Of a DNA stretch of 64,000 nucleotides, positions 1 through 64,000 are shown piece by piece. The notes beneath the pieces were generated by a model, which did no database searches, was not told where the DNA came from, and worked only from the letters and a program-made list of their open reading frames with translations. How positions within the stretch are numbered: the first letter of the stretch is position 1; every line of letters begins with the position of its first letter. Source of the DNA: Halioglobus sp. (GTDB lineage: Bacteria > Pseudomonadota > Gammaproteobacteria > Pseudomonadales > Halieaceae); assembly GCA_013214285.1 (NCBI GenBank), contig JABSPW010000001.1:16945-80944 (forward strand). Direction: 5' to 3'. Made by a program: the position numbers and the translations under genes.

Positions 1-1630
1 TCGCACCAGAAACCGCTAGGTGCTGCTGTCCTGCACTACGCCCAAGGAACACTTCTTCAGTCGCCTCGTCATACATCAGCGGACCCATTTTCTCCGATAG
101 GCCCCACTTGGTCACCATATTACGCGCGATCTCCGTCGCCCGCTGGATGTCATTGGAAGCGCCCGTCGTCACACCCTCCTTACCCAGGGTCATCTCTTCC
201 GCGATACGCCCGCCGAACAAACTGCATATCTGGCTGATGATGTGGCGGCGGCTGAGGCTATAACGATCCTCTTCCGGCAGAAACATCGTGACACCCAGTG
301 CCCGACCGCGCGGGATGATACTCACTTTGTAGACCGGGTCGTGCTCCGGCATCAGCCGGCCGACAATCGCGTGACCGGCCTCGTGATAGGCCGTATTGCG
401 CTTCTCGTTCTCAGACATCACCATGGACCGCCGCTCGGCACCCATCATGATCTTATCTTTCGCCAGTTCAAATTGGCTCATGCCCACCGTACGCACATTC
501 CCTCTGGCGGCGAACAGGGCCGCCTCATTGACCAAGTTGGCGAGATCCGCGCCAGAAAAGCCCGGCGTGCCGCGGGCGATTTTCGACGGCTCGACATCCT
601 CTGCAAGAGGTACCTTGCGCATGTGCACTTTAAGAATCTGTTCGCGCCCGCGGATATCGGGCAGCGGCACAACCACCTGCCGGTCGAACCGGCCTGGCCG
701 CAGCAATGCCGGATCCAGCACGTCAGGCCGGTTAGTCGCTGCTATGACGATCACACCATCATTGACCTCGAAGCCATCCATTTCCACCAACAACTGGTTG
801 AGCGTCTGTTCACGCTCATCGTGACCACCGCCCAAACCCGCTCCGCGGTGGCGCCCTACCGCATCAATCTCGTCTATGAAAATAATGCAGGGCGACTGTT
901 TTTTGGCCTGATCAAACATGTCCCGTACGCGAGACGCACCGACACCCACGAACATCTCCACAAAATCTGACCCGGAAATTGAGAAGAAAGGCACCTTTGC
1001 CTCACCGGCTATTGCCTTAGCCAGCAGCGTTTTGCCTGTGCCGGGCTGCCCTACCATCAGCACACCGCGAGGGATACGTCCGCCGAGTTTTTGAAAGCGA
1101 CTGGGATCACGCAGAAATTCCACCAACTCCTGCACATCTTCTTTTGCTTCGTCTACACCCGCCACATCGGCAAAGGTTGTAACGATCTGGTCTTCACCAA
1201 GTAGTTTCGCTTTGCTTTTACCGAAACTCATGGGGCCACCGCGGCCAGCGCCGCCGCCCTGCATCTGACGCATGAAAAACATGAACACGGCAATGATGAT
1301 AAGAATGGGGAAGCTGGCAACCAGCAACTGCGTCCAGACACTCTGCTGTTCCGGCTTGCGTCCCTCTACCTGCACCTTATGTTCCAAGAGGTCATCAATC
1401 AGTTTTGGGTCCTCCACCATCGGCCGAATGGTCTCAAAGCGCGAACCATCGTAACGCTCCCCCGTGATAGTCAGGCCATCCACGACCACCTTTTTGACCT
1501 GATCATTCTGGATTTCTGCAATCAGGTCGGAATAACCCACCTGCTCGGTCGTGCGCTGCATATTGAAATTATTGAACACCGACAGCAGTACCGCTGCGAT
1601 CACCAACCAAAGCAATAAATTCTTAACCAT
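1..1630 (-). CDS. ftsH: ATP-dependent zinc metalloprotease FtsH (C-terminal end runs off the window; about 543 N-terminal codons present)
   Basis: Manual reverse translation from the ATG at 1630 gives [22 protein letters not shown]. Walker A is GQPGTGKT and the zinc motif HEAGH is present. It is absent from the ORF track only because it is open at the window edge. It lies downstream of rlmE, as in E. coli. Confidence 0.95.
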
Positions 1631-1853
1631 GGAGTTCAAATGCCATCACCTCTTCCAGACTACCCGGTACTAATATACGGGCAACCAGCTGTCATTGGGT
1701 TTACCACAGTAGTCCATAACAGACTTAGGGGTATTAAGGGCGCTGCTGCACCCCGCTGAGCAGCCAACCGACACGTATATGCCAAAGTTACTACACTTGG
1801 GGCAATCCCACCATGTTTCAAGGGGCGCCACAGACGCCCCAGGACGTCGGCCA

Positions 1854-2480
1854 TCACCGCCCCTGAAAGTCACGTGCGACCAGGTAAACCTCCCGCGACC
1901 GCGGTCTGGATGCGCCAGGCTTGCGGGTCAATACCTTGCCAAAGCTGTGCCGCACATCGCCCAAGAACGTATCAAGCCCTTCGCCCTGAAATACTTTGGT
2001 CACAAATGCCCCCCCCGGCGCCAGCACCCGCCGCGCCATATCCAGCGCCAACTCCACCAAGTACATGGCCCGCGGTTGATCCACCGCCGTCAGGCCGCTC
2101 ATATTCGGCGCCATGTCAGACAGCAACACGTCCACCGGCTGGCCCTCCAGCGCATCGACAATCTGGTCCAGTACCGTCTGCTCGGTAAAATCGCCCTGAA
2201 TAAAAGTGACGTCGGGCAGGCTGTCCATGGGCAGAATATCGGATGCCACCACACGGCCGCGGTGCTTGAGCAGACCAGCGGCCACTTGCGACCAACCGCC
2301 GGGTGCACTGCCCAAGTCCACTAGCGTCATGCCAGGGCGTATCAGACGATCTTTCACCTGCAATTCCAGCAATTTGTAACAGGCCCGCGATCGGTAGCCC
2401 TCGCGCTGTGCACGCTGCACGTAAGGATCATCACGGTGCGCTTTCAGCCAAGCCTTGCTCGATGTTCGTCTTTTTACCAC
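1854..2480 (-). CDS. rlmE: 23S rRNA (uridine-2'-O)-methyltransferase RlmE/FtsJ
   Basis: The C-terminal 208 aa of the 360-aa ORF 1854..2936 carry [35 protein letters not shown] and the SAM motif [12 protein letters not shown]. No ATG is available, so the GTG at 2480 gives an RlmE-sized protein. The upstream part of the ORF overlaps yhbY on the other strand. Confidence 0.9.
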
Positions 2481-2577
2481 GATCTGCTCGTCATCGGGAT
2501 ACCACCCGCCCGGTCCGTTGTGTAAACTGCGCGCTCCGATAATCAGGCGCCCATTACCATTGTATCTCGAAACGCCC

Positions 2578-2895
2578 ATGAGCAAGAGCGCACAGCCAGA
2601 CGTACGACAGTTACGTGCAATCGGCCACAAGTTGAAGCCGGTTGTCAGCATCGGTGGTAAAGGCCTCAATGAGAGCGTCCTCGCCGAACTGGAGCGTGCC
2701 CTGTCCCAGCACGAACTGATCAAAGTGAAGCTGGCAGGCGGTGATCGCAATGCGAAAACGACGATCAGCGCAGAGGTCTGCGAGCGCACCGGTGCAAGTC
2801 TCGTGCAGCGTATCGGTAACGTTATCCTGCTGCTGCGCCTGGCCGAGCGACCTGACCCAAAGCTCTCAAATCTGCTGCGCCCACTGCAAGCCTGA
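2578..2895 (+). CDS. yhbY: RNA-binding protein YhbY (CRM domain)
   Basis: The internal ATG at 2578 of ORF 2455..2895 gives [52 protein letters not shown]. This aligns by eye with E. coli YhbY. The gene is divergent from rlmE with a 97-nt spacer, the classic arrangement. Confidence 0.85.
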
Positions 2896-3015
2896 TAAGC
2901 CCAACGCGTTATACCAGGCATTCGACCCGGCTCCACGGTGGCCCATGGCTACGAAACGCCCTGCGTCCCGTATGCTCCTATAATTACTTATAAATCAATT
3001 ATTTGCATTATAGAT

Positions 3016-3034
3016 GAGAAGGGTTATCATTTGT
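3016..3034 (+). promoter_or_regulatory. Weak Fur-box-like site upstream of the decayed receptor
   Basis: GAGAAGGGTTATCATTTGT matches the 19-mer consensus GATAATGATAATCATTATC at 12 of 19 positions by my count. It lies in an AT-rich stretch. Confidence 0.3.
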
Positions 3035-4027
3035 GTCCGCCCTTACCCTGCTTAGGTACTTGCATGTAGATCTGGCTCGCGTCAATTGCACTCCTCACCC
3101 TCGCAATCCACCCGCTGGCAAGTGCCCAGAACGCCCACACGATGGAAAAGACCATTGTATTCGGCCAGCTGTCACGCTTCTCAGCGCTGAAGTCCGACAC
3201 ACCAATCATGGAGACTGCGCGCTCCATCAGCATCATAACCGAACGGCAGAGCATCGATCAGGGTGCGCTCACCCTGGATGGCACTGTGTCCTATACCGCC
3301 GGAGTATTCGGCCAGCCCTTCGGTTTTTCAACGCGAGCGGATCCCGTCCGGGTGCGCGGCCTGGATGTGGTGCAATACCAGGTCAGTCTGCAGTACCTCT
3401 TTGGACAGTACAATAATGCACGCCCCGATGTGTGTACCTTTTTGCAGGTAGACATTTTGAAAGACCCGGCATCTGTACTGTATGGCCAGGGTTCCCCCGG
3501 CGGCCTGATCAACCTCATCAGCAAGCGTCCCCGAGACGAGGGGCGCCCCGAGGCGCAACTGGAAGTGGGCAACCACGACCGCGTGCAACTGGGACTGGAC
3601 AGCACCGGGCGATTGAACGACTGCGGCAGTTGGCTATACCGCATGGTCGGTACATATCTGGACACCGATACCCAGGTCAATCGTGTCGACATGGAAACCG
3701 TAGCCCTGGCACCCGAACCGGAACACCGACATGACGGCACTGCTCAATTACACCGACATCAACAGCGACATCGCCCAACAATTCCTGCCGGTAGCAGGTA
3801 CTTTGGTGCCCGCACCGAACGGGCGGAAGATCAACAGCCGTGTTTATCTGGGCGATCCGAATTGCAATAAATACAGCACGAAGAGTATTGCGTTCACTGT
3901 GTTGGCTAACCACCAGTGCAACGAAACCTGGAGTGTGGAATTCACATCGCGCCCTCCGGGTCGCCGCCGAAGAATTGCAGTTACTGTGCGGCGCACTGGC
4001 CATTGCTCTGGCTGTCTGGCAGGCTAA
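3033..4027 (+). pseudogene. TonB-dependent siderophore receptor, frameshifted and 3'-truncated
   Basis: Signal-peptide-like LASIALLTLAIHPLASAQ lies just after an in-frame TAG at 3067. The plug and early barrel are read in ORF 3142..3870 (ETARSISIITERQSIDQG, ILKDPASVLYGQGSPGGLINLISKRP). Homology jumps frame near 3711-3720 into ORF 3731..4027 (TALLNYTDINSD...PNGRKINSRVYLGDPN). About 290 receptor-like residues remain, and the rest of the barrel is missing. Confidence 0.7.
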
Positions 4028-4246
4028 CACCATGCACTCGACGCGTGCAGATGCCGCCTCACTGTGGGTCAATACCGCACTCATTGGAACGGGTATGGTG
4101 CTGATATGGCAAGGATGGCGGACACTGCAGAGACAGACCGGGGCAGCACATCAAGACGCGCAACCGGCTTAAATACTGAGACCCGGTTTACCCGAAGGCA
4201 ACCCCTACTTTAAGATGGCGGAAACACGCAGCCGGGGCACTGCAGC

Positions 4247-4591
4247 ATGGGCGACATACTCGAATTTCCGACATCGAAAGCACAGGGCATGGCGTATCTG
4301 GAAAACCAACTGCGCGATATCCTCAAAGCCAAAGGCGCCGACGAACCCCTCATTCGCTTCGCGGTCGGTCAAATGGTGCGTGTCTATGACCGCATCAACG
4401 CGTCCGAGCACTACAGCTTTTCGGTGCATCTACCCAACGGCCTGTCACAACTCGAGAAAGACACATTGCACGAGGAGATCACCGATGGCCTGGAAACGGT
4501 GAGACGCAATAACCACGCCTTGCTGCTAGAGCTGGTGGCACAGCTGGTGCTCGCGGAAGTCAAACTGTTCCAGCACGAGCGCTCTCCCTAA
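4247..4591 (+). CDS. Hypothetical protein (114 aa)
   Basis: Clean ORF in an intergenic-sized gap. The predicted protein looks helical and has no motif I recognise. Confidence 0.5.
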   Translation: MGDILEFPTSKAQGMAYLENQLRDILKAKGADEPLIRFAVGQMVRVYDRINASEHYSFSVHLPNGLSQLEKDTLHEEITDGLETVRRNNHALLLELVAQLVLAEVKLFQHERSP

Positions 4592-4632
4592 GCTGTTCTG
4601 CTTTGCTGCGACTAGCCCGCAGCGGGAACAGC
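4592..4632 (+). terminator. Imperfect long hairpin immediately after the 114-aa ORF
   Basis: GCTGTTC...GCTGCG-ACTAGCC-CGCAGC..GAACAGC forms outer 7-bp and inner 6-bp stems. There is no U-tract. Confidence 0.35.
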
Positions 4633-4695
4633 AGAAGCGCGAGCAAGGGTCAGCACCGCTGACACACGTCAAATCGGCTCTTTATAACAGAAGCC

Positions 4696-4734
4696 TTGAC
4701 AAGATGTCTCTTATTAATGAGAATGATTCTCATT
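4696..4734 (+). promoter_or_regulatory. Sigma70-type promoter overlapped by a Fur box
   Basis: The -35 TTGACA is at 4696-4701, followed by a 17-nt spacer and the -10 GAGAAT at 4719-4724. A perfect 9-1-9 dyad AATGAGAAT-G-ATTCTCATT lies at 4716-4734. The 19-mer at 4713-4731 matches the Fur consensus at 14 of 19 positions by my count. Confidence 0.7.
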
Positions 4735-4758
4735 CCATAAAATAAGGCGTATGTCACC

Positions 4759-5226
4759 ATGAAATTCCAATTCCTGTGCAGTAACCATCGCGAGTGGCTG
4801 GCTAAGAATCCACAAGCCGCCCTCAATGCCTGGCGACAAAACTACCAGCGCAGCGTTGACCTCAGCGATGACGAGGACTTTGTTGAGGCAGCGCGCCATG
4901 CTGGCGCCGCCTTTGAGGCAGCAGACATTATCCTATGTCAGGGCTGGCAACCGAAACCGACCGCCATCTCACAGTTCACCGATGCGGCGGTTCTCCTGGT
5001 GCAATTGCTCTATCAGTTACGAGAACCGCGCCTTGCAGCCAATGTCCTGGGGTCGACGCTGTCCCGTCTGGAAAAAATGTTGGTCGGGAACCCTGATCAG
5101 CGCAGAGACATCCTGGCAGGCTGCGCCCGATTGCAATGTATCGGCGATGCACGCGCTCCTGGTGAACAGACACACCCCGCTGCCGAATACCTATTACAGG
5201 AGCGCTCGCAGCACGTGCTGCACTGA
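4759..5226 (+). CDS. Hypothetical protein (155 aa), predicted iron/Fur-regulated
   Basis: First ORF downstream of the Fur-box promoter. No recognisable motif. Confidence 0.55.
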   Translation: MKFQFLCSNHREWLAKNPQAALNAWRQNYQRSVDLSDDEDFVEAARHAGAAFEAADIILCQGWQPKPTAISQFTDAAVLLVQLLYQLREPRLAANVLGSTLSRLEKMLVGNPDQRRDILAGCARLQCIGDARAPGEQTHPAAEYLLQERSQHVLH

Positions 5227-5228
5227 TC

Positions 5229-5402
5229 ATGTCCAGGCCGGCACAACACAGCACTGACGCCGTGCAGCTCGAATTGCCGCTGGACGTGCTGTGCCGGTTA
5301 TTGCGAGACCGCAACCTGGTAGCCAGCGAGTTCCGTTGCCTCAACGCCCAATCAAGCCGGGCTGGGTGGACCGCCGTGAAAGAAAGTTTGAAACACCCTT
5401 AG
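5229..5402 (+). CDS. Small hypothetical protein (57 aa), possibly translationally coupled to the 155-aa ORF
   Basis: The ATG at 5229 lies 2 nt after the TGA of the upstream ORF. Manual translation gives MSRPAQHSTDAVQLELPLDVLCRLLRDRNLVASEFRCLNAQSSRAGWTAVKESLKHP. It is below the ORF-track length cutoff. Confidence 0.3.
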   Translation: MSRPAQHSTDAVQLELPLDVLCRLLRDRNLVASEFRCLNAQSSRAGWTAVKESLKHP

Positions 5403-5437
5403 CGCAGATTATCGCATCCGACTTGACGGCGACCCTG

Positions 5438-5914
5438 CTAGATGTGGTGCACCTGATCGATCTCATACTCGATATCACCACCGGGCGCATTGACGACGAC
5501 GACATCTCCCTCTTCCTTGCCGATCAGCGCGCGTGCTATCGGCGAGGTCACAGAAATCATATTATCTTTTACGTCGGCTTCGTCCTCACCGACGATACGG
5601 TAGGTGACCGTGCCCTCCGTCTCGAGATTGGTCAGGTCAATAGTGGTGCCGAAAATCACCTTGCCGCTCTTCGGGATAGTGGTGACATCAATCACCTGCG
5701 CGTTGCCCAGTTTGCCCTCGATCTCCATAATGCGACCTTCATTAAAACTCTGTTGCTCACGGGCCGCGTGATATTCAGCATTCTCTTTCAGGTCCCCGTG
5801 CTCACGCGCCTCCGCAATCGCCTGCACAATGCGCGGTCGCTCGACCTTCTTCAGCCGTTCCAGTTCCTCGCGCAGGGCAACCTCACCGGCCTTTGTCATG
5901 GGAAACTTGTTCAT
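5438..5914 (-). CDS. greA: Transcription elongation factor GreA
   Basis: The 158-aa protein carries [50 protein letters not shown]. Its start overlaps the carB stop in an ATGA. Confidence 0.95.
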
Positions 5915-8900
5915 TGGGCCACTCTCTCGTGTAAATCCTGCAGACGGCGCACAGTTGTTTTTTCACCCTGGAACTTCATGGCCATACACAGGGCTTGCGC
6001 CGCCGTCAGCGTGGTGGTGTAGAACACACCGTGACTCTCCGCACTGGCGCGGATAGACGCGGAGTCCTCGATGGCACGTCGACCCTCTGTGGTATTGACA
6101 ATAAAGTCGGCCTCTTCATTCTTGATCATGTCAACAATATGAGGACGCCCCTCATTGACCTTATTCACCCGCCGCACGTGCAGCCCGGACTTTTCAATAA
6201 TGCGCGCCGTTCCGCCGGTCGCTACGAGTGAGAAGCCAAGCTCAGAAAGATCCCTCGCAACCTCCACGATGGCGGCCTTGTCAGCATCACGCACGCTCAA
6301 CAGCGCTGTCCCACCCCGCGGTGCCGCACTGCCGGCACCGAGCTGCGACTTGGCGAAAGCCTCGGCAAAGGTATCGCCGGTCCCCATAACCTCACCGGTG
6401 GACTTCATCTCAGGGCCCAGTATGGGATCAACGCCGGGGAATTTATTGAAGGGCAACACCGCTTCCTTGACACTGTAATACGGTGGCACTATCTCGCTGG
6501 TGAAGCCCTGCTCTGCAAGTGTCTGACCGGCCATACAACGGGCAGCGACTTTCGCCAAGGATGTGCCTATACATTTGGATACGAAAGGTACAGTGCGCGA
6601 TGCCCTGGGGTTCACCTCGATAACGTAAATCTCACCGTCCTGATAGGCCAGCTGCACGTTCATCAGGCCCTTGACCTCCAGTTCCACTGCCATACGCCGG
6701 ACCTGCTCGCGCATCTCATCTTGCACACTGCTGTCAAGGCTATAAGGCGGCAAGGAGCAGGCTGAATCGCCCGAATGAACACCCGCCTGTTCAATATGTT
6801 GCATGATGGAACCGATCACGACCTGCTGACCATCACTGACCGCATCGATATCTACCTCGGTAGCCGCGCCCAGGAAGCTGTCTAGCAGCACCGGCGCGTC
6901 GTCGGAAGCCTGCACCGCTTGACGCATGTAACGCAGGAGGTCCTCCTCACGATACACAATCTCCATGGCCCGCCCTCCCAAAACATAAGAGGGCCTTACC
7001 ACCAGCGGGTAGCCAATCGAATTGGCCGCGGCCACGGCCGCGTCCGCACTGCGGACGGTTGTGTTAACGGGCTGTTTCAGGTCCAGCTTCTGAATCATCT
7101 GCTGAAAGCGCTCTCTGTCCTCCGCCCGATCAATAGCATCAGGTGTCGTCCCAATAATCGGCACATTCTCCGCTTCCAGCGCACGAGCCAATTTCAGCGG
7201 CGTCTGGCCGCCGAATTGCACAATCACACCGGTCGGCTGCTCAAGCCGGACTATTTCCAGCACATCTTCCAGAGTGACCGGCTCAAAATAGAGGCGATCA
7301 GACGTGTCGTAATCGGTGGAGACGGTTTCAGGGTTACAGTTGACCATGATGGTCTCGTAACCATCGTCTCGCATGGCCAGGACCGCGTGAACACAACAGT
7401 AGTCAAACTCAATACCCTGCCCGATACGGTTTGGTCCACCACCGAGCACGAGGATCTTGTCACGCGCGGAAGGCACCGCCTCGCATTCCTCTTCGTAGGT
7501 GGAGTACATGTAGGCAGTAGCCGAGGCAAACTCAGCAGCACACGTATCCACCCGCTTGTAGACAGGATGAATGCCCAGCTGCTGGCGATGCTCACGCACC
7601 TTATCCTCAACCGTTGCCAAAAGCACTGCCAAACGTGCATCTGCAAAACCCTTGCGTTTCAGTGCAAACATCGTCGCTGCGTCGATCTCCTCCAGCGCAA
7701 CCGATTTCAGGCCATCTTCTGTCGCGATGAGATCCTGGATCTGCACCAGAAACCAGGGGTCGACACCAGAATACTGGTAAACCTCGTCTATACTCATACC
7801 CGCACGAAAGGCATCGCCCAGATACCAGATACGCTCCGGCTTGGGATTGGTCAATTCCGCGACCAGTTCCTGGCGCAATTCTGGGTTGTCGACATCGATC
7901 TTGTGCTCAAAACCTGCGGAGCCTACTTCCAAACCACGCAATGCTTTCTGAACAGACTCCTGAAAAGTACGACCAATCGCCATCACCTCGCCCACAGACT
8001 TCATCTGTGTTGTCAGGTGTGGGTCGGCACCACCGAATTTTTCGAACGCGAAACGGGGAATCTTAGTCACCACGTAGTCGATTGAGGGTTCAAAGGATGC
8101 GGGCGTGGCACCACCGGTGATATCATTCTGCAGTTCGTCAAGTGTATAGCCTACTGCCAGTTTCGCCGCAACTTTCGCGATGGGGAAGCCGGTCGCCTTG
8201 GATGCTAACGCGGAGGAACGCGATACACGTGGGTTCATCTCGATAATTACCCAGCGACCTGTCTTCGGATCCTGCCCGAACTGCACATTCGACCCACCAG
8301 TCTCTACACCGATCTCACGCAACACCGCCAACGAGTGGTCCCGCATGACCTGAAATTCCTTGTCGGTGAGCGTCTGGGCCGGCGCCACGGTAATAGAGTC
8401 ACCGGTGTGGACACCCATGGCATCGACGTTTTCGATGGAACATACGATGATGCAGTTGTCGTTCTTGTCGCGCACCACCTCCATCTCGAATTCTTTCCAA
8501 CCGATCAGGGACTCATCAATCAACAACTCATTGGTGGGAGACAGGTCCAGACCACGTCGGCAGATCTCTTCGAATTCGCTGCGATTATAGGCTATACCGC
8601 CACCCGACCCCCCCATGGTGAAGGACGGGCGGATGATACAGGGGAAACCGATGGAATCCAGTACCTGGAATGCTTCCTCCAGACTGTGTGCCGTTGCGGC
8701 GCGGGGTGTCTCCAACCCAATACGCTTCATCGCCTGATCAAACAGGTGACGGTCCTCCGCCTTGTCGATGGCCTCTTTGGTCGCCCCGATCATTTCCACA
8801 CCGTGCTGCGTTAATACGCCTTCACGAGCCAGATCCAAGGCACAATTTAGTGCAGTCTGCCCCCCCATTGTGGGCAACAAGGCCTCCGGTTTCTCCACCT

Positions 8901-9135
8901 CAATGATACGCGCCACAGTTTCCCACTCGATGGGCTCGATATAGGTCGCATCCGCCATGGCGGGGTCCGTCATGATGGTGGCCGGGTTGGAGTTCACTAG
9001 AATGACCCTGAAACCCTCCTCCCTGAGCGCCTTGCAGGCCTGGGCACCCGAATAATCAAACTCGCAGGCCTGGCCAATGACAATCGGCCCCGCGCCGAGG
9101 ATAAGAATACTATTTATATCGGTACGCTTGGGCAT
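5911..9135 (-). CDS. carB: Carbamoyl-phosphate synthase large subunit
   Basis: The 1074-aa protein begins [41 protein letters not shown]. It has the duplicated ATP-grasp halves and the C-terminal MGS-like domain. Confidence 0.97.
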
Positions 9136-9141
9136 GGTGGA

Positions 9142-10275
9142 TTACGCCTTGCCGGCCATCAGGTCAATAAAATGGTCAAACAAAGGGGCCGCGTCATGGG
9201 GGCCAGGGCTCGCCTCCGGGTGGCCCTGGAAACTGAAAGCGTCCTTGTCGGTGCGCTGGATACCCTGCAGGCTGCCATCGAACAGAGATTTATGGGTGGC
9301 GCGCAGGGTATCCGGCAGGGTGTCTCCGTCGACCGCAAAGCCATGGTTCTGGCTGGTGATCAGCACTGTGCTGTCATCCAGGTTCTGCACCGGATGATTG
9401 GCACCGTGATGACCGAACTTCATTTTCACAGTGGATGCACCACTCGCCAGCGCCAATAGCTGGTGTCCAAGGCAAATACCAAATACCGGGATATCAGTGT
9501 CGAGGATGGCTCGAATAGCCTCGATAGCGTAGATGCAGGGTGCCGGGTCACCGGGGCCATTGGACAGAAAGACACCGTCCGGCTGCATGGCCAACACCTC
9601 GGCTGCTGGCGTTTGGGCAGTGACAACGGTCAAGTGGCAGCCACGGTCGACCAGCATACGCAGGATATTGCGCTTTACCCCAAAGTCGTAAGCGACCACA
9701 TGGTAGGGTAAATCCGACTGCGGTCGCTCATGATATCCCGCACCGCGAACCCAGCTACCCTCGCACCAGCGATAGGTACCAACCGTCGTGACTTCCCTCG
9801 CCAGATCCACACCCTTCAAGCCGGAGAAGGCTCGCGCTTGACCCAAAGCCTGCGCCTCGTCAACCGTCTCACCAGCCATGAGGCAACCGTTCTGAGCACC
9901 GTTGTCCCTGAGAATGCGGGTCAGTCGGCGTGTGTCGATCTGCGCGATCGCAATGATGTCACGACGCTTGAGATACTCTGACAAGCCCTGCTCATTACGG
10001 TAATTGCTCGCTAACAAAGGCAGATCACGGATAACCAGGCCAGCTGACCAGATCGCGCGGGATTCCTCGTCCTCGGCAGTGGTGCCGGTGTTCCCAATGT
10101 GGGGATAAGTCAGTGTAACGATCTGGCGCGCGTAGGAGGGGTCGGTCAGGATTTCCTGATAGCCGGTCATGGCAGTATTGAATACCACCTCTCCTACCGA
10201 GACGCCCGCAGCGCCTATTGCCAACCCTCTGAAAATACTGCCATCTTCAAGGGCAAGTAGGGCCGGTGTGGACAA
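9142..10275 (-). CDS. carA: Carbamoyl-phosphate synthase small (glutaminase) subunit
   Basis: Homology begins at [48 protein letters not shown]. The GATase catalytic motif is [13 protein letters not shown] at 10275 is preceded by GGAGG with a 5-nt spacer, and E. coli carA is known to use UUG. The alternative ATG at 10389 lies inside the leader hairpin. Confidence 0.9.
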
Positions 10276-10360
10276 GCAAACCTCCGTTTTTTTGAGCAGC
10301 GACCGGGCAACGTTCAAAGCTGTCGCACACGGCTGAGTCACGCGCCCCTCAGCCAGGCGC

Positions 10361-10408
10361 TCACAAAAAGGCGAGATGGGAAACCGCATCTCGCCTGGTC
10401 TTGCACAT
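10361..10408 (-). promoter_or_regulatory. carA leader: intrinsic-terminator hairpin embedded in a 15-codon leader ORF (candidate attenuator)
   Basis: The minus strand reads AGGCGAGATG-CGGTTTCC-CATCTCGCCT-TTTTGTGA, a 10-bp perfect stem, an 8-nt loop and a T-run. This sits about 85 nt upstream of the carA TTG. There is no upstream minus-strand gene for it to terminate. The ORF ATG TGC AAG ACC AGG CGA GAT GCG GTT TCC CAT CTC GCC TTT TTG TGA spans the hairpin. Confidence 0.45.
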
Positions 10409-10645
10409 CTTCTGTGGTTGCACAGAGAATTCTCTGGCGTCTCGGCGCACGACCCCGGGCGCAAGCCAGTGGCGACGCATTGTAGGGGAAGGGTCTAAGA
10501 GTGTCCAGACTACCCGTCATGGAACACCGCGGCACGCCCAGCGTCCGCTGTCCAGACCTCGTCAGAAAGCGCAGGCTGGCCTGCTTGTATCCAAGCAACA
10601 AGCGGTGCGCGCCCGGCGCACCCGCTATGTCCAGCTTCGCTTCTC

Positions 10646-10681
10646 TAAAGCAATTGCTTTAAAGGCAAATCTCATTATCAT
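10646..10681 (+). promoter_or_regulatory. Putative promoter with a 16-bp perfect palindrome (candidate TetR operator)
   Basis: TAAAGCAATTGCTTTA at 10646-10661 overlaps a -35 TTGCTT at 10654-10659. A 16-nt spacer leads to the -10 TATCAT at 10676-10681. The site is 32-67 nt upstream of the SDR ATG. Confidence 0.4.
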
Positions 10682-10712
10682 AGCGACCCAAGTGAACTCA
10701 GGATACGCCGCC

Positions 10713-11540
10713 ATGCACTACGTCAATGGCAAAATTGCTGTGCTAACGGGTGCCGGATCCGGTATCGGACGCGCCTTGGCGCTGCAGCTTAACCGCGAGG
10801 GCTGTCGGCTGTACATAGCCGACATCAATTCCGTCACCCTGTCGGAGACCCTCGCCATGCTACCGCGCAAAGATGTCGCCTGTGACAGCCAGGTCATCGA
10901 TGTCGCAGACCGGCATGCTATCTACGCCTGGGCTGCCCGCATCGAGGCAGCGCACAGCTTTGTCGATATCGTCATCAATAACGCCGGCGTAGCCTTAATG
11001 TCCAGTGTCGAAGCGACTACCCTAGAAAATATCGAGTGGTTGATGAACATCAACTTTTGGGGTGTGGTGCACGGCACCCAGGCGTTCCTTCCCTTGCTGC
11101 GGCGCGCCGAGCACGGACACCTGATCAACCTGTCCTCCGTCTTCGGCATGATCGGCGTCCCAACCCAGAGTGCCTACAACGCGGCAAAATTTGCCGTGCG
11201 CGGTTACACCGAATCACTGCGCATGGAAATGGCAGAGTCCAGCGTGCATGTCTGCTGTGTGCACCCAGGTGGTATCAAGACCAATATTGCACGCGCTGCC
11301 CGCGGCGGAGATCCTGCAGTGAGCCCAGAGCAACGGGGCAAGGATTTCGAGCGCCTGGCGGGCACCACACCATATACTGCAGCACGAAAGATTATTCACG
11401 CCATTGAGCAGCGCAAGCCGCGCCTGTTGATCGGGCGGGACGCAGCACTCATCTCACTGATTACTCGCCTGTTCCCCGTCCACTATCCTCGACTCCTGCG
11501 GCTGTTGGTGAGCGACCGCGATATTCCGAAAGTGTCATGA
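10713..11540 (+). CDS. Short-chain dehydrogenase/reductase (SDR)
   Basis: The internal ATG at 10713 of ORF 10401..11540 gives MHYVNGKIAVLTGAGSGIGRALA (TGxxxGxG). The catalytic YNAAK motif is present. Confidence 0.85.
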   Translation: MHYVNGKIAVLTGAGSGIGRALALQLNREGCRLYIADINSVTLSETLAMLPRKDVACDSQVIDVADRHAIYAWAARIEAAHSFVDIVINNAGVALMSSVEATTLENIEWLMNINFWGVVHGTQAFLPLLRRAEHGHLINLSSVFGMIGVPTQSAYNAAKFAVRGYTESLRMEMAESSVHVCCVHPGGIKTNIARAARGGDPAVSPEQRGKDFERLAGTTPYTAARKIIHAIEQRKPRLLIGRDAALISLITRLFPVHYPRLLRLLVSDRDIPKVS

Positions 11541-12190
11541 CAGACGTTGGCGACAGGCTCGATAGGCATGGCGATACCCGGCAGCGATTGCTGCTGACAG
11601 CGCTGCATCTTTATGCCCGGGAGGGACTGCACGCCGTGTCGCTGCGACGCATCAGTACAGAAGCGGGTTCGCGCAATTCCGCCGCTATGCACTACCATTT
11701 CGACAACAAGCTCGGCGTTATTCAGGCACTGCTGGACATGGTGGCGCGCGAGCTCGGCCGCATCGGTCTGGCCTTGCGATCGGAGCGCCGCGCACAGCGC
11801 ACATTGCGTGACAATTGTCGTCTCATTTTGCGACCTCTGGTGGAATTGCCCGCGCGGCAAGCCTGGGGAGGAGACGGCGTCCGCTTTCTGTCGCGCCTGG
11901 TCAGCGAGGGCGATGCCGATATCGCTGCCATGGTCAACCGCCTTACGGCCCCCTTCTGGCGACGCCTGGATCACGCTTTGGCCGAACAGCTACCGGGGCT
12001 GCCGGCGGAGATCAGGCGTCTGCGGCTCATGTTTGTCAGCACCAATGTTGTGCATGGCATCGCTGAGACGGCCTGGTTGCCCTATACGCCGGTTGGCGAT
12101 CTCAGCCATTTCGACCAGGACACGCTGTTAGATCACCTGGTGGACTACCTGATCGGTGGGCTACAGGCCCCCAGCACAATGAACCACTAA
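11537..12190 (+). CDS. TetR-family transcriptional regulator
   Basis: The N-terminal HTH is RQRLLLTALHLYAREGLHAVSLRRISTEAGSRNSAAMHYHF. The gene overlaps the SDR stop by 4 nt. Confidence 0.85.
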   Translation: MTDVGDRLDRHGDTRQRLLLTALHLYAREGLHAVSLRRISTEAGSRNSAAMHYHFDNKLGVIQALLDMVARELGRIGLALRSERRAQRTLRDNCRLILRPLVELPARQAWGGDGVRFLSRLVSEGDADIAAMVNRLTAPFWRRLDHALAEQLPGLPAEIRRLRLMFVSTNVVHGIAETAWLPYTPVGDLSHFDQDTLLDHLVDYLIGGLQAPSTMNH

Positions 12191-12214
12191 TCAACGCAAC
12201 GTAGAGAGCACACT

Positions 12215-13330
12215 ATGAATGAAGCCGCAGACGACCTCCTATTCGATCTAAACCTGACAGACGAACAGCGTATGAATAGAGAAACTATGCAGCGCTTTGC
12301 TGCCGCTGAGATTCGCGACCTGTCCTTGCGCGTGGACGCTGGCGAGACCACAGCGCGGGATTTCTTCCCGGCAACTGCGGAGCTTGGACTGACGTTATTG
12401 CAGATCCCAGAAGCACTTGGCGGGGCCGGCATGACCCGTTCTCCGGTCTCCAATGCACTGATCCTGGAGGATCTCGCGCACGGCGACCTGGCCCTGGCTC
12501 TCGGCGCAACCAGTCCATTGGGCTTTGTCAACACGCTGCTGGATCAGGGCTCCGACGCGCAGCGCGAGAAGTATCTCCCCCGATTTTGTGACGGCGCGTT
12601 CACCGCGGCCACCACGGCGCTACTGGAACCGCGGGCGACTTTTGAACCGTCGGCGCCAAACACTACGGCGACCCCCAACGGCGACGGCTACAGTCTCAAC
12701 GGCTGCAAATCGATGGTGCCCTTGGGCATGGACGCCGAGCTGCTACTGGTCATTGCGCTTTTAGATGACGGCAAGCCTGCAGCCTTTGTTATCGAGGGCA
12801 GTCCCCAAGGCATGACACGCACCGCAGAGGAAAATATGGGCCTCAAGGGCGCGCAGTTGGCAACACTGACACTGGAAAATGTGCAACTGCCAAATGAGGC
12901 ACTGCTCGGCGATAGCGACTTCAATCTGCAACGTTTTATCGACCTATCCCGCCTCGGCGCCTGCGCCCTGGCGGTTGGCACCGGGCAAGCAGTTTTAGAC
13001 TACGTCATACCCTATTGCAACGAACGGGTGGCCTTTGGTGAACCCGTCACTCATCGCCAGTCAGTGGCCTTTTTGATAGCCGACATCGCTATCGAACTGG
13101 AGGGCATGCGCCTCATGACCTGGCGCGCCGCGTCTCGCGCCGAGCGTGGGTTGCCATTTCACGAGGAGGCCTACCTGGCCAAGATTTTTTGCGCAGAACA
13201 CGCCATGAAGATCGGTACCGACGGTGTACAACTACTCGGTGGACACGGCTTCACCCGGGAGCACCCGGTGGAAATGTGGTATCGCAACTTGCGCGCCATC
13301 GACACCCTGGAAGGCGTCGCTTCCATTTGA
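12215..13330 (+). CDS. Acyl-CoA dehydrogenase family protein (short C-terminus)
   Basis: ACAD-like throughout (LLQIPEALGGAGM, GTGQAVLDYVIPYCNERVAFGEP). It ends 5 residues after the TLEG position that aligns with the YEGT catalytic-base motif. Confidence 0.8.
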   Translation: MNEAADDLLFDLNLTDEQRMNRETMQRFAAAEIRDLSLRVDAGETTARDFFPATAELGLTLLQIPEALGGAGMTRSPVSNALILEDLAHGDLALALGATSPLGFVNTLLDQGSDAQREKYLPRFCDGAFTAATTALLEPRATFEPSAPNTTATPNGDGYSLNGCKSMVPLGMDAELLLVIALLDDGKPAAFVIEGSPQGMTRTAEENMGLKGAQLATLTLENVQLPNEALLGDSDFNLQRFIDLSRLGACALAVGTGQAVLDYVIPYCNERVAFGEPVTHRQSVAFLIADIAIELEGMRLMTWRAASRAERGLPFHEEAYLAKIFCAEHAMKIGTDGVQLLGGHGFTREHPVEMWYRNLRAIDTLEGVASI

Positions 13331-13385
13331 ATTTAAAACTGCATTCAGAGTTGTCACTCTGAGCACCGTTTCGAGGACTATTACG

Positions 13386-14588
13386 ATGATCAATCTGGAA
13401 ATATCGCAACGACATGAAGAAACGTTCACCCAAGTCATGATGCTCGCTGAGCACATGATGCGACCCTACTCACGCAAATACGATAAGGCCGAGCACACCT
13501 ATCCGGCAGAAATGGAAGAGGTCAACAAACTGATCTCCGCAGGACGCACATCCGCCACCGGAAAACCCAAGGGCTCTCTGCCGGAGGGTAGTGTGGTAAA
13601 CGGCGGCAATATGGGTTCGGTCATTGGGTTATTCGGCCTGTGCTGGGGAGACGTCGGGCTCTTCCTCGGTATGCCGGGCAGCGGCCTTGGCAACGCGGCC
13701 ATCACAGCGGTGGGCACGCCAGAGCAGATCAAGAAATATGGCGGACGCTATGCCGCCATGTGTATCACCGAGCCCAGCACTGGGTCGGATTCGGCAAATA
13801 TCAGCACGACCGCGGTGCTGGACGGTGACGACTGGGTCCTCAATGGCGAGAAAATCTACGTCACGGACGGCGACCGGTGCGACACACTGGTGGTATGGGC
13901 GACCCTAGATAAGTCCCTCGGAAAAGCGGCGATCAAGTCTTTCATCGTTGAAAAAGGTACCCCCGGCTGTGAGGTGACGCGCCTGGAACACAAGATGGGC
14001 ATACGCGCCTCTGATACGGCGGCCATCAGCTTCAGTGACTGCCGCATCCCCAAAGAGAACATCCTTGGTAGCGCGGACATAGCCACCGATGCTGAGGGTC
14101 GCAAAAAAGCTTTCGGCGGCGTCATGCAAACCTTTGATAACACGCGTCCACCGGTGGCCGCCATGGCAGTCGGTGTCGCGCGCGCGGCCCTGGATATGGC
14201 ACGCGACCTGTTGCGCGAAGAAGGCATTGAGGTGTGCTTTGACAAAAAGCCGACAAACAGCGGCGCCATTGAAGCAGAGCTAGCGCAGCTGGAGGCCGAA
14301 TGGCAAGCGGGACGGCTGTTAGTCCTAAAAGCCGCATGGATGGCAGATAACAAGATGCCTAATTCCAAGGAAGCATCGATGTGCAAAGCCAAGGCAGCCC
14401 GCGTTGGCAATCATATCACCTTGCGCTGTGTAGCCCTGTGCCAGAGCCTCGGTTACAGCGAACAACACCTACTGGAGAAATTCGCGCGAGACTCAAAGAT
14501 CATCGACATATTCGAGGGCACCCAACAGATTCAGCAGCTGATCGTTGCGCGCCGTCTGCTTGAGAAATCATCCTCCGAACTCAAGTGA
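13386..14588 (+). CDS. Acyl-CoA dehydrogenase
   Basis: The internal ATG at 13386 gives MINLEISQRHEETF. Motifs include CITEPSTGSDSANIST and the catalytic-base region IFEGTQQIQQLIVARRLL. Confidence 0.85.
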   Translation: MINLEISQRHEETFTQVMMLAEHMMRPYSRKYDKAEHTYPAEMEEVNKLISAGRTSATGKPKGSLPEGSVVNGGNMGSVIGLFGLCWGDVGLFLGMPGSGLGNAAITAVGTPEQIKKYGGRYAAMCITEPSTGSDSANISTTAVLDGDDWVLNGEKIYVTDGDRCDTLVVWATLDKSLGKAAIKSFIVEKGTPGCEVTRLEHKMGIRASDTAAISFSDCRIPKENILGSADIATDAEGRKKAFGGVMQTFDNTRPPVAAMAVGVARAALDMARDLLREEGIEVCFDKKPTNSGAIEAELAQLEAEWQAGRLLVLKAAWMADNKMPNSKEASMCKAKAARVGNHITLRCVALCQSLGYSEQHLLEKFARDSKIIDIFEGTQQIQQLIVARRLLEKSSSELK

Positions 14589-14670
14589 ATAACCGGTGTA
14601 CGATCACCGCCGATCACCGGCCTGATCTGGTGACAGGCGCCTGACGCCAGCGGGCCAAGGTTTACCGCCT

Positions 14671-14723
14671 CAGCTCTCTTGGTTGCAGTCACCACAACTT
14701 GGTAACTGCAACCAAGAGAGCTG
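14671..14723. repeat. Perfect 19-bp inverted repeat (hairpin, 15-nt loop) at the core/island junction
   Basis: CAGCTCTCTTGGTTGCAGT at 14671-14689 pairs with ACTGCAACCAAGAGAGCTG at 14705-14723. No U-tract follows. It may act as a terminator for the ACAD operon or be a REP-like element. Confidence 0.5.
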
Positions 14724-14825
14724 GAACTGGGTCACATAAGCCGCAGCGAACCTGCCCTTTGAGTGTCCTTTGGGGCAATCTGGGATATACTCGAAGCGGA
14801 TTTTCGTGGCCACAGAGGGACCAGG

Positions 14826-15386
14826 ATGTCGTACTGCAAATCGCAATACCCGCTAATAGCACTCTTCCTCGCTATATTATCTGGTTCTGTTTTTAGCGCG
14901 CCTTACACGGTGAACCCCGGCGATATATTGCGCGTTGATGTCTGGAACGAAGAGGATCTCAGTCGAGAAATCCTGGTGCGCCCAGATGGCGTTATCAGCC
15001 TGCCGATGGCCGGCGAAATAGATACCAGCAACCATTCCCCGTCGGAAGTGGCAAACGAAATTTCCAAGGGCCTCGCCAAATACATGAAAGATGCTCCCCA
15101 GGTCGTCGTGTCGCTGGTTGATGTCCCCGGAAACAAGATCTTTGTCATCGGCAAGGTAATCCAGCCCGGCGAATACAAAATTACCAGCGACACCGACGTC
15201 ATGCAGGCGCTGGCACTTGCTGGAGGGCTAAACCCATTCGCCGCAGAAAATGATATACGTATCCTTCGCCGTAAACCCGATGGCACCCAAATTGCCATAC
15301 CGTTCGAATATGCCCAGGTTAAAGAGGGCAAGGCACTACACACGAACGTTATTCTGCGTAGTCGAGACGTTGTCGTAGTCCCTTGA
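14826..15386 (+). CDS. Polysaccharide export outer-membrane protein (Wza/Poly_export + SLBB type; PEP-CTERM-locus style)
   Basis: The ATG at 14826 gives a signal peptide MSYCKSQYPLIALFLAILSGSVFSA. The export motif is PGDILRVDVWNEEDLSREILVRPDGVISLPMAGEI. Confidence 0.85.
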   Translation: MSYCKSQYPLIALFLAILSGSVFSAPYTVNPGDILRVDVWNEEDLSREILVRPDGVISLPMAGEIDTSNHSPSEVANEISKGLAKYMKDAPQVVVSLVDVPGNKIFVIGKVIQPGEYKITSDTDVMQALALAGGLNPFAAENDIRILRRKPDGTQIAIPFEYAQVKEGKALHTNVILRSRDVVVVP

Positions 15387-16609
15387 TGCGCCTATCCCTA
15401 CCTGTGCGGAAATCTAAAATGATAAATAATAACAGCCGGGTCTTGACCTCAATCGCACTGATGTCGGTCTCCACGATACTGTCGGTCAATAGCACAGCGA
15501 ATGAATACTCTTTTGAATACAGTGTCCAAGGCGGCTACGAGTACAACGATAATATTGGTTTACGCAGCGAGGATGAGATCGATGTCTCAGGCGGGGTTAT
15601 TACCGCTCCCGCTACCCTTACCATCCGCAGTGAACGACTGGAAACTTCACTGATAGGTGAACTAACTTCCGCTAAGTATGACGACAGTGACTTCGACAGT
15701 GACGATCAGAACCTGGAAGGGCGCACCCAATACCTACTAGAGCGTGGGGAACTGACAGGTTATGCCGGCTACAAACGTGACTCTACACGGACCAGTGAAT
15801 TTCTCGATACTGGCATTGTCGGTCTTCGAGCAACCCGCGTCGAGCATGCCACGGCAGGTGGCTCTGTCGATTACATGTTCACAGAGAAAAATGGCCTTGT
15901 CGCCGGCGTCGATTATCTGGACAGGGACTATGACAGTCCACTGCAAACGGATTTCGACAATATTTCCGGCTACGCCGGCTGGCGGCACCAACAAACCGAG
16001 CGCACCTCGCTGCGACTGCAAGTCATCGCTGCCCGCTACGAAAACGATGCCAATTTACAAGTGACATCTGACAGTGTCGGCGCACAAGTCGGCTTTGACT
16101 CTGAGTTGTCTGAAGCACTGAACGTATTCCTGCTGGTCGGGTGGGTTAATGTAGATACGGACTATTCAGCTAACGCTTCTTCCATAGTCACTACACCCGA
16201 CGACGATAGCAATGATGTTTTCCAGATGAATGGATCACTCGTGTATCGCCAGGAACGCAATGAATTGTCGCTGGAGGTCAGCAGCGGCACACGTGCAACC
16301 GGCAGCGGCACGCTGGATGAAAGCCATCGGCTCAATCTTAGCTACAACTTCCGCTGGACTGAAGGCAGCCGGTTGCGTTTGGCGTTGGTAGGGGGCAAAA
16401 ATAGCTCATTGGATAGCGATGTTGACGACGACCGTGACTATGCGCGCGGTCGTATCGGTGTGGACTATCGCATCGCGGAGTCCTGGTACCTGGGAGGCAC
16501 CTACACCTATAGTTATCAGGACCGGCAGAGGGCCGACGGTGATGCCGACTCCAATCAGATCGATCTAAGCCTGATCTTCCGTCCTGACAGGCACGTTTGG
16601 TCGCGTTAA
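15386..16609 (+). CDS. Predicted outer-membrane beta-barrel protein of EPS loci (EpsL-like)
   Basis: The start overlaps the upstream stop (TGATG). It has a signal-like N-terminus and alternating D/Y/G-rich strands. The terminal region DLSLIFRPDRHVWSR is present. Confidence 0.6.
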   Translation: MRLSLPVRKSKMINNNSRVLTSIALMSVSTILSVNSTANEYSFEYSVQGGYEYNDNIGLRSEDEIDVSGGVITAPATLTIRSERLETSLIGELTSAKYDDSDFDSDDQNLEGRTQYLLERGELTGYAGYKRDSTRTSEFLDTGIVGLRATRVEHATAGGSVDYMFTEKNGLVAGVDYLDRDYDSPLQTDFDNISGYAGWRHQQTERTSLRLQVIAARYENDANLQVTSDSVGAQVGFDSELSEALNVFLLVGWVNVDTDYSANASSIVTTPDDDSNDVFQMNGSLVYRQERNELSLEVSSGTRATGSGTLDESHRLNLSYNFRWTEGSRLRLALVGGKNSSLDSDVDDDRDYARGRIGVDYRIAESWYLGGTYTYSYQDRQRADGDADSNQIDLSLIFRPDRHVWSR

Positions 16610-16669
16610 TACTGGCGCTGACACGTTTCAAATAGTCAAGACAAAATCGCATTGCAGGTTACCCTTTAG

Positions 16670-18430
16670 ATGATTGACAAAGAATTTCAGACAACCTCGC
16701 TAGACGACTACGTCCGAATGATTAAACGGCGCAAACTCTCGCTGCTTCTGCCCGCTATCATTATCGTGTCACTCGCGCTTTTACTGGCGTTTGGTATACC
16801 CGCCTTCTACCAGTCCCGGGCCACAATATTGATCGAAGAACAGGAGATTCCTCAGGATTTTGTCCGGGCCACCGTCGGCAGCTACGCAGCACAGCAGATA
16901 CAGGTCATAAGCCAACGCATACTCACGGTAGAGAACATCCGCGGTATCGCCGCAAAGTTCAACCTGCTGCAGTCCGAGGGCTCGAATTCGCCTGCTCCGA
17001 TCACAGAATTGGCTGAAAGGTTTCGAAGCAACGTCGACATCGACCTGGTCAGCGCCGATGTAATCGATCCCCGCAGCGGCCGACCGACGCAGGCCACCAT
17101 TGCTTTCACTCTGGCCTTTACTGACCCCAACCCGGTCGTGGCACAACAAGTTGCCGGCGAGCTGGTCAGTCTTTTCTTGGACGAAAACCTCCGGGACCGG
17201 GTCGGTCAAGTCGCCAGCACAGAGGCGTTTCTGGCGTCTGAAGCTGGCCAATTAAATAGTGAGTTGTTGAATCTGGAACAGCGCCTCGCGGATTTTAAAA
17301 TTGCGCACGAAGGTAATTTGCCCGAATTGTATCAATACAACCTGGCTACTCTGGAGCGCACTCAACAGGAATACGCTAACGTCCAGCGACGCATTCAAGA
17401 GCTGGATAATAGTAGGATCGAGATGTCTTCGAAATTGGCACAACTGAGCCCGTCCGCACCGGTAGTGCTGGCCACCGGTGAAACCGTACTCAGTTCAGCG
17501 GATAGGCTCAAGGCACTGCAATCGGAGTATCGAGGCAAGGCTGCCATCTATCGAAACAACCACCCCGACGTGATACGCCTGGAGAGAGAAATTAGCACTT
17601 TACAAAATGAACTTGGCGTAGGCACCAACGTGGATGAACTGCGCAAGCAGTTACAAGACCAACAGCTAAGGCTGGCCGACCTGCAAACCCGGTACAAAGA
17701 CGATCACCAGGATATCCTGAGTACAAAAAATCTGATCGCGGTGCTTGAGGACAATATTCGCACAACTCGCAGCAGCTCCAGAGCCTCCAAAGCACCGCAG
17801 GCAGACAATCCGGCCTACGTGTTACTGGAAACTCAACTCAGCGCTGTCCGGTCGGAAATGCGGTCTCTGAACAAGCTGAGCAGCGAACTGCAGGCCAAGA
17901 TGCAACATTACGAGGCATTGCGTAGACAGGCTCCGGAGGTGGAACGAAATTATAAAGCGTTACTGCGAGACTACAGTAATGCCGATGATAAGTACCAGGA
18001 CATCAAGATCAAGCAGCGTGAAGCAGCTGTATCTCGAAGCCTGGAACAAGAGCAAAAAGGTGAGCGATTTACTCTCATCGAGCCGCCGGCACTGCCATCC
18101 GACCCCATCAGCCCCAATCGGCCCGCTATTATTTTCCTGGGTTTGATATTGGGCGGCGGCGTCGGACTGCTCTTTGCGCTGCTGCGCGAAGTCATGGATA
18201 GTGCTATTCATGGTGCTCAAGAGCTCACGAACCTGATGGGCGAAGCCCCTCTGGTCGTTATTGAGTACATAGAAAATGACAACGATATTATGCGGCATAA
18301 GCGAGCCTGGGCACTCAGCCTGCTTGCGGCTGCTGCGGCTGGCTTATTCTTCATCTTCTATCTGCATATCTTTTACCAGCCGCTAGACGCTATTTACTTT
18401 TCAGCCATTGATAAGCTGGGGCTCAACTAA
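16670..18430 (+). CDS. Polysaccharide chain-length determinant (Wzz/PCP family, PEP-CTERM-locus type)
   Basis: An N-terminal TM (LLLPAIIIVSLALLLAF) is followed by a long coiled-coil periplasmic region. A C-terminal TM (IIFLGLILGGGVGLLFALL) closes the protein. Confidence 0.85.
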   Translation: MIDKEFQTTSLDDYVRMIKRRKLSLLLPAIIIVSLALLLAFGIPAFYQSRATILIEEQEIPQDFVRATVGSYAAQQIQVISQRILTVENIRGIAAKFNLLQSEGSNSPAPITELAERFRSNVDIDLVSADVIDPRSGRPTQATIAFTLAFTDPNPVVAQQVAGELVSLFLDENLRDRVGQVASTEAFLASEAGQLNSELLNLEQRLADFKIAHEGNLPELYQYNLATLERTQQEYANVQRRIQELDNSRIEMSSKLAQLSPSAPVVLATGETVLSSADRLKALQSEYRGKAAIYRNNHPDVIRLEREISTLQNELGVGTNVDELRKQLQDQQLRLADLQTRYKDDHQDILSTKNLIAVLEDNIRTTRSSSRASKAPQADNPAYVLLETQLSAVRSEMRSLNKLSSELQAKMQHYEALRRQAPEVERNYKALLRDYSNADDKYQDIKIKQREAAVSRSLEQEQKGERFTLIEPPALPSDPISPNRPAIIFLGLILGGGVGLLFALLREVMDSAIHGAQELTNLMGEAPLVVIEYIENDNDIMRHKRAWALSLLAAAAAGLFFIFYLHIFYQPLDAIYFSAIDKLGLN

Positions 18431-19287
18431 TGGAACCCTTACAGGAAGCAATTGAACAGGCCCGCCTGAAACGCGAGGGCGAAATTGGTCGAACGGCACC
18501 ACCCGGAGAGACACATCCCCAGCGCGTCGAAAAGGAGTCAATCGAAGAAAAGGACTCTCCAAGACCTGATAGAAATGCATCCGACGACTCCGGTCATTGC
18601 CTCGCCTCGCAGGTAAACTATTCATCTACACGCCTGGTCGAACCTGCCGACGAGCAACTTGCGGCAAACCGGGTCATCGCCAGTGAAAACAGCGATCCTC
18701 GGGTAGAAGTTTACCGCCAACTACGCAGTCAGATCCTGGCGAAGATGAAGCGCAATAACTGGCGTTCACTGGCCATCACAAGCGCTCAGGAAGGTGCGGG
18801 AAAGACCCTTACTGCGGTGAACTTGGCTATTACAATCTCGCAGCAAGAGAACCAGACAGTATTACTCGTAGACCTTGATCTACGAAAACCGGATGTACAC
18901 ACCACCCTGGGCCTAGAGATATCCAAGGGCATCGTCGATCATCTGATCCATGGGGAGCCCGTAGAAAATATCCTGCTAAACCCAGGCTACCCTCGACTGG
19001 TTGTGTTGCCGGGTCTGCCTCAAGGGCGTTACTCGTCTGAGGTTTTATCTTCTCCACAGATGAACATGTTCATCGACGACATCACAGGTCGCTACCCGGA
19101 GCGGATTATCATTTTCGACCTGCCTCCACTCCTTCGTAATGACGATGCCATGGTATTCGTGCCGAACGCAGATGCGTGCCTCTACGTGGTTGAAGATGGC
19201 GTCACACAACCGGATGAGATCGAGCGCTCAATGCAGTTACTCAAGCACTCGCATTTAATTGGAACTGTGCTCAATAAAGTGCGTTAG
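18430..19287 (+). CDS. Chain-length-determinant-associated tyrosine-kinase-like P-loop ATPase (BY-kinase catalytic domain)
   Basis: Walker A is TSAQEGAGKT and Walker A' is LLVDLDLRKP. The start overlaps the PCP stop (TAATG). No C-terminal Tyr cluster is visible. Confidence 0.75.
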   Translation: MEPLQEAIEQARLKREGEIGRTAPPGETHPQRVEKESIEEKDSPRPDRNASDDSGHCLASQVNYSSTRLVEPADEQLAANRVIASENSDPRVEVYRQLRSQILAKMKRNNWRSLAITSAQEGAGKTLTAVNLAITISQQENQTVLLVDLDLRKPDVHTTLGLEISKGIVDHLIHGEPVENILLNPGYPRLVVLPGLPQGRYSSEVLSSPQMNMFIDDITGRYPERIIIFDLPPLLRNDDAMVFVPNADACLYVVEDGVTQPDEIERSMQLLKHSHLIGTVLNKVR

Positions 19288-19306
19288 TCGCTGGCGGTAT
19301 TAGACT

Positions 19307-20206
19307 ATGTATACTCAGTTCTTTGGCATGAGGGAAAAGCCGTTCAGTCTTATACCCGACGGCGACTCCATCTATTTTTCGCCAGGGCATCTGGCGGCTT
19401 TCAGCATGCTGGAGTTTGGCTTGCTTGAGCAAGTCGGCATCACATTGATAACCGGTGAGGTGGGAGCGGGAAAGACGACTCTCATCAGACACCTGTTGAG
19501 CCGCATTGATTACGACCAACTCACTGTTGGTCTCATTGGCACTGCCCATAGCAGCTATGGCACCTTGCTAAAGTGGATTGTCAACGCCTTCGCTATCGAC
19601 ACGGAGAGTCAGGATGAAGGTGCTATGCTGCAGGCGCTGCAAGCCTTCTTGATCGAACAGTACGGCAACGGCAAACGCACGGTAGTGATCGTTGACGAAG
19701 CCCAAAATATGTCCTCGGAGGATTTGGAATCTCTGCGCTTGCTCACCAATATCAATGCAGACAAGAACCAACTTTTACAGATTATTCTGGTCGGCCAACC
19801 GGAACTCCTGGAAAAATTTCATGAAACCGGTATGTCGCAGCTGGCGCAACGCGTCTCAGCTGAATATAACCTTGTGCCCCTGGATGTTTTTGAAACCATG
19901 AGCTATGTCCGGTATCGGATAGACAGTGTGGGGGGGTCAGAAGATTTGTTTGATACCGCAGCATGCCTGGCTGTGTATTACTTCAGTGGCGGCATTCCGC
20001 GGATTATTAATACCTTGTGTGATGGAGCCCTTGTATTTGCTTACGGGCAGCATAAGGAGGCTGTGACCCTGGACATTGTTCTTGATGTAGTGCGCACCAA
20101 GCGGATAGGCGGAATTCATCGTGCGGGCATCGACCTTCCCGATAGGGAGACCGTGCGCGCCAATATCAAGGAAATTAGTGGAGTGGACCTGCTGGAATTG
20201 GTGTAA
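19307..20206 (+). CDS. ExeA/GspA-like AAA ATPase (PEP-CTERM-locus secretion ATPase type)
   Basis: The N-terminus is MYTQFFGMREKPFSLIPD. Walker A is GEVGAGKTT and Walker B is VVIVDEAQNM. Confidence 0.8.
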   Translation: MYTQFFGMREKPFSLIPDGDSIYFSPGHLAAFSMLEFGLLEQVGITLITGEVGAGKTTLIRHLLSRIDYDQLTVGLIGTAHSSYGTLLKWIVNAFAIDTESQDEGAMLQALQAFLIEQYGNGKRTVVIVDEAQNMSSEDLESLRLLTNINADKNQLLQIILVGQPELLEKFHETGMSQLAQRVSAEYNLVPLDVFETMSYVRYRIDSVGGSEDLFDTAACLAVYYFSGGIPRIINTLCDGALVFAYGQHKEAVTLDIVLDVVRTKRIGGIHRAGIDLPDRETVRANIKEISGVDLLELV

Positions 20207-20496
20207 CAGCGATAGCTGATCGCCGGAGAGCGTCGAGAACATAGTATGAATGAGCGCTTCTTCTCGCTGCTATTTTCAATCCTAGTGGCGGCACTCTGCT
20301 TCTTCCACGAGCGGGTGTAGATGGACGGTATCTGGTCAAATCAGGAAAACGGTAGGCTTCGGTTTATACTCATCTTCCTCGAAATTGATGCGCTCTGGGG
20401 GGCACTTCCCGGCGTGAAAAAAGTTGCCGGGGTAACCGTTAGAGGCCCCTTTAATCCTACCCCATTGCCTGGGATTTTTCGCGGGATCCGGTGGTA

Positions 20497-22152
20497 ATGG
20501 ATATTCAATATCTTTTCACCTTCCCTATTGCGCTGGGGCTTTCGCTTCTTATTATCCCGGTCCTGATCCGTCACTCAGCCAAACTGGGGCTTATGGACAT
20601 CCCTGCAGGGGATTCTCGCAAACTTCATAGAGAGTCAATCCCCCGCAGTGGCGGCATCGGCATTATATGTTCTGCTGGACTTGCTCTACTGATACTGTTT
20701 CCTCCTGACAAGTCGATATTAAGCTTCTTGATAGCAAGCCTCGTTATCATCTGCTTTGGTCTCCTCGACGACGTCATCACCCTTAGCCCTTTGCAGAAGC
20801 TGGGTGGGCAGGCGATCGGAGTCATCATTGCAATGTCGGGCGGCATGGTCATGTCTGAATTTCCCATACTGGCAAACAGCCCTGCCTGGTTCACCTACAC
20901 AATAACTTTCCTTTTTGTGATGGGGGTTATCAATGGTGTCAACTTCTCTGACGGAATGGATGGGCTTGCGGCGGGCATCACGCTGATGTCACTCATATTC
21001 ATCCTGATGTTAGCTCTAGAGTCTGGCAATACATTGATCGCAGCTATTTCCCTTGCCGTGTCTGCGTCCTTGCTGGGCTTCCTGCGATTCAACACGCACC
21101 CTGCTAAGGTTTTCATGGGAGACTCGGGTAGTCAGTTTTTGGGGTTTGTTGTCGCCTGGCTGGTTATCGTTCAAAGCCAAAGTGACACCAGTCCGATTAC
21201 AACATTGATGCCACTACTGGTCCTGGGAATCCCTGTAATGGATATTTTGCAGGTGGTACCGGTGCGAGTGCACAAGAAATTGCCACTGGCTGGACCGGAC
21301 CGCGAACACCTACATCATCAGATTGCAAAGTTGGCGTTTCGTCAGGAAGAAGTCGTCGGCATAATGTATATCCTGCAAACAATCCTTCTTGCGGGCGCCT
21401 ATATACTGCGATTTGCAAATGACAATATCATATTGCTTTTCTACGCAAGCTATGTGGCGATCGTTCTAACCACCATTTACGTTGCAAACGTAAGTGGCTT
21501 ACAAGTAAGAACTCAACGGCCCAATACTAGCAATCAGCGCAACCGCTTCTTTCGCCGACTAAGCAAGGTTCATCCCTACACTGGCAGATTTTTTGGACTG
21601 ATGATTGCCGCTTATCTGGGTATGGCTGCGATCTTATCCACTACGCTAACAACGCCTATATTGTATATGGCGATTTTCTGGGCTGCTATTCTTCTGGTTA
21701 TAAAGGCGCTTTCGAACAACCGGTGGCCTATCGTACTGGGCAGAATCGCCTCCTACACAACTGTGATATTGCTTGTCTTCGGGTTAACCATTTCTGTTCA
21801 CAACGAGGTCATCAACTGGGTAATTGATGGCAGCTTGATTCTATTCTCTATAGCATTGGCAATCGCAATACGGATCACACGACGCTACTACTTCTGGCTG
21901 ACAACTCAAGACCTGTTATTGCTACTTTTCATCGTCATACTGGCACCTCAGTTACCTATCGAGATCGCACCGGAATCTTCAAATGCCAGGCTGATATTCC
22001 GCACTTGCATCCTTCTTTATGCCAGCGAATACGTCTTGGCGCGAGGAGGAAGGGCACCAGAGAACCTAGCCACTGTGGCAGTTATTGCTTTATTTTTGCT
22101 AGGATTACACTTCAATATTTTGAGTACTTTTGCATCAAGTCTAACCGGTTAA
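20497..22152 (+). CDS. Initiating polyprenyl-phosphate HexNAc-1-phosphate transferase (WecA/MraY family, GT4 fold class) with extra C-terminal polytopic domain
   Basis: Motifs are NFSDGMDGLAAG and VFMGDSGSQFLGF. The protein is about 550 aa, and the last 200 or so residues form additional TM helices. The ATG at 20497 is used; an alternative GTG lies at 20491. Confidence 0.85.
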   Translation: MDIQYLFTFPIALGLSLLIIPVLIRHSAKLGLMDIPAGDSRKLHRESIPRSGGIGIICSAGLALLILFPPDKSILSFLIASLVIICFGLLDDVITLSPLQKLGGQAIGVIIAMSGGMVMSEFPILANSPAWFTYTITFLFVMGVINGVNFSDGMDGLAAGITLMSLIFILMLALESGNTLIAAISLAVSASLLGFLRFNTHPAKVFMGDSGSQFLGFVVAWLVIVQSQSDTSPITTLMPLLVLGIPVMDILQVVPVRVHKKLPLAGPDREHLHHQIAKLAFRQEEVVGIMYILQTILLAGAYILRFANDNIILLFYASYVAIVLTTIYVANVSGLQVRTQRPNTSNQRNRFFRRLSKVHPYTGRFFGLMIAAYLGMAAILSTTLTTPILYMAIFWAAILLVIKALSNNRWPIVLGRIASYTTVILLVFGLTISVHNEVINWVIDGSLILFSIALAIAIRITRRYYFWLTTQDLLLLLFIVILAPQLPIEIAPESSNARLIFRTCILLYASEYVLARGGRAPENLATVAVIALFLLGLHFNILSTFASSLTG

Positions 22153-22156
22153 TTGC

Positions 22157-24337
22157 GTGAAACGACCTATGATATTGGCAAGATTTGTCGTGCTTTTTTT
22201 GACATTTTTTTGCCTTCTCGCTTGCTCTTCCAGTGAGGAGCGTCAGGACAGATATCTGCAGCGCGCTCAGTCTTATTATGAAAATGGCGAGTATAAGAAG
22301 GCGCGACTGGAAGTTAACAATGTTCTTCAGATCAATCCTAGCAGCCCCAGCGCTCATTACATATTGGCATTGGTTCAGGAAAAAGAGCGCAATTGGTCTG
22401 AGATGCGAAGGAATCTACTTCGAACGGTTGAACTGCAACCTGATTTCTCAGCTGCACGCATTAAACTTGCTCAACTGTATTACCACGGCGGAGCAAATCA
22501 GCAAGCACTTGATCAAGCCGATGCTGTCCTGGCGGTGACCGCCAATCATGCAGATGCGCACACTGTGCGCGGAAGTATTTTCTTACGCCAGGGCAACACT
22601 GACGTCGCATTGAAAGAAGCGCAATTGGCTCTTGCATCGACCCCAGAACACGTAGGGGCAATTTCGCTGCTCACTGAGATCTATCGTGGCGACGATCTGG
22701 AAGAAGCACTTCGGGTTGTTCGAGACGGAGCTGCAAACCAGCCGCGGAATGCGCAACTCAGGCTTCTTGAAGCCAGTGTCATGGAACAACAGGGCGATTT
22801 AGACGGGGCCAGACGTATTTATGTCGATCTGACGAAAAATAATCCGGACAACTCACTTTATACTTATCTGCTCGTAGACTTTTACGAACAACAGGGCATG
22901 ACAGACGAGGGCGAGGAACTTCTCAGAGAAATAGTACGAAGTAAACCTGGTGAGCACCAACTTAAGCTTTGGCTAGTGGAATTCCTTGCAAATGAGCGCA
23001 CCTCCTCTTTGGCCGAGCAAGCCCTGCTCGATTTCATTGACCAGGAGCCGGGAAATGCCGAATTACAATTTGGCTTAGCGAAATTGTATATGTCTATGGG
23101 ACAGACTAGTGACGCCGAAACGGTTCTCAGGAAGGTTATATCGAGAAACAAGAATGCGGAGGTCTCCCTGCTAGCCCGTAATAAACTGGTGGAATTGATG
23201 CTCGCCACTGGAAATAACCAATACGCCGACGCCATGATCGGAGAAATACTTGCAATGGAGCCAAATAATCAACGGGCGCTGCTGACAAGGGCGCGCCTTG
23301 AGATTCAAGAAAGGCGACCCTCCGCTGCAATATCTCTGCTGCGCAACATCTTGGAGAGTGATCCCTTTTCAACAGAGTCGCTAGTGCTTCTCGCACGTGC
23401 CTATGAAGAGGCGGCTAGGCCTGGACTAGCCCTTATCGCCTACCAGAATGCATTGGATATCGATCCTGCGCACGATACAACCGTGAATGACGTTGTCCGG
23501 ATCATGATCAAGCAGAAGGAATTTGGCGCTGCTAAACAGGTGCTCGACGAGTACCTGAACGCCTCCCCCACGAGCTTGCCATTAAATCGGCTACGTATTC
23601 TGTTATACGTTGAGCAGGGCCTTTGGAACGATGCGCTGAGGGCCGCTACTAACCTTGCTGAATTGACTCAATCTCCCGCAATCGGCAAGTACGTTACTGG
23701 AAGCATTCTGCGCGCTCGAGGAGAAACAGAAGCCGCCATAGATAGCTACAAGGCAGCACTGCAAATCGATCCAGATATGATTGAGGTGTATGTTGCGCTG
23801 GCCGAGGCCTATCTCACACTGGAGGATCGTGCAGCGGCGCTAGCGGTGTGCAATACAGCTATACTTCGAAGTCCGGGAAATACCGCGCTACTAACACTGA
23901 AGGCGGGAATTCTTCAGGGGCTTGGCGATTTCAAAAGGGCGGCCGCTGTTTACGAAATTGCGCTCTCCATCGATAGCAAACAAGACATCGCAGCCAATAA
24001 TCTGGCTGCACTTCTAGTCGATCACCTGCTTAACGAGACGAATCTTCGCCGGGCCCATCAGTTGACAATAGATTTTGAAGACACTGAAGTGCCGGCATTT
24101 TGGGATACACGTGGATGGGTCCTCTATCACCAAGGTAAGTTCACTAGTGCCCTGCAGCTCTTTGAACGTGCCGTCGCGTCAGATGAAAGTCAGGATATTT
24201 ATCGCTTTCACAGGGGAATGGCGCACTACAAGCTCAACGACCTTGCTTCTGCAAGAAAAGACCTGGAACTAGCGTTGCAGAGCAAGGAAGATTTTTCGGG
24301 CAGAGAAGAAGCTATACACATTATTTCCAGCCGGTAA
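22157..24337 (+). CDS. TPR-repeat lipoprotein (PEP-CTERM-system PrsT-like)
   Basis: The GTG start gives MKRPMILARFVVLFLTFFCLLAC with an LLAC lipobox. The rest is tandem TPR repeats. Confidence 0.8.
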   Translation: MKRPMILARFVVLFLTFFCLLACSSSEERQDRYLQRAQSYYENGEYKKARLEVNNVLQINPSSPSAHYILALVQEKERNWSEMRRNLLRTVELQPDFSAARIKLAQLYYHGGANQQALDQADAVLAVTANHADAHTVRGSIFLRQGNTDVALKEAQLALASTPEHVGAISLLTEIYRGDDLEEALRVVRDGAANQPRNAQLRLLEASVMEQQGDLDGARRIYVDLTKNNPDNSLYTYLLVDFYEQQGMTDEGEELLREIVRSKPGEHQLKLWLVEFLANERTSSLAEQALLDFIDQEPGNAELQFGLAKLYMSMGQTSDAETVLRKVISRNKNAEVSLLARNKLVELMLATGNNQYADAMIGEILAMEPNNQRALLTRARLEIQERRPSAAISLLRNILESDPFSTESLVLLARAYEEAARPGLALIAYQNALDIDPAHDTTVNDVVRIMIKQKEFGAAKQVLDEYLNASPTSLPLNRLRILLYVEQGLWNDALRAATNLAELTQSPAIGKYVTGSILRARGETEAAIDSYKAALQIDPDMIEVYVALAEAYLTLEDRAAALAVCNTAILRSPGNTALLTLKAGILQGLGDFKRAAAVYEIALSIDSKQDIAANNLAALLVDHLLNETNLRRAHQLTIDFEDTEVPAFWDTRGWVLYHQGKFTSALQLFERAVASDESQDIYRFHRGMAHYKLNDLASARKDLELALQSKEDFSGREEAIHIISSR

Positions 24338-24362
24338 TCAGCAGCCAACTGGTATTTTTTTT
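24327..24362 (+). terminator. Possible intrinsic terminator after the TPR lipoprotein gene
   Basis: CCAGCCGG-loop-CCAACTGG forms a stem with a 2x2 internal mismatch. It is followed by TATTTTTTTT. Confidence 0.4.
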
Positions 24363-24734
24363 ACACCTGGTCATGGAAAAGCACGGACAGGGAAAGGAAG
24401 CTGAAACGCTGGGTTATTGTTTAGCTAAATTGCGGGTAAAGAGCATACCCATCCTGTGGGACAGGAGGAATGTCTGGATTCTTCAAGCGAGAAAGCACTG
24501 ACCATTACTGAAGTGACTCAGCCGCTACATCACGAAAGGAAGGATTTACTACCTTCGCTATTTTTTTTACCGCGATGAGCGGAACATCAGGAAGGAAAAC
24601 GCGCGCAGAGGATCCTCTCATTTTTCGTACTCTTTTTTCTGTAGAAATCGTTCTACGCGTGCTATCTTCTTTAGAGGGTCAGGAGACTTTCTCCAGATTA
24701 TTCAGGTAGGAATTTCTTTGTCTATGCGTCACAA

Positions 24735-26147
24735 ATGCGATTTCGACTGTTAATTTTCGTACTTATTTTCTTTAGCAATCTAGCGCTTGCACAGAAACCC
24801 AATATCATTGTCATCTTGACCGACGACCAGCGCTATGATGTTTTATCTCTCTACGATACTTTCCCCTGGCTCAACACCCCACATTTAGATCGACTAGCGC
24901 AAGAGGGGGCACATTTTAAAAATGCATTTGTGACCACTGCGGTATGCAGTCCATCTCGAGCTAGTTTCCTGACGGGTACGTATGCGAATCGGCACGGAGT
25001 CATCGTAAATGCGTATAAAGATCCAGACCCGGCGGTACCGCTATTCCCCGAACTACTGCAGCAGTTAGGATACGTAACTGCATTTATAGGAAAATGGCAC
25101 ATGGATAGTGATATTGAGCCAAGAAAGGGCTTTGATCACTGGGTGAATTTCCCAGGTCAAGGTAATTATTTTGACAACGTGCTCAACGTCGACGGTTCAA
25201 TCGAAACGGTTTCGCAGTACATCACTGATGAACTAACAGATCGCGCCTTACGTTTTATCGATAAGTTTTGTGATGTACCTTTCGCACTTTATTTGAGCCA
25301 CAAAGCCATTCACGCGCCTTTCACACCTGCACCGCGCCACACTGGTCTGTATTCACAGGTGGACTTTGCTGGATTCGATGACCCGGCTGAAGATTTGTCA
25401 AGGAAGCCAAACTGGCTAATAGCCCGATCGAAAGTCCTAAGAAACGGGGCAGGCCCAGATCCCGACAAGAGGCTTGAGATGATTAAAACCGTGTCGGCCG
25501 TTGATGACAGTGTCGGTCGAATTGTTGGAGAACTCGAACGCCTCGGGCTGCTGGACTCCACTGCAATTGTCTTTGCTGCAGATAATGGCTATTTATATGG
25601 CGAACATGGGAGCCTGGGAGACAAGAGAAACGCCTACGAGGAATCCATAAGAATACCGCTCATCATGCGTTATCCGCCTCTGATCAAGTCGGGGACGGAA
25701 ATTGATGAGTTAGTCCTGAATATCGACGTCGCACCTACCCTGCTAGCGCTGGCGGGACTGGGTGCCCCCCCCCATGTACAAGGCGAGAGTTGGCTCAGAT
25801 TGTTTCGGGGCGAGGAGGAATGGCGCGACAGTTTTCTGTATGAGTATTACCGTGAAGACGATTACAGGCCCCGTGGCGGATCAAAGACCACACCAACCAT
25901 CCTTGCCATCCGCACAGCGGGTTGGAAGTATATTAGTTATCCCGAGCTAGAGGGAGAAATCGATGAGCTTTATAGGCTAGATGTTGATCCTAAGGAGCTC
26001 AACAATCTGGCAGGACGTCCCGAATTTGCGACCAAGCTCGAGGAAATGCGATTACGGCTCGCCCAGCACCTTACACCAGAGCGATACACCAAACCAAAGC
26101 CCCCTTCCAAAGGGCCCCTGTGTGTTTGGTTGGATATCAACTGCTGA
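24735..26147 (+). CDS. Secreted formylglycine-dependent sulfatase
   Basis: The signal peptide is MRFRLLIFVLIFFSNLALA. The metal site is IIVILTDDQRYD and the CxPxR motif is CSPSRASFLTG. Confidence 0.9.
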   Translation: MRFRLLIFVLIFFSNLALAQKPNIIVILTDDQRYDVLSLYDTFPWLNTPHLDRLAQEGAHFKNAFVTTAVCSPSRASFLTGTYANRHGVIVNAYKDPDPAVPLFPELLQQLGYVTAFIGKWHMDSDIEPRKGFDHWVNFPGQGNYFDNVLNVDGSIETVSQYITDELTDRALRFIDKFCDVPFALYLSHKAIHAPFTPAPRHTGLYSQVDFAGFDDPAEDLSRKPNWLIARSKVLRNGAGPDPDKRLEMIKTVSAVDDSVGRIVGELERLGLLDSTAIVFAADNGYLYGEHGSLGDKRNAYEESIRIPLIMRYPPLIKSGTEIDELVLNIDVAPTLLALAGLGAPPHVQGESWLRLFRGEEEWRDSFLYEYYREDDYRPRGGSKTTPTILAIRTAGWKYISYPELEGEIDELYRLDVDPKELNNLAGRPEFATKLEEMRLRLAQHLTPERYTKPKPPSKGPLCVWLDINC

Positions 26148-26428
26148 CAATGGCTCGCATACGGGCCATTTTCTGATGTCAAATAACTCGCAACATCGTG
26201 CCAATCGTCACCACCGCCTTGACCACCCCACCTGTCTCTGAATGCCCCTCGGCTTTTTAATGTTGCTTAAAGGAGACTCACCATCTCTCTGTTTTTATTG
26301 CTTTTTTTGAACTGACGCCATATTGCGTCGCATTATCGCGACACTGGCCCTATGTACTACCGACAATTTCACCCCTATACGCCCCCTACTATGCCCTATC
26401 TCTATGTTTTTCCGGCGTAAAGTAGAGT

Positions 26429-26445
26429 TGGCACGGTTTAAGCAT
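26429..26445 (+). promoter_or_regulatory. Candidate sigma54 (-24/-12) promoter for beta-helix gene copy 1
   Basis: TGGCACGGTTTAAGCAT has GG and GC at consensus spacing relative to TGGCACG-N4-TTGCW. It sits inside a 45-nt block conserved with the copy-2 upstream region. Confidence 0.4.
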
Positions 26446-26673
26446 ATTACTTTAGCCGTTTTGCCTGGATAGAGAATAACATTGCATACGGGGCTCTTTT
26501 GGCACTTACCACAGACGGGAATAGTTTACTTTTCTCCAGAAATAACTTGATAGAATTTTGTGAGCGCCATAGCATTCTTTGAAAGTATATCTTGCCCGGC
26601 GCGTCTTGAGAGGAAATGTCGCTTCAAAAGGGTCAGGGGTTACGTGTTAAGGACTAACAAGGGGGAAACGGTC

Positions 26674-28623
26674 ATGAAAAAGATCGTATTGCAATACATC
26701 ACCGAACGCTTTCAGAAAAATAAGAATGCTCAAGGTGACAAAAGACACCCAAAAATGCGCACACTGCTACCCGGATTGGCGCTGCTGCTGTCGTGTCATC
26801 TTGTTTTACCGTCGGCGGCATCCGCAGCCAACTACTACGTCCACGCGAGCAAGGGCTCAAATTCCAGCAGCGGTAAAGCACCTGACGCCGCCTTCCGCGA
26901 TCTTAGCTATGCGATTAGGAGGCTGCGCGCCGGCGACACACTCTTTGTGCGTGCCGGTACCTACCGAGAAAAGATGTCCAGCTTGTCTGCCAGCGGCACA
27001 CGAAGCGCCCCCATCGTGGTGAAGGCTTATGGCAACGAGAAACCGATTATTCGGACTAGCAACATTACGGTGCTTGCCAATGCGAACTGGTGGGTTTTCG
27101 AGGGACTCACGTTTCAGACGTCCGAGCAAATACGGCTGGGGGAACGGACTAGGCTCTCGTGCCACAGCTGGGCAAACAATATCACGTTTAGGAGAAATAC
27201 CTTTCAAAATAGCAGTGCTAACGCACTTGTCCTGAACTGCGCGCGCCAGATCAATATAGACAGCAACGTGTTCTTTAACATTCGCAGTCGTCAAATCTCT
27301 AAGGACGCATACGGCGTCAAGTCAACTGTTGCGGCACACAATATAGTAATCAGCAACAACCGATTCACCGATATTGGTGGTGATGGCATTCAGCTGGTAG
27401 GCGATGTAAGGAATGTTCAAATTATCGATAATGAGTTTGAAGTGGTGCATCCCTACCGCTATCGAACTGAAAACGGAAACGTGGATTCGTCGAATCCTAA
27501 ACGCTTTGGCAGCGTGGGCGAGAATGCCATCGACCTTAAGGGCGGGCCTGGGCCTTTCACTATCGCAGGCAATGTCATCCATGGTTTTCGCCCCACTATC
27601 AAGGGGACGCAGGATGCATCAGGCGCGATGGGCGTGGGTATCACAATGAGCCACGCAAATGATCGATCGGTCTATATCTACAAGAACCATTTCTACGATA
27701 ACGTCTATGACATTAAAATTAACGGGCATGAGACCAGAAGTGAAATTGCCTACAATATTTTCGAGAATTCGGTGGTCGCTGACCCCACGGTTTATGGGAA
27801 AAAGACGCAGACGCCCAGGGCATTACACCTGGAGAACACTGGCAACTCCCGGGTCTATAACAACATATTTCACAATGATGTAGCGGGTGACAAGATACTA
27901 CTGTTCATCGACGGCGTGCGGAACGTGTTGTTGCAAAACAACGTATTTAGCAACGGTAGAATGGGAGGAAAAGGGGGGCAGTTCTCCAGTGACCACAATG
28001 CCTTCTCTGGCATCACCGATAAGATGGATGACAACTTCAACGGCGTGCGCGATGTCACAGGTAATCTGCGCATGAATTGGTCAACCTGGAAGCCGAGGAG
28101 TAATAGTCCGCTGATCGACGCTGGAATGCGCGTACAAAACAGCCTACAAACTGATTACTATGCGGTATCCGACTTTTTCGGGGCACCCATCAGGGGCTTA
28201 GGTCCAGATATTGGCGCCACAGAGTTTGGCGGCACCACCACAACAGCAGCTGAGCCGGAGCCCCCTCAAGCGGCGCTCGTCACCGGCCCAACCTTATCTG
28301 AACCGCCACCGCCTTCTGTTAACTCAGGCTCTAATCAGTCATTCGTATCGATTCTTGGGCTGTCTAAAGGTGATACGGTGTACGGCCAGGTCACGTTTTC
28401 AGTAGACGCACAGGACCCCAGTGGGATTGAGAGGGTAGGCATAAAAGTACAGGATCTGGAGGAAAAGGGCAGAAATAAACGGTTCTATATTGACGACAAC
28501 TGGCCCTATGAATTCACCATAGATTTTTCCCCATACGAGGGTAAGGATGTAAAGTTGGTGGCATACGGTTTCAGTAAAGATGGGTCTAAAAGGAAGACAC
28601 CCATAGTACTCAGTGTGAAGTAA
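26674..28623 (+). CDS. Secreted right-handed parallel beta-helix protein with PT-rich linker and C-terminal Ig-like domain (polysaccharide lyase, hydrolase or epimerase candidate)
   Basis: The signal peptide is MRTLLPGLALLLSCHLVLPSAASA. The alternative start at 26755 matches copy 2 better, while the ATG at 26674 has a GGGGG RBS-like run. The N-terminus is DUF1565-like (NYYVHASKGSNSSSGKAPDAAFRDLSYAIRRLRAGDTLFVRAGTY). Beta-helix rungs repeat (ITFRRNTFQNS, IDSNVFFNI, VISNNRFTDI, IYKNHFYDN, RVYNNIFHND, LLQNNVFSNG). Confidence 0.8.
   Translation: MKKIVLQYITERFQKNKNAQGDKRHPKMRTLLPGLALLLSCHLVLPSAASAANYYVHASKGSNSSSGKAPDAAFRDLSYAIRRLRAGDTLFVRAGTYREKMSSLSASGTRSAPIVVKAYGNEKPIIRTSNITVLANANWWVFEGLTFQTSEQIRLGERTRLSCHSWANNITFRRNTFQNSSANALVLNCARQINIDSNVFFNIRSRQISKDAYGVKSTVAAHNIVISNNRFTDIGGDGIQLVGDVRNVQIIDNEFEVVHPYRYRTENGNVDSSNPKRFGSVGENAIDLKGGPGPFTIAGNVIHGFRPTIKGTQDASGAMGVGITMSHANDRSVYIYKNHFYDNVYDIKINGHETRSEIAYNIFENSVVADPTVYGKKTQTPRALHLENTGNSRVYNNIFHNDVAGDKILLFIDGVRNVLLQNNVFSNGRMGGKGGQFSSDHNAFSGITDKMDDNFNGVRDVTGNLRMNWSTWKPRSNSPLIDAGMRVQNSLQTDYYAVSDFFGAPIRGLGPDIGATEFGGTTTTAAEPEPPQAALVTGPTLSEPPPPSVNSGSNQSFVSILGLSKGDTVYGQVTFSVDAQDPSGIERVGIKVQDLEEKGRNKRFYIDDNWPYEFTIDFSPYEGKDVKLVAYGFSKDGSKRKTPIVLSVK
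26765..28234 (+). repeat. Direct repeat copy 1 (1,470 bp), identical to 41578..43047 wherever compared
   Basis: The offset is 14,813 bp. All nested six-frame ORF translations are identical between copies, and spot-checked lines match base for base. Boundaries were read from the first and last mismatching bases. Confidence 0.95.
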
Positions 28624-28677
28624 AATGACCGCTATCGGCTTTCGAGGATCGTTGATAAAAAAAGATTGACTACCGGA

Positions 28678-28711
28678 TCGACTAGGGGGCCTTGCCATCC
28701 TAGTCGACTTT
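28678..28711 (+). terminator. Possible terminator hairpin after beta-helix gene copy 1
   Basis: TCGACTAGG-GGGCCTTGCCAT-CCTAGTCGA is a 9-bp stem followed by CTTTG, a weak U-tract. Confidence 0.3.
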
Positions 28712-29040
28712 GCTGGGCCGAGGCTCTCGTCACTGGTGAAGGGTCTATGGCCGGTCTAGGAGAGACAATACACCGACCAAACGCAATTGCTACTGCTTTA
28801 CATGGCGTGTTTAGTGCGCGCCTGCGCTATCACTTTTATTTAGAATAATGCATCGGAAAGACCTCGATACCACAGCGCACCTATCAATTCACCGGAATTT
28901 CTGCAGCAATGTGCTGAGCGCAACTATTTTCCCTGTGCCCCAGCATGTATACTTCATATTACTAATGTTGGCCGTGATACATCATTCTGGCAACGCAAAA
29001 AACCCTCGTCAATTGAGTAAATAATCGGGATTACGGAACC

Positions 29041-29925
29041 GTGCCAATTCATAGCCGAGCAGGGGAACCCGCTGATTCAGGTGACGTGTGGCCCACATTT
29101 ATCGTCATCGGCGCACCAAAGGCAGGCACTACCTCGGTCTACCACTATCTTGATCAGCACCCGGACATTTATATGAGCCCGGTAAAGGAACCACATTATT
29201 TCTCCCTTACCGAGGAGATGTTACGCAATAACACAAAATCGCACATGCACGGAGTCACGTACACTAAAGAAGAATACCAAAATCTCTTTAGCGAAGCTGC
29301 TGGACAACGCGCCCTGGGCGAGGCGTCAACTGGTTATCTGTTGAGTTCCACTGCAGCCGAAAGTATCAGTTTATCCATACCCGATGTGAAGATAATCGTT
29401 ATGCTTCGAAATCCGGCTGACCGCGCTTTTTCGGGCTACCTCATGAAACTGCGCAACTCCAAGGAAACGTCATCATTAAAGGACGCCTTCGTACGAGGTA
29501 AGTCCTATGTGGAAGCCAGTTTCTACTATGAAAATCTACTCCGCTACTTTGACCGTTTCCCAATTGAACAAATAGGTATTTTCTTATTCGAGGAATTTAG
29601 CAAAGACCCCGTCGCAGTGATGCGCCGTATTTATGAATTTGTTGGTGTAGACGCGTTATTTCGTCCCGAGACAACTCAATATAACAGTGCTTGGATACCC
29701 AAGAATATGTTTTTAAATAGCCTAAGGACGTTCGTACTCCGGTCTAAACGAGTCCGATATCTGTTGAATAACACACCGGTCAAGCGCGCATTTCGAAAAT
29801 TGACACGAGAAGACCCGCCAGATTTTTCAGCGTCGGCTCGAATTCAGTTGTTAGATATTTATCGTCGGGATATTGCCAATGTCGAAGGATTGACTGGATT
29901 AAATCTGTCACATTGGCTAGATTAG
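29041..29925 (+). CDS. PAPS-dependent sulfotransferase (ST1)
   Basis: The 5'-PSB loop is VIGAPKAGTTSVYHYL and the 3'-PB motif is VMLRNPADRAFSGY. The start is GTG. Confidence 0.85.
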   Translation: MPIHSRAGEPADSGDVWPTFIVIGAPKAGTTSVYHYLDQHPDIYMSPVKEPHYFSLTEEMLRNNTKSHMHGVTYTKEEYQNLFSEAAGQRALGEASTGYLLSSTAAESISLSIPDVKIIVMLRNPADRAFSGYLMKLRNSKETSSLKDAFVRGKSYVEASFYYENLLRYFDRFPIEQIGIFLFEEFSKDPVAVMRRIYEFVGVDALFRPETTQYNSAWIPKNMFLNSLRTFVLRSKRVRYLLNNTPVKRAFRKLTREDPPDFSASARIQLLDIYRRDIANVEGLTGLNLSHWLD

Positions 29926-30050
29926 GTCGCTTCTCTTACACACTTCTTTTCCTTCAGCAAGCGCTGCATTCTGCCCAGTAGCCGAGACTGTACACTATGC
30001 GTCTATTGTGTAGACCGTCCTGACGACAAGATGCAAGAATTATTTCTGGC

Positions 30051-30965
30051 TCAAGGCTTGTAATCAAACTCGGCAAGTCGTGAGCCCGCGACAAAATTGA
30101 CCCATCGATGCATCCAGGGGGCCAAATGGTCACGCCAACGATCTACACCCTGCCGATCAAAACCCTGTCCTTTCTCTGTTGAGAAACTAGATCCGTACTT
30201 CGCTGGCTGTAGCATTGCAGGATCAAAGTCGAATTCAAGAAATTTACACAAGTCACGGACTGTACTTTCTGAATCATCCAATAGTTTTTCATAACATACC
30301 AACTTGTATCTTCCCGAATATTTGCGTGAGTAACGCTTGTGCAGACGGACTGCATACAGCCAGGTAACCGTAATATACATCACAACTGCGAGACTTTTGA
30401 TCGGACGAATTATGCGATCGAGAACGCCTCTCCCTGCTTGTACGTTTTTTCGCCACTCTGAAGCCAAAATCGCTCGGGGATCTCTAAAAGTATGGATCAC
30501 ATACGCATCAGGATACCAGGTCTTTATTTTTGGCACGTAATACAAGTTCCCTGGCATCTTTTCACCCATAGCAGCGTCCTGCGCTGCCTCTAGGCCATGA
30601 CTCGCAATCAAAGGCGCACGAATAATTGCGTCATATATCTCTCTTTCAGTTCGTGCCGAGTTCTTTACTAGATCACTCATGATATTGCGAGGTATATCTA
30701 AAAACTCGCCGCCCAGCATGCTCCAGTAGGAACCACGAGGTGACTTAGAATACATATAGTCGATCAGCCGCTCGACATTTTGTTCTTGCATCAAATTTCC
30801 AAACTTTGATAGCTTGTTCCGAAGACCAGGACGAAACATATCACCGAAGAACCAAGACTCCGGCGCTAGCTGACATATCCTGCCCGGATGGGCGCACACA
30901 ATACTCTTCATCATCTTGCTGCCTGTGCGAGGCAGTCCGACGATGAAAATGTACTTATTGCTCAT
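30051..30965 (-). CDS. PAPS-dependent sulfotransferase (ST2)
   Basis: The 5'-PSB loop is IVGLPRTGSKMM and the 3'-PB motif is IHTFRDPRAILASEW. Confidence 0.8.
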   Translation of the reverse strand: MSNKYIFIVGLPRTGSKMMKSIVCAHPGRICQLAPESWFFGDMFRPGLRNKLSKFGNLMQEQNVERLIDYMYSKSPRGSYWSMLGGEFLDIPRNIMSDLVKNSARTEREIYDAIIRAPLIASHGLEAAQDAAMGEKMPGNLYYVPKIKTWYPDAYVIHTFRDPRAILASEWRKNVQAGRGVLDRIIRPIKSLAVVMYITVTWLYAVRLHKRYSRKYSGRYKLVCYEKLLDDSESTVRDLCKFLEFDFDPAMLQPAKYGSSFSTEKGQGFDRQGVDRWRDHLAPWMHRWVNFVAGSRLAEFDYKP

Positions 30966-31224
30966 TCTAATAGCACTTCCGCCGCGATGACAATCTTAGG
31001 ACTCCTGTTATCTGCCGCTGAATTCCTTTAGTCATATTCACTTGAATCTGCGAATCCACACAAATTCTGACTGGCCTTTATGAATACTGGCCACAACATG
31101 ATAATTGATAGCTCACCATGCTCCCTGATGTGATAACACCGCCGTGGAAGACATCCCATATACAACCGTAAGACAGTAGCTGTAGAATCTAAAGAAACTC
31201 AATATGAAAAATCCTTAGACATTT

Positions 31225-32217
31225 CTAAGTAAACGTCGACCTTAGGTTTCTTAGCATCGTACTAAATCCGCTCAATTCTGCGTAAATGAGGATTTTGTCA
31301 TCAGTCGCTGGCATATTAATTCTAGCTATATCAAAGTCGCCGCGTCCCCTCTGCTTTATATTCATGAACGCTTTGTCGAAAATAGAAGCTTCACACCTGG
31401 AAATCACTCTATGGTCTACCTCGACAGGCCTACCAAATGGATAGCCATACCAATCAGAGTTATATAAATCTACATATCTTTCACAACGACGAAAGTCTTC
31501 ATCCAACTCTTGATCAGACAGCCTCGATAGAATCTCATGCGTGTAAGAGTGGCAAGCAACTCGGCATCCCGCTTCTACCAGCAACGCGATTTCCTCCGGA
31601 CACAAAGGTTCAAATCTCTGCAACCGATATCTATCTGTTATGTCCAAGGACTCGAAGCTATACTGCATCTCTAGCTCAGCCAAAAGCCGATCTTTTTCTG
31701 CATAGTTCTCAAGAAGCGATGCCCACACATCTTCAAATGCTTCCACTCTGTCCGTATCAGTAGCAATCTTTGTGATTTTTCCCTGAATATTGTAAGTCCC
31801 ACTGGGAACACATGTGAACCACATCAACATCCTGTCAACCCAGAGCATGCCTTGATTTTCAAAGTAGCTAGCAGGAATAAAAAATGTAGCCGACACCTCC
31901 TGCGCCTGCAGAATCGGTAACGCAACATACAAATTATTCTTATGACCATCGTCGAAGGTAATTAAAGCTTCTCCCGCTTCTAGATCTGAACCAATGGGCA
32001 ACTTAGCTTTGATAATAGAAAGCTGCCTCTCGAATACAGAAGCTTTTTGGGTTACAGATAAATGTGGATGGCTATCATACAACTCATCTTCTACTATATT
32101 GTGGTAGGTGATAACGATAGGTCGCTTCTTTATAACAAACAGTACATTAATGAAACCTAAATAGTAGGCCAATAAATACACTGTCTTCACAAGATATTTC
32201 TTCACTCTACAGTCCAA
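31225..32217 (-). CDS. Polysaccharide deacetylase (NodB homology domain)
   Basis: Motifs are ALITFDDGHKNN and CHSYTHE. The start is TTG per the ORF track, with an alternative GTG four codons in. Confidence 0.8.
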   Translation of the reverse strand: MDCRVKKYLVKTVYLLAYYLGFINVLFVIKKRPIVITYHNIVEDELYDSHPHLSVTQKASVFERQLSIIKAKLPIGSDLEAGEALITFDDGHKNNLYVALPILQAQEVSATFFIPASYFENQGMLWVDRMLMWFTCVPSGTYNIQGKITKIATDTDRVEAFEDVWASLLENYAEKDRLLAELEMQYSFESLDITDRYRLQRFEPLCPEEIALLVEAGCRVACHSYTHEILSRLSDQELDEDFRRCERYVDLYNSDWYGYPFGRPVEVDHRVISRCEASIFDKAFMNIKQRGRGDFDIARINMPATDDKILIYAELSGFSTMLRNLRSTFT

Positions 32218-32714
32218 CGCTCATCCTGAATATACTAATAGCCAATCGGATAAACAGCGTACGCACCATGGAAAAGGTTCTCGACGCTACCATGCCGGCT
32301 TAAATTACCGTATGAAAAATTGCATCCACACCATATAATGAGCACGATGATGACCACGAGATAGGTATAATACTGTCCTTTCTGGATACGCTGGAGGGGT
32401 GTCCTCAGTTACGTCTAAGGGGAGGCTCATCCAATTTCAAGCAGGGGTTACAGATAGGTTTCTCTATGCCCACGGCTCTCTACTCTGCTCCTTTCCCCGC
32501 ACATCTGAATGACTCTAATAATACTACTCCCTGATCGGAGACCTTGGAAGGCCAAGATAGTATCAAACTGTGACCTGGGTCCAGAGCAGAAGCTCCGGTG
32601 ACTGAATAATTGATCTATTTTAGGCTACAAACTGGCGAAACAAGTTACTTTCAATAGCGCATGCCTTTCATACAACTCTAGCTGACCGAATTTCACTGCA
32701 ATAGCTGATACAGG

Positions 32715-34106
32715 TTATCGTTCTGCCAAACCATACTTTTCTATCAAGCCGCCTTGTTTTTCACCAGAAGACGGATGTACCGTCATGGGTCTATCCGACG
32801 CTTTGAAAAGCTGATCTATCAACCCACACGCAATTGCCGCGTAAATATACAGCCTCTTTTCGGTGCCATTCCCCTCGACCAGCATTCTTATTAGCTGGCC
32901 TGATATTATTAAAACAAAAAACTGCGCGTTGCGCGAAAAATCAGCCGATGGATATTTCAATCTGCCCATTGCATACGGCAGTAAAGTGATGATTGGATAA
33001 AGCCAGATTAAAACAAAAGGCAGGTAGCCGACAATTCCCAAGTTCTTGAGAATGTTCAGATGGGTGGTATGACTTCCAATTCGCAGATGCCCTGCTAGCG
33101 TCTCCCCTGACACAAATCTTGAACCATCGCGAATCAAGCCGAATTCATAGGTTTTTCCATAGCCGGTACCTATCACCGGGTTCTCGATGATCTCTTCGAA
33201 CATCGGAAGAAAGTACTTATAGCGAGCGGGAGATGTTTGCTCGAGAGAGCCCAGCTTTGTTAGGCGCTTAAGATTGCCCGGCGGCGCCATTTCATGAATA
33301 ACCTGAACAAATACAACCATCAATATCATCGTCGAAACCATGAACCCAGTAAGTAAAAATCTTCTGTTCAAGAACATCCAAATCGCTATACACACTAGTG
33401 TTGAAAGAAGACCTACACGACCACCCCCAAGAACAATGCATAATCCAAAGTAGCCAACTAGAGTTTTTCTAAACCTATAACCACGTCCAGAGTTGCTGAG
33501 TGTTAAAATAAATCCAAGCTGAGCGAACACCTCGAGAAAAGGCATTCTCGTGCTGCCGGCACTAACACCACTGCCCCCAAGCTTATTTACCGACCACGCA
33601 TGCGTATCCAAGCCTGGCAAGCTCAAGCCTGTGAATAACATAAAGAGTCCAAGTAATGTCACGCCGAGGGCTATATAGAAAAGAATATCAAGGGCCTGAG
33701 CGATCGGTATTTTGCTTTTATGTAGCCAATACAACGCTGTCAAAAAAGTAAAAAGGCTGCAGAGAAATCGCCAATAGTGTTTTAGTCCACCGTCAGACCC
33801 TCCAACTAGACTACTCGCCATAACGGGATTACGAACATATGAAATCAAAACTACGAACATGAAAAGCGCGATAAACAAAAAATGCAGGTTGCCTTTCGTT
33901 GGCAGAAAGTTGCTGAGGTTTTTGGTAAGAACCGCATTTACAACGCTATAACCAAATATTAAAGGAATTAGGATATCCGCCAGCTGTAATTTAGCTACAC
34001 CCAAAGCTTTACCTGAAAAAGGGATGAAAGCCAAAATCATCACGATTACGAGAGGCGCTATAGACCGCAATCCTCTAAATCTAACCCGCTCTTGCTCTTT
34101 AATCAC
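32715..34106 (-). CDS. O-antigen ligase/polymerase-like polytopic membrane protein (Wzy_C type)
   Basis: The 463-aa protein has about 10-12 TM helices and a large loop region. This is typical of Wzy-type or exosortase-associated O-glycosylation-ligase-type proteins. No sequence-specific motif was verified. Confidence 0.65.
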   Translation of the reverse strand: MIKEQERVRFRGLRSIAPLVIVMILAFIPFSGKALGVAKLQLADILIPLIFGYSVVNAVLTKNLSNFLPTKGNLHFLFIALFMFVVLISYVRNPVMASSLVGGSDGGLKHYWRFLCSLFTFLTALYWLHKSKIPIAQALDILFYIALGVTLLGLFMLFTGLSLPGLDTHAWSVNKLGGSGVSAGSTRMPFLEVFAQLGFILTLSNSGRGYRFRKTLVGYFGLCIVLGGGRVGLLSTLVCIAIWMFLNRRFLLTGFMVSTMILMVVFVQVIHEMAPPGNLKRLTKLGSLEQTSPARYKYFLPMFEEIIENPVIGTGYGKTYEFGLIRDGSRFVSGETLAGHLRIGSHTTHLNILKNLGIVGYLPFVLIWLYPIITLLPYAMGRLKYPSADFSRNAQFFVLIISGQLIRMLVEGNGTEKRLYIYAAIACGLIDQLFKASDRPMTVHPSSGEKQGGLIEKYGLAER

Positions 34107-34185
34107 AATTCAATTCTCACATATTTAGTCTATGCCAAAACATTTTAGGAGACGCTGCAGTGGGATTTCTGATCGCTGTCAAACA

Positions 34186-36138
34186 CTAGTCCCCAAAATC
34201 CACCGACCACCGATACTCAAACGAGTCTCTCTTTGCACTTGGAATTTCAAGCACCAACTGAGACGCTTGTTCAAGAACACCATAACGAGGAGAATACGGG
34301 ACCTGTCTTAGTTCAGCACTCTCCCAGCCCTGTAGGCGCAGACGGCGCTTCGAACCATATCTCCGAAAAGTCCAACGTCCTTCAAATTGCACTGCAGGGT
34401 GAAGATTAAGAAACCAGACAACATTCTCTCCTGACAGACCGCTTATTACGTCATGTACTAACAAACGTCCTATTTCTTTGCTGATTTCCAATTTCCGCAT
34501 GATACAAATGATACGGTTATCTTTTTTTACTTTTATGCGACCTGCCACAGCGAGTGGTGAGGACTCAAACATTTCTCCTCGCGCGTGGTTGTCACTGTGA
34601 AAAGACCCTAATATGCGCATCTGCTCCGCATCTCCGACGAGAATCACATTGTGTGCAGCTCCGAGACGCATGGCGTCAGAAATTGATTTCTCATGGTAAC
34701 TGTATGTACCACGATCCACGAACCAGGAAAGCCCATCAACACACACGTTAATGCTGAGTAGATCGCAATGTGCGTGCGGCGCATACCCTGGTATTCTCGG
34801 AAAATCCATCGGACCAGACCGGAAATAGACTGAATAACGGCCATTATCGTCATGAACTCTGGACATCCAGTGCCCGCTCTTGGTGAGACTAGAGCACGTT
34901 TGAGCCATATCATCCCACTCACTAGCGTCTACCCCATACTCTGTGGAAAAATCAGAGGTAGAACACAAAGCCTTAAACATACTGAGACAGACCTCTATTG
35001 AATCCGGGCTCGCCTCATAAGTTGGCACGAGGACATGGCCATTATCCTCATCACCCACAATCACTATTCTGTCTTTATCGTACCTGAACACAGTAAGCGA
35101 TTTCAGATAGCAACTGATATAGACATCAAGACCTTCCGAGCCATCAACAATCAAACGAACTAATATGAGCGCCTCTAAAACGAAGCGGAGATAACTCGAC
35201 GCCTGTTCAACGTGCATACCATCGGAATGAGTTTGTCTATTGAGCTCGTCTAGCAACGACTTAATTAGTCCGTGTTTGCGATAGCGTACACCAGCGGCTT
35301 TCAAAAAATCAGGAAACAGCTCGAAAAATACAATTAAGGCACTCAGCTCTACTATAGTATGGTTATTCTTAAGTTCCGTATCACTGCCCTGATCGTCAAT
35401 ATCCACAGAAAGATTTTCGCAAAGAAACCGCATTTGCTGATACATACTGACTAATATTTTATCCTCATCATCAGCTTCAATGCTTCCCTCCTCAAGAAAC
35501 GCTAAGCTCAAACTCCACGATACCAATCGCAAACCAATTTCCATCGAGCTTATCCAATTTAAAGAGCAAAACACCGGATTCTTTTCGATCCAAGAAAGAA
35601 TATGTTTAACAATACAGCGGGCATATTCCTTGTTGGATGTGATGCGACTTGCAATTGATAGCCCTAGTAGGTGCTGCTGACGATTTAGCTCCCAGGTAAA
35701 TCGGAAATCACCATGCTTACCAGACGTATTCCTAAGCAGTCGACGATATCGAGTGTAGAAAATATTTGGCCATGTACCTTCACCAGTTATATCAACGTTC
35801 CAATCAAGACCTTCACCAAGCTCTATGGCTCTGTCATAGACGACTACCGATCCGCAAATAAGTGAATCAGAATATTTCATAAACTGGTTCCGGCGTTCAC
35901 TATCGTTAGCTATTAGAGTCGAAACATCTTTAAGATATTCCGAAAATGTTGATGTATTCAGCCGCTTACGCGCTTTTAAAACTAAACCATGGGACAAATC
36001 CTTCGGCCCGAGATCAAGCGGAGTAACCTTCCTGTAATCAGCACTTTTGCAACGCAAATATGTTTGTAGCTGCTGGGTCATCCTAGTCGTCCGGCGCATT
36101 ACTCCACGATATAGCCCCAAAGGTGTTAGCAAAGCCAT
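34186..36138 (-). CDS. Heparinase II/III-family protein, no signal peptide
   Basis: Motifs are NNHTIVELSAL and GYAPHAHCDLLSINV, paralogous to the NNHLIGELTGL and AAHGHADALS motifs of 51478..53454. The N-terminus MALLTPLGLYRGVMRRTTRM is not signal-like. Confidence 0.7.
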   Translation of the reverse strand: MALLTPLGLYRGVMRRTTRMTQQLQTYLRCKSADYRKVTPLDLGPKDLSHGLVLKARKRLNTSTFSEYLKDVSTLIANDSERRNQFMKYSDSLICGSVVVYDRAIELGEGLDWNVDITGEGTWPNIFYTRYRRLLRNTSGKHGDFRFTWELNRQQHLLGLSIASRITSNKEYARCIVKHILSWIEKNPVFCSLNWISSMEIGLRLVSWSLSLAFLEEGSIEADDEDKILVSMYQQMRFLCENLSVDIDDQGSDTELKNNHTIVELSALIVFFELFPDFLKAAGVRYRKHGLIKSLLDELNRQTHSDGMHVEQASSYLRFVLEALILVRLIVDGSEGLDVYISCYLKSLTVFRYDKDRIVIVGDEDNGHVLVPTYEASPDSIEVCLSMFKALCSTSDFSTEYGVDASEWDDMAQTCSSLTKSGHWMSRVHDDNGRYSVYFRSGPMDFPRIPGYAPHAHCDLLSINVCVDGLSWFVDRGTYSYHEKSISDAMRLGAAHNVILVGDAEQMRILGSFHSDNHARGEMFESSPLAVAGRIKVKKDNRIICIMRKLEISKEIGRLLVHDVISGLSGENVVWFLNLHPAVQFEGRWTFRRYGSKRRLRLQGWESAELRQVPYSPRYGVLEQASQLVLEIPSAKRDSFEYRWSVDFGD

Positions 36139-36143
36139 CTCAA

Positions 36144-37439
36144 TTACACCACGCTGCGAAAAACCGACTCGAGCTTCCTCGTAAGATACTTACGGTCAAA
36201 CTCTTTAAGACCACTAATATCATTCAGCGACATTGAACCAGCCTGCCAATGCTTGAAGCACTTCAATATACATTGATAAATCGCCTCTTCATTGTCAGGC
36301 TCTACTACTTGCCCTAGTCCGTATTTCTGTACAAGATGGGCCGCAGCACTATGCTTGCTATCAAGCAACAGCATGCTATTCCGACTGCCCCAATATTCAT
36401 AAAGTTTTCCCGGCACGAGCGATGGCATGTCATAATTGATTACCACGGGCAGGTGAGCCTTAACGAGAGTCTCTACGAAACGCTCACGTTGCATGTAATC
36501 GACTCGCCTGACGACACCACCTAGCTCAAGCCTTTCCACAAGCTGCGCTTGCGCAGATGGCATCCTGCCTAAAATTAGAAACTCTATCTGCGTTGCGGCA
36601 TTCGGTATATCTGAAATTATTCGCCTTAAAGCCCGGAAGAGGTGTGACAAATCCCTACGATCAGAAAATATGCCCGCGTGAATCAACGTGAACTTATCAA
36701 ATTTTTCCGGTGGATTTTCCCAGTATTCTTCATACTCGCTGACATCGCATCCATTCGGGATCATTTCAAATTTCTCTGCAAATTCAGGATACTTTTTCTT
36801 ATACCGATCTAGACTATAGGGTGTCACAGTAATTATCTTTTCAGCATTTTTTATACATTTATACTCCATGCGAGATTCAATCAGGTCTCTATACCGCTGT
36901 AATCCTCGGTTCCTTAATGGGTGTATCCAATCGTCTTTAATGTCGATCACGAGAGGAAGACCCGTTTCTTTTTTTATAGCCACTGCGGATAGCAATACGG
37001 AATAGGGAGGTGCTGTGGCATAAATAATCGAGTACTTGTGCTGTGAGTGCTCCCTTCGTGCTGCCTGACGTAAATTACGCCTCCAAAGAACTTTGTCATC
37101 TGGAATCATTAAGTACTTCCTCAATGGCAAAAGTACAGCAAGCTTCATTTTTCGAAGCAACTTGGACGCTTTCCCATATTCACTGGCGATACCTTTAGGT
37201 TCTCCCGTATCTGTCCTTACTAGCTTAATGTCTTGAGGCACTTGGGCCACGCTGTCCTGTGATTCCTTCGTTACCCACAGCAAGTCAATATCTGATTTGA
37301 CTGTTAGGACCGTCGGCTCCCAACCATTGCTTTCTCTATTTAGAAACGTAAGGAACTTAAGCAATCGAATTGACCCACCTACAGAGCCAAACGGAGGAAA
37401 CGTATGCACCAGCACGAGAACCCTATTACCTATTTCCAC
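36144..37439 (-). CDS. Glycosyltransferase (GT-B, group 1-like)
   Basis: The N-terminus is RVLVLVHTFPPFGSVGGS. The C-terminal region LVPGKLYEYWGS is E-x7-E-like. Confidence 0.7.
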   Translation of the reverse strand: MEIGNRVLVLVHTFPPFGSVGGSIRLLKFLTFLNRESNGWEPTVLTVKSDIDLLWVTKESQDSVAQVPQDIKLVRTDTGEPKGIASEYGKASKLLRKMKLAVLLPLRKYLMIPDDKVLWRRNLRQAARREHSQHKYSIIYATAPPYSVLLSAVAIKKETGLPLVIDIKDDWIHPLRNRGLQRYRDLIESRMEYKCIKNAEKIITVTPYSLDRYKKKYPEFAEKFEMIPNGCDVSEYEEYWENPPEKFDKFTLIHAGIFSDRRDLSHLFRALRRIISDIPNAATQIEFLILGRMPSAQAQLVERLELGGVVRRVDYMQRERFVETLVKAHLPVVINYDMPSLVPGKLYEYWGSRNSMLLLDSKHSAAAHLVQKYGLGQVVEPDNEEAIYQCILKCFKHWQAGSMSLNDISGLKEFDRKYLTRKLESVFRSVV

Positions 37440-37554
37440 TTAACAATCTCCTTTTGAGCAAACATCTACTAGCTTTTTTCTAGAACGAACCATTTTCTGA
37501 AACCTTACCTACATGATTTGCAGAAGCAACGCCTTAACCCCCCAAGTATTGATT

Positions 37555-38475
37555 TCAGAAAGGTTTTGCATTAAGCGGAATACCATCTGTTTGGTCATAG
37601 TAGTGGTGTAGATTAAACGTCTGCAAAACTAATTCTATTTCTTCTTGCTGTTGATTACTCAAAGACGTCTTCCATCGATTGACATAGTCCTCTTTTGGCT
37701 TATCAATGTTCTCTAATGCCAGCTCTCTCGATATTCTTCCGGCATGTTCAGATTTGCCAATACTCATTAGTATTTTTTTAATTTCAGTATATGGCTGGGT
37801 AATAAGATTCTCGTAATGAACAAATATGAAATTTTCTCTATCGGAATTTTTTAGCAACATAAGATTATCCAAGCTCCAGCTGACAGCTAGACGAAATGCC
37901 TTACTCCCTCCGATCCGGTAAAACTTCGCCTGCTCAGCCGTCAGTAGCGGCTCAATATCTGAATAGCTATGGCTATGGTCCGGCACAGGCCAATCTGACT
38001 TGATGCGAGATGCAATACACGCATTGGGGTTACGCATAAGGACAATGAATGGGCATTGATGCAACATGTCAGACAAATAGTCTAGGTAGTGGTTGCCGCG
38101 GACAATTTTTACGATTCGGCCATCATAAAATAGCCTGGAGCCTGTGTTTGTATATTTCGAACCTATGAACCCTTCAGAAAAGCTAGCCAGGATTGCCTGC
38201 TGGTAGATGGTGTTTTTCTCGATGGTAGTGCGGGATTCTCTCGGATTGAAGAAGCTCATTTCTCGAGACGAAGATGGATTTAGCGGTTCATGTATTGGCC
38301 GGGCTCTAAGAACATTTGAAAGTAATCTCCCTAAGAAGGTTGTACCGCTTCGCGTGTAGCCCGCCAAAACCGCCCATGGCAGAGGATGACTCCCGGTTTC
38401 TATGAAATACCCCCCCCAATTGAGCCGTCTAACTACTTTACGGTAGGTATTTATTGCTACTAAATGAGCGTTCAT
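37555..38475 (-). CDS. PAPS-dependent sulfotransferase (ST3)
   Basis: The 5'-PSB loop is LAGYTRSGTTFLGRLL and the 3'-PB motif is IVLMRNPNACIASRI. The start overlaps the ST4 stop (ATGA). Confidence 0.75.
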   Translation of the reverse strand: MNAHLVAINTYRKVVRRLNWGGYFIETGSHPLPWAVLAGYTRSGTTFLGRLLSNVLRARPIHEPLNPSSSREMSFFNPRESRTTIEKNTIYQQAILASFSEGFIGSKYTNTGSRLFYDGRIVKIVRGNHYLDYLSDMLHQCPFIVLMRNPNACIASRIKSDWPVPDHSHSYSDIEPLLTAEQAKFYRIGGSKAFRLAVSWSLDNLMLLKNSDRENFIFVHYENLITQPYTEIKKILMSIGKSEHAGRISRELALENIDKPKEDYVNRWKTSLSNQQQEEIELVLQTFNLHHYYDQTDGIPLNAKPF

Positions 38476-39248
38476 CTATCGTCATCCGACAATAAGTACT
38501 CAAATTCCGAACCACGGAGTTCGCGCTCTACTTCTTCATAGTTGCTAATCAAACTAGCAATAGTTTTGTTCGTAAGTTTGCTAAATGGCGAAGTGAGCTC
38601 GCCATTGCATTTTACATCTATGAAATCTAGAACACGCTTTTGCTCACGAATAGGGTCTTCAAGCAGTGATTCATAAGCCACACGAAGATACGGTTGGTTT
38701 TCGAATTTCGTCGCCCAAATTGCGTCTAGGTTTTTGAGCCTAGCCAATTTGTGTTGTAGCGATTTAACGGGGACTACCACTGGCTGCCTATCAAGGGCTT
38801 TAACGGAGCGATAAATGCCAGTGGACTCCGACGCCATTCTGGATATGATAACTCTCAGATAGTTATTTCGTGTGTTGTGTATTATCGACAATTTATGACT
38901 CCGCATATAGCTCAACGCAGAAGGGTATAGCCACGGAATATATCGGGCTTGACTATACATGTATTTGAAACCGATAGCCTGACCCTCATTGTGTGAATAG
39001 AAATTGTCCAAGAACTCTCTAACGAGGCCGCCGCGCGCGATACCATGCCTGATTTTTCTATTTGTAGTCTCCGAAGCATATTTACGAATGGCATGTTCAC
39101 TACCAGATCTCGGGAAGAAGATTTCACCAGCACAGAGAATATCACTGTGACTATTCAGCGACGTTATCAACATTGTAGATCCCGTCCTCTGCGTCGAGAC
39201 AACCACAAACCTAGACATAGCGAACGCTCCGATAAATCCCGCGGCCAA
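38472..39248 (-). CDS. PAPS-dependent sulfotransferase, NodH/Stf0-like (ST4)
   Basis: The 5'-PSB loop is VVVSTQRTGSTMLITSL and the 3'-PB-like motif is IIHNTRNNYLRVIISRM. Confidence 0.75.
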   Translation of the reverse strand: MAAGFIGAFAMSRFVVVSTQRTGSTMLITSLNSHSDILCAGEIFFPRSGSEHAIRKYASETTNRKIRHGIARGGLVREFLDNFYSHNEGQAIGFKYMYSQARYIPWLYPSALSYMRSHKLSIIHNTRNNYLRVIISRMASESTGIYRSVKALDRQPVVVPVKSLQHKLARLKNLDAIWATKFENQPYLRVAYESLLEDPIREQKRVLDFIDVKCNGELTSPFSKLTNKTIASLISNYEEVERELRGSEFEYLLSDDDR

Positions 39249-39276
39249 ATGTAATCACCTGACTTATAAGCCGCCT

Positions 39277-40584
39277 TTAGGCAGCATCTCCTCTTGCTTT
39301 TAAAAACGGCTTGATCTCAGCAATAAAATCAAAGTAGGAACGTAGTGGTATCTCATTGTTCCAAACAACAACTACTAACACGATAGAAGAAGAGACAATG
39401 TATGCTACGCTTGCGCCGATTCCTGCGCCCAAGATACCGTACGCTGGTATCAGGAATACATCTAAAATAATCATGACTACTACTGCGCAGAAAATAGATA
39501 GGCTGTAGGTCCATGCTCGTCCCTGCATTATCAAATTGGGTGTGAGGGTCTTGGATATACTGATAGCTAATACTCCTGGAAGAAGAACGATAACCACTGG
39601 CCATGCATCCAAAAACTCTTCGCCAAATAAAACGAGAATGATCCACTTTGTGAGGAAAAAAATCGGCATCATGCACGCAGCCGTAAATGCAAATATTAGG
39701 CTGTTTAGTCTAGCTGTTAGGGTCGCTGATCGTCTGTCACCCTCCTTCGCAAGACGTGATAGCAAGACTTTATTCGCAACATTTGGAATTCTCCACAGGA
39801 CTTCACCTAATGTGAGTGCAATGCTGTATATGCCTACCTCTCTCGGCGTCAGAAAGTAAGCCACCAAGAAAATATCAAAGCGATACTCGAGGTAAGTTAA
39901 GAGCTGGCCTAAATGCGTTTTTAAGCCAAACAGCGTCATTGGCTTAAGTAATGCTTTATCAACTTTAAAAAGTCGAAAGCCACTTCGATATACCATTACA
40001 ATCGAAACGATTAACATCCCGGCGATACCAAGGAACGCGCACTTGACGGCATTTTCCAGAGTGACCGTTCCTAACAATACGACCGTCGAGAGTGAGATAC
40101 ACAATATGGCTGGTCTTGATAGCCGAACGAGGACTGATCGTGGGATGTCATAATCAGCATTTAGCATTGATCGCATATTGAGCGCAAATAGGTACATCGG
40201 GATCATGGACAGCGTAATGAAGATAAGCTTCCATGGTATTTCTTGATACATTCGATCATAAAACAGCGCAACGCCAATAGTAGCAATCAGCGCGGCAATT
40301 GGACCACTCACAATCGCAATAAGAATTGCGTTGCTCGTTAACTCATCGAAAGATGTTTTTTTCCTAAAATACGCCCCACTGAACTCTACTTTTAAAGCGA
40401 ACATAGATATCGCCATCATTATAGTAGAATTTAGTAAGGTGAAATTTCCTTTGTTATCCGGTCCCAGCGCTCTGGCTAAAATGACGCTCGTGACCATCGT
40501 CAACCCGAGTACAACAAAGTTGCCGCCCAGGCTGATTCCGAAGAACTTTACGAATTTTCTCTGTGTTAATTTCCTTATCATCAT
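39277..40584 (-). CDS. wzx: Wzx-type polysaccharide flippase (MOP superfamily)
   Basis: The 435-aa protein is polytopic with about 12-14 TM helices. The N-terminus is MMIRKLTQRKFVKFFGISLGGNFVVLGLTMV, typical of polysaccharide biosynthesis/export flippases. Confidence 0.8.
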   Translation of the reverse strand: MMIRKLTQRKFVKFFGISLGGNFVVLGLTMVTSVILARALGPDNKGNFTLLNSTIMMAISMFALKVEFSGAYFRKKTSFDELTSNAILIAIVSGPIAALIATIGVALFYDRMYQEIPWKLIFITLSMIPMYLFALNMRSMLNADYDIPRSVLVRLSRPAILCISLSTVVLLGTVTLENAVKCAFLGIAGMLIVSIVMVYRSGFRLFKVDKALLKPMTLFGLKTHLGQLLTYLEYRFDIFLVAYFLTPREVGIYSIALTLGEVLWRIPNVANKVLLSRLAKEGDRRSATLTARLNSLIFAFTAACMMPIFFLTKWIILVLFGEEFLDAWPVVIVLLPGVLAISISKTLTPNLIMQGRAWTYSLSIFCAVVVMIILDVFLIPAYGILGAGIGASVAYIVSSSIVLVVVVWNNEIPLRSYFDFIAEIKPFLKARGDAA

Positions 40585-41333
40585 TCATCCTGCTAACGGG
40601 CTATTGGCATATATCCATAAGGTAATACTCTGACACCGCAGCACACTTTTGCGACTCGTCACTGGATCTAGAGCGCACTGTTGGCGTATGTGGGCCTATC
40701 GCACTGCGCAGGTCGCCTGGTTTACGCTCCCGTCACTTGCACTGGCACGTGTTCTCAACTATGGATAGATAGAGGCAGCTTACTCCGATGAAAAACTGGT
40801 CTGTGATGCTAATTGATCAACCCATGATGCGATCGCAGTAACGTGGCAGGGGTGCACGATTAGCATGATACAGTGCAATAACCGCGCCTGAACTTCACCC
40901 GGCCAAGTCTGTGACCTAATACTCAGGAATTCTGTCACATTTCACCGTGCTGGCCGTCCCGCCTAGGTAGGGCCCAAAACAGCAGGCGCCTACCATGATA
41001 AATCCGGGCAACAGCAAACCACTGCGGATACCTCAGACAACTGCCCGAAACATTTCAGGCAAGCCTCCAACGGGGCGTAAAGCGTTAGACTTGGGTCTCA
41101 CAACAACAGCGGGGCAACACAGCACCACCGGGCAACTGCTCGGTTACCGCGGCCTATCGTGCTGGACGTCGCTTTATAGAGACACGCTAAGGCTTTGTTT
41201 TTAAGTGCATATTTTAGACTGGGGCACTTGTTGTCGCTTTTTAGCGACCAATGGAATGCACGATCTGGCAGCATGTGCCAATTCGCGGGTCGAAATACCC
41301 ATATCTCTTTGTTTTTCAACAGTTAAATATAGT

Positions 41334-41349
41334 TGGCACAGTTTGAGCT
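41334..41349 (+). promoter_or_regulatory. Candidate sigma54 (-24/-12) promoter for beta-helix gene copy 2
   Basis: TGGCACAGTTTGAGCT has GG and GC at consensus spacing. It lies in a 45-nt block (41306-41350) matching 26401-26445 at 33 of 45 positions ungapped. Confidence 0.4.
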
Positions 41350-41561
41350 TGCGTTAAACATCACAAGGGCAGCAACCCGTAAGACTCTAGTCAGTATGCG
41401 GGATGAACTGCGGCCAAAGACCGTTTACTGAAAAACTAGATATATATTTAAAATATCATTAATGTGTAAAATCATTCGATAATTATATATCTGGACAGCA
41501 CACCCAGGAAGCATTCACCTCAGGTGCGAGTTGATGACCGAGACTGACAAGGCAAAAATCG

Positions 41562-43085
41562 ATGACGATAAGTAAATTGCTACCCGGATTGGCGCTGCTG
41601 CTGTCGTGTCATCTTGTTTTACCGTCGGCGGCATCCGCAGCCAACTACTACGTCCACGCGAGCAAGGGCTCAAATTCCAGCAGCGGTAAAGCACCTGACG
41701 CCGCCTTCCGCGATCTTAGCTATGCGATTAGGAGGCTGCGCGCCGGCGACACACTCTTTGTGCGTGCCGGTACCTACCGAGAAAAGATGTCCAGCTTGTC
41801 TGCCAGCGGCACACGAAGCGCCCCCATCGTGGTGAAGGCTTATGGCAACGAGAAACCGATTATTCGGACTAGCAACATTACGGTGCTTGCCAATGCGAAC
41901 TGGTGGGTTTTCGAGGGACTCACGTTTCAGACGTCCGAGCAAATACGGCTGGGGGAACGGACTAGGCTCTCGTGCCACAGCTGGGCAAACAATATCACGT
42001 TTAGGAGAAATACCTTTCAAAATAGCAGTGCTAACGCACTTGTCCTGAACTGCGCGCGCCAGATCAATATAGACAGCAACGTGTTCTTTAACATTCGCAG
42101 TCGTCAAATCTCTAAGGACGCATACGGCGTCAAGTCAACTGTTGCGGCACACAATATAGTAATCAGCAACAACCGATTCACCGATATTGGTGGTGATGGC
42201 ATTCAGCTGGTAGGCGATGTAAGGAATGTTCAAATTATCGATAATGAGTTTGAAGTGGTGCATCCCTACCGCTATCGAACTGAAAACGGAAACGTGGATT
42301 CGTCGAATCCTAAACGCTTTGGCAGCGTGGGCGAGAATGCCATCGACCTTAAGGGCGGGCCTGGGCCTTTCACTATCGCAGGCAATGTCATCCATGGTTT
42401 TCGCCCCACTATCAAGGGGACGCAGGATGCATCAGGCGCGATGGGCGTGGGTATCACAATGAGCCACGCAAATGATCGATCGGTCTATATCTACAAGAAC
42501 CATTTCTACGATAACGTCTATGACATTAAAATTAACGGGCATGAGACCAGAAGTGAAATTGCCTACAATATTTTCGAGAATTCGGTGGTCGCTGACCCCA
42601 CGGTTTATGGGAAAAAGACGCAGACGCCCAGGGCATTACACCTGGAGAACACTGGCAACTCCCGGGTCTATAACAACATATTTCACAATGATGTAGCGGG
42701 TGACAAGATACTACTGTTCATCGACGGCGTGCGGAACGTGTTGTTGCAAAACAACGTATTTAGCAACGGTAGAATGGGAGGAAAAGGGGGGCAGTTCTCC
42801 AGTGACCACAATGCCTTCTCTGGCATCACCGATAAGATGGATGACAACTTCAACGGCGTGCGCGATGTCACAGGTAATCTGCGCATGAATTGGTCAACCT
42901 GGAAGCCGAGGAGTAATAGTCCGCTGATCGACGCTGGAATGCGCGTACAAAACAGCCTACAAACTGATTACTATGCGGTATCCGACTTTTTCGGGGCACC
43001 CATCAGGGGCTTAGGTCCAGATATTGGCGCCACAGAGTTTGGCGGCAAACCGCTGCAGGGAGCGCCGCCTCCTGGCTGTCTCTAA
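41562..43085 (+). CDS. Secreted right-handed parallel beta-helix protein, copy 2 (lacks linker and Ig-like domain)
   Basis: The protein is identical to copy 1 from LLPGLALLLSC to GATEFGG. It has its own start MTISK and then diverges to KPLQGAPPPGCL-stop. Confidence 0.75.
   Translation: MTISKLLPGLALLLSCHLVLPSAASAANYYVHASKGSNSSSGKAPDAAFRDLSYAIRRLRAGDTLFVRAGTYREKMSSLSASGTRSAPIVVKAYGNEKPIIRTSNITVLANANWWVFEGLTFQTSEQIRLGERTRLSCHSWANNITFRRNTFQNSSANALVLNCARQINIDSNVFFNIRSRQISKDAYGVKSTVAAHNIVISNNRFTDIGGDGIQLVGDVRNVQIIDNEFEVVHPYRYRTENGNVDSSNPKRFGSVGENAIDLKGGPGPFTIAGNVIHGFRPTIKGTQDASGAMGVGITMSHANDRSVYIYKNHFYDNVYDIKINGHETRSEIAYNIFENSVVADPTVYGKKTQTPRALHLENTGNSRVYNNIFHNDVAGDKILLFIDGVRNVLLQNNVFSNGRMGGKGGQFSSDHNAFSGITDKMDDNFNGVRDVTGNLRMNWSTWKPRSNSPLIDAGMRVQNSLQTDYYAVSDFFGAPIRGLGPDIGATEFGGKPLQGAPPPGCL
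41578..43047 (+). repeat. Direct repeat copy 2 (1,470 bp), identical to 26765..28234 wherever compared
   Basis: Same evidence as copy 1. Confidence 0.95.
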
Positions 43086-43766
43086 TGCCCACACTCTGAA
43101 CCAACGCCGAATGGCCTCGACCCCCACACCGGGATGGAGCGCAACACGCAGCATCGCGCGCAGCGGCAAGATCACTGTTACTGACATACTGCGTAACCTC
43201 GACGCTTCAGCTCTTCGGGTATGGTTAATTGACCAAACAATACGCACCCAGCCTAGATCAAGCTTCACAGTAAGCATATAATGCTAGCGCGTACTCAATT
43301 TTGTAGCCAAAGCGGCCGGCCTGCCGTGGGCTCCGACACTGGGTTGCACTGTCCGCTTATCAAAACCGGGAGCCTACTACCCGCTGTCACCAGGCGTTTG
43401 CCCGCGCGCGGTAAGCATTTTCTAAAAAGCAGGTAGATCAAGGCGCCCAAAACCCAGGGAAGACAAGCACCCACACTACCGTATTCATCATTATTTACTC
43501 TCAGTATGTGATGCGGGCCACTCATTCTGCCATTCATCACTGATCTCGGCCTGCATCATCATGCTATTATCTGTTCCTGCACGGACCACCGTTTGCGTCG
43601 AGCCTATGCACGTGATCCAGCAGAGGATGCGCATGCAGGGTCGCGATTGACATCATGGCTGTCATTGTGTTCTGACTTGCCAAGGCCGCAGCCTGGGCCT
43701 GTCCAATGTGGTTCCAATACTCCTTGTTAGCAGACAGGAATACCTGGACTCAGGAGCTGAACTGAC

Positions 43767-45080
43767 GTGAATATCAGTATATTTGGTATGGGATACGTAG
43801 GCGTTGTATCCGCTACCTGTCTCGCCAGTGATGGCCACCGTGTCATCGGCGTAGATCCGAATAGGGCAAAGATCACCCTGATCAATGCTGGTGAAGCACC
43901 TATCGTTGAGCAGGGTCTTGGACCCCTGCTGTCCGCAGGTGTGGACTCTGGCCTAATTTCAGCTCGCTCTGATGCAGCATCTGCAGTCCTGGAGACTGAC
44001 ATCTCTTTCATTTGTGTAGGTACCCCCAGCCAGAGTAACGGCAGCCTAGATCTTCGATATGTTAAGAATGTCTGCCAGGAAATCGGCGACGCAGTTGGTC
44101 AAAAAGATAGCTTTCACGTCGTCGTCGTCCGCAGCACTATGCTCCCTGGCAGTATGCTAGATACCGTGATTCCCACGTTGGAAAAAAGTTCGGGTAAGAT
44201 GGCGGGGGAAGGTTTCGGAATTTGCATCAATCCGGAATTCCTCCGGGAAGGAACCGCGATTAATGACTACAAGAACCCGCCCAAGACCGTTATTGGCGAA
44301 GTAGACGCTCGCAGTGGCGACATTTTGGAGGAATTGTACGGCACCCTCGCTGCCCCCCTAGTTCGTACCGATATATCTACCGCGGAGATGGTGAAATACA
44401 CCGATAATGTCTGGCATGCTCTAAAGGTTAGTTTTGCCAATGATATCGGCAACCTTTGCAAGCTAATCGACATTGACGGGCATGAGGTTATGGATATTTT
44501 TTGTCAGGACCACAAGCTCAACTTGTCTACGGCTTACCTAAAACCCGGCTTCGCGTTTGGTGGTTCCTGTTTGCCGAAGGACGTCAGGGCGCTAAGTCAC
44601 AAAGCAAAATCTCTCGATCTCGACATGCCGATCATAGACAACATTCTCGAAGCCAACGAGAGACAGGTTGAACGCGGCCTCTCCATGATCTTAGCAAAAG
44701 CCAACAAGAGGGTGTCCGTGCTTGGATTTAGTTTCAAGGCAGGCACTGACGATCTTCGCGAGAGTCCGCTAGTCGAAGTAATCGAGCGCTTAATAGGCAA
44801 AGGTTATGATCTGCGCCTCTATGACAAAAATGTTTCGATGGCAAGCCTAGTTGGCGCCAACAAGGACTATATTCTCAATGTCATTCCACACATCTCCCAA
44901 CTTATGGTAGAGACCTTGGACGAGGCACTCGCTCATGGCGAAACTATTGTTATCGGTAACGGTGCCGAAGAGTTTGAGACCATACCTTCCAGGACGAAAG
45001 ATAATCAGGTCATCGTAGACCTTGTAAGGATCGGCGATTATCGCAGTATCGAGGGACGATACGATGGAATCTGCTGGTAG
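43767..45080 (+). CDS. algD: GDP-mannose 6-dehydrogenase (AlgD-like)
   Basis: The 437-aa protein aligns by eye along its full length with P. aeruginosa AlgD as I recall it. Shared features are MNISIFGMGYVGVVSATCLA, FICVGTPS, GFAFGGSCLPKDVRAL, SFKAGTDDLRESPLVE and the terminal GICW. The start is GTG. Confidence 0.85.
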   Translation: MNISIFGMGYVGVVSATCLASDGHRVIGVDPNRAKITLINAGEAPIVEQGLGPLLSAGVDSGLISARSDAASAVLETDISFICVGTPSQSNGSLDLRYVKNVCQEIGDAVGQKDSFHVVVVRSTMLPGSMLDTVIPTLEKSSGKMAGEGFGICINPEFLREGTAINDYKNPPKTVIGEVDARSGDILEELYGTLAAPLVRTDISTAEMVKYTDNVWHALKVSFANDIGNLCKLIDIDGHEVMDIFCQDHKLNLSTAYLKPGFAFGGSCLPKDVRALSHKAKSLDLDMPIIDNILEANERQVERGLSMILAKANKRVSVLGFSFKAGTDDLRESPLVEVIERLIGKGYDLRLYDKNVSMASLVGANKDYILNVIPHISQLMVETLDEALAHGETIVIGNGAEEFETIPSRTKDNQVIVDLVRIGDYRSIEGRYDGICW

Positions 45081-46263
45081 ACCCAAGCGAATTCTCTTCA
45101 TTGTAGAAAATCTGCCTTCACCCTTTGACCGCAGAGTGTGGCAAGAAGCTACCACGCTGCAAAAAAACGGGTATGAAGTATCCATCATTTGCCCCACAGG
45201 AAAAGGGTATTCTAAGAAGTACGAAGTCATAGATGGCATACATATCTATCGACACAATCTAATGGTTGAGGCCGAGGGCCCTTTGGGCTATCTCCTCGAA
45301 TATAGCTCTGCACTGTTTTGGGAGGTCTACCTCTCCTTAAAAGTTCTGTTTACCAGAGGTTTTGACGCCATTCATGCGTGTAATCCACCAGACCTGATTT
45401 TCTTAGTTGCGGCGATATACAGACCTTTCGGAAAAAAATTTCTATTTGATCACCATGATATCAATCCGGAGCTGTACGAGGCAAAATTTGGTCGAAGAGA
45501 CATTTTTTGGAAACTTATGCTCTGGTGCGAAAGGCTGACGTTCAAAGCCGCGCATGTCTCTATTGCCACTAACGAATCCTATAAACGCATCGCTATCGAT
45601 CGTGGGGGCATGTATCCCGAGAACGTATATGTGGTGCGTAGTGGACCGACATTAGATCGTCTCAAAATAGTTGCACCGAAACCTGAGCTTAAATGCAAAC
45701 GCAAGTATCTTGTGGGCTATGTCGGTGTGATGGGTAAACAAGAGGGCATCGACTACCTTTTGCGGTCCGTTAGACATATCGTCTTCGAGATGAAGAGACA
45801 AGATATCCATTTCACTCTCGTAGGTGGAGGCACTGAGCTGAAGCAGCTAAAGGCTTATGCCTATGACCTGTGCGTGTCGGACTATGTCACATTCACAGGC
45901 CGAATTCCTGACCAAGACCTGTTGAACGTCCTCTGTACAGCCGATGTCTGTGTCAACCCAGATGTCGGTAACGAGATGAATGATAAATCTACAATGAACA
46001 AAATTATGGAATATATGGCGTTGGCGAAACCCATCGTGCAGTTTGACTTGTCTGAGGGACGATTTTCGGCTGGGAAAGCGTCTCTATACGCAAAATGGAA
46101 CGATGAAATCGATATGGCAGACAAGATAGTCTCACTGCTTGAAGATCCTGAAAAGAGAGAGAGAATGGGAATATACGGTAGAAAGAGGGTTACAGAGGAG
46201 CTCGAGTGGAAATATGAGGAGCCCAAACTCCTGGCTGCCTATGATGCGCTGTTTTCTAATTAG
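45064..46263 (+). CDS. Glycosyltransferase family 4 (GT-B)
   Basis: The N-terminus carries RILFIVENLPSPFDRRVWQEATTLQKNGYEVSII. The C-terminal region is NEMNDKSTMNKIMEYMALAKPIV. The gene overlaps algD-like by 17 nt. Confidence 0.85.
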   Translation: MESAGRPKRILFIVENLPSPFDRRVWQEATTLQKNGYEVSIICPTGKGYSKKYEVIDGIHIYRHNLMVEAEGPLGYLLEYSSALFWEVYLSLKVLFTRGFDAIHACNPPDLIFLVAAIYRPFGKKFLFDHHDINPELYEAKFGRRDIFWKLMLWCERLTFKAAHVSIATNESYKRIAIDRGGMYPENVYVVRSGPTLDRLKIVAPKPELKCKRKYLVGYVGVMGKQEGIDYLLRSVRHIVFEMKRQDIHFTLVGGGTELKQLKAYAYDLCVSDYVTFTGRIPDQDLLNVLCTADVCVNPDVGNEMNDKSTMNKIMEYMALAKPIVQFDLSEGRFSAGKASLYAKWNDEIDMADKIVSLLEDPEKRERMGIYGRKRVTEELEWKYEEPKLLAAYDALFSN

Positions 46264-46282
46264 TTGACTTTCAGTGGTGGGA

Positions 46283-47389
46283 ATGAACATTTTGCACGTA
46301 TGCTGGGATCTAGGTCAAGGGGGCTGTCAACGCTATCTTGTGGACTTACTAAAGGCGCAAAGTCAGCAAGGTATTCAGTGTGAAGTGCTTATACTAACCA
46401 GTGAAGGCTCACTCTCACTGGACGCGGCGTCACTTGTGAAAAAAATACACTATCTGCATATGCGGGGAGGCTTTGACGTGATGTCACTCGGGCCATTGAA
46501 ACGATTTCTGAGTGCCTGCACTGCCGAATTGATACACTCGCACACTGATAATGTCCTGTTTAATTTAGCGCTGGTGAGCGACGCGAGGCCCGTAGTTTAT
46601 ACTGAACATGGAGGTAGGCTTTTAAAGGGAAGATTGGGTAGTAAATTATTTTACCGAATATTTTACCGACGCGTGTCGCGACTGTTTGCAATCTCCTTTT
46701 TTATAGCGAACGTTATGCGAAAATATAACGCCCGTGTGACTAATCGGATTAAGGTAATCCATAATGGCGTTGACCTCGATGAACTTGCGGATTACAAAAA
46801 TTCTACAGCCTCTGGTCCAGACATTGATTTACCCCCTAAGCCCAGGGTAGGATTTGTCGGTCGACTAGTACCAGAGAAGGGCATAGATATCTTCATCGAT
46901 ACGGCGCGCCTTGTCCTTAAAGTCATGCCGGAGGTTAATTTTGTAATCATAGGAGACGGACCGGAACTCGCCCCGATGCAAGAGTTGGTCTCTCGCGAAA
47001 ATATTGGCCACCGCATACATTTCCTCGGCTATCGCAAAGATGCTAGAACCATCATAAGGACTTTCGACATACTGTACTCCACATCCCGCATCGACGCTTT
47101 TGGCTTAGTTCCGGCGGAGGCAATGGCGTGTGGCGTGCCCTGCGTGGCTTTGGAGAATGACTCAGCGGTCTCCGAGATTATTCGGGACGGCACTGATGGG
47201 ATAGTACTAAAAGGCACCAATATGGCTGCCGCGACCAAGGCAATAACTGATCTGCTTGGCAACAGACCTCTGCGAAACAAATTTTCAACGAATGCAATAG
47301 CTCGCATCGAGACTGATTTTTCGATGGAAAAAAACGCACAATTGGTGCTTGGTCAATATCAAGCGCTGACTGAGACTGCAGGCAAGTAA
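46283..47389 (+). CDS. Glycosyltransferase group 1 (GT-B)
   Basis: The N-terminus is MNILHVCWDLGQGG and the E-x7-E region is AFGLVPAEAMACGVPCVA. An alternative GTG start lies at 46274. Confidence 0.8.
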   Translation: MNILHVCWDLGQGGCQRYLVDLLKAQSQQGIQCEVLILTSEGSLSLDAASLVKKIHYLHMRGGFDVMSLGPLKRFLSACTAELIHSHTDNVLFNLALVSDARPVVYTEHGGRLLKGRLGSKLFYRIFYRRVSRLFAISFFIANVMRKYNARVTNRIKVIHNGVDLDELADYKNSTASGPDIDLPPKPRVGFVGRLVPEKGIDIFIDTARLVLKVMPEVNFVIIGDGPELAPMQELVSRENIGHRIHFLGYRKDARTIIRTFDILYSTSRIDAFGLVPAEAMACGVPCVALENDSAVSEIIRDGTDGIVLKGTNMAAATKAITDLLGNRPLRNKFSTNAIARIETDFSMEKNAQLVLGQYQALTETAGK

Positions 47390-47408
47390 AGATGCTTATG
47401 AAGTCAAG

Positions 47409-48410
47409 TTGACAGCTATGTTAACCGAGCAGGGATTTGAGAATGAAAACTGCCTACTTTTCATTATTGGAATGCCCCGATCTGGAACAAAATTACTAAG
47501 GCAGCTATTAAACCAGCACTCAAGAATCCGTATTCCGAATATTGAAACGGAATTTTACCCGTTCCTGGTGCGCTATATTGACAAGCATGGTCCCTGCGAT
47601 GGACTGTCTGATTTCCTTCAGATGGCAAAAGCCCTACAAACTATGCCTTTCTTTATCTATATGCGAGAAGAATGTAATGCTATCGATACTGTAAGTTGGT
47701 ATAAAGCGTGCCGAGACTACAGCGCTGCAGGAATTTTCTACGGCCTGCTACTGTCAGCCACTAAATCGTATGGAAGTAATGGGCTTTTTATCGGTGATAA
47801 ATCGCCTTCATACATCAACCAACTGGCACAACTTAATCAATCGTTTCCAAAAGCCAGATTCATTCATATCGTTAGAGATGCCCGTGATTACAGTCTATCT
47901 ATCAATCACGCTTGGGGAAAAAATAAAATCCGTGCTGCGTCACGATGGTCTGACTCGATTGGGTCACTTATTCGATACCGAAAACACATAAGGCTCCACG
48001 AATTACGCTACGAGGACCTTATCGAAAATCCACAATGCGAACTCAAAGCGATATGTACATTTTTGGGTCTACCGTTCGAAAATGGGATGACTAACCCTGA
48101 TCGTATCGTAGAAAACCTGGGTGACACACGAGATTCCATCAATGTGATACCTGCGAATTCACATAAGTACAAGCGTCTAATGACAAAACGATGTCAGCAT
48201 AAAATTGAAAAAATTACTTGTGAAGAAATGCGTACTTATGACTATGAAATCGAATGGTCAGGTGAAGCAAAAAAGCCCAATCCGCTTACTAATATGTTTT
48301 TGCAGCTAATAGATGGCTTTAATTTGGTGAGGCATGAAAAGAACCAGCGAGGTATCTTTGGCAGTATCGCCTTCTATTGGAACTATTTCCGCGCCACCCG
48401 TGCGCTTTAG
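47409..48410 (+). CDS. PAPS-dependent sulfotransferase (ST5)
   Basis: The 5'-PSB loop is IIGMPRSGTKLLRQLL and the 3'-PB motif is IHIVRDARDYSLSIN. The start is TTG at 47409, with an alternative ATG at 47418. Confidence 0.8.
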   Translation: MTAMLTEQGFENENCLLFIIGMPRSGTKLLRQLLNQHSRIRIPNIETEFYPFLVRYIDKHGPCDGLSDFLQMAKALQTMPFFIYMREECNAIDTVSWYKACRDYSAAGIFYGLLLSATKSYGSNGLFIGDKSPSYINQLAQLNQSFPKARFIHIVRDARDYSLSINHAWGKNKIRAASRWSDSIGSLIRYRKHIRLHELRYEDLIENPQCELKAICTFLGLPFENGMTNPDRIVENLGDTRDSINVIPANSHKYKRLMTKRCQHKIEKITCEEMRTYDYEIEWSGEAKKPNPLTNMFLQLIDGFNLVRHEKNQRGIFGSIAFYWNYFRATRAL

Positions 48411-48434
48411 CACTTTGGCTTGGATAGAGCAGAT

Positions 48435-49505
48435 ATGTACGTTCTAATGATCGGACCAGGATTAACAGTCAGAGGCGGCATATCTTCTGTAGAGCGACTG
48501 ATCGTCGAGTGCAGTTCACAAGCCGATTTTTCTATTGCTCATTTGAGCAGCTATGAAGATGGCGGCTTTCTAAAAAAATTATTTGCCTTCGGCAAATCCA
48601 TTATTGCTGTTCCAGGCATCTTCATTACCACTGATATAGCGTTAGTGCACATACACTTTTCGCATTATGGAAGTACTTTACGGAAAATACTGCTACTTCA
48701 TTATCTGCGCCTTTTCCGTCGACCTATCGTTATGCATTCCCACGGTTCTGATTTTCATATTTTTTTCAAAGGCTTGCCTGGTATCGCTCGGCGGTTTCTT
48801 CAGTATTCGTTATCGCGTACAACGCGCATCATTGTTTTATCACAGAGTTGGAAGGATTTTTATGTAAATGACCTTCAACTCGACCCATCGAATATTTTTG
48901 TACTTCAGAATCCTGTGGAGACTTCTGACCCATCTTCAGAAATAGATAAAGGCTACACTCAATATTTATTTCTTGGTCGCCTGGAGAGGCGCAAAGGCAT
49001 TTACGACATCGTAGAAGCATTTGCCAAGCTAGATGAAACCGCCGACCTGAAAGACATGCGATTCATCGCGGCAGGTGACGGCGATTTGGGAAAGGTGAAA
49101 GCTCTAATTGCAGACAAAGGACTGGAGCCCGTCATAGCAGTGGAAGGATGGGTTGATAGAGAAAGGGTTGCTGATTTACTGCAGGCGTCAGACGTTTTAC
49201 TGCTCCCTTCTTACAATGAGGGATTACCTATGGCTTTGCTTGAAGCGATGGGATCAGGCTTAACGGTAATCACATCCCCTGTGGGAGGCATTCCAGAGGT
49301 TATTAAAGACGGTGTAAACGGCATACTTGTGCCGCCCGGTGACATTAACGCATTAATCCAAGCCATATGGAGTAGTCGGGACGCTAATCTTCGAAGCGAG
49401 CTCGGCAACAACGCGAAAGACACAGTGCAGTCGAATTCATTGGAAGTGTATTGTAAAAAGCTTTTTAAGCTCTATGAATCCATCTGTCACTATTCGCTAA
49501 AGTAA
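48435..49505 (+). CDS. Glycosyltransferase group 1 (GT-B)
   Basis: The ATG at 48435 gives MYVLMIGPG. The E-x7-E region is EGLPMALLEAMGSGLTVITSPVGGIPEVI. Confidence 0.8.
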   Translation: MYVLMIGPGLTVRGGISSVERLIVECSSQADFSIAHLSSYEDGGFLKKLFAFGKSIIAVPGIFITTDIALVHIHFSHYGSTLRKILLLHYLRLFRRPIVMHSHGSDFHIFFKGLPGIARRFLQYSLSRTTRIIVLSQSWKDFYVNDLQLDPSNIFVLQNPVETSDPSSEIDKGYTQYLFLGRLERRKGIYDIVEAFAKLDETADLKDMRFIAAGDGDLGKVKALIADKGLEPVIAVEGWVDRERVADLLQASDVLLLPSYNEGLPMALLEAMGSGLTVITSPVGGIPEVIKDGVNGILVPPGDINALIQAIWSSRDANLRSELGNNAKDTVQSNSLEVYCKKLFKLYESICHYSLK

Positions 49506-49602
49506 GACGTTTCTAGTTGGAATAACGCATTTTGTTATTTATTCAGGAATACATGCTAATGCCTCTCTTTGAAATATCGCTAGTCTAAAGGTCACTATTT
49601 AA

Positions 49603-51477
49603 ATGTGTGGTATTTTTGGCGTACTGAACGGATCGAATGACACCTTTATCTCGCAAGCAGATGTAGAGGAAGCTATCGGTTTGCTGTCCCACCGAGGACC
49701 AGACGATGGAGGCATAGAAGAACTATTTAGTGGAAAAGGCCACAAAGGTTTCCTGGGGCACCGGCGGCTATCCATCATTGACCTGGAAGGGGGAAAACAG
49801 CCCATGGTCGATGCGCATGCCGGACACGTTTTGACTTACAACGGCGAAATTTACAATTACAAGAGCTTACGGAAGCAGCTTCAGAGTGAAGGATACATAT
49901 TCAAGGAACGCTCTGATACTGAGGTAATCCTGAAAGCTTACCAACGATGGGGAAGGCAGTGTGTTGAGCACCTACGCGGTATGTTTGCTTTTGCAATATG
50001 GGATAGCGCCAAGGGTGAATTGTTTCTCGCCCGAGATCATTTTGGGAAAAAGCCGCTTTTCTATGTGCAACAGGGTCATTCTCTCTATTTTTCCTCCGAG
50101 ATAAAGGCTCTTCTTTCGCTACCGACGCTGTCGTTTTCAATGGATTACGACAATATTAAAAATTACCTCATTTACCGCTACATACCCGGACCCGATACAC
50201 TTATTCGAGAAATAAAGAAACTACCTCCCGGCGCAACACTTGTGTGGAAAGACGGTCGGTTTGACCTCACACCCTACTTCGTTCCGGCAGAAGCAACTGC
50301 AATACAGTCTAATATAAGTGAGCGTGATGCAGTCAACGACTTCTGGCTAAAACTTGATGAGGCTGTTGAACTTAGGATGCAGGCAGATGTTCCCTTCGGC
50401 GCTTTTCTGTCAGGTGGTATAGATTCATCGGCTATAGTGGCGCTAATGAGTCGACACAATCACCAGCGGGTAAGAACATTTTCTGTAGGTTTCAAAGAGG
50501 CGGAATATAGTGAACTGTCTTATGCGAAAGTAATAGCTGATTTTTTTTCCACTGAACACAATGAACTTTTGGTGTCACATAAAGACCTGATCGAACTACT
50601 ACCCAAGCTTATCCGCTACCGCGATGCTCCTGTGTCAGAGCCTTCGGATATCGCTATTTATATGCTGTCGATGGAAGCGAGCCGTACAGTAAAAATGGTA
50701 CTGACCGGAGAAGGTAGCGATGAAATACTAGCCGGATATCCTAAGCATGCGTATGAGCGTTACGGGCAGCTTTACCGAAAACTACCTGGCCTTCTGCGTC
50801 GAGACGTCATTGAACCGCTTGTCTACAAACTGCCCTACAGGTTCCGTCGAGCGAAGACGGCAATTCGAAATTTCGGCATAGACCGCTACGATGAGAGAAT
50901 GCCTGGCTGGTTCGGTGCAGTGGACAAATCTCAGGCGTCAAAACTGTTACGACTGAATGGTCAGAATGATTTGCCTCATATTGCGCCGTCCAGAGCTGGC
51001 GGCTCGTTGCGAGATATTCTCCTCTTTGATCAGAAAAGCTGGTTACCCGACAATCTGCTGGAAAGGGGTGATCGAGTAACAATGGCTGCATCTATAGAAG
51101 CTCGCATGCCCTTCATGGACATTCAACTTGCCGCTTTTGCAGCTACCTTACCCGATAAATATCGTGTCCGTAACCTCAGTACCAAGTGGGTACTAAGACA
51201 GGCGATGCAAGGCATCCTACCTCAAAATATATTAGACAGACCAAAGGTCGGATTTAGAATACCAGTCAACGAGTGGTTTAGAACAAGCATGAAAGCACAA
51301 CTTATGGACAACCTTCTTAGCGCAGATTCCCTATCAAACCAGTTTTATGATTCCAATATCCTCAATAAACTGGTTAATGAACACGTGCGAGGACGACAGA
51401 ATCACGAAAAGTTACTATGGACGTTGCTTAATCTCGAAATTTGGATGCGAGAATATCGCAGTAGGATAGCTTTTTGA
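49603..51477 (+). CDS. Asparagine synthase (glutamine-hydrolysing)-family amidotransferase, EPS-locus type
   Basis: The N-terminal nucleophile is MCGIFG. The PP-loop is FLSGGIDSSAIVALM. Confidence 0.9.
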   Translation: MCGIFGVLNGSNDTFISQADVEEAIGLLSHRGPDDGGIEELFSGKGHKGFLGHRRLSIIDLEGGKQPMVDAHAGHVLTYNGEIYNYKSLRKQLQSEGYIFKERSDTEVILKAYQRWGRQCVEHLRGMFAFAIWDSAKGELFLARDHFGKKPLFYVQQGHSLYFSSEIKALLSLPTLSFSMDYDNIKNYLIYRYIPGPDTLIREIKKLPPGATLVWKDGRFDLTPYFVPAEATAIQSNISERDAVNDFWLKLDEAVELRMQADVPFGAFLSGGIDSSAIVALMSRHNHQRVRTFSVGFKEAEYSELSYAKVIADFFSTEHNELLVSHKDLIELLPKLIRYRDAPVSEPSDIAIYMLSMEASRTVKMVLTGEGSDEILAGYPKHAYERYGQLYRKLPGLLRRDVIEPLVYKLPYRFRRAKTAIRNFGIDRYDERMPGWFGAVDKSQASKLLRLNGQNDLPHIAPSRAGGSLRDILLFDQKSWLPDNLLERGDRVTMAASIEARMPFMDIQLAAFAATLPDKYRVRNLSTKWVLRQAMQGILPQNILDRPKVGFRIPVNEWFRTSMKAQLMDNLLSADSLSNQFYDSNILNKLVNEHVRGRQNHEKLLWTLLNLEIWMREYRSRIAF

Positions 51478-53454
51478 ATGAATGCAAGATGGATCATCAA
51501 TCGATTAAAAGCGATGACTATCGCGGAGGTCTTGCATCGTGGTTCCCGTCTATTTACTTTGTACGCGGAAAAGTGGGCTGTCATGATGGGCTGGGAACCA
51601 AACGCACGGCATAGCGAGCCCGGACATTCAGACGCTTTATTCCCCTGTTCCATCGACGAGACTATGATAAGCTCAGATTTGGAATCTTTGTCTGAGTCAT
51701 TACGATCTGGACACGTTGACCTATTCGACTATCAGCATTTGCAGACGGGCAACCCTGTCCAGTGGCATGTTGACCCCCTCACATTGACGCAGATCGATAG
51801 TAAGGCTTTCGGTAAAACGCTGAACTATCGTGATTCTAGGCAAGTTGGCGATGTAAAGGTGATCTGGGAGCTGGGCAGACACCAGTTCCTGGTGCCTATA
51901 GCAATTGAGTTCCTAGTGGAAAAGGATGATGAACACCTTGACGTGATTGCAAATGTGCTGTCATCTTGGCTTGATCAAAATCCATATGGAAAGGGAATAC
52001 ACTGGTGCAGCTCACTTGAGGTGGCCCTTAGAGGCATAAGTTGGGCTGTGACCCACCAGATTTTGCGGGCTGCTGGCTTAGAGCATGGACTCTTTTCGCT
52101 CAAGCTGGACAACATAACCCTGAAAAAAAGCCTGTATCAACACGCGTGGTTTACACGGCATTACCTTTCCCAGTTTAGTTCAGCAAACAATCATTTGATT
52201 GGCGAACTGACGGGACTTCTGGTACTTACCACGGTATTCCCTTTCGGGAATGAAACTAACAAATGGCGTGTGTTTGCTTGGCAGAAAATACAGCGCCAAG
52301 CACTGGACCAGGTTTGGCCCGATGGGGTGAACAAAGAGCAAGCTATTTATTATCACAGCTGGGTGCTAGAGTATTTTATTATCGCATATACTACCGCCAC
52401 CCGTTCGGGCATCAGCGTTCCCAGAAGCTTTGTTGATGTAATCTACGCCATGGCAGATTTTCTTGCCACGTTGTGCCCTTCCTTCGATGGGCGCGACTTG
52501 CCTCAGGTAGGTGACGCAGACGACGGTGTTGCATTGCGCTTCAGTGAAGCAAAAAAAACTAACTACTATACAGACCTGATTGCATCGGCCGCGCACATTG
52601 CAGGTCTAACTGCCTGCCCTAGCCAGTCTACTAAAGCATTGTGGTACGCCAGTTTGGGCGCAGTACGATCAGAGCACAAGGCCGCCTCACTATTCGCTCG
52701 CCAGTATCCAAAGATTTTCACAGAGGGCGGCTACGCCGTTCTGGGATCGGAAAACCTTCATTTACTATTCGACGCGGGGCCTATTGGATATCCCTCGATA
52801 GCAGCACATGGGCATGCAGATGCATTGAGTTTTTGTCTAGCGATTGACAAGGAATGGTGGTTAGTGGACCCGGGGACGTACGCCTATCATGCGGAAGAAC
52901 AGTGGAGAAACTACTTTCGCGGCACTGCGGCTCACAATACCGTATTAATCAATAATGAGAACCAGTCACAAATCGGCGGGGCATTTCTATGGCTTGACAG
53001 GGCAGAGGTTGATTTCGAAGGGCTGGTGGAGACAGCGGATCCGTGTGAACAAAGTTGTAGTGGGTCTGTCAGAAAATATTTTCGTTCACCGGATGTAGCT
53101 GTGACCCGGACCGTTCGTATTAATCCAAAAGCGTCGACGATCTTTCTGGCGGATCAGATTACCTGTTCCTGTCCCACGGACGTGTCGCTCTGTTTCCACT
53201 TCGCGCCCCACATCAATGTAGAAGTCTACGACGAGAACCGCTGCAAGGCGAGTATAGCAGGGGGCTCCAAAGCCATGCACCTGACGTTCTCCAGCACGTG
53301 CTCTCTGGCTACATACTGCGGCAGTGAGAATCCCATCTGGGGATGGTACTCGGGCTCACTTGGCAAGAAAGAGCCCTGTATCACGTTGGTTGCCAGTACT
53401 CGGCTATACGACAGCACTAAACTGAACACAAAGATTGATATTCTGGCAATATGA
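51478..53454 (+). CDS. Heparinase II/III-family protein, no signal peptide
   Basis: The ATG immediately follows the amidotransferase TGA. Motifs are NNHLIGELTGL and SIAAHGHADALSFCL. The N-terminus MNARWIINRLKAMTIAEVLHRG is not signal-like. Confidence 0.7.
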   Translation: MNARWIINRLKAMTIAEVLHRGSRLFTLYAEKWAVMMGWEPNARHSEPGHSDALFPCSIDETMISSDLESLSESLRSGHVDLFDYQHLQTGNPVQWHVDPLTLTQIDSKAFGKTLNYRDSRQVGDVKVIWELGRHQFLVPIAIEFLVEKDDEHLDVIANVLSSWLDQNPYGKGIHWCSSLEVALRGISWAVTHQILRAAGLEHGLFSLKLDNITLKKSLYQHAWFTRHYLSQFSSANNHLIGELTGLLVLTTVFPFGNETNKWRVFAWQKIQRQALDQVWPDGVNKEQAIYYHSWVLEYFIIAYTTATRSGISVPRSFVDVIYAMADFLATLCPSFDGRDLPQVGDADDGVALRFSEAKKTNYYTDLIASAAHIAGLTACPSQSTKALWYASLGAVRSEHKAASLFARQYPKIFTEGGYAVLGSENLHLLFDAGPIGYPSIAAHGHADALSFCLAIDKEWWLVDPGTYAYHAEEQWRNYFRGTAAHNTVLINNENQSQIGGAFLWLDRAEVDFEGLVETADPCEQSCSGSVRKYFRSPDVAVTRTVRINPKASTIFLADQITCSCPTDVSLCFHFAPHINVEVYDENRCKASIAGGSKAMHLTFSSTCSLATYCGSENPIWGWYSGSLGKKEPCITLVASTRLYDSTKLNTKIDILAI

Positions 53455-53571
53455 AACAGGCGGATCGCGAGACGCTCAAACAGTTTGTTCTTAACGCGCG
53501 ATGCAGTAAGTCACGCTCACCGGCCCGGCGCTATCCAAGGCGGGCCTTAGCGAAAAGGGAGCATAGAGCGC

Positions 53572-54057
53572 TCAGGCTGTGGCGTTTTCGGCTACCTGCT
53601 GCTTGCGGTCTCTGCGTCGAGAGACTATTGTCAAACCCATCAATGCCGAACCAAAGAGCCAGGCAGCCGCTGGGATAGGCACCGCAAACTTGTCGGAAAA
53701 GGCATTGTCCACGCCATCTCTAATGTCATGGTCGCTGCGCATTGTGAGTCTGCGTACATCCGGGAGCCCACTCGCGGTCCTCGTCAAACCCAGCACAATG
53801 CTGAGGTCACCCTCAGTAGCGGCTAGTCTCTCTTTTACATTGTCAGGGGCAACTTGGAACGTCCGGTGTTCGGTGCCCTCGGGTCGCCCGCCGACATCCA
53901 ACAACGATGCCACCGGCCCCGGTTCCCTGTCGAAGCCAGGGACCGTCATGCTATACCAGGCCCCATTGTTTGCCACGCTAACCTGTGCGGCCGAGGCGTG
54001 AGTACCGATCAACATAAACAGCACAATGGGTAACAGCTTTTCGTATCGTCCTTTCAT
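53572..54057 (-). CDS. Secreted protein with C-terminal VPLPA/PEP-CTERM-type sorting signal
   Basis: The ATG at 54057 is preceded by AAGGAG with a 6-nt spacer. The signal peptide is MKGRYEKLLPIVLFMLIGTHASA. The C-terminus is VPIPAAAWLFGSALMGLTIVSRRRDRK, that is a motif, a TM helix and an Arg cluster. Confidence 0.7.
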   Translation of the reverse strand: MKGRYEKLLPIVLFMLIGTHASAAQVSVANNGAWYSMTVPGFDREPGPVASLLDVGGRPEGTEHRTFQVAPDNVKERLAATEGDLSIVLGLTRTASGLPDVRRLTMRSDHDIRDGVDNAFSDKFAVPIPAAAWLFGSALMGLTIVSRRRDRKQQVAENATA

Positions 54058-54648
54058 TTCCCGCTCCTTGTGGTACCACCGCTGCACCTCTACCCTACAG
54101 TAGCTCTGTGAAAACCCTGTGAAAGTAGTTGTATTCCTTACACATTAATGTGGTGACGGCCTTTGTAAAATAGTTAACACTGCGCCAGTTGTTATACTTA
54201 TATAGAATAATATCATTTTTTTATATCACTATTAGAGATAAGTGGGTGTTTTTTGTGACACGGTTGGCAACTTCTAAAAAGAAAGTTGGGGTATTGACGG
54301 CTGCGTCACAATTGCGCTGATCGATGCTCTAAGGCCAGCCGCGGCGGGCTTATCAGCCTTTTCACGTGTTAGGCTCAGTCAGGGGTCTCCCCTGACGCGA
54401 GCGTGCCTTCAAGCTGTTGCAGGCAAGCAGCGCAGGGCGCACCCCTATATGGGTCACAAGGTCCATCGACCGCAGGTTTCCTCGGTCGAGCAACCAACGC
54501 CTACAGTAGCAGGCACAGAACCGGTGTCCGCGCATCAGAGCGACGCACAGAATCAGAGCCATTAGATGGCAGCGCATGCTGGGTATTTGTCGGGCGGGAG
54601 GGTCGTCCCATCCGAACCAAGATCGAGAGCGGGCCTGAAGGCAAGCCG

Positions 54649-55083
54649 CTAGGGTTGCAACTTTTTCAGCGCCGCGCGCAGAGACCTGGGAATCGCAACG
54701 GACGCATGCCCATCCCGCTCCACAAACACGTGCACAAAGTGACCGTGCGCCGCGGCCCGCACTTGCCCTTTGAGAAATATAGCGACGCCATATTGCACAG
54801 AACTGTTGCCAAGCCTGTCGACACGTAGGCCAGCCTCGATGGGCTCCGGGTAAGTGACCGACGCGTGATAATCACAGTGGGAGCTTACCACGAAGCCGAC
54901 CACGCAGCCGTTTTTAATATCCAGGCCACCTTGCTCGATAAGATACTGATTGACCGCGGTGTCGAAGTAGGAGTAGTAGGCGACATTGTTCACGTGACCG
55001 TACACATCGTTGTCGGACCAACGCGTAGTAATCGGGTAGAAGGCCTTGTAATCCGTCCTTGCGGGCGGCGACATCTTACTCAT
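54649..55083 (-). CDS. Acyl-CoA thioesterase (4HBT/YbgC-like hotdog fold)
   Basis: The motif is RWSDNDVYGHVNNVAYYSYFDTAV. The start overlaps the upstream stop (ATGA). Confidence 0.8.
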   Translation of the reverse strand: MSKMSPPARTDYKAFYPITTRWSDNDVYGHVNNVAYYSYFDTAVNQYLIEQGGLDIKNGCVVGFVVSSHCDYHASVTYPEPIEAGLRVDRLGNSSVQYGVAIFLKGQVRAAAHGHFVHVFVERDGHASVAIPRSLRAALKKLQP

Positions 55084-56246
55084 GACAGCGCCTGGTAGGA
55101 CGCGCGATAAATGCCCAGCGCATCCTCATAACTGACTTCGCGCGGGTTGTTTACCAGTAGACGCTGTTGCAGCAGCGCATCCTCCGCCAACATTTCTAGA
55201 TCGCTCTCCCTAACGCCTGCTTGCGCTAAAGTCGCCGGCAACGCCACATCATCGATCAATTGTCGTAAAGCAGCAACCAAAGCGGCGGTCTTGGCCTCCG
55301 CAGAGCCCGCCACCGGGGCGCCCACCACCAGCTCAGCGAGCTCGGCATACAAGCCGCTTGCCGCAGTAGCATTAAACTCGAGGACAGACGGCAGCACCAA
55401 AGAATTACTCAGACCGTGAGGAATATGGTAATGCCCTCCAAGTGGATAGGCCAACGCATGCACCGCCGCCACCGGGGCATTTGCAAACGCCTGTCCCGCC
55501 AGGCAAGCACCCAGCAGCATATTCTCACGCGCATTTTCGTCCCCGCCTGTCCGCACTGCACGGCGCAAGCTGCCCGCCAGCAGGGTCAGGGCATGAATCG
55601 CCAGCTGGTCTGACAGCGGGTTCTTCTTGTGCCTCGAGGTATAGGCCTCAATCGCATGCACCATAGCATCGACACCGGTCATGGCTGTCACGGGCGCAGG
55701 CAGCCCAAGGGTTAGAGCAGGATCCAGTACCGCCACATCGGGCAACAGGACCGGCGATGACACGCCGGCCTTGGTCGTCTTCCCGGTCGTGATCACGGCG
55801 ACGGGAGTCATCTCCGATCCAGTCCCCGCTGTCGTGGGCACCAACACTAACGGTAAGCGGCCTCCGGTCACCTGTCCGACGCCGTATAACTCAGAGAGTA
55901 CCTGATCACCCGCCAACAGGACTGCCACCACCTTGGCAACATCCATAGAACTACCGCCACCCACTGCGACAACACCATCGACGTCGTGTTCGGTTGCGCT
56001 GCGGACGGCGGCTAGCACGGTCTCTTCCGGTGGGTCCTCGCGCACCTGGTCGTAGAGTACGGGCGATACTCCCGCAGCACTGAGCGCGGCCATCACCGGT
56101 TGCACCAAGCCTATAGAGACCAGCCCCGGGTCAGTAACAAACAGTGGGCGGGTGACCTCAAGGCTATACAATTCGTCCGCCAGTCGATCGCTGGCGCGGT
56201 GAGCATTAACAATGCGCCTCACCGTGTTGAACTCGAAAGCAGCCAT
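55080..56246 (-). CDS. Iron-containing (group III) alcohol dehydrogenase
   Basis: Motifs are AVGGGSSMDVAKVVA plus the His-rich metal site (HAIEAY, HALAYPLGGHYHIPHG). Confidence 0.85.
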   Translation of the reverse strand: MAAFEFNTVRRIVNAHRASDRLADELYSLEVTRPLFVTDPGLVSIGLVQPVMAALSAAGVSPVLYDQVREDPPEETVLAAVRSATEHDVDGVVAVGGGSSMDVAKVVAVLLAGDQVLSELYGVGQVTGGRLPLVLVPTTAGTGSEMTPVAVITTGKTTKAGVSSPVLLPDVAVLDPALTLGLPAPVTAMTGVDAMVHAIEAYTSRHKKNPLSDQLAIHALTLLAGSLRRAVRTGGDENARENMLLGACLAGQAFANAPVAAVHALAYPLGGHYHIPHGLSNSLVLPSVLEFNATAASGLYAELAELVVGAPVAGSAEAKTAALVAALRQLIDDVALPATLAQAGVRESDLEMLAEDALLQQRLLVNNPREVSYEDALGIYRASYQALS

Positions 56247-56256
56247 GGGGCGGCAC

Positions 56257-57234
56257 CTACATTGTGATAATTACCTTGCCTCGAGCACGACGCTCGATCA
56301 TGCAGTTAAACGCATCTTCATACTGTTGAATAGGAAAACAGTCAGTAACTACTGGGCTGATCTTGCCGCCCTCGAACCACACGCTCAATTCTGCGATGTT
56401 CTGCATGTTGACCTCCGGTTCTTCTCCGGAAAAGCGGCCCCAGAAAACACCAACGAGAGCCGCGCCCTTGAGCAGCGCCAGGTTGAGAGGAATGCTGGGA
56501 ATCGGGCCACTGGCAAAACCGATCACCAGATAGCGGCCATTCCAGGCCAGGTTGCGTATCGCAGGCTCTGCGTAATCACCTCCCACAGGATCATAAATCA
56601 CATCAAAGCCTTTGCCGCCAGAAACTTCTTTCAACTTTGCCTTGAGGTCGATATTGCTGTAGTTGATCACGTCGTCCGCGCCGATTTGTTTACATATATC
56701 CAGCTTTTCATCCGTGCTTGCACAGGCCGTAACATGCGCCCCCATGACCTTACCAAGCTCCACCGCGGAAGTCCCAACGCCACCAGCCGCGCCGAGCACA
56801 AGCAACCGCTCACCCTCGCGTAAATGCGCTCGCTGCTTAAAGGCATGGTAGGTGGTGAAGTAAGTGATACTGATGCCTGCTGCCTGCTCGAAGCTAAGAG
56901 CTTTCGGTTTGGGAAACGCAGCAAACTCATTGACGCTGACCTTTTCGCAGAACGCACCAGACGCACCCATGGAAATAGCTTCGTCGCCCACGTTGAATCG
57001 GCTCACCTTCTCGCCTACCGCAGTCACAACACCGGCGCACTCACCACCGGGCACAAAGGGAAGTTCGGGCTGGTACTGGTACTTCCCCTGAATCGTCAGC
57101 ACATCGGGGAAGTTAAGCCCGGCCGCCTTAACCTCAATCAGTACATCGTGGTCACCGATCTCGGGCTCTGGCCAATCTGTAACCAATGCCAGTTTATCCG
57201 CCATGCCGAGCTCTCTACACACCACCGCTTTCAT
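56257..57234 (-). CDS. NADPH:quinone oxidoreductase / zinc-type MDR dehydrogenase
   Basis: MKAVVCRELG is followed by GLNFPDVLTIQGKY. The cofactor motif is VLGAAGGVGTSAVELGK. Confidence 0.85.
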   Translation of the reverse strand: MKAVVCRELGMADKLALVTDWPEPEIGDHDVLIEVKAAGLNFPDVLTIQGKYQYQPELPFVPGGECAGVVTAVGEKVSRFNVGDEAISMGASGAFCEKVSVNEFAAFPKPKALSFEQAAGISITYFTTYHAFKQRAHLREGERLLVLGAAGGVGTSAVELGKVMGAHVTACASTDEKLDICKQIGADDVINYSNIDLKAKLKEVSGGKGFDVIYDPVGGDYAEPAIRNLAWNGRYLVIGFASGPIPSIPLNLALLKGAALVGVFWGRFSGEEPEVNMQNIAELSVWFEGGKISPVVTDCFPIQQYEDAFNCMIERRARGKVIITM

Positions 57235-57304
57235 TGCTGATCCTCAGGATTCAAATACCAAGACAAGAACGGCGCCAAAAGGCGCCGTTCTCAGGAGCAC
57301 GTTA

Positions 57305-58483
57305 TCAGGCGACCTCAAAAAGTCCGGCGGCCCCCATGCCACCACCCACACACATGGTAATAACGACGTATTTGACCCCACGTCGTTTACCCTCGATAAG
57401 CGCGTGACCCACCATACGCGAACCGCTCATACCATAGGGATGACCAATGGAGATAGCACCGCCATTAACATTGAGCTTGTCATTGTCTATGCCTAGCTGG
57501 TCACGGCAGTAGATTACCTGTACCGCAAACGCTTCATTCAGCTCCCACAAGCCGATGTCGTCCATGGTAAGTCCGTGTTGCTTCAGCAGTTTGGGCACCG
57601 CAAATACCGGCCCGATGCCCATTTCATCAGGTGCACAGCCGGCCACGGCAATACCACGATAGATGCCCAGCGGTTCCAGTCCCTCTTTCTCTGCGAGCTT
57701 GGCGTCCATCAACACCTGTGCGGAGGAGCCATCAGACAACTGTGACGCATTACCCGCGGTTATGGTGCCACCTTCCTGCACCGTTTTAAGCCCGGCGAGC
57801 CCCTCCGCCGTGGTGGCTCGAATACCTTCATCGGCAGAGACGGTCGCTTCCGCTTCGGACGCTTCACCGGTCTCTTTGTCCCATACCGTGCGCAGACAGG
57901 TTACCGGCACCAGCTCGTCGGCGTAGTGGCCCGCCTCATAGGCCGCCGCGGTGCGCTGTTGTGACTGCAGGCCGTATGAGTCCATCTGTTCACGGGTGAT
58001 GCCATAGCGTTCGGCAACCACTTCCGCGGTCTGCAGCATCGGCATGAAAATATTCGGCTCGATGGCAATCAATTCCTCATCAACCATGCGATGAATGTTC
58101 ATGTGCTCATTCTGGACCAGCGAGATAGACTCCAGTCCACCCCCGACAACGACGCTCATGCCGTCTTCGATGATCTGTTTTGCCGCCGTAGCGACCGCCA
58201 TGAGGCCTGAGGAACACTGTCGATCCAGGGTCATCCCTGAGACGGTGTTCGGCAGACCCGCGCGCAGGGCAATCTGGCGTGCAATATTCGAACCGGTGGC
58301 GCCCTGCTGCAAAGCGGCACCCATGATAACGTCGTCGACCCGATCCGGGTCAATCCCGGCACGCTGCACCGCAGCAGAGACCGATGCGGCACCGAGGGTC
58401 GCGCCCGCCAGGTTGTTGAATCCACCACGATACGCTTTGCCGATCGGCGTGCGCGCGGTACTTACAATCACTGCTTCGCTCAT
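57305..58483 (-). CDS. Acetyl-CoA C-acyltransferase (thiolase)
   Basis: [20 protein letters not shown] is at the N-terminus. The catalytic Cys region is LDRQCSSGL, and [14 protein letters not shown] and MCVGGGMG are present. Confidence 0.92.
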
Positions 58484-58518
58484 ATCCTTTTCTCCACGAT
58501 TTCGGAAATTTCCGAGTT

Positions 58519-59433
58519 TTAACTGTTGCCCTCTCCGGCCAAGGCGAGGCTAACCATTTTTACGGTCTGCTCAGCACCAGCGCCCGGCTGAGTCTCACCC
58601 TCGGTGGCGGTAATTTCCGCCCAGTGCTCGGCTATGCCCTCTGGTGTCTGCTCGTCAGGCGGCAACCACTTGCCGGCGGATTCAACAATGCGGGCCACAG
58701 CGAAACTGCCAGCCCCGGCGGCCAAGATAGTGCGGCTCGGTGCATCCTCGCTGACCAAATACAGCACGGCCGGCGTGACCGTCTCCGGTGTAAGCTTTTC
58801 GAAGGCCTCGTCCGGCAAGAGCCCCTCGGTCATTCGCGTGCCCGCAGTAGGCGCCAGCGCGTTCACCCTAATATTGTACTTAGCGCCTTCATGGGTCAGC
58901 GTGTTCATCATGCCGATGACCCCCATTTTAGCGCTGCCGTAATTGGCCTGACCAAAGTTGCCGTAGAGCCCCGATGAGGAGGTCGTTACTACCACCCGGC
59001 CATAGGCCTGCTCACGCATGACCCCCCAGCAGGCCTTAGTGCAGTTGACAGTCCCCATCAGGTGCACGTCCAGCACCAACTGAAAATCTTCCAGTGATCC
59101 CTTATGGAAACTTTTATCGCGTAAAATACCGGCGTTATTGACTAAAATATCGATCCGGCCCCAGGTATCCATCGCCTGCTTGACCATCGCCTCGACCTCG
59201 CCAAATTTCGCAACATTGGCACCATTGGCAATAGCTTCGCCCCCAGCTGCTTCAATCTCGGCAACAACGGCCTGGGCGGCCTCTGAACCCGCACCGGTGC
59301 CATCGACACTGCCGCCCAGGTCGTTAACCACTACCTTGGCCCCGCGCTTGGCGAGTTCGATCGCATGGCTGCGACCGAGCCCGCCACCGGAACCTGTCAC
59401 AATGGCGACCTTGCCGTCATAACGAATAGACAT
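58519..59433 (-). CDS. SDR, MFE-2-type 3-hydroxyacyl-CoA dehydrogenase-like
   Basis: Motifs are [23 protein letters not shown] and the catalytic NYGSAK. Confidence 0.85.
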
Positions 59434-59473
59434 TCCTGTAATCCTCTACTGGTGAATAAATGAAAAGGCCACT

Positions 59474-59938
59474 TCAGCCAGCCACGACCATCGTTAACCA
59501 CTCTGCAACCAGGGCGGGCGTTTCCTCCCCTTCAATCTCTACTGAGATAGTCTGCTTGACCAGGAACCGGTCTCCCTCCTTGCGCGTTATGTCGGATATT
59601 TCGGAATGGGCACGGACCCGCTTGCCCGACTTAACCGGCGCCAGAAACCGCACCTTGTCAAAGCCGTAATTCAAGCCCATAACAACCACCTCGGGAATGA
59701 CGCCAAAACCCTGGCACATGCGCGACAGCAGTGACAGTGTCAAAAAACCGTGGGCAATCGTGGTACCAAACGGCGTTTCCTTTGCCGCTGCCTCATCAAC
59801 ATGAATGAACTGATGGTCCTCGGTGCAATCTGCAAATGTATCAATACGACTCTGATCGATCTCTATCCAATCGCCTGGCTCAAACTTGGTGCCGATGGCG
59901 TCCAGCATTTCTTCCTTCGGGACGACTTTTACTGCCAT
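59474..59938 (-). CDS. MaoC-like (R)-specific enoyl-CoA hydratase
   Basis: The internal ATG at 59938 gives MAVKVVPKEEMLD. The hydratase motif is FIHVDEAAAKETPFGTTIAHG. The longer ORF would overlap the receptor gene. Confidence 0.85.
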   Translation of the reverse strand: MAVKVVPKEEMLDAIGTKFEPGDWIEIDQSRIDTFADCTEDHQFIHVDEAAAKETPFGTTIAHGFLTLSLLSRMCQGFGVIPEVVVMGLNYGFDKVRFLAPVKSGKRVRAHSEISDITRKEGDRFLVKQTISVEIEGEETPALVAEWLTMVVAG

Positions 59939-60158
59939 GATGTGTTCCTCGTAGATTATGGGTCTCTGCAGAGAGCCTAAAGTGTAGTCGGGCTGGGGCA
60001 ACTCACCACACTCGGCAAAGCCACTCCGGGCCTGTTGCCAACCGTTCAGGGGAGATACAAGGGCTTGAATGACCACCAAAAAAGGGAGTTGAACATACAG
60101 TATGTATTTAGGCCGTTCAAGTATTTTCTGGTCGAGCCCGGCACGGCCTCGACCCCGA

Positions 60159-62594
60159 TCAGAAACTGTAACTGAGTCGCACGCCGTAGGTGCGTGGCTC
60201 CTGCAAGCTGGCGACAGCATTCTGCGTAACAGTACTCGGTCGGCCGATGCCAACCACCTCTCGATCGTCTTCGATATTTTTGACCCAAGCCGTAATCTCC
60301 CAGACCTCGTCGGGGCTTGTAGCAGACAGACGGGCGTCCCAGCTGTCATAGCTGTCGACCTTGTCATATAGCGGGTTATTAAACGCTGTTGCCCAGTGAT
60401 CGCCGGTGTACAGGTAACTCAACGTGGCAGACCAATCGAAATTGAATAGTTCAAAGAAATAGATCACATTGGCAGACAGCTTGTACTCGGGCATCAGAGG
60501 AAACTGGTTGCCTTTCAAGTCCTGATCTTGCGTACACAAAGACGCCTCTGACATGCCTTGTGACAACGGTCCCAGCTGGCAGGCGTTGGCATCTTTAGTA
60601 AGGAACTTATCGTACTCAGAGTCATTCCAGGAGAAAGTGCCACTCAGTATCAGCTGCTGTGTCACCAGAGCCTGAGATTCCAACTCAACACCCCAGGCGT
60701 TTGCCTGGTCTGCATTGACAAAGGTATTTAGTCCGATGCCTTCTACCACATCCTGTTTCAATACCTGGAGATCATCGTAGTCATAATAGTAAATCGAGGA
60801 ACTCAGGTTGATCCGGTTATCCCACATCACACCTTTGTAACCGATCTCATAGGAAATGATTTGCTCGGGTTTCACCACGTCCACTAGGGGGCTGCTAGTA
60901 GGCTTCTGAAAGTTAAAACCACCAGAGCGGTAACCAGAGGCGATTACGCCGTAGAGGAAGTGTGTATCTGCGAGGATGTGGTCCACACCCAAGCGCCAGG
61001 TGAATTTGTCCCAGTCATCATCAGCACTGCGGAATACAACCGGATCGTCAGGATCACCCACGTATTGCACGAATGTATTGTCATTGCCCTTTTTCTCATC
61101 ATAGGAGTAGCGCAATCCTGCGGTTAGCACCGTGCGGTCGGTCCAGTCCCAGCTCAACTGACTGTATGCAGCATACGAGCGGGTATCCACGTTGGCTTCA
61201 CCGCGATACAAATAGTTATTATCACTGGTAGCACCCCCTGCGAACTGGGCAAAGTAGGCATAGACGGCCATCAGCTCGTCAGTCAACTCACGAAAATCAG
61301 CGACCTGTTCCTCGTCGCTATGGTAGTAATAAAATCCCGCCAGAAGACCGTAATCATTATCCCAGTTAGAGGTGTACTGGAGTTCGTGAGACATAAACCG
61401 CGCTTCCTGGTTTACGTTCCAGGTCATAAACGCCGGCGTAATAGGGTTGTCCTGCAAGAAACTAAGCTGCGGAATTGCAGACACCGGTATGCCTTGCAAA
61501 AGAAGCTTTGACCAGTCTATTCCAGAATCGGTAGTGACACTCGCGTCCGCATCGTTAATCAGGTCGAACCAGTAGCGAGAGTAACCACCGGTATACTTCA
61601 GTGAAAAACTATCTGCCGAGTACTCACTGTTAAGAAACGCGGACCAACCCTTGGTGTCCGTGTTGGGGTCCGTATCCTGTTTCACTTTATCTTCATTGCG
61701 TAGCGCGGGGTTGGTAATCTTCAGCCCCTGACGCATATTGACAAAATTCTGCTTCGCAAACATGCCAGGCAAGTTGAGTATTTCGCCCGTATCCACGTCG
61801 TTAAACTGCTGTATCAACCCACGGTTAAAGGGTTCCAAGATGTAGCCGTTACCCTGACGCTGATTGCGATCGTTGCCCACCACCTTCAGATTGGAATTCC
61901 AACGGTCGTTTGGTTGATACTCAAAGCCGAAGGTGCCATAGAGAATATCATTCTGTTCATAGTCCTTGCCGTTGTAAATGTTATCCTGGTAACCATCGCG
62001 CTTCATTTTCGAAATGCCTGCGAGAAAGCCCACTTCGTCAGTCAGCGGCCCGCTGGTATACCCTTGCCCTATGTAGCCATTAAAATTAGACACCTCTCCC
62101 ATGACCTTGGTGCTCCAATCCTCCGATGGACGTTTGCTAATAAAGTTAATGGCACCACCAATAGAATTACGGCCATAAAGCGTGCCCTGAGGCCCGCGCA
62201 GCACCTCAATACGTTCAATATCCATGAACTCGGAAAGGTTGAAGACAGCATTCTCGGTGTTATAAACCCCGTCCCAGTAAATACCGATACCTGGCTCCGA
62301 GCCCACCGCCAGGTTGGGACGGCCTACGCCGCGAATGGCTACCCTGAAGGTCGTAATTGTTAAGGAGGGCGTTCTAGCAGTCAGGTCGGCACTACCATCG
62401 ATACCGAGAAGATTCATGCTTTCCTGATCGAAGGCACTAATCGAGGCAGGCGTTTGCATGATAGAGGCTTCCCGCTTGTTGGCAGTGACAATAATCTCCT
62501 CCAGCCCGGCAGGCGCCTGAGACCACGCCGCTGCAACCCACAGCCAGGAGCCGAGCGAAAACCACCTTGTGCAATGCCTGGATGTTCTTATCAT
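60159..62594 (-). CDS. TonB-dependent receptor
   Basis: The protein has a signal peptide and a TonB-box-like LEEIIVTA. The plug carries ISAFDQESMN...RGPQGTLYGRNSIGGAINFISKRP. The barrel ends in the terminal RLSYSF. Confidence 0.9.
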   Translation of the reverse strand: MIRTSRHCTRWFSLGSWLWVAAAWSQAPAGLEEIIVTANKREASIMQTPASISAFDQESMNLLGIDGSADLTARTPSLTITTFRVAIRGVGRPNLAVGSEPGIGIYWDGVYNTENAVFNLSEFMDIERIEVLRGPQGTLYGRNSIGGAINFISKRPSEDWSTKVMGEVSNFNGYIGQGYTSGPLTDEVGFLAGISKMKRDGYQDNIYNGKDYEQNDILYGTFGFEYQPNDRWNSNLKVVGNDRNQRQGNGYILEPFNRGLIQQFNDVDTGEILNLPGMFAKQNFVNMRQGLKITNPALRNEDKVKQDTDPNTDTKGWSAFLNSEYSADSFSLKYTGGYSRYWFDLINDADASVTTDSGIDWSKLLLQGIPVSAIPQLSFLQDNPITPAFMTWNVNQEARFMSHELQYTSNWDNDYGLLAGFYYYHSDEEQVADFRELTDELMAVYAYFAQFAGGATSDNNYLYRGEANVDTRSYAAYSQLSWDWTDRTVLTAGLRYSYDEKKGNDNTFVQYVGDPDDPVVFRSADDDWDKFTWRLGVDHILADTHFLYGVIASGYRSGGFNFQKPTSSPLVDVVKPEQIISYEIGYKGVMWDNRINLSSSIYYYDYDDLQVLKQDVVEGIGLNTFVNADQANAWGVELESQALVTQQLILSGTFSWNDSEYDKFLTKDANACQLGPLSQGMSEASLCTQDQDLKGNQFPLMPEYKLSANVIYFFELFNFDWSATLSYLYTGDHWATAFNNPLYDKVDSYDSWDARLSATSPDEVWEITAWVKNIEDDREVVGIGRPSTVTQNAVASLQEPRTYGVRLSYSF

Positions 62595-62685
62595 CTAACC
62601 TCTCCGCTAGTTATAGTTCTGGGGTAGAAGCCTGGGTTAACTCATAACGACATCATCCATCTTGGAAGCTCTTAGCATCTGTTAG

Positions 62686-63900
62686 CTATGCTAGATACTG
62701 CTTCAATTCATTGCGGCCCACCACCATACGGTGCACCGCATCAGGACCGTCCGCCAGACGCAGAGTGCGCTGACCCATATACATCCCAGCTAGAGGTGTA
62801 TCCTGCGAAATACCCAGAGCGCCAAACATCTGAATTGCTTCATCGACGATGCGAATCGACACATTGGGCACAGCCGTCTTAATCATGGAGATCCAAATGC
62901 GTGCCTCTTTCGGGTCGACATTGTCCATCATCCAAGCCGTTTTCAACGTAAGCAGGCGCGCTTGCTCAATGTCCATGCGCGCATTGGCAATGATATCGAT
63001 GTTGCCGCCGAGGCGCGCCAGCGGCTTGCCGAAGGCAGTCCGGGACAGGGAGCGCTCGCACATCAGCTGCAGAGCCTTCTCTGCAGCGCCAATGGAGCGC
63101 ATGCAATGATGTATACGACCAGGTCCTAACCTACCCTGCGAGATTTCAAAACCGCGCCCCGGTCCGAGGATCATGTTGTCTTTTGGCACACGTACATCGG
63201 TATACCGTTGATGCATATGACCGTGAGGCGCATCGTCTAAAGAAAAAACATTCATGGGCCGGATGTTTTCAAAGCCTGGTGCATCCGTTGGCACCAAAAT
63301 CTGAGACTGCTGTACATGTTTGGGGGCCTCAGCATCGGTCTTTACCATTACAATCATAATCCTGCAACGGGGATCGCCAGCACCAGATACATAGTGCTTT
63401 TCTCCGTTGATCACCCACTCATCACCATCCAACACCGCCTCCGTGCTAATATTCGTTGCATCTGATGAGGCGACTCCAGGCTCTGTCATCGCAAACGCGG
63501 ATCGAATCTCACCGTTAAGCAAAGGTTCTAGCCATTGCTTCTTCTGTGCATCGCTGCCGTACTTGTGCAAGACCTCCATATTGCCGGTGTCCGGTGCAGA
63601 ACAATTGAACACCTCCGCGGCCATATGAGACTTGCCCATTTCCTCTGCAAGGTAAGCATACTCAACGGTGTTCAGTCCGAAGCCGGCATCGTCCGTTAGA
63701 AAAAAGTTCCAAAGACCCCTTTCCCGCGCCTGACTCTTAAGGCCCTCCATAATGTCAGTCTGCTTCTGCGTGAACTGCCAGCGGTCACCTACTGCGATAT
63801 CGGCATAATAATCGCCCTCCACAGGCAGCACCTGGTCGTTAATAAAAAGGCGCACCTCCTCCAGCAGAGGCGACACATTAGCGCTGATTCCAAGATCCAT
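62686..63900 (-). CDS. Acyl-CoA dehydrogenase
   Basis: The 404-aa protein carries AFAMTEPGVASSDATNIST and GRLGPGRIHHCMRSIG. The RBS AGGAG lies upstream of the ATG. Confidence 0.9.
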   Translation of the reverse strand: MDLGISANVSPLLEEVRLFINDQVLPVEGDYYADIAVGDRWQFTQKQTDIMEGLKSQARERGLWNFFLTDDAGFGLNTVEYAYLAEEMGKSHMAAEVFNCSAPDTGNMEVLHKYGSDAQKKQWLEPLLNGEIRSAFAMTEPGVASSDATNISTEAVLDGDEWVINGEKHYVSGAGDPRCRIMIVMVKTDAEAPKHVQQSQILVPTDAPGFENIRPMNVFSLDDAPHGHMHQRYTDVRVPKDNMILGPGRGFEISQGRLGPGRIHHCMRSIGAAEKALQLMCERSLSRTAFGKPLARLGGNIDIIANARMDIEQARLLTLKTAWMMDNVDPKEARIWISMIKTAVPNVSIRIVDEAIQMFGALGISQDTPLAGMYMGQRTLRLADGPDAVHRMVVGRNELKQYLA

Positions 63901-63937
63901 TACTGTGCTCCTTTCAAACCAATAATTTGAACAGCGC

Positions 63938-64000
63938 TCAACCGTTTACCACTTTGGCGCCAGACAACTCAGTCGCGTAATCCACCTTCAGCTGGCGCTT
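63938..64000 (-). CDS. 3' end of an unidentified upstream gene (20 codons visible)
   Basis: The open frame reads KRQLKVDYATELSGAKVVNG-stop into the window edge. It is too short to name. Confidence 0.3.
   Translation of the reverse strand, partial: KRQLKVDYATELSGAKVVNG

Follow-up and report, generated by a model that had tools for sequence, protein, structure and literature searches.

The window, by which we refer to the whole 64,000-nucleotide stretch of DNA analysed, contains on its minus strand an ORF with an ATG start (34186-36138) that encodes a 650-aa protein, here referred to as Hep1. The source genome is a 299-contig assembly with only two Hep-like genes, Hep1 and a paralogue, Hep2, described below. 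Both Pfam domains of the heparinase II/III family were detected in Hep1 above cut-off, Hepar_II_III_N with 8e-13 (48.9 bits vs cut-off 22) and Hepar_II_III_C with 3.3e-19 (69.8 bits vs cut-off 24), which confirmed the family membership given in the original prediction. The two motifs it had named, NNHTIVELSAL (residues 258-268) and APHAHCDLLS (residues 453-462), are also both present in the translation. The protein had been described as having no signal peptide, and this held as well, since the best 12-residue Kyte-Doolittle window within the first 45 residues reached 1.03; nor did the hydropathy test, which was the only one applied here, show an h-region behind the arginine pair at residues 15-16. 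The gene caller picks a later ATG giving a 631-aa product, but M1 is more likely the true start, as the N-terminus aligns in relatives and R16 is invariant. A pseudogene or a chance ORF was ruled out, since orthologues about 45% identical to Hep1 were found with conserved synteny.

Hep1 is part of a minus-strand cassette headed by a Wzx-type flippase (39277-40584; Pfam Polysacc_synt/Polysacc_synt_3). This is followed by two sulfotransferases, the Stf0-like ST4 (38472-39248; Pfam Sulfotransfer_3/Sulphotransf) and ST3 (37555-38475; Pfam Sulfotransfer_1/3), and by a GT4 glycosyltransferase directly upstream of Hep1 (36144-37439; Pfam Glyco_transf_4). Directly downstream of Hep1 lies a Wzy-like polymerase (32715-34106), which matched Pfam Wzy_C (31.8 bits vs cut-off 31.7). 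The tight packing noted earlier was reproduced, with the GT4 ORF ending 5 nt before the ATG of Hep1 and the Wzy_C-type gene starting 79 nt past its stop codon.

This block of the Hep1 subfamily, in the order Wzx-ST-ST-GT4-Hep-(GT4)-Wzy, was found to be orthologous in four to five independent metagenomic loci. GT4 orthologues were present in every full cassette and adjoin the Hep1 orthologues in the related loci L004, L005 and L006 (534-566 bits), while ST3 (319-370 bits) and ST4 (264-286 bits), both co-conserved with Hep1, and the Wzy-like gene (335-416 bits) had orthologues in L003, L004 and L005. Orthologues of the flippase were detected in L004 and L005. Throughout the window and five related loci, the neighbours of Hep1 are glycosyltransferases, sulfotransferases, Wzx and Wzy, and no transporter or catabolic genes were identified beside it by Pfam. 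The predicted complex of GT4 with residues 96-650 of Hep1 scored 0.00 in two runs made without controls, a result that we count neither for nor against binding.

Two secreted beta-helix proteins are encoded on the plus strand. The first (41562-43085), a right-handed beta-helix protein with a signal peptide in its translation, matched Pfam Beta_helix and Chondroitinase_B and, weakly, the PL6 alginate lyases 7o84 and 7o7a; the second (26560-28623) was also detected by Pfam. Their genes share an exact core, in which positions 26765-28234 are identical to 41578-43047 over 1470 of 1470 bases. The protein at 41562-43085 may be regarded as an alternative, exported candidate for a lyase or an epimerase acting on the polymer. 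As the secreted beta-helix proteins already fill the niche of an exported lyase or epimerase, we counted their presence in favour of an epimerase role for Hep1 itself.

A divergent plus-strand operon is headed by a gene for an AlgD-type GDP-mannose 6-dehydrogenase (43767-45080) that would supply GDP-mannuronate (GDP-ManA). That this nucleotide sugar is made in the locus was part of the original prediction and is borne out, as the ORF matched the GDP-mannose 6-dehydrogenase of P. aeruginosa (1mfz) over its full length with an E-value of 4e-162, in comparison to 8e-69 or weaker for UDP-glucose dehydrogenases. Only one further genuine NDP-sugar dehydrogenase is encoded in the genome. The gene at 43767-45080 lies 7.6 kb from Hep1 on the opposite strand. 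Also on the plus strand, an AsnB-like amidotransferase of the XrtA/PEP-CTERM type (49603-51477; TIGR03108 with 9e-151, a score below the cut-off of that model, and Pfam Asn_synthase with 2.7e-100) abuts Hep2 (51478-53454), a second leaderless heparinase II/III-fold protein of 658 aa, identified by Pfam. Hep2 is 24% identical to Hep1 (BLASTP 9e-32) and represents the widespread type, which is linked to the dehydrogenase and AsnB.

A search of the PDB with the single Hep1 sequence was uninformative (best E-value 0.043), and a 15-sequence profile was used instead; a feature search of the ESM Atlas returned the same family names only. The AF2 model of Hep1 (pLDDT 83.6, pTM 0.88) is formed of helices up to about residue 410 and of strands from there to residue 650, corresponding to an (alpha/alpha) toroid followed by an antiparallel beta-sandwich. 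Full-length structural matches had Z scores of 20-31. Every one of the closest solved structures is a lyase, with PL12 first (Z 31), followed by PL39, PL17, PL15 and PL35 (Z 23-26). Heparinase III was the best structural match (Z 31.7 over 516 residues), and its Pedobacter heparinus representative, HepC, was also the best profile match (E 5e-26). Human dermatan sulfate epimerase 1 (DS-epi1; 6hzn_A), on the other hand, came 29th by Z (Z 20.0, rmsd 4.1, 503 aligned residues) and 38th in Foldseek (E 3.5e-11, TM 0.55).

In the profile alignment, N259/H260, Y316 and H455 of Hep1 pair with N240/H241, Y294 and H424 of HepC, for which Asn240, Tyr294 and His424 have been published as catalytic residues (PMC12088678, Table 4). 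Within Hep1, H260 and Y316 are 56 residues apart, H455 and H457 form an HxH motif, and D475 follows 18 residues later; these positions, together with Y481, are conserved in its relatives. The catalytic and metal positions of DS-epi1 are His205, Tyr261, His450-x-His452 and Glu470 (PMC8006597). Thus the spacings of 56, HxH and +18 are equal in both proteins, an equality of sequence spacing only, in a set that also occurs in lyases. A comparison of the modelled catalytic Tyr/His set with that of the lyases had been suggested along with the original prediction; by profile alignment it recovered the full lyase triad in Hep1, but the same set is present in DS-epi1. As judged from the model and the alignment, Hep1 is most likely catalytically competent and belongs to the uronate-lyase/epimerase superfamily, whose members combine an (alpha/alpha) toroid with a beta-sandwich. 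Since DS-epi1 and the lyases share both fold and catalytic residues, Hep1 fits an epimerase and a lyase equally in this respect.

Heparinase III (PL12; Pedobacter heparinus HepC, 4MMH, and Bacteroides thetaiotaomicron BT4657, 5JMD/5JMF) has the same two-domain architecture as Hep1. However, the identity is only 13-15%, HepC has Gln where Hep1 has H457 of the HxH motif, and Hep1 differs in having no signal peptide and in its biosynthetic rather than catabolic context. An orthologue of HepC was ruled out by the score of the NCBIfam equivalog NF045573 (24.8 bits vs cut-off 700). The PL15, PL17 and PL21 enzymes (Atu3025, 3A0O; Alg17c, 4NEI; heparinase II, 2FUQ) also share the fold (Z 20-25), along with the catalytic His/Tyr/His, the HxH and the downstream Asp and His. 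The HxH...Asp...His motif is a metal site in PL17 and PL21. These enzymes are catabolic and about 11-13% identical to Hep1, with PL15 and PL17 taking alginate (ManA/GulA). The Alginate_lyase N-domain (PF05426) gave no Pfam match in Hep1, whose context is biosynthetic, unlike that of the PL15/PL17 enzymes.

DS-epi1 (6HZN) shares fold and spacings with Hep1 but shows no detectable sequence similarity to it, and the only N-terminal domain that Pfam detected in Hep1 is Hepar_II_III_N, with no match to DSE-like_N (DUF4962, PF16332); PF16332 is present in a different protein of the related locus L005. DS-epi1 is a biosynthetic enzyme acting on C5 of a uronate, as Hep1 would be, and it works together with sulfotransferases. 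It is, however, a lumenal, glycosylated Golgi enzyme that acts on the finished polymer, whereas Hep1 is placed in the cytoplasm and in a Wzx/Wzy pathway. DS-epi1 provides a case of an epimerase on this fold with an unchanged catalytic set (PMC8006597). As for AlgG and AlgE1-7, their substrate is a polymer derived from GDP-ManA, on which they carry out the chemistry proposed for Hep1 (H5 is abstracted and C5 reprotonated, turning ManA into GulA), but they are right-handed beta-helix proteins that act on the finished polymer in the periplasm or outside the cell. Hep1 was ruled out as a member of this class, since its modelled toroid and sandwich are unrelated to the beta-helix, although it may work like one; it is the proteins at 26560-28623 and 41562-43085 that resemble the AlgG/AlgE class.

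To judge from their sequences, Hep1 and Hep2 belong to the family of uncharacterised proteins named 'heparinase II/III family' or 'alginate lyase family' in polysaccharide loci, which have the same domains, are leaderless and lie between GT4, AsnB and dehydrogenase genes. The profile matched 22,543 cluster representatives at 50% identity. From this wider family Hep1 differs in forming a small, divergent subfamily tied to sulfotransferases and Wzx/Wzy, for which a word search gave 17 matches (one being the product of the window itself), the closest relatives being about 45% identical. Among the uncharacterised relatives in polysaccharide loci is DAETH_RS16925 on plasmid pDAETH-1 of Deinococcus aetherius. 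A protein of the Ralstonia solanacearum eps operon, QKZ34664.1, is a remote relative of Hep1 (hhalign 98.7%, 18% identity), and its HxH histidines fail to align with those of Hep1.

Across 164 diverse relatives, both the HxH...D...H motif and the catalytic residues (Asn/His, Tyr, His) are nearly invariant, with equivalents of N259, Y316 and H455 conserved in at least 98%; thus the chemistry is under selection. Hep1 could instead serve as a carbohydrate-binding scaffold of the assembly complex, its lyase-like residues being used for binding only, or catalyse a different reaction on the unit, which would be in line with the fact that no family member has a known activity. Since near-invariance of the whole set in such distant relatives is the pattern of an active enzyme, we consider this very improbable. 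None of the 164 relatives had an N-terminal hydrophobic segment in the hydropathy test. In addition, one relative of 1423 aa is a natural GT4-GT4-Hep fusion, whose gene is followed by one of the GDP-mannose-dehydrogenase type. GT4 enzymes are taken as cytoplasmic, and GT4 genes were present in 43 of the 60 Hep-like loci of at least 15 kb.

Genome loci of Hep-like genes from many phyla (80 in total) contained a GDP-mannose-dehydrogenase-type gene in 41 cases. In 21 of the 80 it was directly downstream of the Hep-like gene on the same strand, often overlapping, and never upstream. The case for linkage is based on how strictly the two genes adjoin and on their constant order from phylum to phylum, not on a comparison with a matched background of other polysaccharide genes. 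An AsnB-like amidotransferase gene adjoined the Hep-like gene in 18 of the 80 loci. Strict, overlapping gene pairs are typical of consecutive steps in sugar-nucleotide pathways. Perhaps, then, a Hep1-type enzyme acts earlier, converting GDP-D-mannuronate or another NDP-uronate into its C5 epimer (e.g. GDP-L-guluronate) or a C5-derived product for transfer by GT4, and the Hep-dehydrogenase pair, seen in those 21 loci and after the GT4-GT4-Hep fusion, speaks for such a role. Nevertheless, this appears improbable, because all members of the fold that have been characterised have, to our knowledge, a long cleft in which oligo- or polysaccharides are bound, we are aware of no other enzyme of the superfamily with an NDP-uronate as substrate, the 650-aa two-domain architecture is fully retained, and Hep1 itself adjoins GT4 and Wzy rather than a dehydrogenase.

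A more serious alternative, although we regard it as rather unlikely, is that Hep1 is a genuine beta-eliminating lyase retained in a biosynthetic locus and acting on lipid-linked or released oligosaccharides. It could clear stalled intermediates and recycle undecaprenyl phosphate, trim units or cap them with a 4,5-unsaturated uronate, or break down oligomers that the cell has re-imported from its own polymer. The exclusively lyase identity of its closest solved structures and its complete lyase triad agree with this. Precedents are also available: lyases and hydrolases inside biosynthetic operons are a familiar theme, AlgL of alginate operons being one, and cytoplasmic exolytic lyases of the Hep1 fold exist in PL15 and PL17, with the PL15 oligoalginate lyase Atu3025 as a leaderless example. 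However, the operon-embedded lyases that we know of are exported, unlike a family in which no leader peptide was found in any of 164 members. The two-GT4 fusion and the strict Hep-then-dehydrogenase order across phyla point to synthesis rather than salvage, and neither accompanying transporter nor catabolic genes are present in a locus that already has its PL6-like secreted proteins. Since a cytoplasmic lyase on the lipid-linked unit would undo the work of the neighbouring glycosyltransferase, we counted this too in favour of an epimerase. A periplasmic, AlgL-like housekeeping lyase was ruled out by the leaderless family and the glycosyltransferase fusion.

Taken together, the leaderless family, the invariant residues, the glycosyltransferase fusion, the Hep-dehydrogenase order and the conserved cassette support a cytoplasmic, biosynthetic step on uronate C5 for Hep1, as far as sequence data allow. 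The original prediction had placed Hep1 in the cytoplasm, acting on the lipid-linked unit or the nascent chain; its cytoplasmic and biosynthetic part is strengthened by these findings, whereas the lipid-linked substrate, and likewise its preference for an epimerase over a lyase, are at the level of a proposal. We tentatively suggest, with slightly less than an even chance of being right, that Hep1 is a C5-epimerase acting on a uronate during assembly of the repeat unit of a sulfated exopolysaccharide by the Wzx/Wzy pathway. The analysis establishes the fold of Hep1, its intact active site, its place in the cytoplasm, its biosynthetic setting and the link of such genes to uronate supply in genomes, while we infer that it epimerises rather than eliminates, that its substrate is lipid-linked, which uronate this is, and that sulfation locks the product. 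The more specific claim that it converts ManA to GulA suits Hep2 and the family at large better than it does the own subfamily of Hep1. There the dehydrogenase is not adjacent to Hep, and the one near the orthologous cassette of L005 is of a type other than GDP-mannose (116 bits).

According to the mechanism we propose, a GT4, probably the co-translated one upstream, would add a D-uronate to the undecaprenyl-diphosphate-linked unit at the cytoplasmic face of the membrane. Hep1 would then bind this uronate and, with its carboxylate neutralised by N259/H260, H5 would be taken off by H455 or by Y316 with the support of Y481, leaving an enolate. Reprotonation from the opposite face would yield the L-configured C5 epimer, which would mean ManA to GulA if the GDP-ManA made in the locus is the source. 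Finally, the co-conserved sulfotransferases or an amidotransferase could fix the product, in parallel with the synthesis of dermatan and heparan sulfate in animals, where sulfation follows epimerisation.

More speculatively, and with somewhat less confidence than for Hep1 itself, the leaderless family could be the missing bacterial route to L-uronates in Wzx/Wzy polysaccharides, made of cytoplasmic lyase-fold C5-epimerases that act on the lipid-linked unit and whose reversible reaction is pulled by a co-encoded sulfotransferase (Hep1) or AsnB-type amidotransferase (Hep2). Animals pair a uronate epimerase with a sulfotransferase when making dermatan and heparan sulfate; the family would then represent a prokaryotic analogue of this pairing, and possibly its origin in evolution. 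In the open full-text literature, subscription journals being outside this search, we found no characterised leaderless biosynthetic member and no bacterial family member with demonstrated epimerase activity, only papers on lyases and the structure of DS-epi1. Proteins named 'heparinase II/III' or 'alginate lyase' are very common in capsule, O-antigen and EPS loci, where they are routinely taken for degradative enzymes. Should they prove to be C5-epimerases of biosynthesis, the entry of L-uronates into Wzy-dependent polymers would be explained and a widespread annotation corrected, and the bacterial link of the glycosaminoglycan epimerases of animals would be with a biosynthetic family, not with catabolic lyases. 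The microbial production of sulfated and epimerised polysaccharides could then also draw on such enzymes. From the gene order, concrete candidate substrates can be named, namely ManA-containing units and GDP-ManA, and cultured organisms with the module exist, for example Deinococcus aetherius, which carries it on a plasmid.

The open reading frame of Hep1 (34186-36138, minus strand) begins with an ATG and encodes 650 aa. Both motifs that had suggested a heparinase II/III-type protein were found, NNHTIVELSAL starting at residue 258 and APHAHCDLLS at residue 453, and the family assignment held in Pfam, where Hepar_II_III_N (8e-13) and Hepar_II_III_C (3.3e-19) both exceeded their gathering scores. 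Neither a signal peptide nor a Tat h-region nor a membrane anchor emerged from the hydropathy of the N-terminus, the top Kyte-Doolittle 12-residue window within residues 1-45 being 1.03, in line with the leaderless protein originally described. The gene caller placed the start at an internal ATG, giving 631 aa; since the first 20 residues can be aligned with those of relatives and R16 is invariant, M1 seems the likelier start. The tight packing was also recovered: the upstream glycosyltransferase (GT4) gene stops 5 nt ahead of the Hep1 ATG, and a Wzy_C-type, polymerase-like gene starts 79 nt past the Hep1 stop.

The AF2 model of Hep1, built from a 15-sequence alignment (pLDDT 83.6, pTM 0.88), consists of a helical toroid and, after it, a beta-sandwich. 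Its structural matches were heparinase III (PL12, Z 30-32), the Dp0100 alginate lyase (PL39, Z 26), a PL17 alginate lyase (Z 25), exoHep (PL15, Z 23.6), GAGase II (PL35, Z 23.6), heparinase II (PL21, Z 21) and human dermatan sulfate epimerase 1 (DS-epi1, 6HZN; Z 20.0, rmsd 4.1, 503 residues). Foldseek gave an E of ~1e-19 against heparinase III, and the profile of the Hep1 alignment matched HepC, the heparinase III of Pedobacter heparinus, with an E of 5e-26. With HepC numbering adjusted for a 24-residue chain offset, N259/H260, Y316 and H455 of Hep1 align to Asn240/His241, Tyr294 and His424, and the published catalytic residues of HepC are Asn240, Tyr294 and His424 (PMC12088678 Table 4). Hep1 differs from HepC in a second histidine, H457, which creates an HxH motif, and downstream of it D475, Y481 and H496 are invariant. 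DS-epi1 has the triad His205/Tyr261/Tyr473, with His450 near and His452/Glu470/Asn481 as Mn ligands (PMC8006597), and Hep1 shares its sequence spacing: His and Tyr are 56 apart, the HxH is present, and the acidic ligand comes at +18. In the alignment of 164 relatives the active-site positions were 98-100% conserved, as were R153, W195, R204, E264, E311, D363, R548 and D563; from the conservation of the active site, Hep1 would be an enzyme able to abstract the H5 of a uronate.

The domain family and its fold are already known. It is also established that lyases and C5-epimerases have chemistry in common, and among solved structures DS-epi1 represents an epimerase of the heparinase II/III fold. 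Its authors noted that every DS-epi1 catalytic residue is conserved in heparinase II, and that the passage from lyase to epimerase may need small active-site changes only (PMC8006597). For this reason the residues of Hep1 cannot tell an epimerase from a lyase. The original prediction of a C5-epimerase rather than a lyase stood in part: the evidence points to a cytoplasmic, active, C5-directed uronate enzyme of polysaccharide assembly, with catalytic residues common to both activities. A lyase, which we consider less likely, would agree with the nearest solved structures, all of them lyases, and with the existence of leaderless lyases in this fold, but cutting a lipid-linked unit beside its own glycosyltransferase would be futile. 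This futility is one reason why we tentatively prefer an epimerase; the other reasons come from the locus and from animals.

The window contains a PEP-CTERM/XrtA-type EPS locus with a G+C of ~44-49% versus ~56-58% in the flanks. Its export and assembly genes encode a Poly_export protein, an outer-membrane beta-barrel, an XrtA-type chain-length determinant and a kinase-like ATPase, together with a system ATPase, a WecA-like initiating transferase and a PrsT-like TPR protein; one sulfatase, two secreted beta-helix proteins and five sulfotransferases (ST) are also present. The minus-strand cassette reads Wzx (flippase), ST4, ST3, GT4, Hep1, Wzy, deacetylase and ST2, while the plus-strand operon reads dehydrogenase, GT4, GT4, ST5, GT4, AsnB-like and Hep2 (51478-53454). 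Hep2, a leaderless paralogue of 658 aa with 24% identity to Hep1, adjoins an XrtA/PEP-CTERM-type AsnB-like amidotransferase (49603-53454, plus strand, for the pair), and the two genes end the operon that the GDP-mannose dehydrogenase opens. No heparinase-like genes other than Hep1 and Hep2 were detected in the whole genome. The expected supply of GDP-mannuronate was borne out, as the dehydrogenase is AlgD-type, matching the P. aeruginosa GDP-mannose 6-dehydrogenase over its full length (E 4e-162) versus 8e-69 for the best UDP-glucose dehydrogenase; the genome has one other real NDP-sugar dehydrogenase, on a different contig.

The exported beta-helix proteins, which have a signal peptide and weakly resemble PL6 alginate lyases, would already be available for cutting or epimerisation of the polymer, which favours an epimerase role for Hep1. 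So does the animal epimerase of the same fold, which works together with sulfotransferases. The conserved partners, two sulfotransferases for Hep1 or an amidotransferase for Hep2, could render a reversible epimerisation irreversible. An epimerase is a testable proposal with a real chance of being right.

Close relatives of Hep1 are scarce. The word-based search returned 17 matches, counting the product of the window itself; the nearest relatives were ~45% identical and all metagenomic, and the species representatives included a single Hep1-type MAG (L006). Cassettes orthologous to that of the window read Wzx, ST4, ST3, GT4, Hep, Wzy in L004; Wzx, ST4, ST3, GT4, Hep, GT4, Wzy in L005; GT4, Hep, GT4 in the partial L006; ST4, ST3, Hep, acyltransferase in L003, with Wzy and Wzx on the opposite strand; and AsnB, ST, GT4, ST, Hep, GT4, Wzy in L100. 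Partners in L003-L006 scored 260-570 bits each against the window proteins, and several junctions in Hep1-type cassettes overlap; Hep1 is thus a fixed part of a repeat-unit cassette that brings along a flippase and a polymerase. In addition, L100 has a Hep2-type gene, then a dehydrogenase, plus an exosortase EpsH/EpsI gene (L100:17409-21938), so that a Hep1-type cassette together with a Hep2-type gene is a recurrent layout in PEP-CTERM-type loci. Sulfotransferases were rare near wider-family genes in the genome loci, and the sulfation link is particular to the Hep1 subfamily. The dehydrogenase near the L005 cassette showed weak GDP-mannose-type similarity (116 bits). Besides its Hep1 orthologue, L005 encodes a 664-aa protein (L005:3581-5575, plus strand) with DSE-like_N (DUF4962, PF16332) and Hepar_II_III_C, whose gene has a sulfotransferase on one side and Wzx on the other; animal dermatan-sulfate epimerases have an N-terminal domain of the DUF4962 type.

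The wider family is large: an exhaustive profile search gave 22,543 cluster representatives with E<=1e-3, of which 6,748 had E<=1e-30. An N-terminal hydrophobic segment was found in none of the 164 relatives whose sequences were examined. One representative, P0051 (L099:1470-7024), joins two GT4 modules to heparinase-like domains in one chain of 1423 aa, and the gene of a UDPG/GDP-mannose-family dehydrogenase comes directly after it, overlapping it by 4 bp. As GT4 enzymes act at the cytoplasmic face, the fusion would place the family in the cytoplasm and tie it to glycosyl transfer; perhaps it is an assembly or gene-calling artefact, the contig being only 7.2 kb. Our literature search found no paper that studies the function of this leaderless, biosynthetic family, and none that describes its association with GDP-mannose dehydrogenase, AsnB, sulfotransferase cassettes or GT fusions.

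Scanning species-representative genomes gave 80 loci from Chloroflexota, Acidobacteriota, Gemmatimonadota, Planctomycetota, Omnitrophota, Gammaproteobacteria, Bacillota and others, whose six-frame ORFs were searched with the window's own proteins. A dehydrogenase 37-67% identical to the window GDP-mannose dehydrogenase occurred in 41 of the 80, and solely another dehydrogenase type in only 2. In 21/80 loci the heparinase-like gene was followed immediately by the dehydrogenase in the same orientation, often with the two genes overlapping, and in 0/80 was the dehydrogenase immediately upstream; AsnB-like genes were adjacent in 18/80, and among the 60 loci that reach 15 kb or more, 43 had GT4 genes. 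If GDP-mannose dehydrogenase is taken to be at most a single-copy gene per several-megabase genome, the co-occurrence would be far above chance. The widespread type, with the dehydrogenase next downstream in those 21 loci, is that of Hep2, not Hep1. Such tight pairing could mean that Hep1 acts at the nucleotide-sugar level, but no precedent for this is known in the heparinase II/III fold and we regard it as improbable. A module of AsnB, Hep, dehydrogenase and GT4 is annotated on plasmid pDAETH-1 of Deinococcus aetherius (L098:7822-14243; asnB, a Hep2-type 'alginate lyase family protein', a UDPG/GDP-mannose-family dehydrogenase and GT4), adjoining a polyprenyl glycosylphosphotransferase gene; this cultured organism may be a usable experimental system.

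A remotely related protein (hhalign probability 98.7%) lies in the eps (EPS I) operon on the Ralstonia solanacearum megaplasmid, between a Gfo/Idh/MocA-ADH fusion oxidoreductase of 713 aa, which it follows directly (L097:9629-13605), and a GT4 gene, with wecB and wecC upstream. EPS I reportedly contains 2-acetamido-2-deoxy-L-galacturonic acid (L-GalNAcA), and wecB and wecC yield UDP-D-ManNAcA; if EPS I has this composition, C3 and C5 inversions from D-ManNAcA would be required, for which the oxidoreductase and the heparinase-like protein would be the obvious candidates. The parallel is loose, since the HxH histidines of Hep1 do not align.

In the source genome we detected 17 Sulfotransfer_1 family matches, three of them clustered on contig C255, and sulfated glycans may be a general trait of the organism. 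The cores of both beta-helix genes, which flank the low-GC Wzx/sulfotransferase/Hep1/Wzy cassette, form an exact direct repeat of 1470 bp (1470/1470; 26765-28234 and 41578-43047) with no extension at either end. It could be an assembly artefact, the genome being in 299 contigs, or could enable cassette loss or swap via recombination.
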